From a bacterium (GTDB taxonomy: Bacteria; Margulisbacteria; Marinamargulisbacteria; JABGVJ01), in the NCBI GenBank assembly GCA_018646105.1, contig JABGVJ010000020.1, positions 1 through 43,558 on the forward strand: DNA of 43,558 nt. The letters run 5' to 3'. How positions within the stretch are numbered: position 1 is the first letter of the stretch; each line of letters starts with the position of its first letter. Shown here one piece after another: positions 1 to 43,558 of the stretch. Below the pieces are notes generated by a model. The model did not search any database. It worked only from the letters and a program-made list of their open reading frames with translations, and was not told the DNA's origin. The position numbers were made by a program, and so were the translations under genes.

Positions 1-480
1 ATTAAGTTAGCTAAAGATATTGAGCTTTGGTTTATTTATCCTTTTAAAGATTATTTACCCGAGCATAATGAAAACAATAATTCGCTTGTAGTAAGACTGA
101 GTTATAAAGATATTGATTTTTTGTTCACGGGAGATTTGGAAAAAGAAAAAGAAATTTTATTAGCTAATATTTGGCAAGAAAAATTAGATTCAGAAGTTTT
201 AAAATTAGGGCATCATGGTAGTAACACGTCTAGTAGTAGTGAGTTTTTAAATATGGTTAAACCGGAATTAGCTATAATTTGTGTAGGTAATAAAAATAAG
301 TTTGGACATCCGTCCAAGAAAGTTTTACAAAAATTGCGCCATAGAAATATCAAATTTTTAAGAACAGATCAATCAGGAGCGATTGAAATTATTACAGATG
401 GTAAAAAGATTTTTTATAAAATCATGTTTAATAAAGGATTGATAACAAAGAAAAGTATTTTTCCTAAAAAACCAAAATAA
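1..480 (+). CDS. comEC: ComEC/Rec2 competence protein, C-terminal metallo-beta-lactamase domain (5' truncated by window edge)
   Basis: Frame is open from base 1. Motifs NNNSLVVRL, LFTGD, LKLGHHGS, N-x-FGHP and RTDQSGAI are typical of the ComEC MBL domain. Confidence 0.88.
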   Translation: MKLAKDIELWFIYPFKDYLPEHNENNNSLVVRLSYKDIDFLFTGDLEKEKEILLANIWQEKLDSEVLKLGHHGSNTSSSSEFLNMVKPELAIICVGNKNKFGHPSKKVLQKLRHRNIKFLRTDQSGAIEIITDGKKIFYKIMFNKGLITKKSIFPKKPK

Positions 481-1040
481 GCTAAAATAAAAATCAATAA
501 AAAACCGTAAGGTTCCAATCTTAGTAATTTGACTTTTAAATCATAAGGTAAAAAATATAAAAGTACTTTGGACCCATCTAAAGGTGGGATCGGAAACAGA
601 TTGAAAACAGCTAAAACCAAGTTTAAAATAATGGTAGTTTTAAGAATTGTTAGTAAGAAATAAGTAAATTCCGGAGAAATAATGATGGTATTAATAAGCA
701 AAAAAGCTTTAAACATGATACTAGCAAGGATGGCTAAACTGAGATTTGTGAGTGGCCCGGCTAAAGAAACGATCATCATATCTTTTAAAGGGTTTTTGAA
801 ATTAGCAGAGTTTACTGGTACGGGTTTGGCCCAGCCGATCATAAAATGACTGCCGGATAAAATAAAAAGTGCTGGTAAGATAATTGAGCCTAAAAGGTCA
901 ATATGTGAAATAGGGTTTAAGGTAAGTCGGCCAGCGTATTTGGCGGTTTTGTCCCCAAAAAGATAAGCTACATAACCGTGAGCAACTTCGTGAAAAATAA
1001 CAGAGATTAGTAATACGATGACCATGATAAGAATATTCAT
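414..1040 (-). CDS. Site-2 protease family (M50) membrane metalloprotease
   Basis: HEVAH zinc motif, GRLTLNP, AGPLTN, FNLFPIPPLDG and several hydrophobic segments. Confidence 0.93.
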   Translation of the reverse strand: MNILIMVIVLLISVIFHEVAHGYVAYLFGDKTAKYAGRLTLNPISHIDLLGSIILPALFILSGSHFMIGWAKPVPVNSANFKNPLKDMMIVSLAGPLTNLSLAILASIMFKAFLLINTIIISPEFTYFLLTILKTTIILNLVLAVFNLFPIPPLDGSKVLLYFLPYDLKVKLLRLEPYGFLLIFILAYFGFLGKILFFVINPLLNMIL

Positions 1041-1054
1041 TTGTTTTCCTTCTT

Positions 1055-1924
1055 CTAAGCGTGTGGATGTGCTTTATTGTAGATTTCTTTAATTTTAGCT
1101 CTGGAGACACTAGTATAAATCTGAGTAGTGGATATGTCACTATGTCCTAAAAGTTCTTGGACATCTCTTAGGCCAGCACCATGTTCTAATAAATGAGTGG
1201 CAAAAGAATGTCTTAGGGTATGTGGAGAAACACGGGGGTTGAGATGGGCTTTATGAACATATTTTTTAATGATATTAAATAACCCTTGTCTGGTAATAGC
1301 TTGACCTGATTTATTTAAAAATAAATTTTCTGGACTATGCGTACGAGCTATTTCTGGTCTTTCTTTTTGTAAATAATTTAAAATAGCGGTTTTTGCTTTG
1401 CTTCCTAAAGGTACAATGCGTTCTTTGGATCCTTTGCCAAAAATTTTGATGAGTTCAAAATTGTTTTCAAAAGCGGTTAGTTTAAGATTGGCTAGTTCAG
1501 AGGCTCTGAGACCACATGCATAAAAAAGTTCTAGAATCGCGGTATCTCTCATAAAAAAGGGGGTGTTTTGTTCTGGGGCAGAGATTAGTTTTTCTATTTC
1601 CTGAAGACTTATAGCTTTGGGAAGTTTTTTTTCTCTTTTAGGTTTGACGTCTATTAGTTGCGGTTCCTCTGTGAGAATTTTTTCAATATAAAGATACTTA
1701 CAAAAATTTTTGATTGCGGATAATTTACGCGAAATAGAGGCCGGACTGTATTCTCTATTATGTAAATAAACGGAAAATTTAGCGATATTTTGAGGTATTA
1801 GGGCTAAAGCACCTAAAAAATCTAAAAATTGTTCTATATCTGAACGATAGGCTTCAATGGTGTTTTCGGAAACACCTTTTTCGTAACGGAGGTAAAGTAA
1901 AAAATCGTTGATGTGTTGTTTCAT
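1055..1924 (-). CDS. xerD: Site-specific tyrosine recombinase XerD
   Basis: SENTIEAYRSD, YACGLRASEL, GKGSKERIVP, SPHTLRHSFATHLL, VQELLGHSDISTTQIYT, ending in HPHA. Confidence 0.88.
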   Translation of the reverse strand: MKQHINDFLLYLRYEKGVSENTIEAYRSDIEQFLDFLGALALIPQNIAKFSVYLHNREYSPASISRKLSAIKNFCKYLYIEKILTEEPQLIDVKPKREKKLPKAISLQEIEKLISAPEQNTPFFMRDTAILELFYACGLRASELANLKLTAFENNFELIKIFGKGSKERIVPLGSKAKTAILNYLQKERPEIARTHSPENLFLNKSGQAITRQGLFNIIKKYVHKAHLNPRVSPHTLRHSFATHLLEHGAGLRDVQELLGHSDISTTQIYTSVSRAKIKEIYNKAHPHA

Positions 1925-1967
1925 TAGGCCTCACCCCTTCCCCCTCTCCACATGTGGAGAGGGGGAA
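1925..1967 (+). repeat. REP-like hairpin element, short type
   Basis: TAGGCCTCACCCC leader followed by a perfect 30-bp palindrome TTCCCCCTCTCCACA|TGTGGAGAGGGGGAA (1938-1967). It fills the whole nudF-xerD gap. Confidence 0.9.
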
Positions 1968-1969
1968 AG

Positions 1970-2500
1970 TCACTTTTTTAAAATATTTTTAACCATTAAG
2001 AGCATTAAGATGGTTTTGGTGTCTTCAATTTGGTTGGTTTTGATCATATGGTCAATGTCGTCTAAGGTAATGGTTTCTAGGGCAATATGTTCATCGTGGT
2101 CGAAATTGGTGCTGCCTGGTGTTAAATCTTTTGCTAGGTACATATATGCGTATTCCTCACAAAAACCCGGGCTAGAATATGCTTTGGTTAACAATTGCCA
2201 GGATTTGGCGGTATAGCCTGTTTCTTCTTGTAATTCTCTTTTGGCGGCAACGAGAGGGTCTTCCCCATGGTCAATAATACCTGCGCAGGCTTCTAGAAGT
2301 TCTTTTTCGATGGGTTTACGGAATTGACGGACAAGATGGATTTTATTGGGTTTTTCAAAAGGGATCACCACGACACAGGGACTATGTTCTACAATGTCTC
2401 TGGTGGATTCGCGTCCGTCTTCTAGCCGTACCCAGTCTTTACGTACATTGAGGACAGTTCCTTTGTAATAGTATTCTGATTTAATAGTTGTTTCTTTCAT
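1970..2500 (-). CDS. nudF: NUDIX hydrolase, ADP-ribose pyrophosphatase-like
   Basis: Nudix box GIIDHGEDPLVAAKRELQEETGY, plus VRQFR, SSPGF and DTKT. Confidence 0.85.
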   Translation of the reverse strand: MKETTIKSEYYYKGTVLNVRKDWVRLEDGRESTRDIVEHSPCVVVIPFEKPNKIHLVRQFRKPIEKELLEACAGIIDHGEDPLVAAKRELQEETGYTAKSWQLLTKAYSSPGFCEEYAYMYLAKDLTPGSTNFDHDEHIALETITLDDIDHMIKTNQIEDTKTILMLLMVKNILKK

Positions 2501-2502
2501 AG

Positions 2503-3930
2503 TTAAATTGGCTTTAAAATAGTGCCATCCTTACTATCTTCGATGCTAAAACCTAATTTTTTAATTTGGTCTCTGATTGCATCTGCTTCTTGATATTTTT
2601 TTTGTTGTTTTAATAAATAACGGTGTTCTATCAATTTTAGTGCCTTAAATTCTTTTTCTAAATATTTTTTGTCCTTAGAAATAAGATTTTCTTTTTTGAG
2701 ATTTTCTAGGTTTGATAGTTGCGTACGGGCATTGGCTAGGTCTAGACCAAATACTTTATCCATATGAAAAAGAGTAGCGGCTTTTTTAGAAGCGTCTTCT
2801 TTACTTTCTAGGAGTTTCCAGACAACCGCTAAAGCTTTGGCCATATTGAGATCATCATAAATAGCTTCTTCAAAATTTTTGATATAAGGAGCTAAAACCT
2901 CACAAGCAGGAGCTGGTAACTCAAGACAATGTTTCCAGAGTTTGACTAAAGCGGTTTGGGCTGCGTTTAAAGCTTCCCAGGTAAAATTAATAGGTTTGCG
3001 GTATGAAGTTCCTAAGAAAAAATAACGTAGAGCAAGAGGAACAAAGTCTTTGCCGGCTAAATCTTGGAGGGTATACAAATTACCCAGAGATTTGGACATC
3101 TTGGTGTTATTCACATTAAGGAAGGCTGTATGCGTCCAATAATTTACAAACTTTTTACCAGTTGCGCATTCTGATTGTGCGATTTCATTGGTATGGTGAA
3201 CAGGGATATGGTCGATGCCGCCGGTATGAATATCGAGCGTTTCACCAAGGTACCTCATAGACATGGCCGAACACTCAATATGCCAGCCAGGAAAACCTTT
3301 ACCCCATTTACTATCCCATTGCATAAGATGATTTGGTTGATTGGTAACCCAAAGTGCGAAGTCCCAAGGGTTTTTGCGTTCCTTGTCAATTTTGACACGC
3401 GCACCCGCTTCCTGTTTGGCTAAATTTAATTTAGCAAAGTTCGGATATGCAGCAAATTTTGATGTATCAAAGATCACACCAACGCTGGTTTTGTAGGTAT
3501 AACCATTTTTTTCTAATTGTTCAATTAAATGTAGCATATCTGAAATATGTTCCGTAGCACGGCAAATAGTGTTAGGTTTAAGGATGTTCATTTTAACGGT
3601 TTCTTCCCAAAAGCATTTTTCATAGAAACGCGCGATTTCAGCAGGGGTTTTGTTTTCTTTTTTTGCACCTACAATCAATTTATCTTCGCCTTCGTCCGCA
3701 TCGCTGGTCATATGACCTACGTCGGTAACATTCATAACGTGGCGGATGTCATAGCCAGCATACTCCAGGACACGTCTTAACAGGTCGCTGGTGGTGTAGG
3801 TGTATAGGTGGCCGATATGGGTGTAATAATAAGCAGTGATACCGCAACTATACATAGAGACGTATTTTTTATTTAAAGGTTGAAAAGTTTCTACTTTACG
3901 GGAAGCAGTGTTAAAAAGTTTGATAGGCAT
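2503..3930 (-). CDS. cysS: Cysteine--tRNA ligase
   Basis: YSCG, HIGH, DFALW, GFPGWHIECSAMS, DIHTGGIDH, HHTNEIAQ and KMSKS. Confidence 0.97.
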   Translation of the reverse strand: MPIKLFNTASRKVETFQPLNKKYVSMYSCGITAYYYTHIGHLYTYTTSDLLRRVLEYAGYDIRHVMNVTDVGHMTSDADEGEDKLIVGAKKENKTPAEIARFYEKCFWEETVKMNILKPNTICRATEHISDMLHLIEQLEKNGYTYKTSVGVIFDTSKFAAYPNFAKLNLAKQEAGARVKIDKERKNPWDFALWVTNQPNHLMQWDSKWGKGFPGWHIECSAMSMRYLGETLDIHTGGIDHIPVHHTNEIAQSECATGKKFVNYWTHTAFLNVNNTKMSKSLGNLYTLQDLAGKDFVPLALRYFFLGTSYRKPINFTWEALNAAQTALVKLWKHCLELPAPACEVLAPYIKNFEEAIYDDLNMAKALAVVWKLLESKEDASKKAATLFHMDKVFGLDLANARTQLSNLENLKKENLISKDKKYLEKEFKALKLIEHRYLLKQQKKYQEADAIRDQIKKLGFSIEDSKDGTILKPI

Positions 3931-4000
3931 ATTTTTCTCCTTCGTTTTACTAAATAAATATTAGCATATATAAAAATATTTGATAAATATTAAGCTAGAG

Positions 4001-4029
4001 TGAATTTTTTTGTAAAAATTATCGATAAG
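4001..4029 (+). promoter_or_regulatory. Putative sigma28 (FliA/SigD)-like promoter
   Basis: TGAA-N17-TCGATAAG. The same spacing and motif occur upstream of three other orphan genes. Confidence 0.55.
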
Positions 4030-4048
4030 TTAATAAAGGGTATTAACC

Positions 4049-4201
4049 CTGTCTTTTCGGCGCTCACTCGGTCATGAAAATCTCTACGAGCTTTTCGTGA
4101 CTCTCGTTTCGCTTGAAAATAGAGTGTACTGTCTTTTCGGCACTCACTCGGTCATGAAAATCTCTACGAGCTTTTCGTGACTCTCGTTTCGCTTGAAAAT
4201 A
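4049..4201. repeat. Tandem duplication of a 73-bp hairpin-forming unit (period 80 bp)
   Basis: 4049-4121 and 4129-4201 differ at one base (4062 G vs 4142 A). Internal stem GTCATGAAAA...TTTTCGTGAC. Confidence 0.93.
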
Positions 4202-4214
4202 AAATGGAGCAAAA

Positions 4215-4655
4215 ATGAAAAAAATAATAGCTATGATTTTGAGATTACCTTCAAGAGCAAGTTCGACTTCGACGTCCCCTTTGCCAACCCCTAAAGCTAT
4301 GGATTGGGAATATTCTACGAATTTGTTAATAATAAAAATTAATAATGGTGATTTTGATAATTTTGTTGGGTTAAAGCAAGTGGATGATTTGCAAGAGTTG
4401 GCGACTGATTTAGTGAAGAATCATTTGGATAAAGTAGATTCTGTGATGAGTCAATGTATACATGTTGGTTTCAAACTAAAAGTAGGTTTAGGATTAGAAA
4501 CGTTAGCAATAGATCTTGCTTTAAAAAATGATAAAGAGATATTAGATGAAGTTATTAAATGTAGGTATACTTTATTTTTACAACATTTGGTGACCGCATT
4601 GATACAAGCAGGTAAAATCGAATTGGCAGTAAAGATTACAAGGTCAACTAGTTAA
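4215..4655 (+). CDS. Hypothetical protein with KIIAM N-terminal motif and Ser/Thr/Pro-rich leader
   Basis: 146-aa ORF with GGAG RBS upstream. No recognisable family. Confidence 0.7.
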   Translation: MKKIIAMILRLPSRASSTSTSPLPTPKAMDWEYSTNLLIIKINNGDFDNFVGLKQVDDLQELATDLVKNHLDKVDSVMSQCIHVGFKLKVGLGLETLAIDLALKNDKEILDEVIKCRYTLFLQHLVTALIQAGKIELAVKITRSTS

Positions 4656-5970
4656 AAAAGTTTGGAATGAGGTTTTCCTGATTAAAATAAGTTAATTCTT
4701 TTTTTATGGCTGATTTGGATTTAATAAGGTTTATATGTTCTTTTTTATAGTATTTAAGTAATAGGGGTAAAGCTTTTGTTGGAGCAGATTTTTGCAGGAT
4801 GATACTCAAGGCAGCATTGATTTCAGCATAAGTGCCGACACATTCAAAGGGTTTAGTAGTGGTAGCCCCAATTAGTTCCTGAAAAACACTTAATAGTTTG
4901 GCATTTTCAAATAGATTATTACCAAAAATATGCAATAACTCTTCAGGACTTAAAAAAGCACTAAACATAATATAGACGAATAAACATTTGGGACAATTAC
5001 AACACCAAATACCGTTTTTACTACCTTTATTACAACTACGAAATACTGTGAAATACTGTTTATTTAATTGAGAAAATTTTTGTGCTATTTGAAGCTCATT
5101 AAACCTTCTTAATAAACTAAAATAGTGAATATGGTCTACTATAAAATTAGCTACATAATTTTTAAAATCTTTTTCAAATTCAAAACTTTTAGAATATTGA
5201 TGATTGATGCTGGTGCCTGGGATAGTAGCTTCATTAGCACTAGCTTCATTAGATAAAACAATGTATTCATAACCAAATAAAGCAGCACAAAGCAGGCTAG
5301 TAAACGCGAGTAAAGCAGAAAATGGCGTATGCCCGTTTAAAAATCCTTTTTGATTTAAATCAAGTAATTTAGGATCAATGGTTCTTTGTATTTCTAGAAT
5401 ATTTGTTTGTTGATAACCAGCGATAAAACAAGTTTTGAGACTGGCTTCACGAGGATTAAGAATTAAAGGCGTATTAGATGATTTGGTTTTGACTAATGTT
5501 TCTAGTGTGACGATAGAATCTTTGCCGCCACCGATAGGAATTAGATTTTTATGCGTGGGTTGTAAATTTTGTTTTTGGAATTTTTTAGGGTTTTTAATTT
5601 CAATCTCTACAAAATCATCTACATTATTTTGAATTTTATTTTGGTAAAAGAACTCCCCTAGCCCTTTGAAATAAAGTTTTTTCCACCATTTGATTTGGGC
5701 TGTATTTAAAGAACCTGGTGCTTCAATAATTATTTTAGGCGAACAAGTGGCTTTCCAATAACTAATAAGTTCAATTAACCCTAAATTAAAGACCATGTTT
5801 TGGATAACGTCAGACTCTAAGTCTATTTGTAGCTTAAAATCTTTTTTAGGGATGGTGATTTGCGGATGGAATTGGATTTCCTTTGTAAGGTAAAAATGGA
5901 AACTGATAATAATATTTTGTCGAATTTTTTCGATTTTATAAGATTTATAAATAAATTCTGGGTACTTCAT
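4648..5970 (-). CDS. murL: MurL-like UDP-MurNAc-L-Ala-L-Glu epimerase
   Basis: SYWKA, PP-loop GGGKDS, NGHTPFS, SNE-x-SA, NHQYSKS, SCN...WCCNCPKC and KPFECVG. Confidence 0.8.
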   Translation of the reverse strand: MKYPEFIYKSYKIEKIRQNIIISFHFYLTKEIQFHPQITIPKKDFKLQIDLESDVIQNMVFNLGLIELISYWKATCSPKIIIEAPGSLNTAQIKWWKKLYFKGLGEFFYQNKIQNNVDDFVEIEIKNPKKFQKQNLQPTHKNLIPIGGGKDSIVTLETLVKTKSSNTPLILNPREASLKTCFIAGYQQTNILEIQRTIDPKLLDLNQKGFLNGHTPFSALLAFTSLLCAALFGYEYIVLSNEASANEATIPGTSINHQYSKSFEFEKDFKNYVANFIVDHIHYFSLLRRFNELQIAQKFSQLNKQYFTVFRSCNKGSKNGIWCCNCPKCLFVYIMFSAFLSPEELLHIFGNNLFENAKLLSVFQELIGATTTKPFECVGTYAEINAALSIILQKSAPTKALPLLLKYYKKEHINLIKSKSAIKKELTYFNQENLIPNFFN

Positions 5971-5979
5971 AATTTAATA

Positions 5980-6444
5980 TTATAACAAGTTAGTTTTTGA
6001 GCGTCGAATATGCGTAAAAAAATCTTTGAGTATATACGAACATTTAGGATCGTTTAAATAAGTAACGATTACTTGATGATTGAATTTATTTTCAAACAAA
6101 TTTAGCACAGAGCCAGCTGCTCCACCTTTAGTATCGTGAGCCCCGAAAACGACATTTTTAATCCGAGCTTGGATGATGGCGCCGGCGCACATAGGGCAAG
6201 GTTCCAAGGTGGTATAAAGCGTGCAGTCTTGGAGCCGCCATGTTTTAAGTTTTTTAGAAGCTTTTTGGATGACCAGAAGTTCGGCGTGGGCAGTGGTGTC
6301 TTGTTTGGTTTCTATCAGATTGTGGGCACGGGCAATAATTTTATTATCCTTGGTAAGGATAGCACCGACAGGAACTTCGTTTTTAAGAAAAGCTTTTTGG
6401 GCTTCTTTATAAGCTAGATCTAAAAATTGTTGTGTCATATTCAC
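5980..6444 (-). CDS. tadA: tRNA adenosine(34) deaminase
   Basis: EVPVGA, TAHAE, TLEPCPMCAGA, D-x-KGGA and FNH. Confidence 0.92.
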   Translation of the reverse strand: MNMTQQFLDLAYKEAQKAFLKNEVPVGAILTKDNKIIARAHNLIETKQDTTAHAELLVIQKASKKLKTWRLQDCTLYTTLEPCPMCAGAIIQARIKNVVFGAHDTKGGAAGSVLNLFENKFNHQVIVTYLNDPKCSYILKDFFTHIRRSKTNLL

Positions 6445-6449
6445 TAAAT

Positions 6450-6848
6450 TTAATTAACGCTAAATCCTAAGCCGCTAGTATCTATATTGGGAAATCTTTT
6501 GGTTTCGGATAGTGATTCGTATTTTTCTTCATAGCTTTCTATGTCTTCTTGGAGCATTTGAGCTAGTCTTTTAGCATTAGCCGGATTTAAGATAACCCTG
6601 GAAAAAATTTTCCCCTTAGCTATTTGCGGTTGTAAAAAGGCAAAGTCTAAAATAAATTCTTCTTTATTAAAATTAACCATAACCAAATTGCTGTAATTAC
6701 CAGAAGCTATTTCGTTATTAATGTCTAATTGGATTTGTAATTTTTCTTTTTTGGCAAGTTCGTTTAATTTTTTTAATTTTTCAGCTAAATTTTTAGCTTC
6801 ATCTTCATTATTGTTTTCTTGGTTTTCCTCATTAATATTTTCGATCAT
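6450..6848 (-). CDS. DUF3467 family protein
   Basis: G-x-YSNL, EFILDF and SRVILNP-x-x-AKRL signature. Confidence 0.78.
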   Translation of the reverse strand: MIENINEENQENNNEDEAKNLAEKLKKLNELAKKEKLQIQLDINNEIASGNYSNLVMVNFNKEEFILDFAFLQPQIAKGKIFSRVILNPANAKRLAQMLQEDIESYEEKYESLSETKRFPNIDTSGLGFSVN

Positions 6849-6862
6849 TTTTAGACTCCTTT

Positions 6863-7426
6863 TTATTTTACTCTTTCCAGATATTCCTGGGTTTCGGTAT
6901 TGATCCTGACCATATCTCCTTCTTTAATAAAAGCAGGAGCCTGGATAGTAAGGTTGTTTTCTAAAATTATAGGGCTAAGAGAAGCTGTAACCGTGGCTTT
7001 TTTGATGACGGGTGGAGCACTTATAACTTTGAAATCCATGGTTTTGGGAAGTTCGAGATCCACGGCTTTGTCTTGATAAAATACAACTGTATAATCTTCA
7101 CCTTCCTTTAGAAAATAATCAAGATCGTTAAACATCTCTTTGGAAAGCATATGTTGTTCATAATCAGAATGACTCATAAAAATATAATGGTCTTCATCTT
7201 TGTAAAGGTATTGCATTTGTTGGTTTTCCAAGGCTGCTTTTTCGACTTTGTCTGATGATTTAAAGCGACGTTCCATATTTTTGTTATTGATAATATTTTT
7301 GAGTTTAGTCTGAATACAGGCATCACCTTTACCAGGTGTTCGATGCATCATCCAGGTAACACGACAAAGCGTGCCTTCTAAGTTTAAAATCATGCCTTTT
7401 CTGATTTGGGTCGCATTGATATACAT
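6863..7426 (-). CDS. efp: Translation elongation factor P
   Basis: HRTPGKG loop, MQYLY, P-x-FIKEGD and C-terminal YLERV; 187 aa. Confidence 0.95.
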   Translation of the reverse strand: MYINATQIRKGMILNLEGTLCRVTWMMHRTPGKGDACIQTKLKNIINNKNMERRFKSSDKVEKAALENQQMQYLYKDEDHYIFMSHSDYEQHMLSKEMFNDLDYFLKEGEDYTVVFYQDKAVDLELPKTMDFKVISAPPVIKKATVTASLSPIILENNLTIQAPAFIKEGDMVRINTETQEYLERVK

Positions 7427-7542
7427 TTTTTTTTCTCCTTGAGCGATAGCTTCAATTTTTAATAAATAAAGTTTTTTATATAATAACTGATAATGGTCTT
7501 TTTTTTAAGGTATACCTTCAGAATTAGGGGAAATTATTTCTT

Positions 7543-7587
7543 TAGGCCTCACCCCCTAGCCCCCTCTCCATAAATGTAGAGGGGGAA
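7543..7587 (+). repeat. REP-like hairpin element, short type
   Basis: TAGGCCTCACCCCCTAGCCCCCTCTCCATAAATGTAGAGGGGGAA. Confidence 0.9.
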
Positions 7588-7655
7588 TTAATGTTTTATT
7601 TTTTTTTAAATACATAAAGAGATATTCCTTCAGGACCTTATGTTATAATTAATTT

Positions 7656-8252
7656 ATGTATTTAATCGTATGCTTAGGTAATCCTGAAACTAAATATAAA
7701 AATAATCGGCATAATATAGGATTTAGGGTAGCTGATTTTTTGGTTAAACAATTTGTTTTTTCTACGAAAAAGAAAAAATTCAAAGCTTGTTTTTATGAGG
7801 GATTGATCGCTGATAAAAAAGTATTGTTGATCAAACCACAGACCTATATGAATAATTCCGGAGAAGCTGTGATTTTAGCGGCTAGTTTTTATAAAATTCC
7901 TATGGATCAGATATTAGTTATTTATGACGATGTAGATTTGTTATTTAAAAATATGCGTCTAAAACCAAAAGGTTCTGCGGGTACGCATAATGGACTAAAA
8001 TCAGTTATTGCGTGTTTGAAAACTACAGATTTTGCCAGATTAAGACTGGGTATTGGCCCAAAGCCAGAGCACGGGGGGTTACATGATTTTGTTTTGGGGG
8101 ATTTTACGGAAGACGAAAAAAAAGAATTACCTGCTATTATAAAAAAAGCCGGAAATGCGGTGGAATCTTATGTGGTGAATGGTATTGATAGTGCTATGAA
8201 TAATCATAATCAAGGAGATTTAAATTTGCACGATTCCTGCTTGAAAGTATAG
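7656..8252 (+). CDS. pth: Peptidyl-tRNA hydrolase
   Basis: LGNP, RHNIGF, KPQTYMNNSG, GSAGTHNGLKS and RLRLGIG. Confidence 0.96.
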   Translation: MYLIVCLGNPETKYKNNRHNIGFRVADFLVKQFVFSTKKKKFKACFYEGLIADKKVLLIKPQTYMNNSGEAVILAASFYKIPMDQILVIYDDVDLLFKNMRLKPKGSAGTHNGLKSVIACLKTTDFARLRLGIGPKPEHGGLHDFVLGDFTEDEKKELPAIIKKAGNAVESYVVNGIDSAMNNHNQGDLNLHDSCLKV

Positions 8253-8272
8253 AGTATGGTCTTTTCGGCGCT
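8239..8272. repeat. Partial relative of the 4049-4201 repeat
   Basis: GCTTGAAAGTATAGAGTATGGTCTTTTCGGCGCT resembles the junction GCTTGAAAATAGAGTGTACTGTCTTTTCGGCACT at 4111-4144. Confidence 0.6.
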
Positions 8273-8334
8273 TGCTATGCCGGTTAATACCATTTATAAT
8301 TTTTAGATATTAACTTAAAGGAAGTGAATTAACA

Positions 8335-8676
8335 GTGAGTAACTTGGATCTAGATCAATATATTAAGTTTTTTAAAGCATTAGCTAGTGAAGAACGTTTA
8401 AAAATGTTGATTTTATTGATGGAAAACCAAGAGATGGTACCACAAAATATTGAAAAACATTTTTTTCTAGAGCAATCTACTACTTCACATCATTTGAATA
8501 CTTTAAGAAGAGCGGGTATTGCCAAAATAAGAAAAGAAGGTAGATTTATCTATTATGCGATTGATTATGATAATTTTAGAGATATGTTGGAAAAGTTTAA
8601 AAAAGATTTTTTAAGCAACAAAAAAAATAAATACATTTCAGAGTCTGATAATCCCGATAAAACAAATAGAGGTTAA
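8335..8676 (+). CDS. ArsR/SmtB family transcriptional regulator
   Basis: FKALASEERLKML, QSTTSHHLNTLRRAG and RKEGRFIYY winged HTH. Confidence 0.9.
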   Translation: MSNLDLDQYIKFFKALASEERLKMLILLMENQEMVPQNIEKHFFLEQSTTSHHLNTLRRAGIAKIRKEGRFIYYAIDYDNFRDMLEKFKKDFLSNKKNKYISESDNPDKTNRG

Positions 8677-8701
8677 GAATACAAGATAAGGAGCGTTAAT
8701 A

Positions 8702-9034
8702 TTGACAGATAAAAAAGTCAGAGAATTAGAAACGCAAAAACAAAAAAGATTTTCGCTTTTAAAAAAGAAAGAAGCGGCTAAGGCTAAGAATACTTTTTTA
8801 TCTCCACATAAACGATTTCAAGAAATATTGAAAAACATTTTACCTCATATAGGTACAGATGAAGAAAAGGTTATTCAAGCGGAAGTTTTATTGGCTTTAA
8901 AATTAGAAGGTATTGTCGGTGAAAATCTAACAAAATCGGATACTAAACTAATTCGGATTATTAAAGAAACCATATTGGTGGACGCTAATAAAAAAGAAGA
9001 AGCGCTTTTAGTGGCGGAACGGTTGAGGAGATAA
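8702..9034 (+). CDS. Hypothetical protein
   Basis: 110-aa ORF with TTG start and strong AAGGAG RBS, in operon context. Confidence 0.7.
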   Translation: MTDKKVRELETQKQKRFSLLKKKEAAKAKNTFLSPHKRFQEILKNILPHIGTDEEKVIQAEVLLALKLEGIVGENLTKSDTKLIRIIKETILVDANKKEEALLVAERLRR

Positions 9035-9038
9035 AATT

Positions 9039-9329
9039 ATGGTTGATATAGAAGGTGTACAATCAGAGTTTTTTAAAAACCAACGACCAAGTGAACAGCT
9101 TGCTGATATGACTCAGCAAGAAATAGAGCGTTTGCGTAAACAAGGCGTAGATGTACCTGATTTGAAGCTGGACGGTAAAAAAGCAGCTCATTTAGATGGT
9201 AAAAAGATCAAAGAAATTACTGTGGAGCAAGCGAAAATGAATGAAAATACCGTGGTTTCTACAGAAGGTGTCAAAGAAGAAACGTCTAGTGACCCTAAGC
9301 CATCAGGACATATTGATTTTCAAATTTAA
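9039..9329 (+). CDS. Hypothetical protein with C-terminal GHIDFQI
   Basis: 96-aa ORF with GAGGAG RBS, 4 bp after the previous stop. Confidence 0.72.
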   Translation: MVDIEGVQSEFFKNQRPSEQLADMTQQEIERLRKQGVDVPDLKLDGKKAAHLDGKKIKEITVEQAKMNENTVVSTEGVKEETSSDPKPSGHIDFQI

Positions 9330-9354
9330 AAAATAATATTTAACAATTAATTTT

Positions 9355-9702
9355 ATGGAATATAACGCAATAAATCAATTTATTAAAGTTGAACAAATAA
9401 AAAATACAATTACTTTTAAACCTCAGGTTAAAGCAACTGTTCATTTTACCCAGCTTTTAAATCATGTTATTTCCAGAAACCAAATTGTGGCGGTAATAGC
9501 TAATGAAAAAACTGAAAAAGATAAGTTGAAAAAAGAAAAAGATGTTTTGGAAGATGGCAAGAGTCTAAAAGAAGAAGATGATGATGGGTTGACGGTATAT
9601 AAGACTGTGCAGAAAATAGAAGAACGTTTGACGCAGTTAGCTAGAGTTGAAAGACAATTTTATTTAGGGAGTCAAGTTACTCCTACTAAGCAAGATCATT
9701 AA
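9355..9702 (+). CDS. Hypothetical protein, charged and coiled-coil-like
   Basis: 115-aa ORF continuing the plus-strand run. Confidence 0.62.
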   Translation: MEYNAINQFIKVEQIKNTITFKPQVKATVHFTQLLNHVISRNQIVAVIANEKTEKDKLKKEKDVLEDGKSLKEEDDDGLTVYKTVQKIEERLTQLARVERQFYLGSQVTPTKQDH

Positions 9703-10507
9703 GTTTTTTTACCATTTGCATATTTAAGGCATGTCCGGATTTAATGCCAATAAAATGACCAATAACAGGTGTGGCTAAAAGAGATAAATCTCCGATAAGA
9801 TCTAAAATTTTGTGCCTTACGAGTTCGTCAGGATAGCGCAGTTTATTTAAATAACCATTATCTTTAATAACTAGAGCGTTATCTAAGCTACCTCCTTTAA
9901 TAAGTCCTTTTTGTTTGAGTGTTTCTATTTCCTGATAAAACCCATAAGTTCTGGCCGCAGCAATTTCTTTGCTGAATACGGATTCATTAATTTCAAAAGA
10001 ATGAATTTGAGTACCGATGAAAGAATCCGGATATTCAATAATAAAAGTAATTTTGTAAGTTTCTTCTGGTAAAACCATGAGGGATATATTGTTTTCTTGA
10101 ATTAAATAAGGTGTTTGAATTTTTAAAACTTTTTTTTCTGCTTTTAGTTTTTGAATACCGTTTTTTTGGATGATTTCTAGAAATGCTTTGCTGCTTCCAT
10201 CTTTAATTGGAAGTTCCGGAGCATTGATTTCTATACGTAAATTATCGATACCTAGTACGGAAAGAACAGCTAGAAAATGTTCAGGCGTAATTATCTGACA
10301 ATTGTTTTTCTGTAAAATTGTAGCTCTTTTGGTGGAATGGATAGAATTGATATTAACAGGTATTTGAGCCATTTTTTGATCCGTGCGGATAAAAGTAATA
10401 CCCGTGTTTTCAGGTGCGGGTAAAAGAGTCATACTTACTTTTTGACCTGAATGAAGGCCTATACCGGAAATATGACAAGGTTGTTTAATGGTTTTTTGAT
10501 ATAACAT
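9686..10507 (-). CDS. lpxC: UDP-3-O-acyl-N-acetylglucosamine deacetylase
   Basis: QKTI, GIGLHSG, EHFLA, ELPIKDGS, ARTYGF, GGSLDNA, RHKILDLIGDL and SGHALN. Confidence 0.96.
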   Translation of the reverse strand: MLYQKTIKQPCHISGIGLHSGQKVSMTLLPAPENTGITFIRTDQKMAQIPVNINSIHSTKRATILQKNNCQIITPEHFLAVLSVLGIDNLRIEINAPELPIKDGSSKAFLEIIQKNGIQKLKAEKKVLKIQTPYLIQENNISLMVLPEETYKITFIIEYPDSFIGTQIHSFEINESVFSKEIAAARTYGFYQEIETLKQKGLIKGGSLDNALVIKDNGYLNKLRYPDELVRHKILDLIGDLSLLATPVIGHFIGIKSGHALNMQMVKKLNDLA

Positions 10508-10583
10508 AATTAGATCCTTTAGGTTTAATTTTAACTAAATAATACAAATTTTTAAAGTAACTCTACTATTTATGGAAAAAAAT

Positions 10584-10603
10584 GTGCCCTCACCCGTTGA
10601 GAA
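10584..10603 (+). repeat. Internally deleted remnant of the long-type REP-like element
   Basis: GTGCCCTCACCCGTTGAGAA is the leader GTGCCCTCACCC joined directly to the CCCGTTGA/GAGAA loop start seen at 25689 and 37487. Confidence 0.5.
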
Positions 10604-10724
10604 GATATTTAATACGGTTTTTGATTTAGAAAAGAAATAGGTTATTATATAGATATGTTTTGTTCATGTTTAAATGGGGGAAAATCAAATGGGGATCATC
10701 ACCTAAAAAAGAGGAGCTATTCTA

Positions 10725-11513
10725 ATGGATTGGAATGATATTTTGGATTTGGTAACTAACGGGGAAAATAAAAAAGTAAAATTTATGGCTAGGGTTATGA
10801 ATGAAAATGAAATTGGTCCCATTATAGCTGCTATGTCGAATAATAAATTAGGTGGGTTAATCGTTATAGGGTTTGATTTGAAGAATTATCACCTAATAGG
10901 TAGTAATATCGATTTTAAATGGATTGAAGATAATGTTTTGGTTAATTGTTATCCTAGGGTGCATTTTGAAACAGATACGATTTTAAAAAATGAGAAAAAA
11001 ATATTAGTTTTAAAAATTTTCGCAGGTAATTCAACTCCTTATTTTTTTAAAAAGAAATGTTATGTTTGTGATGATAAATTTGGTAGATTAGCGTCGATTG
11101 AAGAAGAGAGTGAATTAAGAGATAGACAAAAAGTAGATCCGGGTTCAGAGGAAATTAGTCAGCATTCTTTTTTTACGAAGACAGAAAAAGAAGTTGTGCC
11201 TGAAACAAATGAAATAGTATTTAAAAAAATAGAGAATCCTGATTTGAATATCCTTAAATACAATAATAATAAGTTAAGTACAAATAAGGTTCCTACAGAA
11301 ATAGAACTGGATTTAAATGAGCGGCAACAAAAAGTTTTGGATTATTTAAAAACTAATTTTAAAATAACCAATAAACAATATCGAAATATGCATGAGGTAT
11401 CACACAAGACAGCTCATAAAGAATTGGCTGATTTAGTGAATAAAGGGCCTCTGGGGACAAAGGGCGCGGGCAGAAGTACTTGTTATGTTTTGAATAAGTC
11501 TACCTTGTTTTAA
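10725..11513 (+). CDS. AlbA_2/Schlafen-like domain protein with C-terminal HTH
   Basis: GENKKVKF, IAAMSN-x-x-GGLIVIG, and a C-terminal LNERQQKVLDYL...ITNKQY...TAHKELADLV...GAGRST-x-Y winged helix. Confidence 0.8.
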   Translation: MDWNDILDLVTNGENKKVKFMARVMNENEIGPIIAAMSNNKLGGLIVIGFDLKNYHLIGSNIDFKWIEDNVLVNCYPRVHFETDTILKNEKKILVLKIFAGNSTPYFFKKKCYVCDDKFGRLASIEEESELRDRQKVDPGSEEISQHSFFTKTEKEVVPETNEIVFKKIENPDLNILKYNNNKLSTNKVPTEIELDLNERQQKVLDYLKTNFKITNKQYRNMHEVSHKTAHKELADLVNKGPLGTKGAGRSTCYVLNKSTLF

Positions 11514-11528
11514 AAGACTGTCGTAAAA

Positions 11529-12680
11529 CTACTCGATTTTTAATTGTTGATATAATTCCCAGTTTGGTTGAGAGACTAGTTGTGGGAATCTTTGAGCGAG
11601 AGATTGGACTAGTAAGAAATCGTTTTCTTGAATTGATTTAGGATAAAAGCCAAACACTTTTTGCCACATATCCCAGCGTTCCATACATAAATAGATCCAA
11701 ATAGGGTTTTTAGGTGCAATTTTGGCCTCTTGTTTTCTTATTTCCTGATACAAGTGCTGATACATTTTGACGCGTAATGGTTTTACATAACGCATTTTAC
11801 GATCATTGCCGGTAATCATTTCCGGGGTGGTGATTTTGGTGGTGGGAAAGTTTGCCTCAATGGTTTTTTTCATTTCTGGGTTAAAGCGTAAACTTCCAAT
11901 AGATATCCAACTGATGTTTTGAGGCGAGACTGCTTGAAAAATAGCTTTCACTAAGCGGCTATAAGCTGTTTCCCAGCCTTTAAAATAAAGCATAGGATCA
12001 AAATGTAAACCAATGAGATAACCGGCTTTAATAACTTTTTGCATAGCTTGAAGACGTTTTTTTAAAGAGGCGGTACCATGTTCTTCTTGTTTTATAATGC
12101 AATCCGGACTGACGGTCCAGGAAACTATGGTTTTTTGTTGGTGATTTAAATCCAAAATCTCATCTACGCAATCAGATTTAGTACGTAACTCAAATAAAAC
12201 GTTAGGGAAATTTTTGATGCCTTCAATAAGCTCGTTAGTTTGTTTGGTGATGGGATTGAAAACCAAACTATCTCCTAATTCCCAGTTTCCTATGCGATAT
12301 AAATACCAAGAGTTTTGGCTAACTTTAGATTGGATTTCCGCTAGAATTGCTTTGGTATCTGTAATTAAGGTGGTGGTGGTATTGGTAAGATAATTTTGTA
12401 AAAAGCAATAAGAACAATCAAAAGGACAGTTGCTAATACTATGAATGACATGAAAATGACAACATAAATAACGTTCATCTAAAGAAGCACATTGATTAAA
12501 CACTTCTCCTTTTTTTGAAGCTAAATAAAGAGTTTTTTTTCCTTGTCTATAATCAGCAAGCGCAGGTGCTTTAGTGCATTTTTTTAAATTTAAGTGATGT
12601 TTTTTTAGTTCAGTGACTGAAGCGCTTTTTTGTTGGCTTTGATCAACGATTAAGTTTTGTAAATTTTTATTACTATTCAT
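11529..12680 (-). CDS. Spore photoproduct lyase (SplB)-family radical SAM protein
   Basis: NCPFDCSYCFLQ, ELGDSL, ELRTKS, EEHGTASL-x-x-RL, LHFDP and YLCME. Confidence 0.85.
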   Translation of the reverse strand: MNSNKNLQNLIVDQSQQKSASVTELKKHHLNLKKCTKAPALADYRQGKKTLYLASKKGEVFNQCASLDERYLCCHFHVIHSISNCPFDCSYCFLQNYLTNTTTTLITDTKAILAEIQSKVSQNSWYLYRIGNWELGDSLVFNPITKQTNELIEGIKNFPNVLFELRTKSDCVDEILDLNHQQKTIVSWTVSPDCIIKQEEHGTASLKKRLQAMQKVIKAGYLIGLHFDPMLYFKGWETAYSRLVKAIFQAVSPQNISWISIGSLRFNPEMKKTIEANFPTTKITTPEMITGNDRKMRYVKPLRVKMYQHLYQEIRKQEAKIAPKNPIWIYLCMERWDMWQKVFGFYPKSIQENDFLLVQSLAQRFPQLVSQPNWELYQQLKIE

Positions 12681-13591
12681 AACTTGTTTAGTATTTGGCC
12701 AAGTTTAGTTTGGTTTTTTTTAGCTTGTAAATATTTTAGAATGGCCTGGAGTTGGTTTGTTTCGGTTAGGTTTATTTGTATAGTTATAGCTTTGTTTTCC
12801 AGGGTTTGGTCCCAGGTCAGATTTAAATTTGAGGGAAGCTGCATAGTTTCTTTTATTTTATTTAGTTTGGCATTGGTTTGGGTGAGGATGGGGAATCTGA
12901 GCTGTTTGATATAGGTTCTTAATTGTGTTGTTTTTTCATGATTACTAAGATTAGAAGACATGATTTGTTTTAGTTCTGGTTTATTTAATAAAGTGTTTAA
13001 AGTTATGTTTTGTCCTCTTAAATAATCATTGATATTTTCCACAAGTTCTAAAATGATCGAAAGAGTAAGGTTGATGTTTGATTTCCAGGATAAGATTGTA
13101 AGCAGTAAATTTTGAGGTAAGTTAAACAAATGAATACATTGTTTGAGTGACAGTTGTTTTTCCGCGCAAAATTGGAGTGCTTGAAGGGGTAAATTGCTTA
13201 TTTTGAGATATTTGGGAAGCATAACTTTATGATTATCAAGATCAAGGGCGGACAGAAAATAGGATTGGATGGTTTTTTTAGGGATTTTGAGTTCCTGTAG
13301 TTTTTTAATAAAGTATATTTTGCTAGCCAGTGATTGAGTGATTTTAGTTTTGTTTGCTTGTAAAATCATATCTAGGACTTTTTCTAAATCAGTACAGGTA
13401 TGGTAAGGAGTGTCTTTTGAGGCATATTTTATTCTTTGAAACCCGTCAGCGAGGTGAAGAATATTATGTGCATCTTTATAAAGAAGTATAGGGGTGTGGA
13501 TACCGTGTTTTTCGAATGAATTTTCTAGGTTTTGTTTGGACGCATAAAGATATAAATTGTTAAACAATATAGTTTTTAGTTTTTTGATCAT
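12677..13591 (-). CDS. Hypothetical protein with ParB/Srx-like N-terminal domain
   Basis: SFEKHGIHTPILL and LADGFQRI resemble ParB N-terminal motifs. Start moved to the ATG at 13591 to avoid overlap with the upstream gene. Confidence 0.62.
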   Translation of the reverse strand: MIKKLKTILFNNLYLYASKQNLENSFEKHGIHTPILLYKDAHNILHLADGFQRIKYASKDTPYHTCTDLEKVLDMILQANKTKITQSLASKIYFIKKLQELKIPKKTIQSYFLSALDLDNHKVMLPKYLKISNLPLQALQFCAEKQLSLKQCIHLFNLPQNLLLTILSWKSNINLTLSIILELVENINDYLRGQNITLNTLLNKPELKQIMSSNLSNHEKTTQLRTYIKQLRFPILTQTNAKLNKIKETMQLPSNLNLTWDQTLENKAITIQINLTETNQLQAILKYLQAKKNQTKLGQILNKL

Positions 13592-13592
13592 T

Positions 13593-14393
13593 TTAAAAAT
13601 AACTGTATCCTTGAGCTGTTCTAGTGCTATCGTTGTTTTTAATGTTTTGGAGAATAGAAATACCAATATCTACATGTTTTTGTGTATGTTCTCTAAATAT
13701 TTTTTTTGCGCTTTCATCAGTTTTAATGCCTTCTTGTTTTAAGGGTGAATCTGAAATAAGCATTAAGGCACCGACGGGTATTTTTTTGGCATAACCAGCT
13801 GTAAAAAGAGTAGCGCATTCCATATCAATAGCTTGTACTCTTTCTTCTTTTAAATTTTTAATGAATTCATCGTCAAATTCCCAAAAACGAATATTGGTAG
13901 TATGAATAACACCGGAATAATAGGTGAGATGCCTTCTTTCAAGTTCTTCGGCTACGAAACGTTGGATATAAAATGAAGATAATGAAGGTATTTGAGGTGG
14001 CATATAATAATCTGAAGTGCCCTCCCCTCTAACCGCGGCTACAGGATTGAAAAAATCACCTACTTTATATTTTCTACGGAGTCCGCCGCACATGCCTAAG
14101 ATAAGTACGCCTTTGGGTTTAACGAAACTTAAAAGATCTATAATAAGGGCTGCTACGGGTGATCCAACGCCAAAATTAATGGCGGAAATATTGAGTTTGT
14201 CTGAATGTACGGTTTCCATAACCGTACCATGGGTTTGGGAACCTTCTGAAATATTTTTGAAATGTTCCATGTAATGTGGGAAATTTATTAAAAGAATATA
14301 GGGTTTGAAATCAGAAATACTACTACCTGTATATCTTTTGAGTGTGCTAAGCCCTATTTCTTCCTGATATTTATTAATTGGTTCTTTATGCAT
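13593..14393 (-). CDS. amn: AMP nucleosidase (short PNP/UDP-fold form)
   Basis: L-x-RYTG, YILL-x-NF, INFGVGSP-x-AA, LGMCGGL, RGEGTS-x-x-Y, TTN-x-RFWE and IDMECATLF. Confidence 0.85.
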   Translation of the reverse strand: MHKEPINKYQEEIGLSTLKRYTGSSISDFKPYILLINFPHYMEHFKNISEGSQTHGTVMETVHSDKLNISAINFGVGSPVAALIIDLLSFVKPKGVLILGMCGGLRRKYKVGDFFNPVAAVRGEGTSDYYMPPQIPSLSSFYIQRFVAEELERRHLTYYSGVIHTTNIRFWEFDDEFIKNLKEERVQAIDMECATLFTAGYAKKIPVGALMLISDSPLKQEGIKTDESAKKIFREHTQKHVDIGISILQNIKNNDSTRTAQGYSYF

Positions 14394-14412
14394 TTTTTTT
14401 TCTCCTTATGCT

Positions 14413-15855
14413 TTAAAAATTTCTAGTTCCAAATACGAGTGCTGTGTAAGTATAAATATCGGCTGTACCATCTTGCCAACAAGTTTGTGGTAAACCTGAT
14501 TTGTGTTCGCAAAGACTGTTCATCATTTGCGATCTGTCCCAATTTTGTTCTGGTGCGACCTGAGGCAAATAAGTTCCTCCCTGAGCATTGAGCTGGATGA
14601 AAACGCCATGTTTTCCAGGAATAATTTCTAAAGGGTCGCTAATTTTTTTACGCGCAGAAAGGATAGATATTTCGATGTCTAATTTTGTAACTTCTTCCTG
14701 GGTTAAAGGATTAAATCTAGGATCTTCAAAAGCTGATGATAGTGCCATTTGAGATACTAATTCATAAAGTGGCTGGGTTGGTTCAAAATTGCCGATACAG
14801 CCTCTGAGCTGCCCTTGTTTTTTGAGCGTAACAAAAACGCCGTAAGTAGTTTTTAAGGCGGGTGAGATCTGAAAATTTTTGAAATCTATTTTTTGATCTA
14901 AGAAATGTTTTTGTAAAGTTTCTTTTACTATGTTTAAAAGAGTTTGTTTGTCTGACTTATTTAAATATGGCGTATCGTAAAATTTTTCTTCAGCATCACT
15001 ATAATAAACTAAAGCCCCGTAACCAACGACTTGTGATTTGTCCCCAAAAGGAAAATCGCCGGAATTGCTATAATGTAAGAGTTCTGCTTGATGAAGATTA
15101 AGTTTTTGTGCTAAATATAAGCCGCTTAAAATAGCATTTTCGCCACAAGCAAAACAAGGACAGTTTGGAGGGGGATTTTGGCCTAGGTCTTGAAGTTTGG
15201 TTTTGAAGATATCTGGGTCACCTGAAAGTGCTGCTTTAATCGTTTCTTGATCAACTTTGATCGCATCCTCATATGTTGGGTAATGAGAAAAATCAGAAGA
15301 AATGATGATAAGATCGTCTGGAGTGATAACTTTATAAAGATAGTCAGCTAAGCTTTCCGCTTCTTGTGCGCTACTGAGTAGACAAGGGATGATTTGGATA
15401 TTATCGGGAAATATATATTTGATAAAAGGAAGTTGCATTTCCAGACTATTTTCATTTTGATGTGCTGTAGGAACAAAAGTAAATTGTGGGTCAATTTTTA
15501 ATAAATAATTTACGATATCTTGATTTACTTTGATATTGCCTAGCGGGGTTTCATATTGCTGGTAATTACCAATAGAAACACCGGGGAAACCCATGAAATG
15601 CGAAATACCAATCAGGAAAATGTTGCGATATTGATGTGTAGCAGCAGCTTTATATGCATAAGCTGCGGTAGGTCCGCCAAAAGCAAGTCCGGGATGCGGA
15701 ACTACAATCATTCTGGGTTTAGACGTTTCTTTTAAAGCAGGTACTTGGTCTAGGTGTTTTTGCAAAGTATTAGCCAATTCCTGAGCATCGGCAGAATACC
15801 AGGATCCTGCTTTGGCTGGTTTGCGAATATTTAATTGGTTATGATTAAAAAACAT
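14413..15855 (-). CDS. AmmeMemoRadiSam system protein B (MEMO1) - protein A (AMMECR1) fusion
   Basis: N-terminal IRKPAKAGSWY, VPH, ISH, SLEMQLPF, SSDFSHY, CG and VVGY. C-terminal GVFVTL, LRGCIG, DPRF, IEISILS and LPQVA. Start placed at ATG 15855, which has an AGGAG RBS; the longer ORF runs into a repeat. Confidence 0.9.
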   Translation of the reverse strand: MFFNHNQLNIRKPAKAGSWYSADAQELANTLQKHLDQVPALKETSKPRMIVVPHPGLAFGGPTAAYAYKAAATHQYRNIFLIGISHFMGFPGVSIGNYQQYETPLGNIKVNQDIVNYLLKIDPQFTFVPTAHQNENSLEMQLPFIKYIFPDNIQIIPCLLSSAQEAESLADYLYKVITPDDLIIISSDFSHYPTYEDAIKVDQETIKAALSGDPDIFKTKLQDLGQNPPPNCPCFACGENAILSGLYLAQKLNLHQAELLHYSNSGDFPFGDKSQVVGYGALVYYSDAEEKFYDTPYLNKSDKQTLLNIVKETLQKHFLDQKIDFKNFQISPALKTTYGVFVTLKKQGQLRGCIGNFEPTQPLYELVSQMALSSAFEDPRFNPLTQEEVTKLDIEISILSARKKISDPLEIIPGKHGVFIQLNAQGGTYLPQVAPEQNWDRSQMMNSLCEHKSGLPQTCWQDGTADIYTYTALVFGTRNF

Positions 15856-15872
15856 CTGATTAGCTCCTATTT

Positions 15873-15956
15873 TAGGCCTCACCCCTCCTACGCTTTTCAA
15901 GCTTCTGAGGGCAGGCCCTCCCCCTCTCCATAAATGTAGAGGGGCTTAAGTTACTT
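15873..15956 (+). repeat. REP-like short element interrupted by a 29-bp insert
   Basis: TAGGCCTCACCCCT [CCTACGCTTTTCAAGCTTCTGAGGGCAGG] CCCTCCCCCTCTCCATAAATGTAGAGGGGCTTAAGTTACTT. The 3' part matches the copy at 17816. Confidence 0.85.
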
Positions 15957-16008
15957 TTTATTTTATATATTAATTCTAGCATAGGAATTTTTCTGCTAAA
16001 ATGTTTTT

Positions 16009-16635
16009 ATGACAAACAAACAAAAGTATTATGTGGTTTGGCAGGGAAAGAGCCCTGGGATTTACGATAACTGGCAAAATTGTGAAGCTCAAGTAAAGGG
16101 GTTTAACGGGGCTAAATATAAAAGTTTTAAAACTTTAGGTGAAGCAAATGACGCTTTTAAAAATAGTTATAAGGATTATTTTCAATATAATAAAAAATAT
16201 TCATCTTTAGAACTTTCTTTACCACCAGAAGTGCTTAAAAACAGCATATGCGTAGACGCGGCATGTAGCGGTAATCCGGGAATGATGGAATATCAAGGGG
16301 TAGAAACAGGTACCAAAAAACAGATTTTTCATTATGGTCCTATATGGGGCACGAATAATTTAGGAGAGTTTTTGGCGATTGTGTTTCTTTTGGCAATTTT
16401 AAAAAAAGCAAACGATGTTACGACAAGGATTTATACTGATTCTGCGGTAGCTATGAAATGGGTGAAAACAAAGCAGGTAAAATCAAAGTTGATGAAAAAT
16501 GCAAAAACAAAAGAAGTTTGGGCGTTAGTAGAATGGGCTATTGCTTGGTTAAACGATAATATGTATACGAATAAAATTTTGAAATGGGAAACAGAAAAGT
16601 GGGGCGAAATACCAGCGGATTTTGGGAGAAAGTAA
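16009..16635 (+). CDS. rnhA: Ribonuclease HI with N-terminal hybrid-binding (caulimovirus viroplasmin-like) domain
   Basis: KYYVVW-x-G-x-x-PGIY, VDAACSGNPG, TNNLGEFLAIV, YTDS and WGEIPADFGRK. Confidence 0.92.
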   Translation: MTNKQKYYVVWQGKSPGIYDNWQNCEAQVKGFNGAKYKSFKTLGEANDAFKNSYKDYFQYNKKYSSLELSLPPEVLKNSICVDAACSGNPGMMEYQGVETGTKKQIFHYGPIWGTNNLGEFLAIVFLLAILKKANDVTTRIYTDSAVAMKWVKTKQVKSKLMKNAKTKEVWALVEWAIAWLNDNMYTNKILKWETEKWGEIPADFGRK

Positions 16636-16638
16636 CTC

Positions 16639-16682
16639 AGCCTCACCCCCTAACCCCCTCTCCACAAGTGTAGAGGGGGGAT
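16639..16682 (+). repeat. REP-like hairpin element, short type
   Basis: AGCCTCACCCCCTAACCCCCTCTCCACAAGTGTAGAGGGGGG. Confidence 0.9.
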
Positions 16683-16711
16683 TTGTTTGGAAAAAAAGTT
16701 AAGGAAGGTTA

Positions 16712-17818
16712 ATGCATAATACAAGCAGAAGCGTAGCGATAATTGATTTGGGGGCGATGGGACATAACCTTGCTGAGGTAAAGAGATTAGCGCGTGATAA
16801 AAAAATTATAGCTATGGTCAAAGGAAACGCCTATGGGCATGGGTTGGTGGGAACAGCAACCTTTTTGGCTGATAAGGTGGATTATTTTGGTGTGGCTTTT
16901 GTGGAGGAAGCTATAGAACTCAGGGAAAATGGAATTAAAACGCCGATTTTAGTTTTTAACCCCACCCTACCGGAACAGTTTGATGATTATTTTAAATATA
17001 ATATTGATCATACAGTGGCTTCTATTTCGGCTTTACATGATTTGGATACTAAGGCTAAAAAAAGAGGGATTGAAATAAAAGTTCATCTGAAAATTGATAC
17101 GGGTATGATGCGTTTGGGTATTAGATATACAAATGCCCAGAATCTTTTAAGAAAAGCAAGCGAGGTAAAAAATTCTCAGGTGGTATCTGTGTTTTCCCAT
17201 TTTGCTACTAGTGACGAAGAAAATCTTGATTTTGCCAATTTGCAATTGGAAAGATTTAAAAAGGTTATTAAATTTTATGATGAGCAGAAACAAAAGCCTT
17301 TATTTCATATGGCTAATTCTGCGGCGATTATAAGATTGCCTGAAAGTCATTTTGATATGGTGAGACCAGGGATTATGATGTATGGGTATCATCCTTCTGA
17401 ATTTACCAGATCATGTGCTAAGCTCTGCCCTGCCCTAACTTGGAAAGCTAAAGCTACATATTTTAAAGTAATTTTAAAAGATCATCCGGTGAGCTACGGG
17501 GGGACTTGGGTAGCACCAGAAAATGTGCGCGCGGTAACGATTCCGATAGGCTATGCTGACGGATTTCGACGTATGTTGTCCAATAAAGGTGATGTTTTGA
17601 TCAGAGGAAAAAAGTATTCGGTGATCGGAAATGTATGTATGGACCAGACTGTGATTAAAATTGGTGAGGGTGAAGCCTATAAAGGTGATGACGTGGTGAT
17701 TATTGGTAAACAAGGTGATCAGGAAATAACAGCTGAGGATATGGCTGCTAAATTGGACACTATTTCTTATGAAGTTTTGACCGGGATTATGAAGAGAGTG
17801 GAACGGGTGTATATATAG
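16712..17818 (+). CDS. alr: Alanine racemase
   Basis: AMVKGNAYGHG (PLP lysine), HLKIDTGMMRLG, SHFA, HMANSAA, VRPGI, VSYG, IGYADG and CMDQ. Confidence 0.96.
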   Translation: MHNTSRSVAIIDLGAMGHNLAEVKRLARDKKIIAMVKGNAYGHGLVGTATFLADKVDYFGVAFVEEAIELRENGIKTPILVFNPTLPEQFDDYFKYNIDHTVASISALHDLDTKAKKRGIEIKVHLKIDTGMMRLGIRYTNAQNLLRKASEVKNSQVVSVFSHFATSDEENLDFANLQLERFKKVIKFYDEQKQKPLFHMANSAAIIRLPESHFDMVRPGIMMYGYHPSEFTRSCAKLCPALTWKAKATYFKVILKDHPVSYGGTWVAPENVRAVTIPIGYADGFRRMLSNKGDVLIRGKKYSVIGNVCMDQTVIKIGEGEAYKGDDVVIIGKQGDQEITAEDMAAKLDTISYEVLTGIMKRVERVYI

Positions 17819-17867
17819 GCCTCACCCCAAACCCCTCTCCATAAATGTAGAGGGGCTTAAGTTACTT
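17816..17867 (+). repeat. REP-like hairpin element, short type, between convergent alr and hydG (possible terminator)
   Basis: TAGGCCTCACCCCAAACCCCTCTCCATAAATGTAGAGGGGCTTAAGTTACTT. Its first TAG is the alr stop codon. Confidence 0.9.
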
Positions 17868-17872
17868 AATAT

Positions 17873-19348
17873 TTAGATATACAGGTCCCTAGTACCGGAT
17901 TTGATTTTTTCGTAATTATTCAGCATAGAAGCATATAGTTCCGGGGAGTATTTAGAGGGGACTTGGGCTTTTACTTCTGCGATTTCTTGAGCAATGAGTT
18001 TCTCCCCTATTTTTTTAGTTTGGGGCGAGGCAAAGTCGTCTAGCCATTCACGAAATGTAAGGATTGCATTGATTTTGCAAAAATGACTTTCTTGCCCGCA
18101 TTTGAGCATATCCATAATTTTTTCACCGGTACGACCACAGCGATATCCAGAAGTGCAAAAAGAGGTAATATAGCCCATCTCGGCTAATTCCCGGACTACA
18201 GTGTCTAGGTCTCTGGGATCACCTATGGTGAATTGTTGACTATTCATTTTTTGTTTTTTGGCAAGCTTAGCATAGTCCCCAATACCGATTTTGGTTGAGG
18301 CGTCGGTTTGGGTACAGCCTAAGGATAAAGCTTGTTTTTTGATTTGGTCTTTTTCTCTAGCGGTGATGATCATTCCTGTATAGGGAACAGATAATCTGAT
18401 GATAGTGACGAGTTTTTTAAAATCTGTGTCTGACACTTCATGTTGCGGATGCGAGGCAGGGGCGTTTTGAGCAGGAGTGAGACGTGGAAAAGAAATGGTA
18501 TGGGGACCCACTCCAAATTTGTTTTCCAGCTCAATAGCATGATATAAAAGTCCCATAACTTCAAACCGCCAGTCATAGAGGCCAAAAAGAGCACCAATAG
18601 CTACATCATCAATACCCGCTTCAAAAGCACGGTGTAGTGCATACAAACGCCATTGATAATTACCTTTGATAGTGTCTTGCGGATGCATTTTTTGATAAGT
18701 TTCGTGATGATACGTTTCCTGAAAAACTTGATAAGTACCAATCCCAGCTTTTTTTAGAAGTTTGAGATCTGCTACGGACATAGGTGCTGCATTGACATTG
18801 ACCCGGCGGATATTTCCAAAGCCGTGTTTGGTTTTTTCTTTGACGCTGTAAATCGTTTTGATCGTGTCAACCATATAATGAATGTCAGAAGATGGATGTT
18901 CACCATAAACCGCAATAATTCTTTTATGCCCTATTTTGCCAGCTATAGCCTGAGTTTCAGCACGTACTTGTTCTAAAGTAAGCTGGTTTCTTTTTAGGTC
19001 TTTGTTATCTCTTCTAAAGCCACAATATAAACAGTTGTTTAGGCAATGGTTAGAACAATACAGAGGAGCAAAAGTAACAATACGGTTATCATAGACTTTT
19101 TTTTTGATTTCGTCTGCGGCTACAAACATTTCTTGCCAGAGGTCTGGGTCCTGGACATTGATGAGGGTGGCGGTTTCGTCAGGGGTGAGGGTTTTGATAG
19201 CCAGGGATTTTTGGATAATAGCGCGGACTTTAGTTTTGTCTGGTTGTATATGAGCCTTGATTTGCTGCCATATTTTATGGTCATCAATAAAGTCTTGATG
19301 GTTTTTTAAATATTTTTCATATTCTGCTTTTTTTATAATAGGTTGCAT
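17873..19348 (-). CDS. hydG: [FeFe]-hydrogenase H-cluster radical SAM maturase HydG
   Basis: FAPLY, CLNNCLYC, IRRVNVN, GIGTYQVFQETYH, GVGPHTISFPR, VPYTGMI, C-terminal CTSGYRC-x19-C auxiliary cluster motif, and GTRDLY. Confidence 0.92.
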   Translation of the reverse strand: MQPIIKKAEYEKYLKNHQDFIDDHKIWQQIKAHIQPDKTKVRAIIQKSLAIKTLTPDETATLINVQDPDLWQEMFVAADEIKKKVYDNRIVTFAPLYCSNHCLNNCLYCGFRRDNKDLKRNQLTLEQVRAETQAIAGKIGHKRIIAVYGEHPSSDIHYMVDTIKTIYSVKEKTKHGFGNIRRVNVNAAPMSVADLKLLKKAGIGTYQVFQETYHHETYQKMHPQDTIKGNYQWRLYALHRAFEAGIDDVAIGALFGLYDWRFEVMGLLYHAIELENKFGVGPHTISFPRLTPAQNAPASHPQHEVSDTDFKKLVTIIRLSVPYTGMIITAREKDQIKKQALSLGCTQTDASTKIGIGDYAKLAKKQKMNSQQFTIGDPRDLDTVVRELAEMGYITSFCTSGYRCGRTGEKIMDMLKCGQESHFCKINAILTFREWLDDFASPQTKKIGEKLIAQEIAEVKAQVPSKYSPELYASMLNNYEKIKSGTRDLYI

Positions 19349-19410
19349 GGCGTGATTATGATAACAAGGGGTGAGGCTGGCGGCAAGTCATATGCTACCG
19401 GAGAGAAATA

Positions 19411-19464
19411 CGTGCCTTTACCCCTCGCACTTCGTGCCACCCTTTTTCCACCAGTAGAGAGGGT
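19411..19464 (+). repeat. Degenerate REP-like element
   Basis: CGTGCCTTTACCCCTCGCACTTCGTGCCACCCTTTTTCCACCAGTAGAGAGGG resembles the 30678 variant with its GCRC-TTC-GYGC mini-hairpin. Confidence 0.7.
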
Positions 19465-19472
19465 AATGTAGG

Positions 19473-19510
19473 TTGATTTTTTAGTTTAGTTACATTATAA
19501 TGTTATTAAA
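19473..19510 (+). promoter_or_regulatory. sigma70 promoter with overlapping 26-bp palindromic operator (copy 1)
   Basis: TTGATT-N17-TATAAT; TTTAGTTACATTATAATGTTATTAAA at 19485-19510. Confidence 0.78.
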
Positions 19511-19562
19511 GATCAAATTTATGCTGATGTATTATTTTTTTAAGGTTTAATTATTTTGGTAA

Positions 19563-20294
19563 ATGGGAGGGGTAAGGTTGCTGAAGAAGGTTGTAAGTTT
19601 AAGGCTTAAAGATGTTACCTTTGAAACAACTTTTAGTACGATTCTAGATGCGATAGCAAAAAAAATACCACCCGAAATTTTAACCAAATTAAATGCACAA
19701 TATAGTAATGCTAGTTCAAAAGATAAACTAAAAAGGCTTTGTTTTCCTTATACGGTAGGGGTACTAGTAAACGGGACTTTACCTTCGGGTGATCAATTAC
19801 CTAGATTACAAACCATTTATGAAGCATGTGAAAAGAAATTTGATGGTTCATCTGGAATTTTACCTGAAAAATATCAAATAGAATTTGGGGTTAATGAAGA
19901 ACCTAGGTCTGTAATGGAGCCAGTTGCTAAAGAGCAAATTTATGAAGAAGTCAGGGATTTTTATAAAGAAATACAGGATAATATAACTGGTCTTCTAGCA
20001 ATGCTGATTGAAGGCTCTTTTTTGATTTTTAATCTGGCCCATGGGCCTCAAAATTGTCATTCTATAGGTTTAAAAAAAGCTGAAGACGATAAATATTTAT
20101 GGGTAGATACAAATATGAGGGATAAAAAGATGCTTATACCAAGAACTAATTTAAGGGCAGTTTTGTTTTATGTTTTTACTTTATATGCTTTGCATTATGA
20201 AAACAAACTTTCTCATTTTTGGCCTATTGGTTATTCTGCGAGAGTGACTGCTCCTAAAAAACGGATGGCAGTTGCTCTTGCGGGGGGAAAATAG
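19563..20294 (+). CDS. Orphan protein, putative YopT/C58-like papain-fold cysteine protease (paralog 1)
   Basis: RLC60FPY ... RLQT ... CH166SIGL ... LWVD182TN. Motif similarity to the 23238 and 25905 ORFs. The start may be the CTG/TTG a few codons downstream of GGGAGG. Confidence 0.6.
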   Translation: MGGVRLLKKVVSLRLKDVTFETTFSTILDAIAKKIPPEILTKLNAQYSNASSKDKLKRLCFPYTVGVLVNGTLPSGDQLPRLQTIYEACEKKFDGSSGILPEKYQIEFGVNEEPRSVMEPVAKEQIYEEVRDFYKEIQDNITGLLAMLIEGSFLIFNLAHGPQNCHSIGLKKAEDDKYLWVDTNMRDKKMLIPRTNLRAVLFYVFTLYALHYENKLSHFWPIGYSARVTAPKKRMAVALAGGK

Positions 20295-21717
20295 AGGCCC
20301 AGATTTCCTCTAAGTCTAATAAAGGACTTTGGCTTTCAATGTAACCCTGAAAAGTACTTATTAATTCTGCGGATAGTACTGGCCTATCTCCAGCAAGATA
20401 AAGGTTCATATAGGCTAAGACAAATAGTCTTAATTGATCTAAGTGGTTTTGGCTATCCAGTTGACTTGCTGTGGAACTAATTTTACTTTCTAACTGAGAT
20501 ATGGCCTCTGAAATTTTGTCGCTTGCTGTTTCTGGATTGCTAAGTTGTTTTCCTAATTCTATGGCGTTTTCCAATATATTCTCGCTATCAAATACCTCAA
20601 AAAATAGAATATTATATAAAGTAGTTAATGTTCCCCAGGTATCATCTGCTTGAGTTATGATGAATTTAGGGGATTTGATTTTCCTTTCTTTTTGTTCAAA
20701 ATATGATACGGCTCTTTGGGGAGGAACGTTTGACGTTGAGCCAAATTTAACATTTTTTATCGTGCATCCTTCTGGACGTGCTATTCCTAGATCGGCTATT
20801 TTTATTCTAAATGGGGAATGAGTACTTTGACAAACTAATAAATTAGAAGGTTTAAGGTCGGCCATTATTATTTTGCCTCTTACTTTATCATGCTCCATTT
20901 CTGATTCATGTATTTCCTGTATTCCCTTTAAGACATGGTCTACTATGGTATAAAGTAGGGCATATACTTGATCAGGGGGTGTTTTTGTATTTTCAGAGAA
21001 GCTTTGAAGCTTAGGTATTAAATTTTCGACATCACCATACTGAGCTAATTGCATGATAAGTTGCCCTGTTATGTTTCCTTCTACTCTAATTACATGGTTA
21101 GCTGTTTGAATAGCTTCAAGAGCCGTTTCTTCTGCGGGGGTTGATTGTTTTATTGCGAGAGCTGTCTTCCTTCCTGTACTATCTTGAAAAAGAGCCCTCC
21201 ACACAGGGCTTTCTTGTCCTCCCTCACCAATTATTTCTTCCATAGTAATCGTAGGAGCTTGAAGACTATAGGGTGACGACTTAAATTTAAAATGTTTTCC
21301 GCCTGGGGTTTTTTTGGGGTTTCTGTATTTACATAGTGTTGACAGCCTGGTGTATGGGGTAATGGGGCTAGCGGAGCTATCTGGTATTGCAGTCTGAGTA
21401 TCTGGCTCGTCTATCTCTAATCCTAGGATAGTTACCATTCTATTATAAATTTCTAATGGACCTGGTGGTGATGCGGCGGCTGCGATGTCTGGGGAGGTAG
21501 TATCTGTTGTTGATGTATCTTCTCCTAGAAGGCCCCAAATATCAAGATCGTCACCATCACTAGAGTCTGTAGTGCATGTAGAATCTGTAGCTTTTGTATT
21601 TGTTGTTAATGGTTCTAGGAATTGAACGACTGTCTTTCTTAAAGTTGTTGTTTTTCCAGTCATACCTGGAAATTTAGTTTTTTGTATAGCCATAATTTTT
21701 AATTTAATAAATAACAT
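20254..21717 (-). CDS. Hanks-type Ser/Thr protein kinase with long low-complexity N-terminus
   Basis: IGEGGQ glycine loop, ALAIK, MADLKPSNLL catalytic loop, IKIADLGIA, GST-x-x-x-PPQ and DTWG. Confidence 0.82.
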   Translation of the reverse strand: MLFIKLKIMAIQKTKFPGMTGKTTTLRKTVVQFLEPLTTNTKATDSTCTTDSSDGDDLDIWGLLGEDTSTTDTTSPDIAAAASPPGPLEIYNRMVTILGLEIDEPDTQTAIPDSSASPITPYTRLSTLCKYRNPKKTPGGKHFKFKSSPYSLQAPTITMEEIIGEGGQESPVWRALFQDSTGRKTALAIKQSTPAEETALEAIQTANHVIRVEGNITGQLIMQLAQYGDVENLIPKLQSFSENTKTPPDQVYALLYTIVDHVLKGIQEIHESEMEHDKVRGKIIMADLKPSNLLVCQSTHSPFRIKIADLGIARPEGCTIKNVKFGSTSNVPPQRAVSYFEQKERKIKSPKFIITQADDTWGTLTTLYNILFFEVFDSENILENAIELGKQLSNPETASDKISEAISQLESKISSTASQLDSQNHLDQLRLFVLAYMNLYLAGDRPVLSAELISTFQGYIESQSPLLDLEEIWASIFPPQEQLPSVF

Positions 21718-21754
21718 TAGTTTTCCCCCTAGGATTTTTTTTATTTCTATCTAA

Positions 21755-21783
21755 GTTATCGGATATAGTAAAAAAAAATTTCA
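21755..21783 (-). promoter_or_regulatory. Putative sigma28-like promoter
   Basis: Minus strand TGAA-N17-CCGATAAC, 37 nt upstream of the kinase ATG. Confidence 0.62.
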
Positions 21784-21870
21784 GTTTATTTATTTAGATG
21801 TAGGTGCCGGGTGTTATTTTTTCAGTTTGAGCATAAAAGGGGTCGGTGCAAAAGTGTTTTGTGTTTAAGT

Positions 21871-21908
21871 TTGACTTTTGATTTTAGTTACATTAGAATG
21901 TTATTAGA
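21871..21908 (+). promoter_or_regulatory. sigma70 promoter with overlapping palindromic operator (copy 2)
   Basis: TTGACT-N17-TAGAAT; TTTAGTTACATTAGAATGTTATTAGA at 21883-21908 (24/26 identical to copies 1 and 3). Confidence 0.78.
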
Positions 21909-21935
21909 GTTAATAATTGATCTGAAAGGATAAAT

Positions 21936-23216
21936 ATGCCAATCTATAAATTTAATCCTTGGTGGCAAACGCTTGAAATTGATGAGGATGTAAAACCAGG
22001 AGTTGAACGACCTGTTTTGAGAGAATTACAAAAAGAATTGTCTAACCGCAAAATTGTGGTTTTGTCTGGTTTGAGAAGAACGGGTAAATCTACTTTGATG
22101 CAACAGATGATCCAATTTTTGGTGCGAAAAAAAGGAGTTTTAGCGAAACGTATTATTTATATGGCGTTTAGCCAGGAAAATAATGAGCTGGAAAATATCA
22201 TTGATCGTTATCTTAAAGAAGTTTTACGAGGTACGGAACAAGAAAAGCAGAAAATTTATATTTTTTTAGATGAGATCCAGTATGTACCACAATGGCAAAA
22301 AGTATTGAGTGTATATTTTGCGAAACATAAAAATTTTAAGTTTTTTATTTCTGGATCCATGGTTTTGCACGTAGGTGAACATACCCCGAAAAATATTAAA
22401 AATAAATTTAAAGAAATTGAAGTAAAACCTTTGGATTTTGAAGAGTATCTGAATCTCAAGGGTATACAGATAGACGCAAAACAGGAAAAAAAATATGAGC
22501 AGGAAATGAAAACGTATTTTAGAAATTATTTGTTGCACGGAGGTTTTATAGAAACTCAAAAATTGGATGCGGGTATGCGTAGACAATATATTAAAGAAAA
22601 TATTTTGGAACGTATTATTTATAAAGATATTCCGCAAAATTTTCGGGTTTCAAAACCAGGGGTTTTAAATAGATTGGTCAGGCTGATTGCTTATGAACCA
22701 GGGGTTTTTGGGAATTTTAAACATATTGCCAAAAAGCTAAGTTGTGATCAGCGTACGATTGCTAGATATGTCAGTTATCTGGAGAAGTCGGGATTAGTGA
22801 GAAATTTATATAATTTTGGTTTATCTCCTTTACAAAAAGAAAAATCTTTAAAAAAACTATATTTGACGAATACAGCTTTTAATCTGGCTATTTCTCCTGA
22901 AATTGATTTTGAAAAATTATTAACCCAATTTTATGTGAATTTGTTTGAGGCTAACTTTTTTAGTTTGAGTGCGCAAAAACAATTAATCAAAGTAGTTTTG
23001 CAAAACGAAGACAAAATAATTCCTTTGGAAATTGATTTATCAGAACAGGTTTCTAGTTTACTGGTAAAAAAACTTTTTCTTTTTATGCAAAAACATCAGC
23101 TGACCAAAGGGTATGTGATCACGCTAAACAAAAAAAATGTTTTGAAAAAAGCAGATATGAAAATAGAGCTTATACCCTATTGGCGGTATGGAACAGTGTT
23201 AAAGAAAATAAAATAA
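21936..23216 (+). CDS. AAA_14 / DUF4143 family ATP-binding protein
   Basis: FNPWW, GLRRTGKST (Walker A), FLDEIQ (Walker B), ISGS, PLDFEEYL, YLLHGGF, IIYKDI and KKLYL. Confidence 0.88.
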   Translation: MPIYKFNPWWQTLEIDEDVKPGVERPVLRELQKELSNRKIVVLSGLRRTGKSTLMQQMIQFLVRKKGVLAKRIIYMAFSQENNELENIIDRYLKEVLRGTEQEKQKIYIFLDEIQYVPQWQKVLSVYFAKHKNFKFFISGSMVLHVGEHTPKNIKNKFKEIEVKPLDFEEYLNLKGIQIDAKQEKKYEQEMKTYFRNYLLHGGFIETQKLDAGMRRQYIKENILERIIYKDIPQNFRVSKPGVLNRLVRLIAYEPGVFGNFKHIAKKLSCDQRTIARYVSYLEKSGLVRNLYNFGLSPLQKEKSLKKLYLTNTAFNLAISPEIDFEKLLTQFYVNLFEANFFSLSAQKQLIKVVLQNEDKIIPLEIDLSEQVSSLLVKKLFLFMQKHQLTKGYVITLNKKNVLKKADMKIELIPYWRYGTVLKKIK

Positions 23217-23237
23217 AAAACATGGGGGTTTTTTTAG

Positions 23238-23981
23238 ATGCGAAAAATGATTGCGGTTAGTAACGAAGTAGCACAGCAGGCAGCAACGGCGGTTTTGTGT
23301 AGAGAGGTTGTAACCAGTGCCTCTAAATATAACGCTATGCTGAGATGGCCGCCTTTGGCTGCGGAATTTCAAAAGTGTTGTTTGGGATTTGTGATGTTTA
23401 TGCAGTTTTATAATAGGCCACCTAACACAATTGAGGATTGGAAAGAAGTAAAAAGGCTACAGACAGATATTAAAAACAAGCTTTATAACGGTTCTCCTTG
23501 TATGCCTCTAGAATATCAAAATAGATATAAAATATCAGAAGTATTTATTAATAAAGTAAATTTCAAGTCTGGGGATACTCAGGCTGATTACTTGAAATAT
23601 ATAGGTGTACTTTTAGATAATCCACTCATAATACTAAGGGGGCAAAATGGTTTTTGTGATTTTTACTTTACAATTTTGATTACGTCTAGCGACCATAAAG
23701 GTGTAGTAATAACAGAATTTATACCGCATGTGATGAAACTTAAATTTACGATGTCTGATCCGATGTGTATTTTTGATTTGAGTTTTAGAGAGGATACCGG
23801 AGAAGTTGCTAGAGAAAATTTAGATCAAGAAGTTTGGGATAGGATAAAATTTTATATGGGGCACTATAGTCAGAACTATATTGATAACGGGTTTAGTATT
23901 GAAACTTGTTTGGTGAGGAATATTTATGCGGTGTATTATACCCCAGAGCCGCGCGTAGGCGCGGCTCTGGGGGTAGGTTGA
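23238..23981 (+). CDS. Orphan protein, putative YopT/C58-like cysteine protease (paralog 2)
   Basis: KCC48LGF ... RLQT ... PH164VMKL ... CIFD180LS. Shares the RLQT...GS-x-x-x-P-x-x-YQ block with the 19563 ORF. Confidence 0.6.
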   Translation: MRKMIAVSNEVAQQAATAVLCREVVTSASKYNAMLRWPPLAAEFQKCCLGFVMFMQFYNRPPNTIEDWKEVKRLQTDIKNKLYNGSPCMPLEYQNRYKISEVFINKVNFKSGDTQADYLKYIGVLLDNPLIILRGQNGFCDFYFTILITSSDHKGVVITEFIPHVMKLKFTMSDPMCIFDLSFREDTGEVARENLDQEVWDRIKFYMGHYSQNYIDNGFSIETCLVRNIYAVYYTPEPRVGAALGVG

Positions 23982-23988
23982 TAATTCT

Positions 23989-24483
23989 TTAGATTTGAGA
24001 AGTCATACTTGTGTCTGAGGCATAATCAGCAGCCGGCGCTGTTTCTACTTCTGCCATAGTGGCTTCAAAACGTTGTTGCATTTTGCGGACTGTCTCTGGC
24101 GCAGTTAATTCTGTATCTCTTCGAGGTGCTCTAGGCGCGTCTGGTGTAGCGCCGTACCCTCTGTCGGCATGACGACCTTGTAGTCCTAGGCCTTCTTCAA
24201 GTTTTGTTTGCCTTGCACGCATTTCTACGTCATTTTGTTCTGAGAATGGTCTTGGAGCTAGTTGTTTAGGTGCCCTAATACGCTCCTCAGCGCTAAGCTG
24301 TTTTCTGTTTACCCATGGTGTATATTCGCTTGGTGATGGTTGTTGCTTGCTATATCCTGCGAGATCACCCGTTGGTTCTGCCGGTGCAGCTACCGCTGCT
24401 TTTTCTGGAGCAGGTGCATCTCCTCTGGTAGATTCAAATCTTTGTGGCGTTACTGAACTGTTTCCTGTTACTGATTTTAACAT
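23989..24483 (-). CDS. Hypothetical Ala/Pro/Arg-rich, probably disordered protein
   Basis: 164-aa ORF with GGGGG RBS. It is visibly more GC-rich than its neighbours. Confidence 0.7.
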   Translation of the reverse strand: MLKSVTGNSSVTPQRFESTRGDAPAPEKAAVAAPAEPTGDLAGYSKQQPSPSEYTPWVNRKQLSAEERIRAPKQLAPRPFSEQNDVEMRARQTKLEEGLGLQGRHADRGYGATPDAPRAPRRDTELTAPETVRKMQQRFEATMAEVETAPAADYASDTSMTSQI

Positions 24484-24516
24484 TTAATTTCCCCCTTTTT
24501 TTTGTTTTACTACTAA

Positions 24517-24545
24517 ATACTCGAAGTGATTTTGAAACTTATTGC
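24517..24545 (-). promoter_or_regulatory. Putative sigma28-like promoter
   Basis: Minus strand GCAA-N17-TCGAGTAT, with the same -10 element as at 25643-25650. Confidence 0.45.
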
Positions 24546-24629
24546 AATAAAATTATATTGATCTTTTCTGGTATTTAAAACAGGCGTTTTTTAAGCGAGA
24601 TGATTAGGTTGTCCCTGTGAAATCCAGAC

Positions 24630-25607
24630 TTAATTTGGTAGTTTTTCGATGCCCAACCATTTTAAAATTATTTCATTCGCACGGATTGTTTTTATCGGCA
24701 AGTTTCTATTGGTTAATAAAAGCCAGAGAACGTTTCTTAAACTTCCACTGAATCCTTTTTGTTCAAGTTGAATAGTCGTATCCAGCGCATCTAAAAAGGC
24801 TTCCACCAAGCCATTAAACTGGGCGTCATTTAAGGAATAAAGCTTTTTGAAGAAACTGCTATTCCTGTTCAAAATTCCGGAAGGGAACTGCTTTCTTTCT
24901 AAATGATCAAGAATTAACTTATTGTAATCGTAGCATGTTGCGGGTGAATCGTTTAAAACCTCTTTAACAGTCGCTACTTCACAGTCTTCAGATTTAATTC
25001 GAAACAAGGGATGGTCTCTTTCGAGATGGACTAAGCGTTCATCTAAGTCTTCTGCACTCATTTGCTTAACATTACCAAAAAAACCAGCCAAAAAACGTTC
25101 CACCGTTTGAACTTTTTTACCTGTACGTTGCATAAGCAGTCCTGCTCTGGGGCCTAATATAGTGTCTAATTTTATTCCTTGACTTAATTTTCTAAAAACT
25201 TCTCTTACATTTATTACCGGAGACCTTTTGCCTTGGGCATCTACAAAAAACGTGCTATCCGTTATATCCAAACGACGCGGTAAAACACCAGCCTCTATTA
25301 ATGGCCTGCTTAAAACCTCTGTCGTCAAACATTCCTCCAAAAGTGTTTGACAATATTCATCTGGGTTAAAACGCAATCTTTTTACTAAACCTCCTCTATC
25401 TATTACTTGGCTGTTTGTCTCTATCACTCTGAGTTGCCTTGGATGAGAACCCGTCCTTCTTTTTTTTCTGTGTGAGAGGCTTGCTAGACCTGCGTTTGAA
25501 GTTGATCTGACTCTAGTCTTTAATGATGGTGCTTCTTGTGCTTCATAAGAGAGTTCTCCTTCATTTTTTTCAACTATGGCAATAATCTTTAATTTAGTAA
25601 AATACAT
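24630..25607 (-). CDS. Hypothetical protein with KLKIIAI N-terminus and basic HRKKRR patch
   Basis: 325-aa ORF with GGGG RBS. Its N-terminus closely resembles that of the kinase. Confidence 0.75.
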   Translation of the reverse strand: MYFTKLKIIAIVEKNEGELSYEAQEAPSLKTRVRSTSNAGLASLSHRKKRRTGSHPRQLRVIETNSQVIDRGGLVKRLRFNPDEYCQTLLEECLTTEVLSRPLIEAGVLPRRLDITDSTFFVDAQGKRSPVINVREVFRKLSQGIKLDTILGPRAGLLMQRTGKKVQTVERFLAGFFGNVKQMSAEDLDERLVHLERDHPLFRIKSEDCEVATVKEVLNDSPATCYDYNKLILDHLERKQFPSGILNRNSSFFKKLYSLNDAQFNGLVEAFLDALDTTIQLEQKGFSGSLRNVLWLLLTNRNLPIKTIRANEIILKWLGIEKLPN

Positions 25608-25642
25608 TTATTTTCCCCAATAATAATTATAGTCTCTATATA

Positions 25643-25671
25643 ATACTCGAAAGTTTTAGAAAAAAAATTCA
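25643..25671 (-). promoter_or_regulatory. Putative sigma28-like promoter
   Basis: Minus strand TGAA-N17-TCGAGTAT, 35 nt upstream of the ATG. Confidence 0.55.
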
Positions 25672-25688
25672 CTTTAATTTCAGAACAA

Positions 25689-25768
25689 CGTGCCCTCACC
25701 CCCTAGCCCCCTCTCCCGTTGAAAAATTATCGTATCTCTCCGTAAGGCTATAGTCGGGAGAGGGGGAA
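25689..25768 (+). repeat. REP-like element, long-loop type A
   Basis: CGTGCCCTCACCCCCTAGCCCCCTCTCCCG-loop(...GTAAGGCTATAGT)-CGGGAGAGGGGG. The loop is related to the 37487 copy. Confidence 0.9.
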
Positions 25769-25808
25769 TTAAGATAACTAACTAATCTGTGTGAATCTGT
25801 GATCGTGG

Positions 25809-25846
25809 TTGTTTTTTTATTTTAGTTACATTATAATGTTATTAAA
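25809..25846 (+). promoter_or_regulatory. sigma70 promoter with overlapping palindromic operator (copy 3)
   Basis: TTGTTT-N17-TATAAT; 25821-25846 is identical to 19485-19510. Confidence 0.78.
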
Positions 25847-25904
25847 ATTAATATTTATGGTTATAGGTTGATTTTTTATTTAGAGAGAACTGGGAGGGGC
25901 AAAG

Positions 25905-26633
25905 TTGAGAAAGAAAATTCTTAGTTTGAAGTTATCAGGGAGGCCAAGGGCGGCAATCATTGAAGGACCTGCATCAAAAAAACCTCGAAATAAAAAAAAA
26001 CCTGGAATTTGTTTTGGAGATAGTTATATATTCATAACAGGTGCTGAACCGACGGATGCTCTGTCTATTCAAAAAAAATATAGTCGGATGTTAAAAGACA
26101 CAGGGAGTAATATTGTTGTTTTTGGGGAATTTGGATTGCAAGTTAATACAAACCAAGAAGGTAACCCTGAATATGTTAGAATTGGGACTATGTATCCAAA
26201 CGCTATTAGTATACAAATGCAGACTGCTCAAGAAAAAGAAAAAGAGCATGGCGTGCTTTACTACTTAGCTTTTGATGATGAGTCAGCACATTTTATCGCA
26301 ATAAAGACCAAGGGTTTAATAAAAGGAACTCCTTGTTATGTATACAGAAATACTCATCTTGAACCTGAGTATGGAGTAAGAGAAATATATATCCCAATTA
26401 AAGCTTCAACTTATTTTTATGTACCGGAAGGGAATGGTTATAGACGTGAAACGATGCTTGATTCAAAAAACATGGAAGAAAGAACAGCTTTGGAAAGAAT
26501 ATCTGATTTTATTTGTGATTATGTACAAAACGAACGTAAGGGTGCATTTGTTTGTCTACAGCCTTATTTTTACGACCCCGCAAACGACAGTATGGCGAAA
26601 GAACTGGCAACTTGCTTTAGTGTAAATCTTTAG
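25905..26633 (+). CDS. Orphan protein, putative YopT/C58-like cysteine protease (paralog 3) with NLS-like patch
   Basis: GIC36FGDS ... SIQK ... AH129FIAI ... YVYRN149T, plus PASKKPRNKKKP. TTG start with GGGAGG RBS. Confidence 0.55.
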   Translation: MRKKILSLKLSGRPRAAIIEGPASKKPRNKKKPGICFGDSYIFITGAEPTDALSIQKKYSRMLKDTGSNIVVFGEFGLQVNTNQEGNPEYVRIGTMYPNAISIQMQTAQEKEKEHGVLYYLAFDDESAHFIAIKTKGLIKGTPCYVYRNTHLEPEYGVREIYIPIKASTYFYVPEGNGYRRETMLDSKNMEERTALERISDFICDYVQNERKGAFVCLQPYFYDPANDSMAKELATCFSVNL

Positions 26634-27724
26634 GTAGTGCCTGTAAAATCCAGACTTAATTTGGTTTGAAGGTTGGTAATGGCCGTAAAAATATCTTTGA
26701 GGATTTGTTGTTCTAAGACAGTGAGTTCTTTGGGGTTAAGATAGTTGTCTGGTTTATGTTGCTGGGTTAAAAGCTCTATTTGATGAGCTAATCTTATTTT
26801 CATTAAATAATCATAGGCTTGGAGCAGTTCCTGTTCATCAGATTTTGGAAGTAGTTTTTGTGTAAAAAGGATTTCTAATCTTTCCTGCGTATTGGTTTTT
26901 TGGATATGATGTTTGAGCGCATAAATACGGGCAAAGGCTACAATACCCATAAGTGCTTTTTTGAGACTAAATTCTTTTTTGTGTTTCCCCTGATGCTCAA
27001 CCAAAATATTTTTGAATAAACCTATAGGTGGTTTTAAATTCAAACAATTTTTAGCTAAATGCAAGAAAAAAGGTGCTTGATTTTGAGTAAGTTGCGCGAC
27101 ATATTGCTGTAATTGTGTTGCTAACTTTTGATCCCCTGCTATGGCTCTAAAATCAAAAAAAATAGTGATATCCAAAAGACTTTTGGCATCTGCTTCTTTG
27201 ATCCAGGTTTGGAAATAGTTTTTCCATACGGACATGGGTTGGCACCATTTGGGGTTTTTAGCCATAATCCGACCTTTGCAATACGTATATCCTACTTCAT
27301 GTAGCCAAGCACAGACTTGTTTGCTGAGCGCTAAAAAATATTTTTTGGTTTGGGCTAAGGATTCTTTGTGTACATCGCTAAAGATAAGCGCGTTATCCTG
27401 GTCAGCTTTAAAGGTTTGTTCTTGCCTGCCTTCACTACCCAAAGCTAAAAAAACAAATTTGGTTGGTGCCGGGCCTAGCTTTTTTTGCGCTAGGTCTAAA
27501 AATCGTTTGGTAATGTTGTCAGTGATGATAGTGAGGATATGCGTAATATGATAAGTGTTAATACCATAGGCGAGTAAATTGTTAATTAAGGGTGGCAGCT
27601 GTTTTTTTAGCTCAAAAATTTCTGTTGCGTGCGTTGCGTTTTGAATTTGTTTGATTATAGACACCAATGGTTTGAATTGTTGGCTATGATTTTGAAAAAA
27701 CGTTATATCTGAACTATTTTTCAT
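26630..27724 (-). CDS. DUF294 putative nucleotidyltransferase with substrate-binding domain
   Basis: LGSEGRQEQT-x-x-x-DQDNAL, C-x-G-x-IMA-x-NPKW, IFFDFR, PPIGLF and ARIYAL. Confidence 0.9.
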   Translation of the reverse strand: MKNSSDITFFQNHSQQFKPLVSIIKQIQNATHATEIFELKKQLPPLINNLLAYGINTYHITHILTIITDNITKRFLDLAQKKLGPAPTKFVFLALGSEGRQEQTFKADQDNALIFSDVHKESLAQTKKYFLALSKQVCAWLHEVGYTYCKGRIMAKNPKWCQPMSVWKNYFQTWIKEADAKSLLDITIFFDFRAIAGDQKLATQLQQYVAQLTQNQAPFFLHLAKNCLNLKPPIGLFKNILVEHQGKHKKEFSLKKALMGIVAFARIYALKHHIQKTNTQERLEILFTQKLLPKSDEQELLQAYDYLMKIRLAHQIELLTQQHKPDNYLNPKELTVLEQQILKDIFTAITNLQTKLSLDFTGTT

Positions 27725-28347
27725 TTTTTATCTTTTGGAAATAATTTTTTTAATACAGACCTTTTTTGAATTGGTTTACCTAAGAGTACATTAAGATTGT
27801 TTACTGCCGTGTCATTATCTGCCCATAAGCGTACGGCCTTTTCATAATATAGTTTAGCATTTTGACGATTATTTTCATATCTGCTTATTACCCCTAAATT
27901 AGTATAGCTGACGGATAATCTGCGTAGAGTTTCGGTTTTTTGAGGGGTAATTTTTTGATATTGCTCAATACTTTTTTCAGTGTAATAGCGAGCTTGTTTT
28001 AGGAAGTTTTTTCGATGTTCTAAAATATTAGGACTGAAATTTTGAGGTTCTAAAAACGTTTTTTCCGCTTGTACTAGATAGACAACGGCTTGATCATTTA
28101 AAATCACGCCTATTTCATAGGAGTTTTTATAATCTGGTATTTTTTGATAACTAAGTTTTATTTTTTCTAAAAGTTGTAGAGCCTCGTCATATTTTTTTTC
28201 TTTAAGCAAATTTGGATATTTTTGATACTCTGTTTCAAGAGCTCTGGTTCTGGGGGCAGTGGCATCATTGAGATTTTGGTAATAGAAATAAGTACCGATG
28301 AGGGCGGCAATGGTAAAAACGGTTAAGGCTAGGATTAATTTTTTCAT
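27721..28347 (-). CDS. Tetratricopeptide-repeat protein with N-terminal membrane anchor
   Basis: Hydrophobic N-terminus and the TPR-like repeat SVSYTNLGVI...AKLYYEKAVRL...AVNNL. Confidence 0.75.
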   Translation of the reverse strand: MKKLILALTVFTIAALIGTYFYYQNLNDATAPRTRALETEYQKYPNLLKEKKYDEALQLLEKIKLSYQKIPDYKNSYEIGVILNDQAVVYLVQAEKTFLEPQNFSPNILEHRKNFLKQARYYTEKSIEQYQKITPQKTETLRRLSVSYTNLGVISRYENNRQNAKLYYEKAVRLWADNDTAVNNLNVLLGKPIQKRSVLKKLFPKDKK

Positions 28348-28371
28348 GATGCCCTCACCACGGCCGCTAAA

Positions 28372-30051
28372 TTATGCACCATGGACATTAACAGCGAGAA
28401 ATTTTTTGATCTCTTCTGGAGTGTCTTTGGTAAATAGGGAAACAACAATATTGACCAGGATGGCTAAAGGAGCACCAAGCCAGGCAAAGTACCAGGGATT
28501 GAGCCAATAATTGATGAATTCGTATTGGGGTAGAAAAATACTAAATTTACTGGCTACAAAGTAGGTAATAGAAACCATGGCGATAGCTAGTCCTGTACTT
28601 AAGCCAGCTATGGCGCCAGCTTTATTGGATCTGCTCCACCAGATACCTAAAAGAAATAAAGGAAAAATGGTGCTGCCGGCAAGTGAAAAGGCTACCGCTA
28701 CTAATTGGGCAATTAAAGCTAACTTTAAAAGTGCTACAGCTGCAACTGAGACAGCCATAAGAATGGTGCCCACTCTGGCCATAGTCATTTGGGTTTCAGA
28801 AGAAGCGTTTGGGTTGATGACTTTATAATAAAGGTCATGTGAAAAAGCAGATGCTCCGGCAACCAATAAGCCCGACACAGTAGAAAATGCCGCGGAAATA
28901 GCGCCGGCTGCTAGTAATCCTACTATTAACGGATTGATATTACCTAGCTGTGCGGTATACACCACAATAGCGTCTTTGGCTAAATTGCCTATTTCTGGCG
29001 AAGAAGACAATATTTTGCCAAAAGCGGAATAGACTGGCGCGCTCCAATATAAAATAGAAATAAAAAATAAGCCCCAGACTACGGACCATCGGGCATCATT
29101 GGTTTTGGGTACAACATAGAATCTTTGGATAACATGCGGTAAGCCTGCGGTACCTACCATTAAAGCAAAACAAGTAGCTATCCACTGAAAAAAGGTTTTG
29201 CCCGTAGCGGTGTCCCAAGGCATAGCGTATTCCGGGCTGGCTACGATGGCCACGCTTTGGCCAAAAGAATTAGTTAGTTGTCCACCAGGAATGCCAGCGA
29301 CAATATCGGATACGACCTGACCATACCCGATTTGTGGCAATAACCAAAAGTAATCAAATTTGAAAGTTAAAATAAAAAGAGGGATTAAAAAAGAAGCAAT
29401 GATGATCACATATTGGATCTGCATATTTTTGGTTACGCCCAGCATACCAGAGATAAGGGTATAAGCTAAAACTACGGAAGCGCCAATGATTACGGCCCAA
29501 AAATAATTAATACCTAAAATCCATTTGAACATTAAGCCAATACCACCAAATTGACCAACGCAATAAGAAAAAGAAATGAAAATGGCCACTACAGCAGCGG
29601 CTGCTCTTAATCCTTGAGAATAATAACGGTCTCCAATAAAATCAGAAGCGGTATATTTACCAAATTTTCTGATTTGGGCGGCCATTAATACTAATAACAA
29701 AACATAGCCTCCGGTCCAGCCTACGACATAAGCTAGGCCATGATATCCTGACCCATACATAATTGCGGCCATACCTAAAAAAGAGGCGGCACTCATCCAG
29801 TTGGAGGCAATGGCCATACCGGAACCAACACGGGAAATTTTGCGGCCGGCAGCCCAATAATCCTGGGTGTTTTTGGCTTTATTCATTAAGCCTACGATAA
29901 TAAATAAACAAAGGATGGCGATTAAAATAATGGCAGGACCTAGCTTGAAACTGCCGTCTAGCTGCACGTTGATATCCGCCGCATAACTGATAGTAGTTAA
30001 AGCTAGAAAATTTAGAACACTAAAAAATAAGACATTAATTTTTTTAAGCAT
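28372..30051 (-). CDS. Sodium:solute symporter, cation/acetate symporter ActP-like
   Basis: GMAIASNWMSAASFLG, GWTGGY, LMVGTAGLPHVIQRFY, AAFSTVSGLL and SHDLYY, with many transmembrane segments. Confidence 0.92.
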   Translation of the reverse strand: MLKKINVLFFSVLNFLALTTISYAADINVQLDGSFKLGPAIILIAILCLFIIVGLMNKAKNTQDYWAAGRKISRVGSGMAIASNWMSAASFLGMAAIMYGSGYHGLAYVVGWTGGYVLLLVLMAAQIRKFGKYTASDFIGDRYYSQGLRAAAAVVAIFISFSYCVGQFGGIGLMFKWILGINYFWAVIIGASVVLAYTLISGMLGVTKNMQIQYVIIIASFLIPLFILTFKFDYFWLLPQIGYGQVVSDIVAGIPGGQLTNSFGQSVAIVASPEYAMPWDTATGKTFFQWIATCFALMVGTAGLPHVIQRFYVVPKTNDARWSVVWGLFFISILYWSAPVYSAFGKILSSSPEIGNLAKDAIVVYTAQLGNINPLIVGLLAAGAISAAFSTVSGLLVAGASAFSHDLYYKVINPNASSETQMTMARVGTILMAVSVAAVALLKLALIAQLVAVAFSLAGSTIFPLFLLGIWWSRSNKAGAIAGLSTGLAIAMVSITYFVASKFSIFLPQYEFINYWLNPWYFAWLGAPLAILVNIVVSLFTKDTPEEIKKFLAVNVHGA

Positions 30052-30067
30052 AGAATTTCTCCTTTTT

Positions 30068-30601
30068 TTAATCTATTTCTACTTGATATTTTTTGTTTAT
30101 TTTTTCTAGCATTAGACAATAAGTAAAACAAATTAAAACAAACAAAATTAGGAGAAAGACGGCAGTGTAAAAATAATGAAAAGGAAACCCTAAAAATTTA
30201 GTATCTGTAAGAAAAGATTGGTTATGCACCAAATATTTTTTCATTAGAACCGGGATTTGAGCTAATTCTTTTTGAGAAAATGAAGTTTGAGGATTGGCAA
30301 TGAATTTTTGCAGGATCGGATTTTGACGCGCTTTGCTGGATTTGGCCATAACACCGCTGATAGTTTTGGTCATGATTTGTAAATCAACGTTCGTATGAGT
30401 GTCTTGTTGCAGCTTTTCCCAAGCATAACTAAACTCGATATAAGATTTTTCGGGCACAGGTTTTTCGGTAACTTTGAGTAAAATTTGAAAGCCGAAGACC
30501 GCAAAAGCCCAAATCAGGATTGCTGTGAAAATAAGAATAGCATTGCTTTTGGCATAGGGGGTTTTGGGCCTAAAAATATTGATGTGATAATTTTTGTCCA
30601 T
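30068..30601 (-). CDS. DUF4212 family membrane protein (symporter small subunit) with an inserted soluble loop
   Basis: INIFRP, IWAFAVFGFQ and FLGFPFHY, directly upstream of the symporter. AGGAGG RBS. Confidence 0.78.
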   Translation of the reverse strand: MDKNYHINIFRPKTPYAKSNAILIFTAILIWAFAVFGFQILLKVTEKPVPEKSYIEFSYAWEKLQQDTHTNVDLQIMTKTISGVMAKSSKARQNPILQKFIANPQTSFSQKELAQIPVLMKKYLVHNQSFLTDTKFLGFPFHYFYTAVFLLILFVLICFTYCLMLEKINKKYQVEID

Positions 30602-30677
30602 GTGTTCCTCCTTTTATTTTTTGATATTATTCATTTATAGTACCTTAAAAAAATCAAGAAACAAAATTGAAAAAGAA

Positions 30678-30763
30678 GTGCCCTCACCCCGGCGCTTCGC
30701 GCCACCCCTCTCCCGTGGAAATAGAATTAATTACTCAGTTAGTTCATATTCGGGAGAAGGGAA
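30678..30763 (+). repeat. REP-like element, long-loop type B
   Basis: GTGCCCTCACCCCGGCGCTTCGCGCCACCCCTCTCCCG-TGGAAATAGAATTAATTACTCAGTTAGTTCATATT-CGGGAGAAGGG. The loop is nearly identical to the reverse copy at 37691. Confidence 0.9.
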
Positions 30764-30836
30764 TTGCTATAAAATTTTAGGTGACGTATAATATTCTTGC
30801 TAGAAAAAAAAGTTTATCCTAAAAAAGTTAAATATT

Positions 30837-32186
30837 ATGCAAAAAAAGTTTAAAATTATAAATAGTTTGTTACTCTTTTTTATATTTTGTCTGGTTAGTA
30901 ACCTTGTTTTAGGGGCTAACGACAAACTGGTTAACTTGCAATTTACGAGAGTGGTTGAGCAAGCTTTGCAAAATGATTATGATTTAAAAATCGCGGAACA
31001 AGATATTAAAATCAGTAAAGCTCAACACAATGAAATAAGAGCTGAACTTTGGCCTAAACTGTATTTACGAGCTTATAGTGACTACACTTCTGATTTAACC
31101 ACTGATCAAGCTGAAGTTGTGGTTATAGGTGATCAGGTTTTTGGGGATGAATCAAAGTTTCAGACCGCGACCACATTGAAATTGAATTATTTGATTTTTG
31201 ATTCTGGGTTATGGAATGATAAACAAAATTTTTATGAAAAAGAAATTTTAAAACAAAAACTTAATAAACAGATTATTGCTCAGCAACTCAAGATACAAAT
31301 ATTGGAATTATATAAAAATATCTGGCTTAATTTCGAAGCATTGAGTACACAAAAAAAATTATTAGTTTATAAACAGGAATCAGCTGATTTTTATCAAAGA
31401 TTGTATAAAGCAGGTAAAATTTCCAAACTAAAAGTAGCAGATGCTAAAATTGATTTAAAGAATAGTACGCTAGAAACGATGTATCTAAAAGAAAAATTAA
31501 AAGATCAATTACAAGAATTAGCTATATATACAGGCGAAAATTACCATACTTCTCAAATACTTGTACAAGGTTTTACAGATATTTCTGCGGATAGTACCAA
31601 ATTGTTAAACAGGCCGGACATTCCTTTAGAGATTACCCAAAGAGTGGATTACAAAAAAATGGAAACAGAAATCGCAAAAAAAAGGTTGGAATTGGAGATG
31701 TTGCAAAAAGGGAATAAATTAAAGATAAACCTGGAAGGTGAATATTTGTATTATGCTGCGGATTATACTAGTTTGCGTAGAGCTTGGGCTAATTTTTTAC
31801 CTAAAACCTGGGTAATAAGAATGACGGCCACCTACCCTCTTTTTCAAGGATTTGCGGAAAGCGCGCAAGCGGAAAAGATCAAAATGGAAACTAAAAAATG
31901 GCAATTGAAAAAGGAGAAATTGTTTTGGGAAACAAAATTATTTTACCAAACTTTAGTAAATAAAATAGCTCAAAATAAAAAGACTTTACAGCATAATCAA
32001 AAAAAATATTTAGAGCTTAGTAAAAAGGCGTATATGCTCGCTAGATTAAAAAAATATAAATTAATAGAAAAAGTAAATTTATGGGAACAAAAAATGGGGA
32101 TTGAACAAATGCTTTTAGAACAGAAGAAATTGATCATTAAAACACAGGCTGATTTACTAAAATATTTTTTGTTTTTGGAAGGATAA
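30837..32186 (+). CDS. TolC family outer membrane protein
   Basis: Signal peptide, ALQND-x-DL, WPKL, Y-x-IFDSG and YPLFQGF; directly upstream of the ABC and HlyD genes. Confidence 0.85.
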   Translation: MQKKFKIINSLLLFFIFCLVSNLVLGANDKLVNLQFTRVVEQALQNDYDLKIAEQDIKISKAQHNEIRAELWPKLYLRAYSDYTSDLTTDQAEVVVIGDQVFGDESKFQTATTLKLNYLIFDSGLWNDKQNFYEKEILKQKLNKQIIAQQLKIQILELYKNIWLNFEALSTQKKLLVYKQESADFYQRLYKAGKISKLKVADAKIDLKNSTLETMYLKEKLKDQLQELAIYTGENYHTSQILVQGFTDISADSTKLLNRPDIPLEITQRVDYKKMETEIAKKRLELEMLQKGNKLKINLEGEYLYYAADYTSLRRAWANFLPKTWVIRMTATYPLFQGFAESAQAEKIKMETKKWQLKKEKLFWETKLFYQTLVNKIAQNKKTLQHNQKKYLELSKKAYMLARLKKYKLIEKVNLWEQKMGIEQMLLEQKKLIIKTQADLLKYFLFLEG

Positions 32187-32191
32187 GATAA

Positions 32192-34300
32192 ATGACAGGT
32201 TTAATTGTTTTGGAAATTATTATGAGAATGAATCAAATTGAGGCGGATATGCGTACTATAAGCCGTGAGTATGCGATTGGTAATAGAGAGGTTACGCCAG
32301 AAGAATTGTTACGGATTTTAAAGCATTTTGAATTTAGGGCGAAGCGAAAAAAGCTTAAAATTCAAGAGTTGCATAAATATAATATTCCGGCGATTGTTAT
32401 TCTGAAAGATCATACTTATGCCTTGATTTTGAAAACGGATTTGGAAAAGAAAAATTGTTTATTATTTAACCCTTTAAAAAAACAAACCGAAGAAATTAGT
32501 TTTAAGGATTTTGAAAAGTTAAACAGTGATACTTTTTTGGTATTAAGTCATAAAAAAATAACCAAGCAAATTAAATTTAGTTTAAAATGGTTTTTTGAGG
32601 AAATATTAAATTATAAACCGATACTAGCTGAAATATTGTTGGGTTCTTTTTTTATTCAGTCTTTAGGATTGGTGACGCCATTATTTACCCAAGTGATTTT
32701 GGATAAAGTGATTGTGCATCGTAGTTTGACTACGTTACATGTATTAGCGGTTGCTTTTATTGTAATGGCTATTTTTGAATTTTTATTAAATATCACTAAA
32801 AACTATATTTTTATTCATACGGCAAATAAAATTGATGCAAAACTAGGAGCAAAACTAGTTAAAAAATTGTATACCCTACCCTATACTTTTTTTGAAAACC
32901 GTAAAGTGGGTAATATTATTGCGCGGGTACGGGAGCTTGATTCTATTAGGGAATTTATAACTAATAAATCTGTGACGATTTTGATTGATCTGTTATTTTC
33001 TATAGTTTTTATAGGCGTAATGCTTTTATATAGTGTGTCTTTGACGCTAGTGGTTTTGGCTTTTATGACTATTTTGGCATTGATTTATTTTTTTATGACG
33101 CCGCCGATTAGAGCTAGGTTGGAAGAGAAGTTTCAGATGGGAGCGCAATCCAATGCTTATTTGGTAGAATCCGTAACGGGCATGCAAACCGTAAAATCTC
33201 TGGCTATTGAAGGTGCGATGCAAAAGAAATGGGAGAATTTTTTAGGACAGTATATTTTAGCTAATTTTAATCTGACAAATATTTTAAATAATGCGCGAGC
33301 GGTAGCTGGGATTGTTCAAAAATTGATGACGATTTCGATTTTGTTTTTAGGGGTTAATGCCGTACTTTTAAATAAACTGACTATTGGACAGTTGATTGCT
33401 TTTAATATGTTGTCCGGGCAATTGGCACAACCGCTTTTGAGGTTGATTAATATCTGGCATGAATTACAACAAGCGCTATTGAGTGTGGATAGAATAGGAG
33501 ATATTCTGAATCATCCTATAGAAATTCAGGCTACTAAGGCTATTACTTTACCAAATTTAAAAGGTAATATACGTTTGGAAAAAGTTGCGTTTAAATATCG
33601 TTCGGACGCACCGTACGTGGTTCGGAATTTTGGTTTAGATATTAAAAAAGGGATGAGTATTGGTTTGGTGGGTCGAAGCGGTAGTGGTAAAAGTACGATA
33701 GCTAAACTATTGCAACGTTTATATATAGCTAATGACGGGCTGATTTCGGTAGATGATATAGATATTAGGCAATTAAACCCTTTTTGGCTGAGAACGCAAA
33801 TAGGGGTTGTTTTGCAGGATAATTATTTGTTTAGCGGGACTATTAAAGAAAATATTTCTTTACCTTGGCCTGAAGCTTCTATGGAAGCGATAGTGTCGGC
33901 AGCACAGATTGCCGGGGCGCATACTTTTGTTTCGGAATTACCTATGGGATATGATACCTTGGTGGGGGAACGCGGATCAGCTTTATCAGGCGGACAAAAA
34001 CAACGTGTGGCTATTGCCAGAGCACTTTTGACTAATCCTCCGATTTTGATTTTTGATGAAGCGACCAGTTCTTTGGATTTGGAATCGGAAAGAATTATTA
34101 AAGATAATTTGGCCAAAATTAAGCATAATAGAACTATGGTGATTATTGCGCATCGTTTATCTACGGTAGTGGATTGTGATTTGATCGTGGTTTTGGATAA
34201 AGGAGAAATAGTGGAGCAAGGCAGTTATAAGGAACTTTTGAAACAAAAAGGAATTTTTTATAATTTAGCTCAACAGCAGGAGATATTGGATGCTACCTAA
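32192..34300 (+). CDS. Type I secretion system ABC transporter (HlyB-like, with N-terminal C39-like domain)
   Basis: LVTPLFTQVILDKVIVHRSLTTL, RVRELDSIREF, GRSGSGKST, LSGGQKQR, IFDEATS and IIAHRLST. Confidence 0.94.
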   Translation: MTGLIVLEIIMRMNQIEADMRTISREYAIGNREVTPEELLRILKHFEFRAKRKKLKIQELHKYNIPAIVILKDHTYALILKTDLEKKNCLLFNPLKKQTEEISFKDFEKLNSDTFLVLSHKKITKQIKFSLKWFFEEILNYKPILAEILLGSFFIQSLGLVTPLFTQVILDKVIVHRSLTTLHVLAVAFIVMAIFEFLLNITKNYIFIHTANKIDAKLGAKLVKKLYTLPYTFFENRKVGNIIARVRELDSIREFITNKSVTILIDLLFSIVFIGVMLLYSVSLTLVVLAFMTILALIYFFMTPPIRARLEEKFQMGAQSNAYLVESVTGMQTVKSLAIEGAMQKKWENFLGQYILANFNLTNILNNARAVAGIVQKLMTISILFLGVNAVLLNKLTIGQLIAFNMLSGQLAQPLLRLINIWHELQQALLSVDRIGDILNHPIEIQATKAITLPNLKGNIRLEKVAFKYRSDAPYVVRNFGLDIKKGMSIGLVGRSGSGKSTIAKLLQRLYIANDGLISVDDIDIRQLNPFWLRTQIGVVLQDNYLFSGTIKENISLPWPEASMEAIVSAAQIAGAHTFVSELPMGYDTLVGERGSALSGGQKQRVAIARALLTNPPILIFDEATSSLDLESERIIKDNLAKIKHNRTMVIIAHRLSTVVDCDLIVVLDKGEIVEQGSYKELLKQKGIFYNLAQQQEILDAT

Positions 34301-35606
34301 AATTTTCAAAAAAATAGATGATGCACATGAGTTTAAGCCGCTTTTGGTAGAGATTGAGCAAAAACCAGCTGCTCCTTTAGGTAGAATGATTTTTTGGTTA
34401 ATTGTGTTTTTATTGGCTTTTTTTATTTTATGGTTATGGTTTGGCAAAGTAGATATTGTGGTAACTGGTCGCGGTAAATTGGTGCCTGCTGGTAATATTA
34501 AAATGATCCAACCTATTTCCAATGGAGTGGTGAGTAAAATTTTGATTAAAGAAGGAGATTTTGTCAAAAAAGGACAAGTATTAATTGAAATTGATCCTTC
34601 GACTACTTTGCCGGAACTAAAATTTTTGGAAGAAAAATTGGTTAAATTGGAAGTGGAAAGTTCTAGATTGGAAGCTATTATTACGCATAAAAAGTTTCGG
34701 CCTAATAAAACTAAAAAAGATTTAATCCAAACGCAAACTCAGCTGTATACAGCTACTCTGCAAGCGTTTAAGAAACAATTGGAAATTAAAAAACTGGAAC
34801 TGGGAAAAACAAAAGCAAAAAGTCAGACGGTGGAGGCTAAAATAAAGAATGTTACGGAATTATTGAAAATAGCTCAAAATAAAGAAGCACGTTTGGTATA
34901 TGTGAGTGATATTATTGCGATGGAAGAAATGGAAAAAGCGTATTTGGAAAGAATTGCTTATACCTATAATTTAGAAGAACTAGCACATGATAAGCAGGGA
35001 CTTTGGTTAGCGCAAAAGCAAGTTTTAGCGGAAATGCTTTATTTGAAAGCCGCGTTTAATAAAGAAATCTTAAAAGAATATAGTGATACTCTAAATGAAG
35101 ATTTACAATTAAAATCGAAAATTGAAGAATCCACTTTTATTAATGCTAAACAAAGAATTGTGGCGCCGGAAGCTGGATATATTAATGAGATTTTTATTTA
35201 TACCGAAGGTGGTGTGGTGAGTGGTGGGCAAAAATTGATGACTTTGGTACCTAAAGAAGCCCCATTAATTGTAAAGGTAGATATATTAAACAAAGATATT
35301 GGTTTTATCAAAATTGGAATGCCGGTTTCTGTTAAAATTGATACTTTTAATTTCCAGAAATACGGGTTAATTGAAGGTAAAGTAATTTATATTTCTAAAG
35401 ATAGTATTGAAAAGGAAAAAATAGGGATTGTTTATAATGTGGATATTGAACCAGGAAAATTGGGGTTGAAGGTAGATGGTAAAAAAACAGTTTTACAACC
35501 GGGAATGACTTTGTCAGCGGAAGTTAATATTGGGGAACGGAGAATTATTGAGTTTTTTATCTATCCTTTGGTGAAGTATTTGGATGAAGGCATGAGTGTT
35601 AGGTAG
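34290..35606 (+). CDS. HlyD family type I secretion periplasmic adaptor
   Basis: HEFKP-x-LVEIE, one transmembrane segment, NKDIGFI, DTFNFQKYG and PGMTLSAEVNIGERRIIEFF. Confidence 0.93.
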   Translation: MLPKIFKKIDDAHEFKPLLVEIEQKPAAPLGRMIFWLIVFLLAFFILWLWFGKVDIVVTGRGKLVPAGNIKMIQPISNGVVSKILIKEGDFVKKGQVLIEIDPSTTLPELKFLEEKLVKLEVESSRLEAIITHKKFRPNKTKKDLIQTQTQLYTATLQAFKKQLEIKKLELGKTKAKSQTVEAKIKNVTELLKIAQNKEARLVYVSDIIAMEEMEKAYLERIAYTYNLEELAHDKQGLWLAQKQVLAEMLYLKAAFNKEILKEYSDTLNEDLQLKSKIEESTFINAKQRIVAPEAGYINEIFIYTEGGVVSGGQKLMTLVPKEAPLIVKVDILNKDIGFIKIGMPVSVKIDTFNFQKYGLIEGKVIYISKDSIEKEKIGIVYNVDIEPGKLGLKVDGKKTVLQPGMTLSAEVNIGERRIIEFFIYPLVKYLDEGMSVR

Positions 35607-35611
35607 CATAA

Positions 35612-35660
35612 CACTCACCTATTCTCTATTCTATAGAGAATAAGGTTAAGGATTGGTGAG
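35612..35660. repeat. Hairpin downstream of hlyD (possible terminator or decayed REP-like element)
   Basis: CTCACC-TATTCTCTAT-TCT-ATAGAGAATA...GGTGAG nested inverted repeats. Confidence 0.5.
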
Positions 35661-35671
35661 AGGGAGAAATT

Positions 35672-36046
35672 ATGATTAAAAAAGTGTTTTATAAGATTAT
35701 AGCTATTAGTAATGAATATTCAGATTTAAGGGAGTTTACTTTTGAAGAAATGAAGAAATTCAACCTTGAATTGATGGAAATAGTGTCAAAAGAAGGTTCT
35801 GATGGTGTTAGATATGTTGTTGATAGCTCTGTACTTTTGGCTCATTTAACCAGTATTCAGGAGATTGCAACGCAGGCTCACGTTAATCCAAATCATGCGG
35901 TTAGTCAGTTATATAGAGCAAATTTGGAATTTTTGGGACATATTTTGAATTATCACGAAATTTTTTATGATGGTAATAAAGATTCTTTTTTTAATCATTT
36001 TCAAGATATGGTAGCGGCTAATGGCATTCAAGATAGCGATAAATAA
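35672..36046 (+). CDS. Hypothetical protein with KIIAISNE N-terminal motif
   Basis: 124-aa ORF with GGGAG RBS. The motif is shared with the 23238 ORF (KMIAVSNE). Confidence 0.7.
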   Translation: MIKKVFYKIIAISNEYSDLREFTFEEMKKFNLELMEIVSKEGSDGVRYVVDSSVLLAHLTSIQEIATQAHVNPNHAVSQLYRANLEFLGHILNYHEIFYDGNKDSFFNHFQDMVAANGIQDSDK

Positions 36047-36057
36047 ATAAGTTAATT

Positions 36058-36894
36058 TTAAATTTTAGGTAATAATTCCCAAATTAGAGTGGTGAGTTTA
36101 GGCATGATTTCTTGGGAGGCAGTCATGACTTCTTCATGAGATGGGGTATTGTTTGAAGTAGGGTCACTAATACAGACATTGGTAATGGTACTGATGGCTA
36201 AAACTTTGATACTAGCATGATGGGCTACAAGAGCTTCAGATGCAGTACTCATACCTACAGCATCAGCAAAATTTTTCAAGAAACGTATTTCAGCTGCGGA
36301 TTCGTAATTTGGGCCAGAAACACAGGCATAGGTTCCTTCTTTTAAATCAAGGTTTTGGTGCTGAGCAAGAGTTTTTATGGTCGCTAATAGTTTTTGGTTA
36401 TAAATATCGTTTGCGGCAATAAATCGTGGGCCATGCTCATTAAGATTGGGGCCGCGTAAGGGATTTAAACCACACATTCCAGGAAAATTGATATGATCAT
36501 TAATCAGCATTAGATCCCCTACCCTAAAATCTGGATTTAAGCCGCCAGCGGCATTGGTAAGTAGAAGTGTTTGGATACCTAGTTCTTTGAGTACTCTGAT
36601 GGGAAACGTGGTGGTTTGGGGTGTATGACCTTCGTAAAGATGAAATCGGCCTTGCAAAAGGCAAACAGGTACATTGTTTAGCTTACCAAACAAAAGATTG
36701 CCTAGATGACCAGGAATCGTACAAACTGGAAAGTGAGGGATTTCGCTGTAAGGAATAGTGTCTTTATATTCTAGTTTTTGCGCAAGTTCTCCAAGACCAC
36801 TACCTAAGACAATCGCTATTTTGGGTTGATACTTGGTTTTGGTTCGTATATGTCTGGCTGCTTCTTGATATTGATTTAGAGTATATGCGTACAT
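36058..36894 (-). CDS. punA: Purine nucleoside phosphorylase (trimeric type I, PunA/XapA family)
   Basis: VLGSGLG, GRFHLYEG, TNAAGGLN, DHIN, GPNYE, DAVGMST and ITN. Confidence 0.92.
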   Translation of the reverse strand: MYAYTLNQYQEAARHIRTKTKYQPKIAIVLGSGLGELAQKLEYKDTIPYSEIPHFPVCTIPGHLGNLLFGKLNNVPVCLLQGRFHLYEGHTPQTTTFPIRVLKELGIQTLLLTNAAGGLNPDFRVGDLMLINDHINFPGMCGLNPLRGPNLNEHGPRFIAANDIYNQKLLATIKTLAQHQNLDLKEGTYACVSGPNYESAAEIRFLKNFADAVGMSTASEALVAHHASIKVLAISTITNVCISDPTSNNTPSHEEVMTASQEIMPKLTTLIWELLPKI

Positions 36895-36895
36895 T

Positions 36896-37369
36896 TTATA
36901 AATTTAAAAAGCTTTTTAGTTCTACTAATTTAGTAATATGTTTTTCTTCGGTTTTGATAATCATGTCTAAAGACGAATGATTATCTGGACTTACATAATT
37001 TTTGAGACCTACATAGAACAGAATCGAGTCTTTTTCGCGGGCAATAGCATACTTAATAGCTTTACTACGATCTTCTAATAAAAGCACTAAATCTTGGGAG
37101 TATTTACGTTGGTCGGCGATAAGCTCTTGGATATAAGCTTGATATTCTTGGTTTTGGGATACGCCGGGAGTTTGTTCCTTGGAAATTTCCTCAAGAAATT
37201 TTTCATAATAATTTTGATGATGTAATTCTTCTTTGGCTAATAAACTAAAAATTTGTTTCGCTTTAGGTGGATCTGTAATTTCGCTTAATTTAGTATAGAG
37301 GGTATAAGCTTCTTTTTCGCGTTCAATAGCAAAATTAATGATTTCACTTAAATAAAATATTTTAGACAT
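36896..37369 (-). CDS. Rubrerythrin/ferritin-like diiron protein
   Basis: AIEREKEA-x-x-LY ... LAKEELHH and AIAREKDSILFY ... IIKTEEKH (paired E...ExxH motifs). Confidence 0.87.
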   Translation of the reverse strand: MSKIFYLSEIINFAIEREKEAYTLYTKLSEITDPPKAKQIFSLLAKEELHHQNYYEKFLEEISKEQTPGVSQNQEYQAYIQELIADQRKYSQDLVLLLEDRSKAIKYAIAREKDSILFYVGLKNYVSPDNHSSLDMIIKTEEKHITKLVELKSFLNL

Positions 37370-37437
37370 ATTAGTTGATCCTCCGGTTTTCGGTATTTTG
37401 AGTCGTTAATTTATATTTTAGCATATGGAAACCTTTA

Positions 37438-37468
37438 AGCCTCACCCTAAATCCCTCTACACTTGTGG
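37438..37468 (+). repeat. Truncated short REP-like element
   Basis: AGCCTCACCCTAAATCCCTCTACACTTGTGG. The core is the reverse complement of the 16639 core and the right arm is missing. Confidence 0.7.
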
Positions 37469-37486
37469 CACAAGAGTCCGAACCTT

Positions 37487-37565
37487 GTGCCCTCACCCCC
37501 TAACCCCCTCTCCCGTGGAGAAGTTATAGTGTTTTTCAGTAAGGCTATAGTCGGGAGAGGGGGAA
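37487..37565 (+). repeat. REP-like element, long-loop type A
   Basis: GTGCCCTCACCCCCTAACCCCCTCTCCCG...GTAAGGCTATAGTCGGGAGAGGGGGAA. Confidence 0.9.
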
Positions 37566-37690
37566 CAGATTTTGTCTAGAAAGCATTAAGAGACAGAAAA
37601 TATTAGAATTATAAATATAGATGACAAAATATCATTAAAGGGTATATGTTATGGATTTTTATTATCATAAACTAAGGTTAGCTATAGCCT

Positions 37691-37767
37691 ATCCCCCTCT
37701 CCCGAATATAAACTAACTGAGTAATTTATTCTATTTCCACGGGAGAGGGGCTAGGGGTGAGGGCACG
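37691..37767 (-). repeat. REP-like element, long-loop type B, reverse orientation
   Basis: Reverse complement reads CGTGCCCTCACCCCTAGCCCCTCTCCCGTGGAAATAGAATAAATTACTCAGTTAGTTTATATTCGGGAGAGGGGG. Confidence 0.9.
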
Positions 37768-37813
37768 TTTTTTTGCTAGTGATCCTTGGTAAGGTGGTGC
37801 AGCTTAAAGCATA

Positions 37814-39100
37814 TTAAAGCCCAATATCAGTAGGTGAACGGCCTAGGGATTTGAGCAAGTCTACGGTTTCCTGAACACTTTGGGCGACTTCTGCGTCAAG
37901 ACCGGCACGGTTATCATAAATATGATACAGTTTTTTATATTTTGTAGGTGTAAGATTGATCATCATGGAATTGGCGCCTGCTAAAAGACCTTGTTTTTTG
38001 GCATTTGCGTCTAGAGTTTCTAAAGCTGTGGTTACTAAAATATTGGAATTGGGATCTGCAATACGTGCTAAGGCAATGGTTTTTAAAACAAGTTCTATAG
38101 AGATTGGTGATCGTGTTGCTAAAGGCGTATTTTTACTAGGAATTAAAGGACCAAAAGAATACATGTCCGGAGCTAAAGATTTGGTGAGTAAAATATTATT
38201 TAAAATAGCTTCTTCAGAATCATCTCCAGGAAGTCCTAAAATAAAGCCTGTAGCTAAAACATATCCTATTTTACGGACATGTTTAATAAGATCAATTCTT
38301 TGGTCTAAAGTAGTAGGTGGTCGTAAGGTCTGAAACACATGCGGATTGGAAGTTTCAAATCTGATAAGAGCCGCTCTTGCTCCTGCTATATATAATTTTT
38401 CGTAAGTTTCTTTGCTCCTGGATCCAATACTAATAAAAACTAAAACCCCTATTTTTTTTACTTTACGCACAATTTCTGCCAATATTTCATCTGTATAATA
38501 ATAATCTTCGCCGGATTGTAAAACCAAAGCTTTGAAATCAAAATCTTTTACGGCTTTTTTAGCTGCTTGTACAATCTCGTTAATACTCATACGGTATCTG
38601 GGTATTTTTTGTTCCTGACGAATACCACAATAAAAACAGGAGTTTTGACAATAATTAGAAAATTCAATAATGCCATGCACGCAGCTAGCATTACCATGTT
38701 CACGTTGTCTGATATGATTAGCAATTTCATAAAGTACGCTTAATTCAGCAGGATTATTTAGTTTGGCTATGGTTAAAAGCTCTTCTTTTTTTAAACTTTT
38801 TTGCAAGTTAACTTTTTGTAAAACAGCTAAAAGATTGGCGGGAATTTTATCCTGATCTAGTTTAGATAAAGAAGCATCTACTTTTTTTAATTCAAAAAAG
38901 ATATCTTCAAAAACTTTGAGTATTTTTTTGGCTTCAGAAGCTGGTATTTTGCGTACAAACACGCCGCCTTGCGCATATACGTAGTCACCGACTTTAACCT
39001 TGGTATCATCAAGTAAGATATTTCTTTTTTCACCATAATAATCAATTATGGCTTTGGGGTATTTAATTTCAATTATTTGAGCTGGTATGGCATAACACAT
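37814..39100 (-). CDS. HypC - HydE-like radical SAM fusion protein
   Basis: Residues ~1-70, MCYAIPAQI...VKVGDYVYAQGG...EAKKIL, are HypC/HupF-like. The remainder has GIIEFSNYCQNSCFYCGIR, LQSGED, RFET, GLPG, GPLIP-x-x-x-TPL, TTALETL and GAN-x-x-M-x-NLTP...YHIYDNR, which are HydE/PylB-type. Confidence 0.88.
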   Translation of the reverse strand: MCYAIPAQIIEIKYPKAIIDYYGEKRNILLDDTKVKVGDYVYAQGGVFVRKIPASEAKKILKVFEDIFFELKKVDASLSKLDQDKIPANLLAVLQKVNLQKSLKKEELLTIAKLNNPAELSVLYEIANHIRQREHGNASCVHGIIEFSNYCQNSCFYCGIRQEQKIPRYRMSINEIVQAAKKAVKDFDFKALVLQSGEDYYYTDEILAEIVRKVKKIGVLVFISIGSRSKETYEKLYIAGARAALIRFETSNPHVFQTLRPPTTLDQRIDLIKHVRKIGYVLATGFILGLPGDDSEEAILNNILLTKSLAPDMYSFGPLIPSKNTPLATRSPISIELVLKTIALARIADPNSNILVTTALETLDANAKKQGLLAGANSMMINLTPTKYKKLYHIYDNRAGLDAEVAQSVQETVDLLKSLGRSPTDIGL

Positions 39101-39567
39101 TTCAATCTCATTTCTAATGTTTTTTTTATTATCTTAATTACTTCTGAGATTTTGTCATTTATTACTTTACTTAGACCTTCTCCAAAAGAGATATCTTGCG
39201 GTTGGATGCCTATAATCTGAATTTTGGTTTTGATGTCTAGTTCTTTTACTAATTTTAGTACTTCTGCCAAACCAAAACCATGTGTGGACAGAGAGTCATT
39301 TTTTATTTTCAGCTGCACTTCTGCTGGTGAAAAACAAACAATTTCTCCAGCTGGTTTGCCCATATTTACGGCATCAATAAGGATAACTTGAGTATATTCT
39401 TTAATATAATCTATTAAAGTAAGACCGTCAGTACCACCGTCTAGCAAATCAGCCTCTATTTCCTTTTGCGTTTGCAAAAGTTTGATAATATAGGGGCCAA
39501 TACCATCATCTTTACGATATGGATTACCTACCCCAATAATAAGAACTTTATTATTCGAATTCGACAT
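39073..39567 (-). CDS. Hydrogenase maturation protease (HycI/HybD family)
   Basis: IGVGNPYRKDDGIG, DGGT, IDAV, STHG and GIQP. Confidence 0.93.
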   Translation of the reverse strand: MSNSNNKVLIIGVGNPYRKDDGIGPYIIKLLQTQKEIEADLLDGGTDGLTLIDYIKEYTQVILIDAVNMGKPAGEIVCFSPAEVQLKIKNDSLSTHGFGLAEVLKLVKELDIKTKIQIIGIQPQDISFGEGLSKVINDKISEVIKIIKKTLEMRLKCVMPYQLK

Positions 39568-40840
39568 TCAAAATATGTGCTGAACAAGAAATGCAAGGGT
39601 CATAAGCTCTTACCAACATTTCTAACATTAAACTGATATCTTCTTTACTTTTATCTAAAATTGTAGGAACTAAAGCTCTGAAATCATCTTCAATATTTTG
39701 GAGATTTTGTCCTGTTGGAATAATACAATTGGCTTTTTGGATATAACCTTGATCATTGTAGACATAATCATGAAAAAGAATACCTCTAGGTACTTCTACG
39801 GCACCAATACCGCGGCCAGGTTTGATGGTAAATTTACGGTTTTCCAATTCAACCCCGTTATCTAATAAGGATTGTGCAGCTTTGATACCTTCATCTGCCA
39901 AATGAAAAAGCTCGACAAATTGAGCGATGGTAATCATATATGGATTGTAGCAAGGAGCTTTTAAGCCTAAATCTGCGGCAATAGTTTTAGCATCTTCACT
40001 TAACCATTGATGATTGTTATTAAATCTGGCTAGGGCTCCTACCATATAGGATTTACGATTATGTTTGGCGCGTTTAGCTGTAGAATGATCTACTAAATAT
40101 TCGTTCGTAATATCCAAATAGTTTTTGTAAGATGTTTCTCCTATATCAGAAGAATAAATATTACCTTCCAAGAAAGCATATTCTCCATATTTATATAAGG
40201 AAATATATTCTGTTTCACGTTCAAAATTCGGGATGATAAAAGTTTTGAGAATTCCGATATCTTTTTTTAGTTCGGTTTTGGCTTCTTCTAGTCTATGGAT
40301 AATATCGTGTAATATTTCCGGAGTGGGTATTTTAGTCATGGCTTTGACACGCATAGCTGTGGGGTGAATCAAACGACCACCGATCATATTGCCTATTTCA
40401 TGGCCTAGTTTTTTGAGCTTTAAAGCGCGAACAACTACATCTTTATGGGTATTCACTAAAGGAAGTACACTTTTGGCGCCAGCAAAGTCTGGGACCGCTA
40501 GAAAATAAATATGTAATACATGACTTTCATAATGCTCACCAATATTCATTAGACAACGAAGATTTTTTTCTTGCTCTGAAATTTTAATACCAAAAGCATC
40601 TTCTGAAGCAGTTAAACTACCTAACACATGGCCTACAGAACAAATACCGCAAATACGACTGGTAATCAGAGCAGATTCATCATAATGCCGGTTTTTAAGC
40701 ATGGCCTCAAAAAAACGAGGTGCTTCCACTATTTCTAATTTACATTCTTTTAGTTCGCCACTTTGGACATCTATTTTAATATTGCCATGTCCTTCTACTC
40801 TAGTAATATGTTGAATATCTATTTTGACATCTTTACTCAT
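39551..40840 (-). CDS. Group 3b [NiFe]-hydrogenase (sulfhydrogenase) large (alpha) subunit
   Basis: TRVEGHG, PRFFE, L1 motif RICGIC, EVPRG, and L2 motif DPCISCSAH followed by a 7-aa cleavable tail. Confidence 0.94.
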   Translation of the reverse strand: MSKDVKIDIQHITRVEGHGNIKIDVQSGELKECKLEIVEAPRFFEAMLKNRHYDESALITSRICGICSVGHVLGSLTASEDAFGIKISEQEKNLRCLMNIGEHYESHVLHIYFLAVPDFAGAKSVLPLVNTHKDVVVRALKLKKLGHEIGNMIGGRLIHPTAMRVKAMTKIPTPEILHDIIHRLEEAKTELKKDIGILKTFIIPNFERETEYISLYKYGEYAFLEGNIYSSDIGETSYKNYLDITNEYLVDHSTAKRAKHNRKSYMVGALARFNNNHQWLSEDAKTIAADLGLKAPCYNPYMITIAQFVELFHLADEGIKAAQSLLDNGVELENRKFTIKPGRGIGAVEVPRGILFHDYVYNDQGYIQKANCIIPTGQNLQNIEDDFRALVPTILDKSKEDISLMLEMLVRAYDPCISCSAHILNVEFE

Positions 40841-41586
40841 TTTGGGAAAACCTCCTTATTTCTTTCTAAAAACAGCTTAAATTTATCCATCATTTTTTCA
40901 TATGTAAGATTATATTTTTGTATAATATCTTTTTGTGAATGAAGGTTGGGTTCTGTAATTAAACCGCGACAGCCAAAACAATAACCTCCGTTACTGGGGC
41001 AACGAGCATCACAGCCAGCTCTAATCACCGGCCCCAAACATTGCATTCCTAGCTCATAAACACATACATTTTCATTTTTTTTACATTCCATACATACAGG
41101 GTAGTCTGGTAAACCAGGTTTTTTACCTAAAACCAGGTTTTTGACAACTTTTATAAATTCATTGGTATCAATGGGACAACCTGGAATAAAGGCATCTACT
41201 TGTACTACTTCACTAATAGCTCTGGCATGGCTAGTTTCGTATTTTTGTGGGGCGGTAGGATATACTGCTTCTTGATATTCATCTTTAGTTTGAAAGTTTT
41301 TCAAGGCATTAATGCCTCCGATATGCGCACATGCGCCTAAAGCAATTAAGATTTTTGCTTTATCTCTGATTTTTTGTAAACGAGGTATATCGGATTCGCG
41401 CGTAATAGAACCTTCGATAATGGCAATATCAAAAGTATCGGCTTTTTCACTAATAGCTTCTCTAAATTCGACAATATCGATAACATTTAAAAGATCTAAT
41501 AGTTGTTCGGGATGTAAATCTAAAACACATAGTTGACACCCTTCACAAGAAGCAAAGTCAAAAAAAGCAACTTTAGGCTTGGACAT
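40837..41586 (-). CDS. Group 3b [NiFe]-hydrogenase small (delta) subunit
   Basis: SCEGCQ, EGS, GACA-x-x-GG, IPGCP, VCMEC, CLGPV-x-x-AGC-x-x-x-CP and CFGCRG. Confidence 0.93.
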   Translation of the reverse strand: MSKPKVAFFDFASCEGCQLCVLDLHPEQLLDLLNVIDIVEFREAISEKADTFDIAIIEGSITRESDIPRLQKIRDKAKILIALGACAHIGGINALKNFQTKDEYQEAVYPTAPQKYETSHARAISEVVQVDAFIPGCPIDTNEFIKVVKNLVLGKKPGLPDYPVCMECKKNENVCVYELGMQCLGPVIRAGCDARCPSNGGYCFGCRGLITEPNLHSQKDIIQKYNLTYEKMMDKFKLFLERNKEVFPK

Positions 41587-41588
41587 TT

Positions 41589-42449
41589 TTATAATACCTC
41601 CTCTTTCTGATAAACATCTTCATAATTAAAAACTGGACCTTCCTGGCAAACATAAACTCCATCCATTTGACAGTGTCCACATTTACCAACTCCACATTTC
41701 ATTCTACGTTCCAAAGACATATAAATATTTTTTTTAGGTATATCTTTTTCCATTAAAGAGATTAAAACAAACTTATACATAATAGGCGGACCTACAATAA
41801 CGGCAATGGTTTTAGCGGGGTCAAATTTTACTTTAGGAATTAAAGTTGTGATAACTCCTTGATTGCCAGTCCAATCTGTATCAGCATGATCTACGGTTTC
41901 CAAAAATTCGATATTAGAGCCCATAGCTTTGATTTTGGTTAATTCATCTTGATACATTCTTTCTTTCGGTGTTTTACAACCATACAAAATTGAGATTTTT
42001 TGATATTTTTGAGGACTTTTTAAAACTTTGTTAATTAAAGATCTTAGAGGAACATAACCAATTCCGCCGGCAATAAATAAAAGATGTTTACCTTGCATTT
42101 TTGCTAAAATCTGATCATCAAAACCATGTCCAAACGGGCCTCGAATAAATATTTCGTCCCCTACTTTTAAAGTATGCAGCTTGTTGGTGACATTACCAAC
42201 AGCACGTACGCAAAGATCAAAAAAATGATCTGAACTCGGAGGAGAAGAAATAGAAATAGGCGCTTCGCCAATACCTAAAATAGAAAGTTGTACAAATTGG
42301 CCTGGAACATGTCCTAAGGATTTTTGACTAACTAGCTCTAATTTAAAAAATTTCTCTTTTTCTGTGAAAGTTTTAATTTCTACAATTCGGGCTTTTTCCG
42401 GGATGTATAGGTTTTCGTCTTTATTTTTGAGTTTTAATTCTTTACACAT
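41589..42449 (-). CDS. Sulfhydrogenase gamma subunit (FAD/NAD(P)-binding, 2Fe-2S)
   Basis: PGQF, GEAPISISS, RGPFG, AGGIG, GPPIM and ERRMKCGVGKCGHC...VC-x-EGPVF. Confidence 0.92.
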   Translation of the reverse strand: MCKELKLKNKDENLYIPEKARIVEIKTFTEKEKFFKLELVSQKSLGHVPGQFVQLSILGIGEAPISISSPPSSDHFFDLCVRAVGNVTNKLHTLKVGDEIFIRGPFGHGFDDQILAKMQGKHLLFIAGGIGYVPLRSLINKVLKSPQKYQKISILYGCKTPKERMYQDELTKIKAMGSNIEFLETVDHADTDWTGNQGVITTLIPKVKFDPAKTIAVIVGPPIMYKFVLISLMEKDIPKKNIYMSLERRMKCGVGKCGHCQMDGVYVCQEGPVFNYEDVYQKEEVL

Positions 42450-42466
42450 TATTTGGTTCCTTCCTG

Positions 42467-43495
42467 TTATTCTTGTTCACCTGTTAATACTTTAACAATT
42501 AATTTAGGGTTAATGTCTGCTAAGCAGGCGCGAACACATCTGCCACAACCTACACAAACTGCCTGCCCATGTTTTTTCATCAAATAGTTAAACTTTCGGT
42601 TAAGACGATGTTTCAATCTGTTTTCTGCCTTATCTCGAAAATTTTCGCCGCCAGCGACTTCGGCAAAAGAACTGAGCATACAAGCATCCCAACGTCGTAA
42701 TCTTTCACCTTTTTGTAAATTCAAAGCAAATTCATCTGCTACGTCAAAACAATAACAAGTCGGACATACCATGATACAAGAACCACAACTTAAGCATTTG
42801 GATCCTTTTTCTTTCCAGATAACATGATTTTGATTTTTTGAAAAAATTTCTGGTAATTTATCTAAATCTCTAAAAGGGGCAACCAGGCTAAAAGATTTTT
42901 TTTTGGCAGCTTGATACTTGGTTAAGGCCTGTTCGCTGCCAGGACTGCTTTGTAAATATTCTTGAGCGAATTTTTTACCTTTGTCCGTAATAATAGTAAG
43001 TGCAAACTCTAATCCTAAGTCATGTAAAAAAAGGTCAGCTCCTTTAGTGGAATTTTGAGATTTTACACGGTAACAAAAAGCATTTTCGTCACATAGTTTT
43101 TCACAATCTAGGCCAATAACAAGACTATTTTCTTTTTTAGCCAGATAATTGGGGTCGCCTTTACTTTCGGCAAAAGCTTCATTTAAAATATGAATGCCAT
43201 TAACATCACAAGGTCTGATTCCAAAAAGTATCGTAGGTTTCGTTTCGCTTTTAGGCGTAACTTCACCGTCTGCTGTATATTCGAACAAAACTTCTTCTTT
43301 GGGAAAAAAGAATTTTTTAGGGGAGAGTACGGTCGGATGGTATTTGAAAATTATTTCTTTGCTCTTTTGGATATAATCATACAAATAATTTTCACCTTTT
43401 TTCTTTAAAGCTATTAAATCGTATTTTTGAATAGTTTTTTCTAAATTTTCTAAAAGTATTTTTTTATCTATTTTTAAACTAGAATTTAGGGACAT
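42467..43495 (-). CDS. Sulfhydrogenase beta subunit (4Fe-4S dicluster)
   Basis: FGIRPCD, CLSCGSCIMVCPTCYCF, RRWDAC and CVGCGRCVRAC. Start placed at ATG 43495 behind AGAAAGG. Confidence 0.9.
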   Translation of the reverse strand: MSLNSSLKIDKKILLENLEKTIQKYDLIALKKKGENYLYDYIQKSKEIIFKYHPTVLSPKKFFFPKEEVLFEYTADGEVTPKSETKPTILFGIRPCDVNGIHILNEAFAESKGDPNYLAKKENSLVIGLDCEKLCDENAFCYRVKSQNSTKGADLFLHDLGLEFALTIITDKGKKFAQEYLQSSPGSEQALTKYQAAKKKSFSLVAPFRDLDKLPEIFSKNQNHVIWKEKGSKCLSCGSCIMVCPTCYCFDVADEFALNLQKGERLRRWDACMLSSFAEVAGGENFRDKAENRLKHRLNRKFNYLMKKHGQAVCVGCGRCVRACLADINPKLIVKVLTGEQE

Positions 43496-43558
43496 ATTTT
43501 TAACCTTTCTTTGTTTTTTTATTTTTAATTTTATTTTCAAGCCAATCTATCCAGGCAG

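What the first reader, a model, noticed from the sequence alone, without database searches (positions are those of the whole stretch)
37814..39100. HypC-HydE fusion closing a group 3b [NiFe]-hydrogenase operon: candidate hybrid maturation pathway
Seen: one continuous 428-aa ORF joins a HypC-like domain (Cys2 in MCYAIP, VKVGDYV) to a full HydE-like radical SAM domain. It overlaps the maturation protease gene by 28 bp in the operon beta-gamma-delta-alpha-protease-fusion. No hypA, B, D, E or F, and no hydA or hydF, is in the window, but an intact hydG is. Established: [NiFe] enzymes get Fe(CN)2CO from HypC-HypD with CN from HypE/HypF, and HypC delivers it to the large subunit through Cys2. [FeFe] enzymes use the unrelated HydG, HydE and HydF chain. 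The two systems are regarded as independent. Inference: HydG makes a tyrosine-derived Fe-CO-CN synthon, the HydE domain processes it, and the fused HypC hands it to the [NiFe] large subunit, replacing HypDEF. The known HydG product has 2 CO and 1 CN while the [NiFe] site has 1 CO and 2 CN, so this would need new chemistry or a non-canonical active site.
Basis: partly seen in the sequence, partly recalled or inferred. Interest (0 to 1): 0.93.

Follow-up and report, generated by a model that had tools for sequence, protein, structure and literature searches.

The report
HypC-HydE fusion: hybrid [NiFe] hydrogenase maturation
A conserved fusion of the [NiFe]-hydrogenase iron chaperone HypC to the [FeFe]-type radical SAM maturase HydE, together with HydG, appears to replace the supposedly universal HypD/HypE/HypF machinery in many anaerobic bacteria, linking two hydrogenase assembly systems that were thought to be independent.

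Summary
A 428-aa ORF (37814-39100, minus strand) joins a HypC domain to a HydE-type radical SAM domain. It closes an operon hypA-hypB-beta-gamma-delta-alpha-protease-fusion encoding a group 3b [NiFe] hydrogenase. The fusion is a conserved family: 119 further protein clusters, and 30 distinct genomes examined. None of the 30 has HypD; HypE and HypF were over cut-off in 0 of the 14 tested. HydG is over cut-off in 27 of 30. In a 101-genome sample, 18 had the fusion, 10 had HypD and none had both. Five well-assembled fusion genomes, two of them single contigs, have neither HydA nor HydF. Decisively, 13 natural HypC-HydE-HydG triple fusions exist; the 10 scanned were all confirmed. hypA lies next to hydG in three genomes. 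Fused HydE forms its own clade. It keeps the radical SAM cysteines and both Fe-binding methionines of T. maritima HydE, but three of the four CN-contacting residues change (R54 to H, T134 to F, R155 to G/A) and an invariant Cys140 appears. The conserved HypC histidine is an invariant Gln. No report of this turned up in the literature searches. The chemistry is untested.

The parts
37814..39100 (-). hypC::hydE fusion gene, 428 aa
   Evidence: ORF and translation. Pfam HupF_HypC + Radical_SAM + BATS. TIGR03956 HydE 258 bits against cut-off 254.6. AF2 model with pLDDT 91.4 and pTM 0.91.
38909..39100 (-). HypC domain (residues 1-64): Cys2 kept; the conserved HypC histidine is replaced by Gln44
   Evidence: PF01455 match. 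Alignment to solved HypC 2z1c, 3vyr and 3d3r. Cys2 in 120 of 121 and Gln44 in 121 of 121 family members.
37841..38821 (-). HydE-type radical SAM domain (residues ~94-420): CX3CX2C at C151/C155/C158; M313 and M380 kept; C140, H142, F222 and R242 are specific to the fused family
   Evidence: Alignment to TmHydE. Foldseek target TM 0.89-0.95 and rmsd 1.6-2.0 A to TmHydE. Comparison of 29 fused and 16 standalone HydE.
39073..39567 (-). [NiFe] hydrogenase maturation endopeptidase; overlaps the fusion by 28 bp
   Evidence: PF01750 88.8 bits; TIGR00072 132.9 bits.
39551..40840 (-). [NiFe] hydrogenase large subunit (alpha), group 3b type, with RICGICSVGH and DPCISCSAH motifs
   Evidence: PF00374. Best NCBIfam hits are sulfhydrogenase alpha. 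Best PDB hits are sulfhydrogenase 1 alpha 9nez and 5yxy, with the motifs visible in the alignment.
40837..41586 (-). hydrogenase small subunit (delta)
   Evidence: PF01058; sulfhydrogenase delta models.
41589..42449 (-). gamma subunit (FAD/NAD-binding, Fe-S)
   Evidence: PF00175, PF10418, PF00970; sulfhydrogenase gamma models.
42467..43540 (-). beta subunit (4Fe-4S dicluster). The real start is probably the ATG at 43495 (MSLNSSLKID...).
   Evidence: PF17179; sulfhydrogenase beta models. Start judged from the sequence and the C106 copy.
43500..43556 (-). 3' end of hypB, cut by the window/contig end (...AWIDWLENKIKNKKTKKG*)
   Evidence: Read. Matches the HypB C-terminus on contig C106.
17873..19348 (-). 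hydG: tyrosine-lyase-type radical SAM maturase, variant subtype with FCTSGYRC (C-x5-C) in place of C-x2-C in the C-terminal cluster motif
   Evidence: TIGR03955 465 bits. 4wcx alignment. Motif comparisons. The same variant occurs fused to HypC-HydE in 4 triple fusions.
36896..37369 (-). rubrerythrin-like gene downstream of the fusion; a recurrent neighbour (7 genomes)
   Evidence: PF02915. Synteny.

Best explanation
The fusion is the core of a hybrid maturation pathway for [NiFe] hydrogenases that does without HypD, HypE and HypF.

Proposed steps, all inferred:
1. HydG cleaves tyrosine and builds an Fe-carbonyl-cyanide unit on its C-terminal cluster, as it does for [FeFe] enzymes.
2. The HydE-type domain of the fusion takes up that unit. 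It keeps the radical SAM cluster and the two methionines that hold the Fe(I) product in T. maritima HydE. Its cyanide-contacting shell is remodelled and it has a new invariant Cys140/His142 pair. I therefore expect it to yield or hold a mononuclear iron unit rather than the [2Fe] dimer, taking over the scaffold role of HypD.
3. The covalently attached HypC domain receives the iron unit on Cys2 and inserts it into the large subunit.
4. HypA and HypB then add nickel, and the operon's protease trims the C-terminus.

Shown here: the gene content, the linkage, the fusions and the residue patterns. Inferred: each chemical step.
For: (1) Rosetta stone. 13 proteins of 805-946 aa cover 100% of the fusion. 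All 10 of the 13 that I scanned are HypC(1-76)-HydE(310-364 bits, cut-off 254.6)-HydG(384-631 bits, cut-off 312) in one chain. They carry the fused-type residues: C2 13/13, Q44 12/13, C140/H142/R242 13/13.

(2) Complementary distribution. HypD was found in 0 of 13 fusion genomes. In a 101-genome sample, 18 had the fusion, 10 had HypD and 0 had both. The fusion genomes span 11 coded families and the HypD genomes 6. One family, f39, holds one genome of each kind. HypE and HypF were over cut-off in 0 of 14 genomes.

(3) HydG was over cut-off in 12 of 14 and in 17 of 18 fusion genomes, which is 27 of 30 distinct genomes, against 21 of 83 non-fusion relatives.

(4) No [FeFe] client. HydA and HydF were found in 0 of 5 well-assembled fusion genomes, two of them single contigs. 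Of the first 14 genomes, 7 have HydG with neither HydA nor HydF.

(5) Gene context. The order (hypA-hypB-)3b hydrogenase-protease-fusion occurs in the window and in 11 other fetched loci, with variations. In closed genome G085 a ~17-kb cluster runs from the fusion, through a group 4-like [NiFe] hydrogenase whose large subunit has ERICGICSTSH and DPCYCCTER, through Mrp subunits, to hypA-hydG. hypA also abuts hydG in G108 and G097. hydG overlaps the end of the fusion gene in L032.

(6) Functional divergence. Fused and standalone HydE split with support 1.0, and genomes holding both have one copy in each clade. H142 is 29/29 in fused against R 16/16 in standalone. F222 is 29/29 against T 16/16. 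R242-G/A243 is 29/29 against D-R 16/16. The SAM cysteines, M313, M380, T357 and T358 are identical in all 45 sequences. The residue roles come from passages of PMC11826987.

(7) All 13 further fusion genomes have a match over cut-off to the [NiFe] large-subunit family. The window's large subunit has the canonical metal-binding motifs.
Against: - There is no biochemical evidence of any kind.
- The known HydG product carries 2 CO + 1 CN, whereas the [NiFe] iron carries 1 CO + 2 CN. Nothing here explains the conversion.
- 3 of 30 fusion genomes lack a HydG over cut-off: G007, G010 (completeness not given) and G072 (75% complete).
- HydG is also common in non-fusion relatives, including 8 of the 10 HypD genomes. 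In the 5 fusion genomes with HydA, HydG could be serving the [FeFe] enzyme alone.
- The HydE score is only just over its cut-off (258.0 against 254.6), and the HypC domain is just under the NCBIfam cut-off (44.6 against 48).
- The conserved HypC histidine is missing.
- In G073 and G076 the fusion sits among housekeeping genes.
- HypE and HypF were not tested in the 16 additional relatives.
- Related genomes are not independent samples.
Confidence: 0.75

Rival explanations
1. Partial replacement. HydG and the fusion only supply CO and/or CN (replacing HypE/HypF and the unknown anaerobic CO source). The iron unit is assembled on some other, unrecognised scaffold or on the large subunit itself. 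The HydE domain is not a HypD substitute.
For: The HydG product stoichiometry does not match the [NiFe] site. HydG is reported to release free CO and CN (passage of PMC9431212).
Against: An unbiased clustering of 557 ORFs around the fusion and hydG in the fetched loci found no recurrent unknown gene. It found only hydrogenase subunits, the protease, HypA, a His-rich membrane protein, rubrerythrin, RibD, kinases and a cytidylyltransferase. The covalent HypC-HydE(-HydG) linkage argues for direct hand-over.
Confidence: 0.12
2. The fusion belongs to [FeFe] hydrogenase maturation, with the HypC-like domain acting as a carrier in place of HydF.
For: Both radical SAM partners are [FeFe]-type maturases by family score. 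5 of 19 tested fusion genomes do have HydA.
Against: HydA is absent from 14 of the 19 tested, including two single-contig genomes. Genomes with HydA/HydF keep a separate standalone HydE of the canonical clade, next to hydF/hydG in G006 and G011. The fusion is operonic with [NiFe] subunits, HypA/B and the [NiFe] protease.
Confidence: 0.05
3. HypD/E/F are present but were missed, because the MAGs are incomplete or the genes too divergent. The fusion would then be an accessory to the ordinary Hyp pathway.
For: The window's genome is 90% complete in 120 contigs. Completeness is not given for G001-G013.
Against: HypD was found in 0 of 30 distinct genomes, including 2 single-contig genomes and several 98-100% complete ones. 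The same search found HypD at 135-508 bits in 10 relatives of the same phylum, and in 4 of 14 control genomes. The short hypAB contig joins onto the operon rather than onto hidden hyp genes.
Confidence: 0.03
4. The radical SAM domain does something unrelated to the iron ligands, for example a modification of the large subunit or synthesis of another cofactor. Its linkage to HypC and HydG would then reflect regulation only.
For: Three of the four CN-contacting residues of HydE are changed. The HydE model score is marginal.
Against: The Fe(I)-binding methionines, the T268/T269 pair and the hydrophobic cavity residues are invariant in all 45 sequences. The fold matches complex-B-bound HydE at rmsd 1.6-1.7 A. 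Something must still make CO and CN in genomes lacking HypE/F, and HydG is fused to this very protein.
Confidence: 0.05

Closest known systems
HypC-HypD scaffold of the canonical Hyp pathway (HypCDEF make Fe(CN)2CO; HypAB add Ni)
   Same: A HypC domain with the N-terminal Cys. HypA, HypB and the C-terminal endopeptidase are encoded with the hydrogenase. The client is a [NiFe] large subunit with canonical Cys motifs.
   Different: No HypD, HypE or HypF. HypC is fused to a radical SAM enzyme. The histidine found at the aligned column in three solved HypC proteins is an invariant Gln. The cyanide source cannot be carbamoyl phosphate via HypF/HypE.
HydG-HydE-HydF maturation of [FeFe] hydrogenase
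   Same: HydG and a HydE-fold radical SAM domain over their curated cut-offs. The SAM cluster and the Met224/Met291 equivalents are conserved.
   Different: No HydF and no HydA in most carriers. The fused HydE is a separate clade with R54H, T134F and R155G/A changes and a new Cys140. The C-terminal accessory-cluster cysteines are absent. The window's HydG has a C-x5-C variant of the auxiliary-cluster motif.
HydEF fusion protein of green algae (recalled; not checked in any call)
   Same: A precedent for covalent fusion of successive hydrogenase maturases.
   Different: It joins two [FeFe] maturases. Here a [NiFe] chaperone is joined to [FeFe]-type maturases, and in 13 proteins to both HydE and HydG.
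HypX, the aerobic CO source for [NiFe] sites (function recalled)
   Same: An add-on that changes the source of a diatomic ligand for the [NiFe] iron.
   Different: HypX works alongside HypCDEF. A HypX-like gene (formyltransferase + enoyl-CoA hydratase domains) follows hypD in the HypD-positive relative G078. The present system lacks HypD/E/F altogether.

Membership tests
HypC/HupF chaperone family | Match to the family profile over the curated cut-off | tested here: inconclusive
   Pfam PF01455 48.8 bits, over cut-off 28.5. NCBIfam TIGR00074 44.6 bits, under cut-off 48.
HypC/HupF chaperone family | Cysteine directly after the initiator Met (the iron ligand) | tested here: met
   MCYAIP. Cys2 in 120 of 121 family members, in 29 of 29 fused proteins from loci and in 13 of 13 triple fusions.
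HypC/HupF chaperone family | Conserved histidine in the barrel. E. coli His51 is recalled; His is seen at the aligned column in 2z1c, 3vyr and 3d3r. | tested here: not met
   Gln44 in 121 of 121. Two papers searched for His51 gave no passage.
HypC/HupF chaperone family | Works with HypD | tested here: not met
   HypD found in 0 of 30 fusion genomes.
HydE ([FeFe] maturase, TIGR03956) | Profile score over the curated cut-off, and the HydE fold | tested here: met
   258.0 bits against 254.6, which is marginal. Triple fusions score 310-364 bits. Foldseek target TM 0.89-0.95 to TmHydE.
HydE ([FeFe] maturase, TIGR03956) | CX3CX2C radical SAM motif and the Fe(I)-binding Met224/Met291 | tested here: met
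   C151/C155/C158, M313 and M380 are invariant in 29 fused and 16 standalone sequences. Residue roles from passages of PMC11826987.
HydE ([FeFe] maturase, TIGR03956) | Polar residues contacting the CN ligands (R54, T134, R155, T269) | tested here: not met
   H142, F222 and G/A243 in 29 of 29 fused, against R, T and R in 16 of 16 standalone. Only T269 is kept.
HydE ([FeFe] maturase, TIGR03956) | Occurs with HydA and HydF | tested here: not met
   HydA in 5 of 19 and HydF over cut-off in 3 of 19 tested fusion genomes.
HydG ([FeFe] maturase, TIGR03955), window 17873-19348 | Profile score over cut-off, with the N-terminal CX3CX2C | tested here: met
   465 bits against 312. CLNNCLYCG is visible in the 4wcx alignment.
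HydG ([FeFe] maturase, TIGR03955), window 17873-19348 | C-terminal C-x2-C-x22-C motif of the auxiliary cluster | tested here: not met
   FCTSGYRC...KC...FC. The second Cys is shifted (C-x5-C). 4 of 33 HydGs compared share this and 29 are canonical.
Group 3b [NiFe] hydrogenase (sulfhydrogenase type) | Large subunit with the RxCGxCxxxH and DPCxxCxxH motifs; alpha, beta, gamma and delta subunits | tested here: met
   RICGICSVGH and DPCISCSAH. Best PDB hits are sulfhydrogenase 1 alpha, 224.7 bits. The four subunits match the sulfhydrogenase models, but all below the equivalog cut-offs, e.g. alpha 245 against 700.
Canonical Hyp maturation system | HypA, HypB and endopeptidase present | tested here: met
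   HypA 115.5 bits and HypB 249.8 bits on C106. Protease in the operon.
Canonical Hyp maturation system | HypD, HypE and HypF present | tested here: not met
   Own genome: HypD 0 matches, HypE 0 matches, HypF best 24.9 bits against cut-off 466. In 13 more genomes, 0 over cut-off for each.

The most novel reading that the evidence does not exclude
HydG, a HydE paralogue and HypC form a self-sufficient third route to the iron unit of [NiFe] hydrogenases. All CO and CN come from tyrosine. No carbamoyl phosphate, HypE, HypF or HypD is involved. The HydE barrel, with its new Cys140/His142 site, acts as the scaffold. The route serves both group 3b and group 4 enzymes, occurs under at least six different lineage labels, and may give an iron site with a non-standard CO/CN count or require a new ligand-exchange step.
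Probability: 0.55. Interest if true: 0.93.

Novelty: new variant of a known kind. Interest (0 to 1): 0.88.

Why it matters
HypCDEF are treated as the universal machinery for the Fe(CN)2CO unit of [NiFe] hydrogenases, and HydEFG as a separate, unrelated system for [FeFe] enzymes (passages of PMC9431212; search-listing abstract of PMC8454700). If this system works as proposed, several things follow:

- The two systems share chemistry and parts.
- The long-open question of where anaerobes get the CO ligand of [NiFe] sites gains a concrete, testable answer in these lineages: tyrosine via HydG.
- HydE gains a second natural function that can be compared residue by residue with the first.
- Genome surveys that infer hydrogenase type or activity from maturase content would need revision. 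HydE or HydG would no longer imply an [FeFe] enzyme, and missing HypDEF would no longer imply an inactive [NiFe] enzyme.
- A one- or two-gene iron-unit module (the triple fusion) could simplify heterologous production of [NiFe] hydrogenases.

Tried and rejected
The result was no verdict (score 0.21, mark 0.32). I use it neither for nor against binding.
- RNA evidence: one metatranscriptome run of one study holds four short contigs (144-249 nt laid) on the alpha and beta genes. No contig lay on the fusion, protease, delta or gamma genes. The library may contain DNA. I draw no conclusion about expression of the fusion.
- The genome search at 'order' level: the order holds only the window's genome, so the two searches gave nothing new.
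- AF2 model: the coordinates are not exposed to the script machine. I could not measure the distance from Cys2 to the HydE active site or to Cys140/His142.
- I suspected the altered HydG motif was a lineage-wide adaptation to the fusion. Rejected: 29 of 33 HydGs compared, including most from fusion genomes, keep C-x2-C. One variant copy (G084b) is in a genome where no fusion was found. The variant is nonetheless fused to HypC-HydE in 4 triple fusions.
- I suspected hypCDEF were hidden beside hypAB at a contig break. Rejected: contig C106 continues into the beta subunit and matches the window's end.
- I looked for a recurrent unknown neighbour that could stand in for HypD. None was found.
- HypC histidine: two papers searched for His51/Cys2 gave no passages, so the name 'His51' is recalled.
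- The contrast with a standalone HypC in HypD-positive G078 failed, because no hypC lay beside hypD in the stretch fetched.
I read passages of PMC11216029, PMC9431212, PMC11826987, PMC9324843 and PMC12727194. None describes a HypC-HydE fusion or HydG-dependent [NiFe] maturation. The library lacks most subscription journals, and supplements were closed. Table S3 of PMC11216029 (archaeal maturases) could list such proteins and I could not see it.
Full report
OBSERVATION

- Pfam places HupF_HypC on residues 1-64 (48.8 bits, cut-off 28.5), Radical_SAM on 145-297 and BATS on 319-420.
- NCBIfam's best match is HydE (TIGR03956, residues 94-420, 258.0 bits against a cut-off of 254.6). The next best are PylB (143 bits) and BioB (104 bits).
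- The gene overlaps the maturation protease gene (39073-39567) by 28 bp.
- It closes a minus-strand operon of beta (42467-43540), gamma (41589-42449), delta (40837-41586), alpha (39551-40840) and protease. The subunits match the sulfhydrogenase (group 3b) models best.
- The large subunit aligns end to end with Pyrococcus/Thermococcus sulfhydrogenase alpha subunits and has the RICGICSVGH and DPCISCSAH motifs plus a short C-terminal tail.

The last bases of the window encode the C-terminus of HypB. The 2.1-kb contig C106 of the same genome carries a rex-like gene, hypA (115.5 bits), hypB (249.8 bits) and the start of a beta subunit, nearly identical to the window's end. The operon is therefore rex-hypA-hypB-beta-gamma-delta-alpha-protease-hypC::hydE. 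The assembly break beside hypAB does not hide further hyp genes.

THE GENOME

The window is contig C45 of a 1.56-Mb, 120-contig genome, 90% complete with 1.3% contamination. GC in the window is about 35%. Profile searches of all six frames gave:
- HypD: no match.
- HypE: no match.
- HypF: nothing above 25 bits against a cut-off of 466.
- HydF: nothing above 87 bits against 326; these are generic GTPases.
- HydA (PF02906): no match.
- HydE: only the fusion.
- HypC: only the fusion.
- HydG: one gene at 465 bits, in the window at 17873-19348.

THE FUSION IS A CONSERVED FAMILY

The 120 best clusters of a 5.8-billion-protein search (1457 hits among 8000 scored) all cover 99-100% of the query at 57-69% identity (one is the window's own protein) and carry both Pfam domains. 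Depositors' labels include Gammaproteobacteria, Margulisbacteria, Patescibacteria and Omnitrophica.

Across these 121 sequences Cys2 is kept in 120. The position where three solved HypC proteins have histidine is Gln in all 121. Several linker residues are invariant.

An AF2 model built on 67 of them is confident as a whole (pLDDT 91.4, pTM 0.91). Its radical SAM part superposes on T. maritima HydE, including the complex-B-bound forms, at rmsd 1.6-2.0 A and target TM 0.89-0.95.

CO-OCCURRENCE, FIRST SET

A scan of species genomes found 14 loci in 13 further genomes, one of which holds two copies. In those 13 genomes:

| Family | Genomes with a match over cut-off |
|---|---|
| HypD | 0 of 13 |
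| HypE | 0 of 13 |
| HypF | 0 of 13 |
| [NiFe] large-subunit family | 13 of 13 (some hits may be complex I NuoD) |
| HydG | 11 of 13 (not G007, G010) |
| HydA | 5 of 13 |
| HydF | 3 of 13 |

Counting the window's genome as well, 7 of 14 have HydG with neither HydA nor HydF.

Gene order is conserved. (hypA-hypB-)beta-gamma-delta-alpha-protease-fusion is seen in 9 of the 14 loci. L028 has the structural genes divergent from the fusion, and 4 loci show no hydrogenase in what was fetched. The order is often followed by rubrerythrin. In 8 genomes a His-rich membrane protein lies between protease and fusion (DsbD_2, 29.8 bits; that it is a nickel transporter is my inference). In L032 hydG overlaps the end of the fusion gene.

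CO-OCCURRENCE, SECOND SET

Among the window's genome and its 100 nearest held relatives:
- 18 genomes carry a full-length fusion (44-65% identity; in G109 it is split by contig ends). They lie in 11 coded families.
- 10 genomes carry HypD (135-508 bits), in 6 families.
- No genome has both. Family f39 contains one genome of each kind.
- HydG is over cut-off in 17 of the 18 fusion genomes (not G072, which is 75% complete) and in 21 of the other 83.
- G022 in this set is the same genome as G004 in the first set. Altogether that makes 30 distinct fusion genomes: HypD in 0 of 30, HydG in 27 of 30.

For the five best-assembled fusion genomes without a standalone HydE hit (G085 and G073 single contigs; G076 4 contigs; G068 and G094), HydA and HydF are both 0 of 5.

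CONTEXT IN DISTANT RELATIVES

G068 and G082 repeat the 3b-protease-fusion order.

In the closed genome G085 the fusion heads a cluster of about 17 kb. It reads: Fer4_22 and FAD/NAD subunits, a molybdopterin oxidoreductase, a ferredoxin, a TPR protein, a NuoH-like membrane subunit, a small subunit, a Complex1_49kDa/[NiFe] large subunit with ERICGICSTSH and DPCYCCTER, Mrp antiporter subunits, a ferredoxin, then hypA and hydG side by side. So the pair of [FeFe]-type maturases brackets a group 4-like [NiFe] hydrogenase.

hypA also abuts hydG in G108 and G097, where the fusion likewise precedes such a cluster. hydG lies 4-25 kb from the fusion on the same contig in six genomes.

In G073 and G076 the fusion is among housekeeping genes such as RibD and ATP synthase.

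ROSETTA STONE

A search restricted to proteins of 750-2140 aa found 13 that cover 100% of the fusion at 45-64% identity.
- I scanned 10 of the 13. All are HypC (1-76) + HydE (310-364 bits) + HydG (384-631 bits) in one chain. One of them (P0133) is truncated in its HydG part.
- All 13 start MCY[AS]IP and carry the fused-type residues: C2 13/13, Q44 12/13, C140, H142 and R242 13/13, F222 9/13 (Cys in the other 4), M313 12/13 and M380 13/13.
- Two are labelled Nitrospirae and Omnitrophota.

This ties HydG physically to HypC-HydE.

WHAT THE HydE DOMAIN KEEPS AND CHANGES

Passages of PMC11826987 name the following in T. maritima HydE: M224 and M291 as hosts of the Fe(I)(CO)2(CN)S intermediate, K309 in a radical relay, L157 and V105 lining the cavity, and R54, T134, R155 and T269 contacting the CN ligands. 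I mapped these through the alignment; the SAM cysteines fix the numbering. I then compared 29 fused with 16 standalone HydE from the same phylum. G005 (N-terminally cut) and G109 (split) were left out.

| Position (TmHydE residue) | Fused (29) | Standalone (16) |
|---|---|---|
| SAM cysteines, M313 (M224), M380 (M291), T357/T358 (T268/T269), V193 (V105), L245 (L157), E249 | identical in all 45 sequences | |
| 142 (R54) | His 29/29 | Arg 16/16 |
| 222 (T134) | Phe 29/29 | Thr 16/16 |
| 242-243 (D154-R155) | Arg-Gly/Ala 29/29 | Asp-Arg 16/16 |
| 140 (H52) | Cys 29/29 | Tyr, Leu, His or Phe |

The C-terminal accessory-cluster cysteines of TmHydE are absent from the fusion.

A FastTree LG+gamma tree (45 sequences, 331 columns, midpoint root) splits fused from standalone with support 1.0. 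The five genomes that hold both forms (G018, G072, G079, G083, G004/G022) have one copy on each side. The fused domain is thus an old paralogue. Its iron-handling core is intact and its ligand-contact shell is systematically remodelled.

HydG

The window's HydG aligns over its full length with the solved T. italicus enzyme (464 bits). In place of C-x2-C-x22-C it reads FCTSGYRC...KC...FC.

Of 33 HydGs compared, four share this C-x5-C form and cluster together: the window's copy, G085's hypA-adjacent copy, and second copies in G083 and G084. The other 29, most of them from fusion genomes, are canonical. G084 has no fusion. So the variant is a real subtype but is not required for the system. Four of the 12 complete triple fusions carry it.

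In the window, hydG sits between an alanine racemase gene and unannotated ORFs.

INTERPRETATION

The shown facts are these:
- A HypC domain with its iron-binding cysteine is covalently joined to a HydE paralogue, and sometimes to HydG as well.
- These genes sit with [NiFe] hydrogenase, HypA/B and protease genes.
- HypD (in 30 genomes) and HypE/F (in the 14 tested) are missing wherever the fusion occurs.
- Most carriers, including closed genomes, have no [FeFe] hydrogenase or HydF for HydG and HydE to serve.

HydG supplies a tyrosine-derived Fe-CO-CN unit, the HydE domain receives and transforms it, HypC passes it to the large subunit, and then HypA/B and the protease finish the job.

I add two inferences. 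First, the HydE barrel stands in for HypD as the scaffold. Second, the invariant Cys140/His142 pair lies on the strand that carries R54 in TmHydE, and may ligate the mononuclear iron as HypD's cysteine does together with HypC Cys2 (the HypD detail is recalled). The changed CN contacts would fit a product that is not the [2Fe] dimer. How one CO is exchanged for a second CN is unexplained.

AGAINST, AND LIMITS

- No experiment supports any of this.
- 3 of 30 carriers lack HydG.
- HydG is common in non-carriers of the phylum, including 8 of the 10 HypD genomes.
- 5 of 19 tested carriers have HydA.
- The HydE and HypC family scores are marginal for the window's protein.
- Related genomes are not independent samples.
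- Completeness is unknown for G001-G013.

NOVELTY

Ten literature searches and the follow-up reading (listed under Tried and rejected) found no description of this architecture or pathway. The nearest statements treat HypCDEF as the conserved route (PMC9431212, passages) and note that many archaea with [FeFe] enzymes lack HydEFG (PMC11216029, passages).

All parts belong to known families, so I class this as a new variant of a known kind. It crosses two systems held to be separate, and it is testable with standard methods.

Noticed in passing
window 17873-19348 (-); L063 5458-6957; L097; L099; proteins P0127, P0130, P0132, P0134: A distinct HydG subclade has FCT[SA]GYRC (C-x5-C) in place of the C-x2-C of the auxiliary-cluster motif. 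It is seen in 4 of 33 HydGs compared and in 4 of the 12 complete triple fusions. In those 4 triple fusions, position 222 of the HydE part is Cys instead of Phe.
   Followed up: partly
contig C106 of the window's genome (L017 1-2103) against window 43380-43558: C106 repeats the window's end with a few differences (HypB ...AWINWL... against ...AWIDWL...; beta MPLNSS... against MSLNSS...). The contig break probably reflects strain variation or a second near-identical copy.
   Followed up: partly
L021 9281-10000; L029 9206-9997; 8 genomes in all: A His-rich membrane protein (DsbD_2, 29.8 bits) lies between protease and fusion in relatives but is absent at that place in the window, where the two genes overlap. 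It keeps its place before the second, hydrogenase-free fusion copy of G007.
   Followed up: partly
L062 11453-18989 and L063 1977-5121 (closed genome G085): The [NiFe] hydrogenase served there combines sulfhydrogenase-like beta and gamma subunits, a molybdopterin oxidoreductase, complex I-like membrane and catalytic subunits, and Mrp antiporter subunits. It looks like a formate- or NAD(P)H-linked, ion-translocating group 4 enzyme of unusual make-up.
   Followed up: partly
L075 7825-10691 (G078, a HypD-positive relative): hypD is followed by a 565-aa protein with formyltransferase and enoyl-CoA hydratase domains (HypX-like architecture). No hypC was seen beside it.
   Followed up: no
L026 and L029 (genome G007): One genome has two fusion copies (65% and 63% identical to the window's protein). 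One is about 4.6 kb downstream of a 3b operon and one has no hydrogenase nearby. This genome has no HydG over cut-off.
   Followed up: no
window 14413-15900 (-), 20254-21717 (-), 32192-35606 (+): A Memo-AMMECR1 fusion protein; a 487-aa ORF with a weak protein kinase match; and a type I secretion pair (C39-peptidase ABC transporter plus an HlyD-family protein).
   Followed up: no
L064 8704-9795 and five other loci: RibD lies directly beside the fusion in six genomes (G068, G073, G079, G094, G105, G108), and Ser/Thr kinase genes recur nearby. This is probably lineage synteny without functional meaning.
   Followed up: partly
window 39688-39936 and 42418-43236: Four short contigs of one marine metatranscriptome run match the alpha and beta genes with 0-6 differences. 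The window's organism, or a very close relative, is present in that RNA library.
   Followed up: partly
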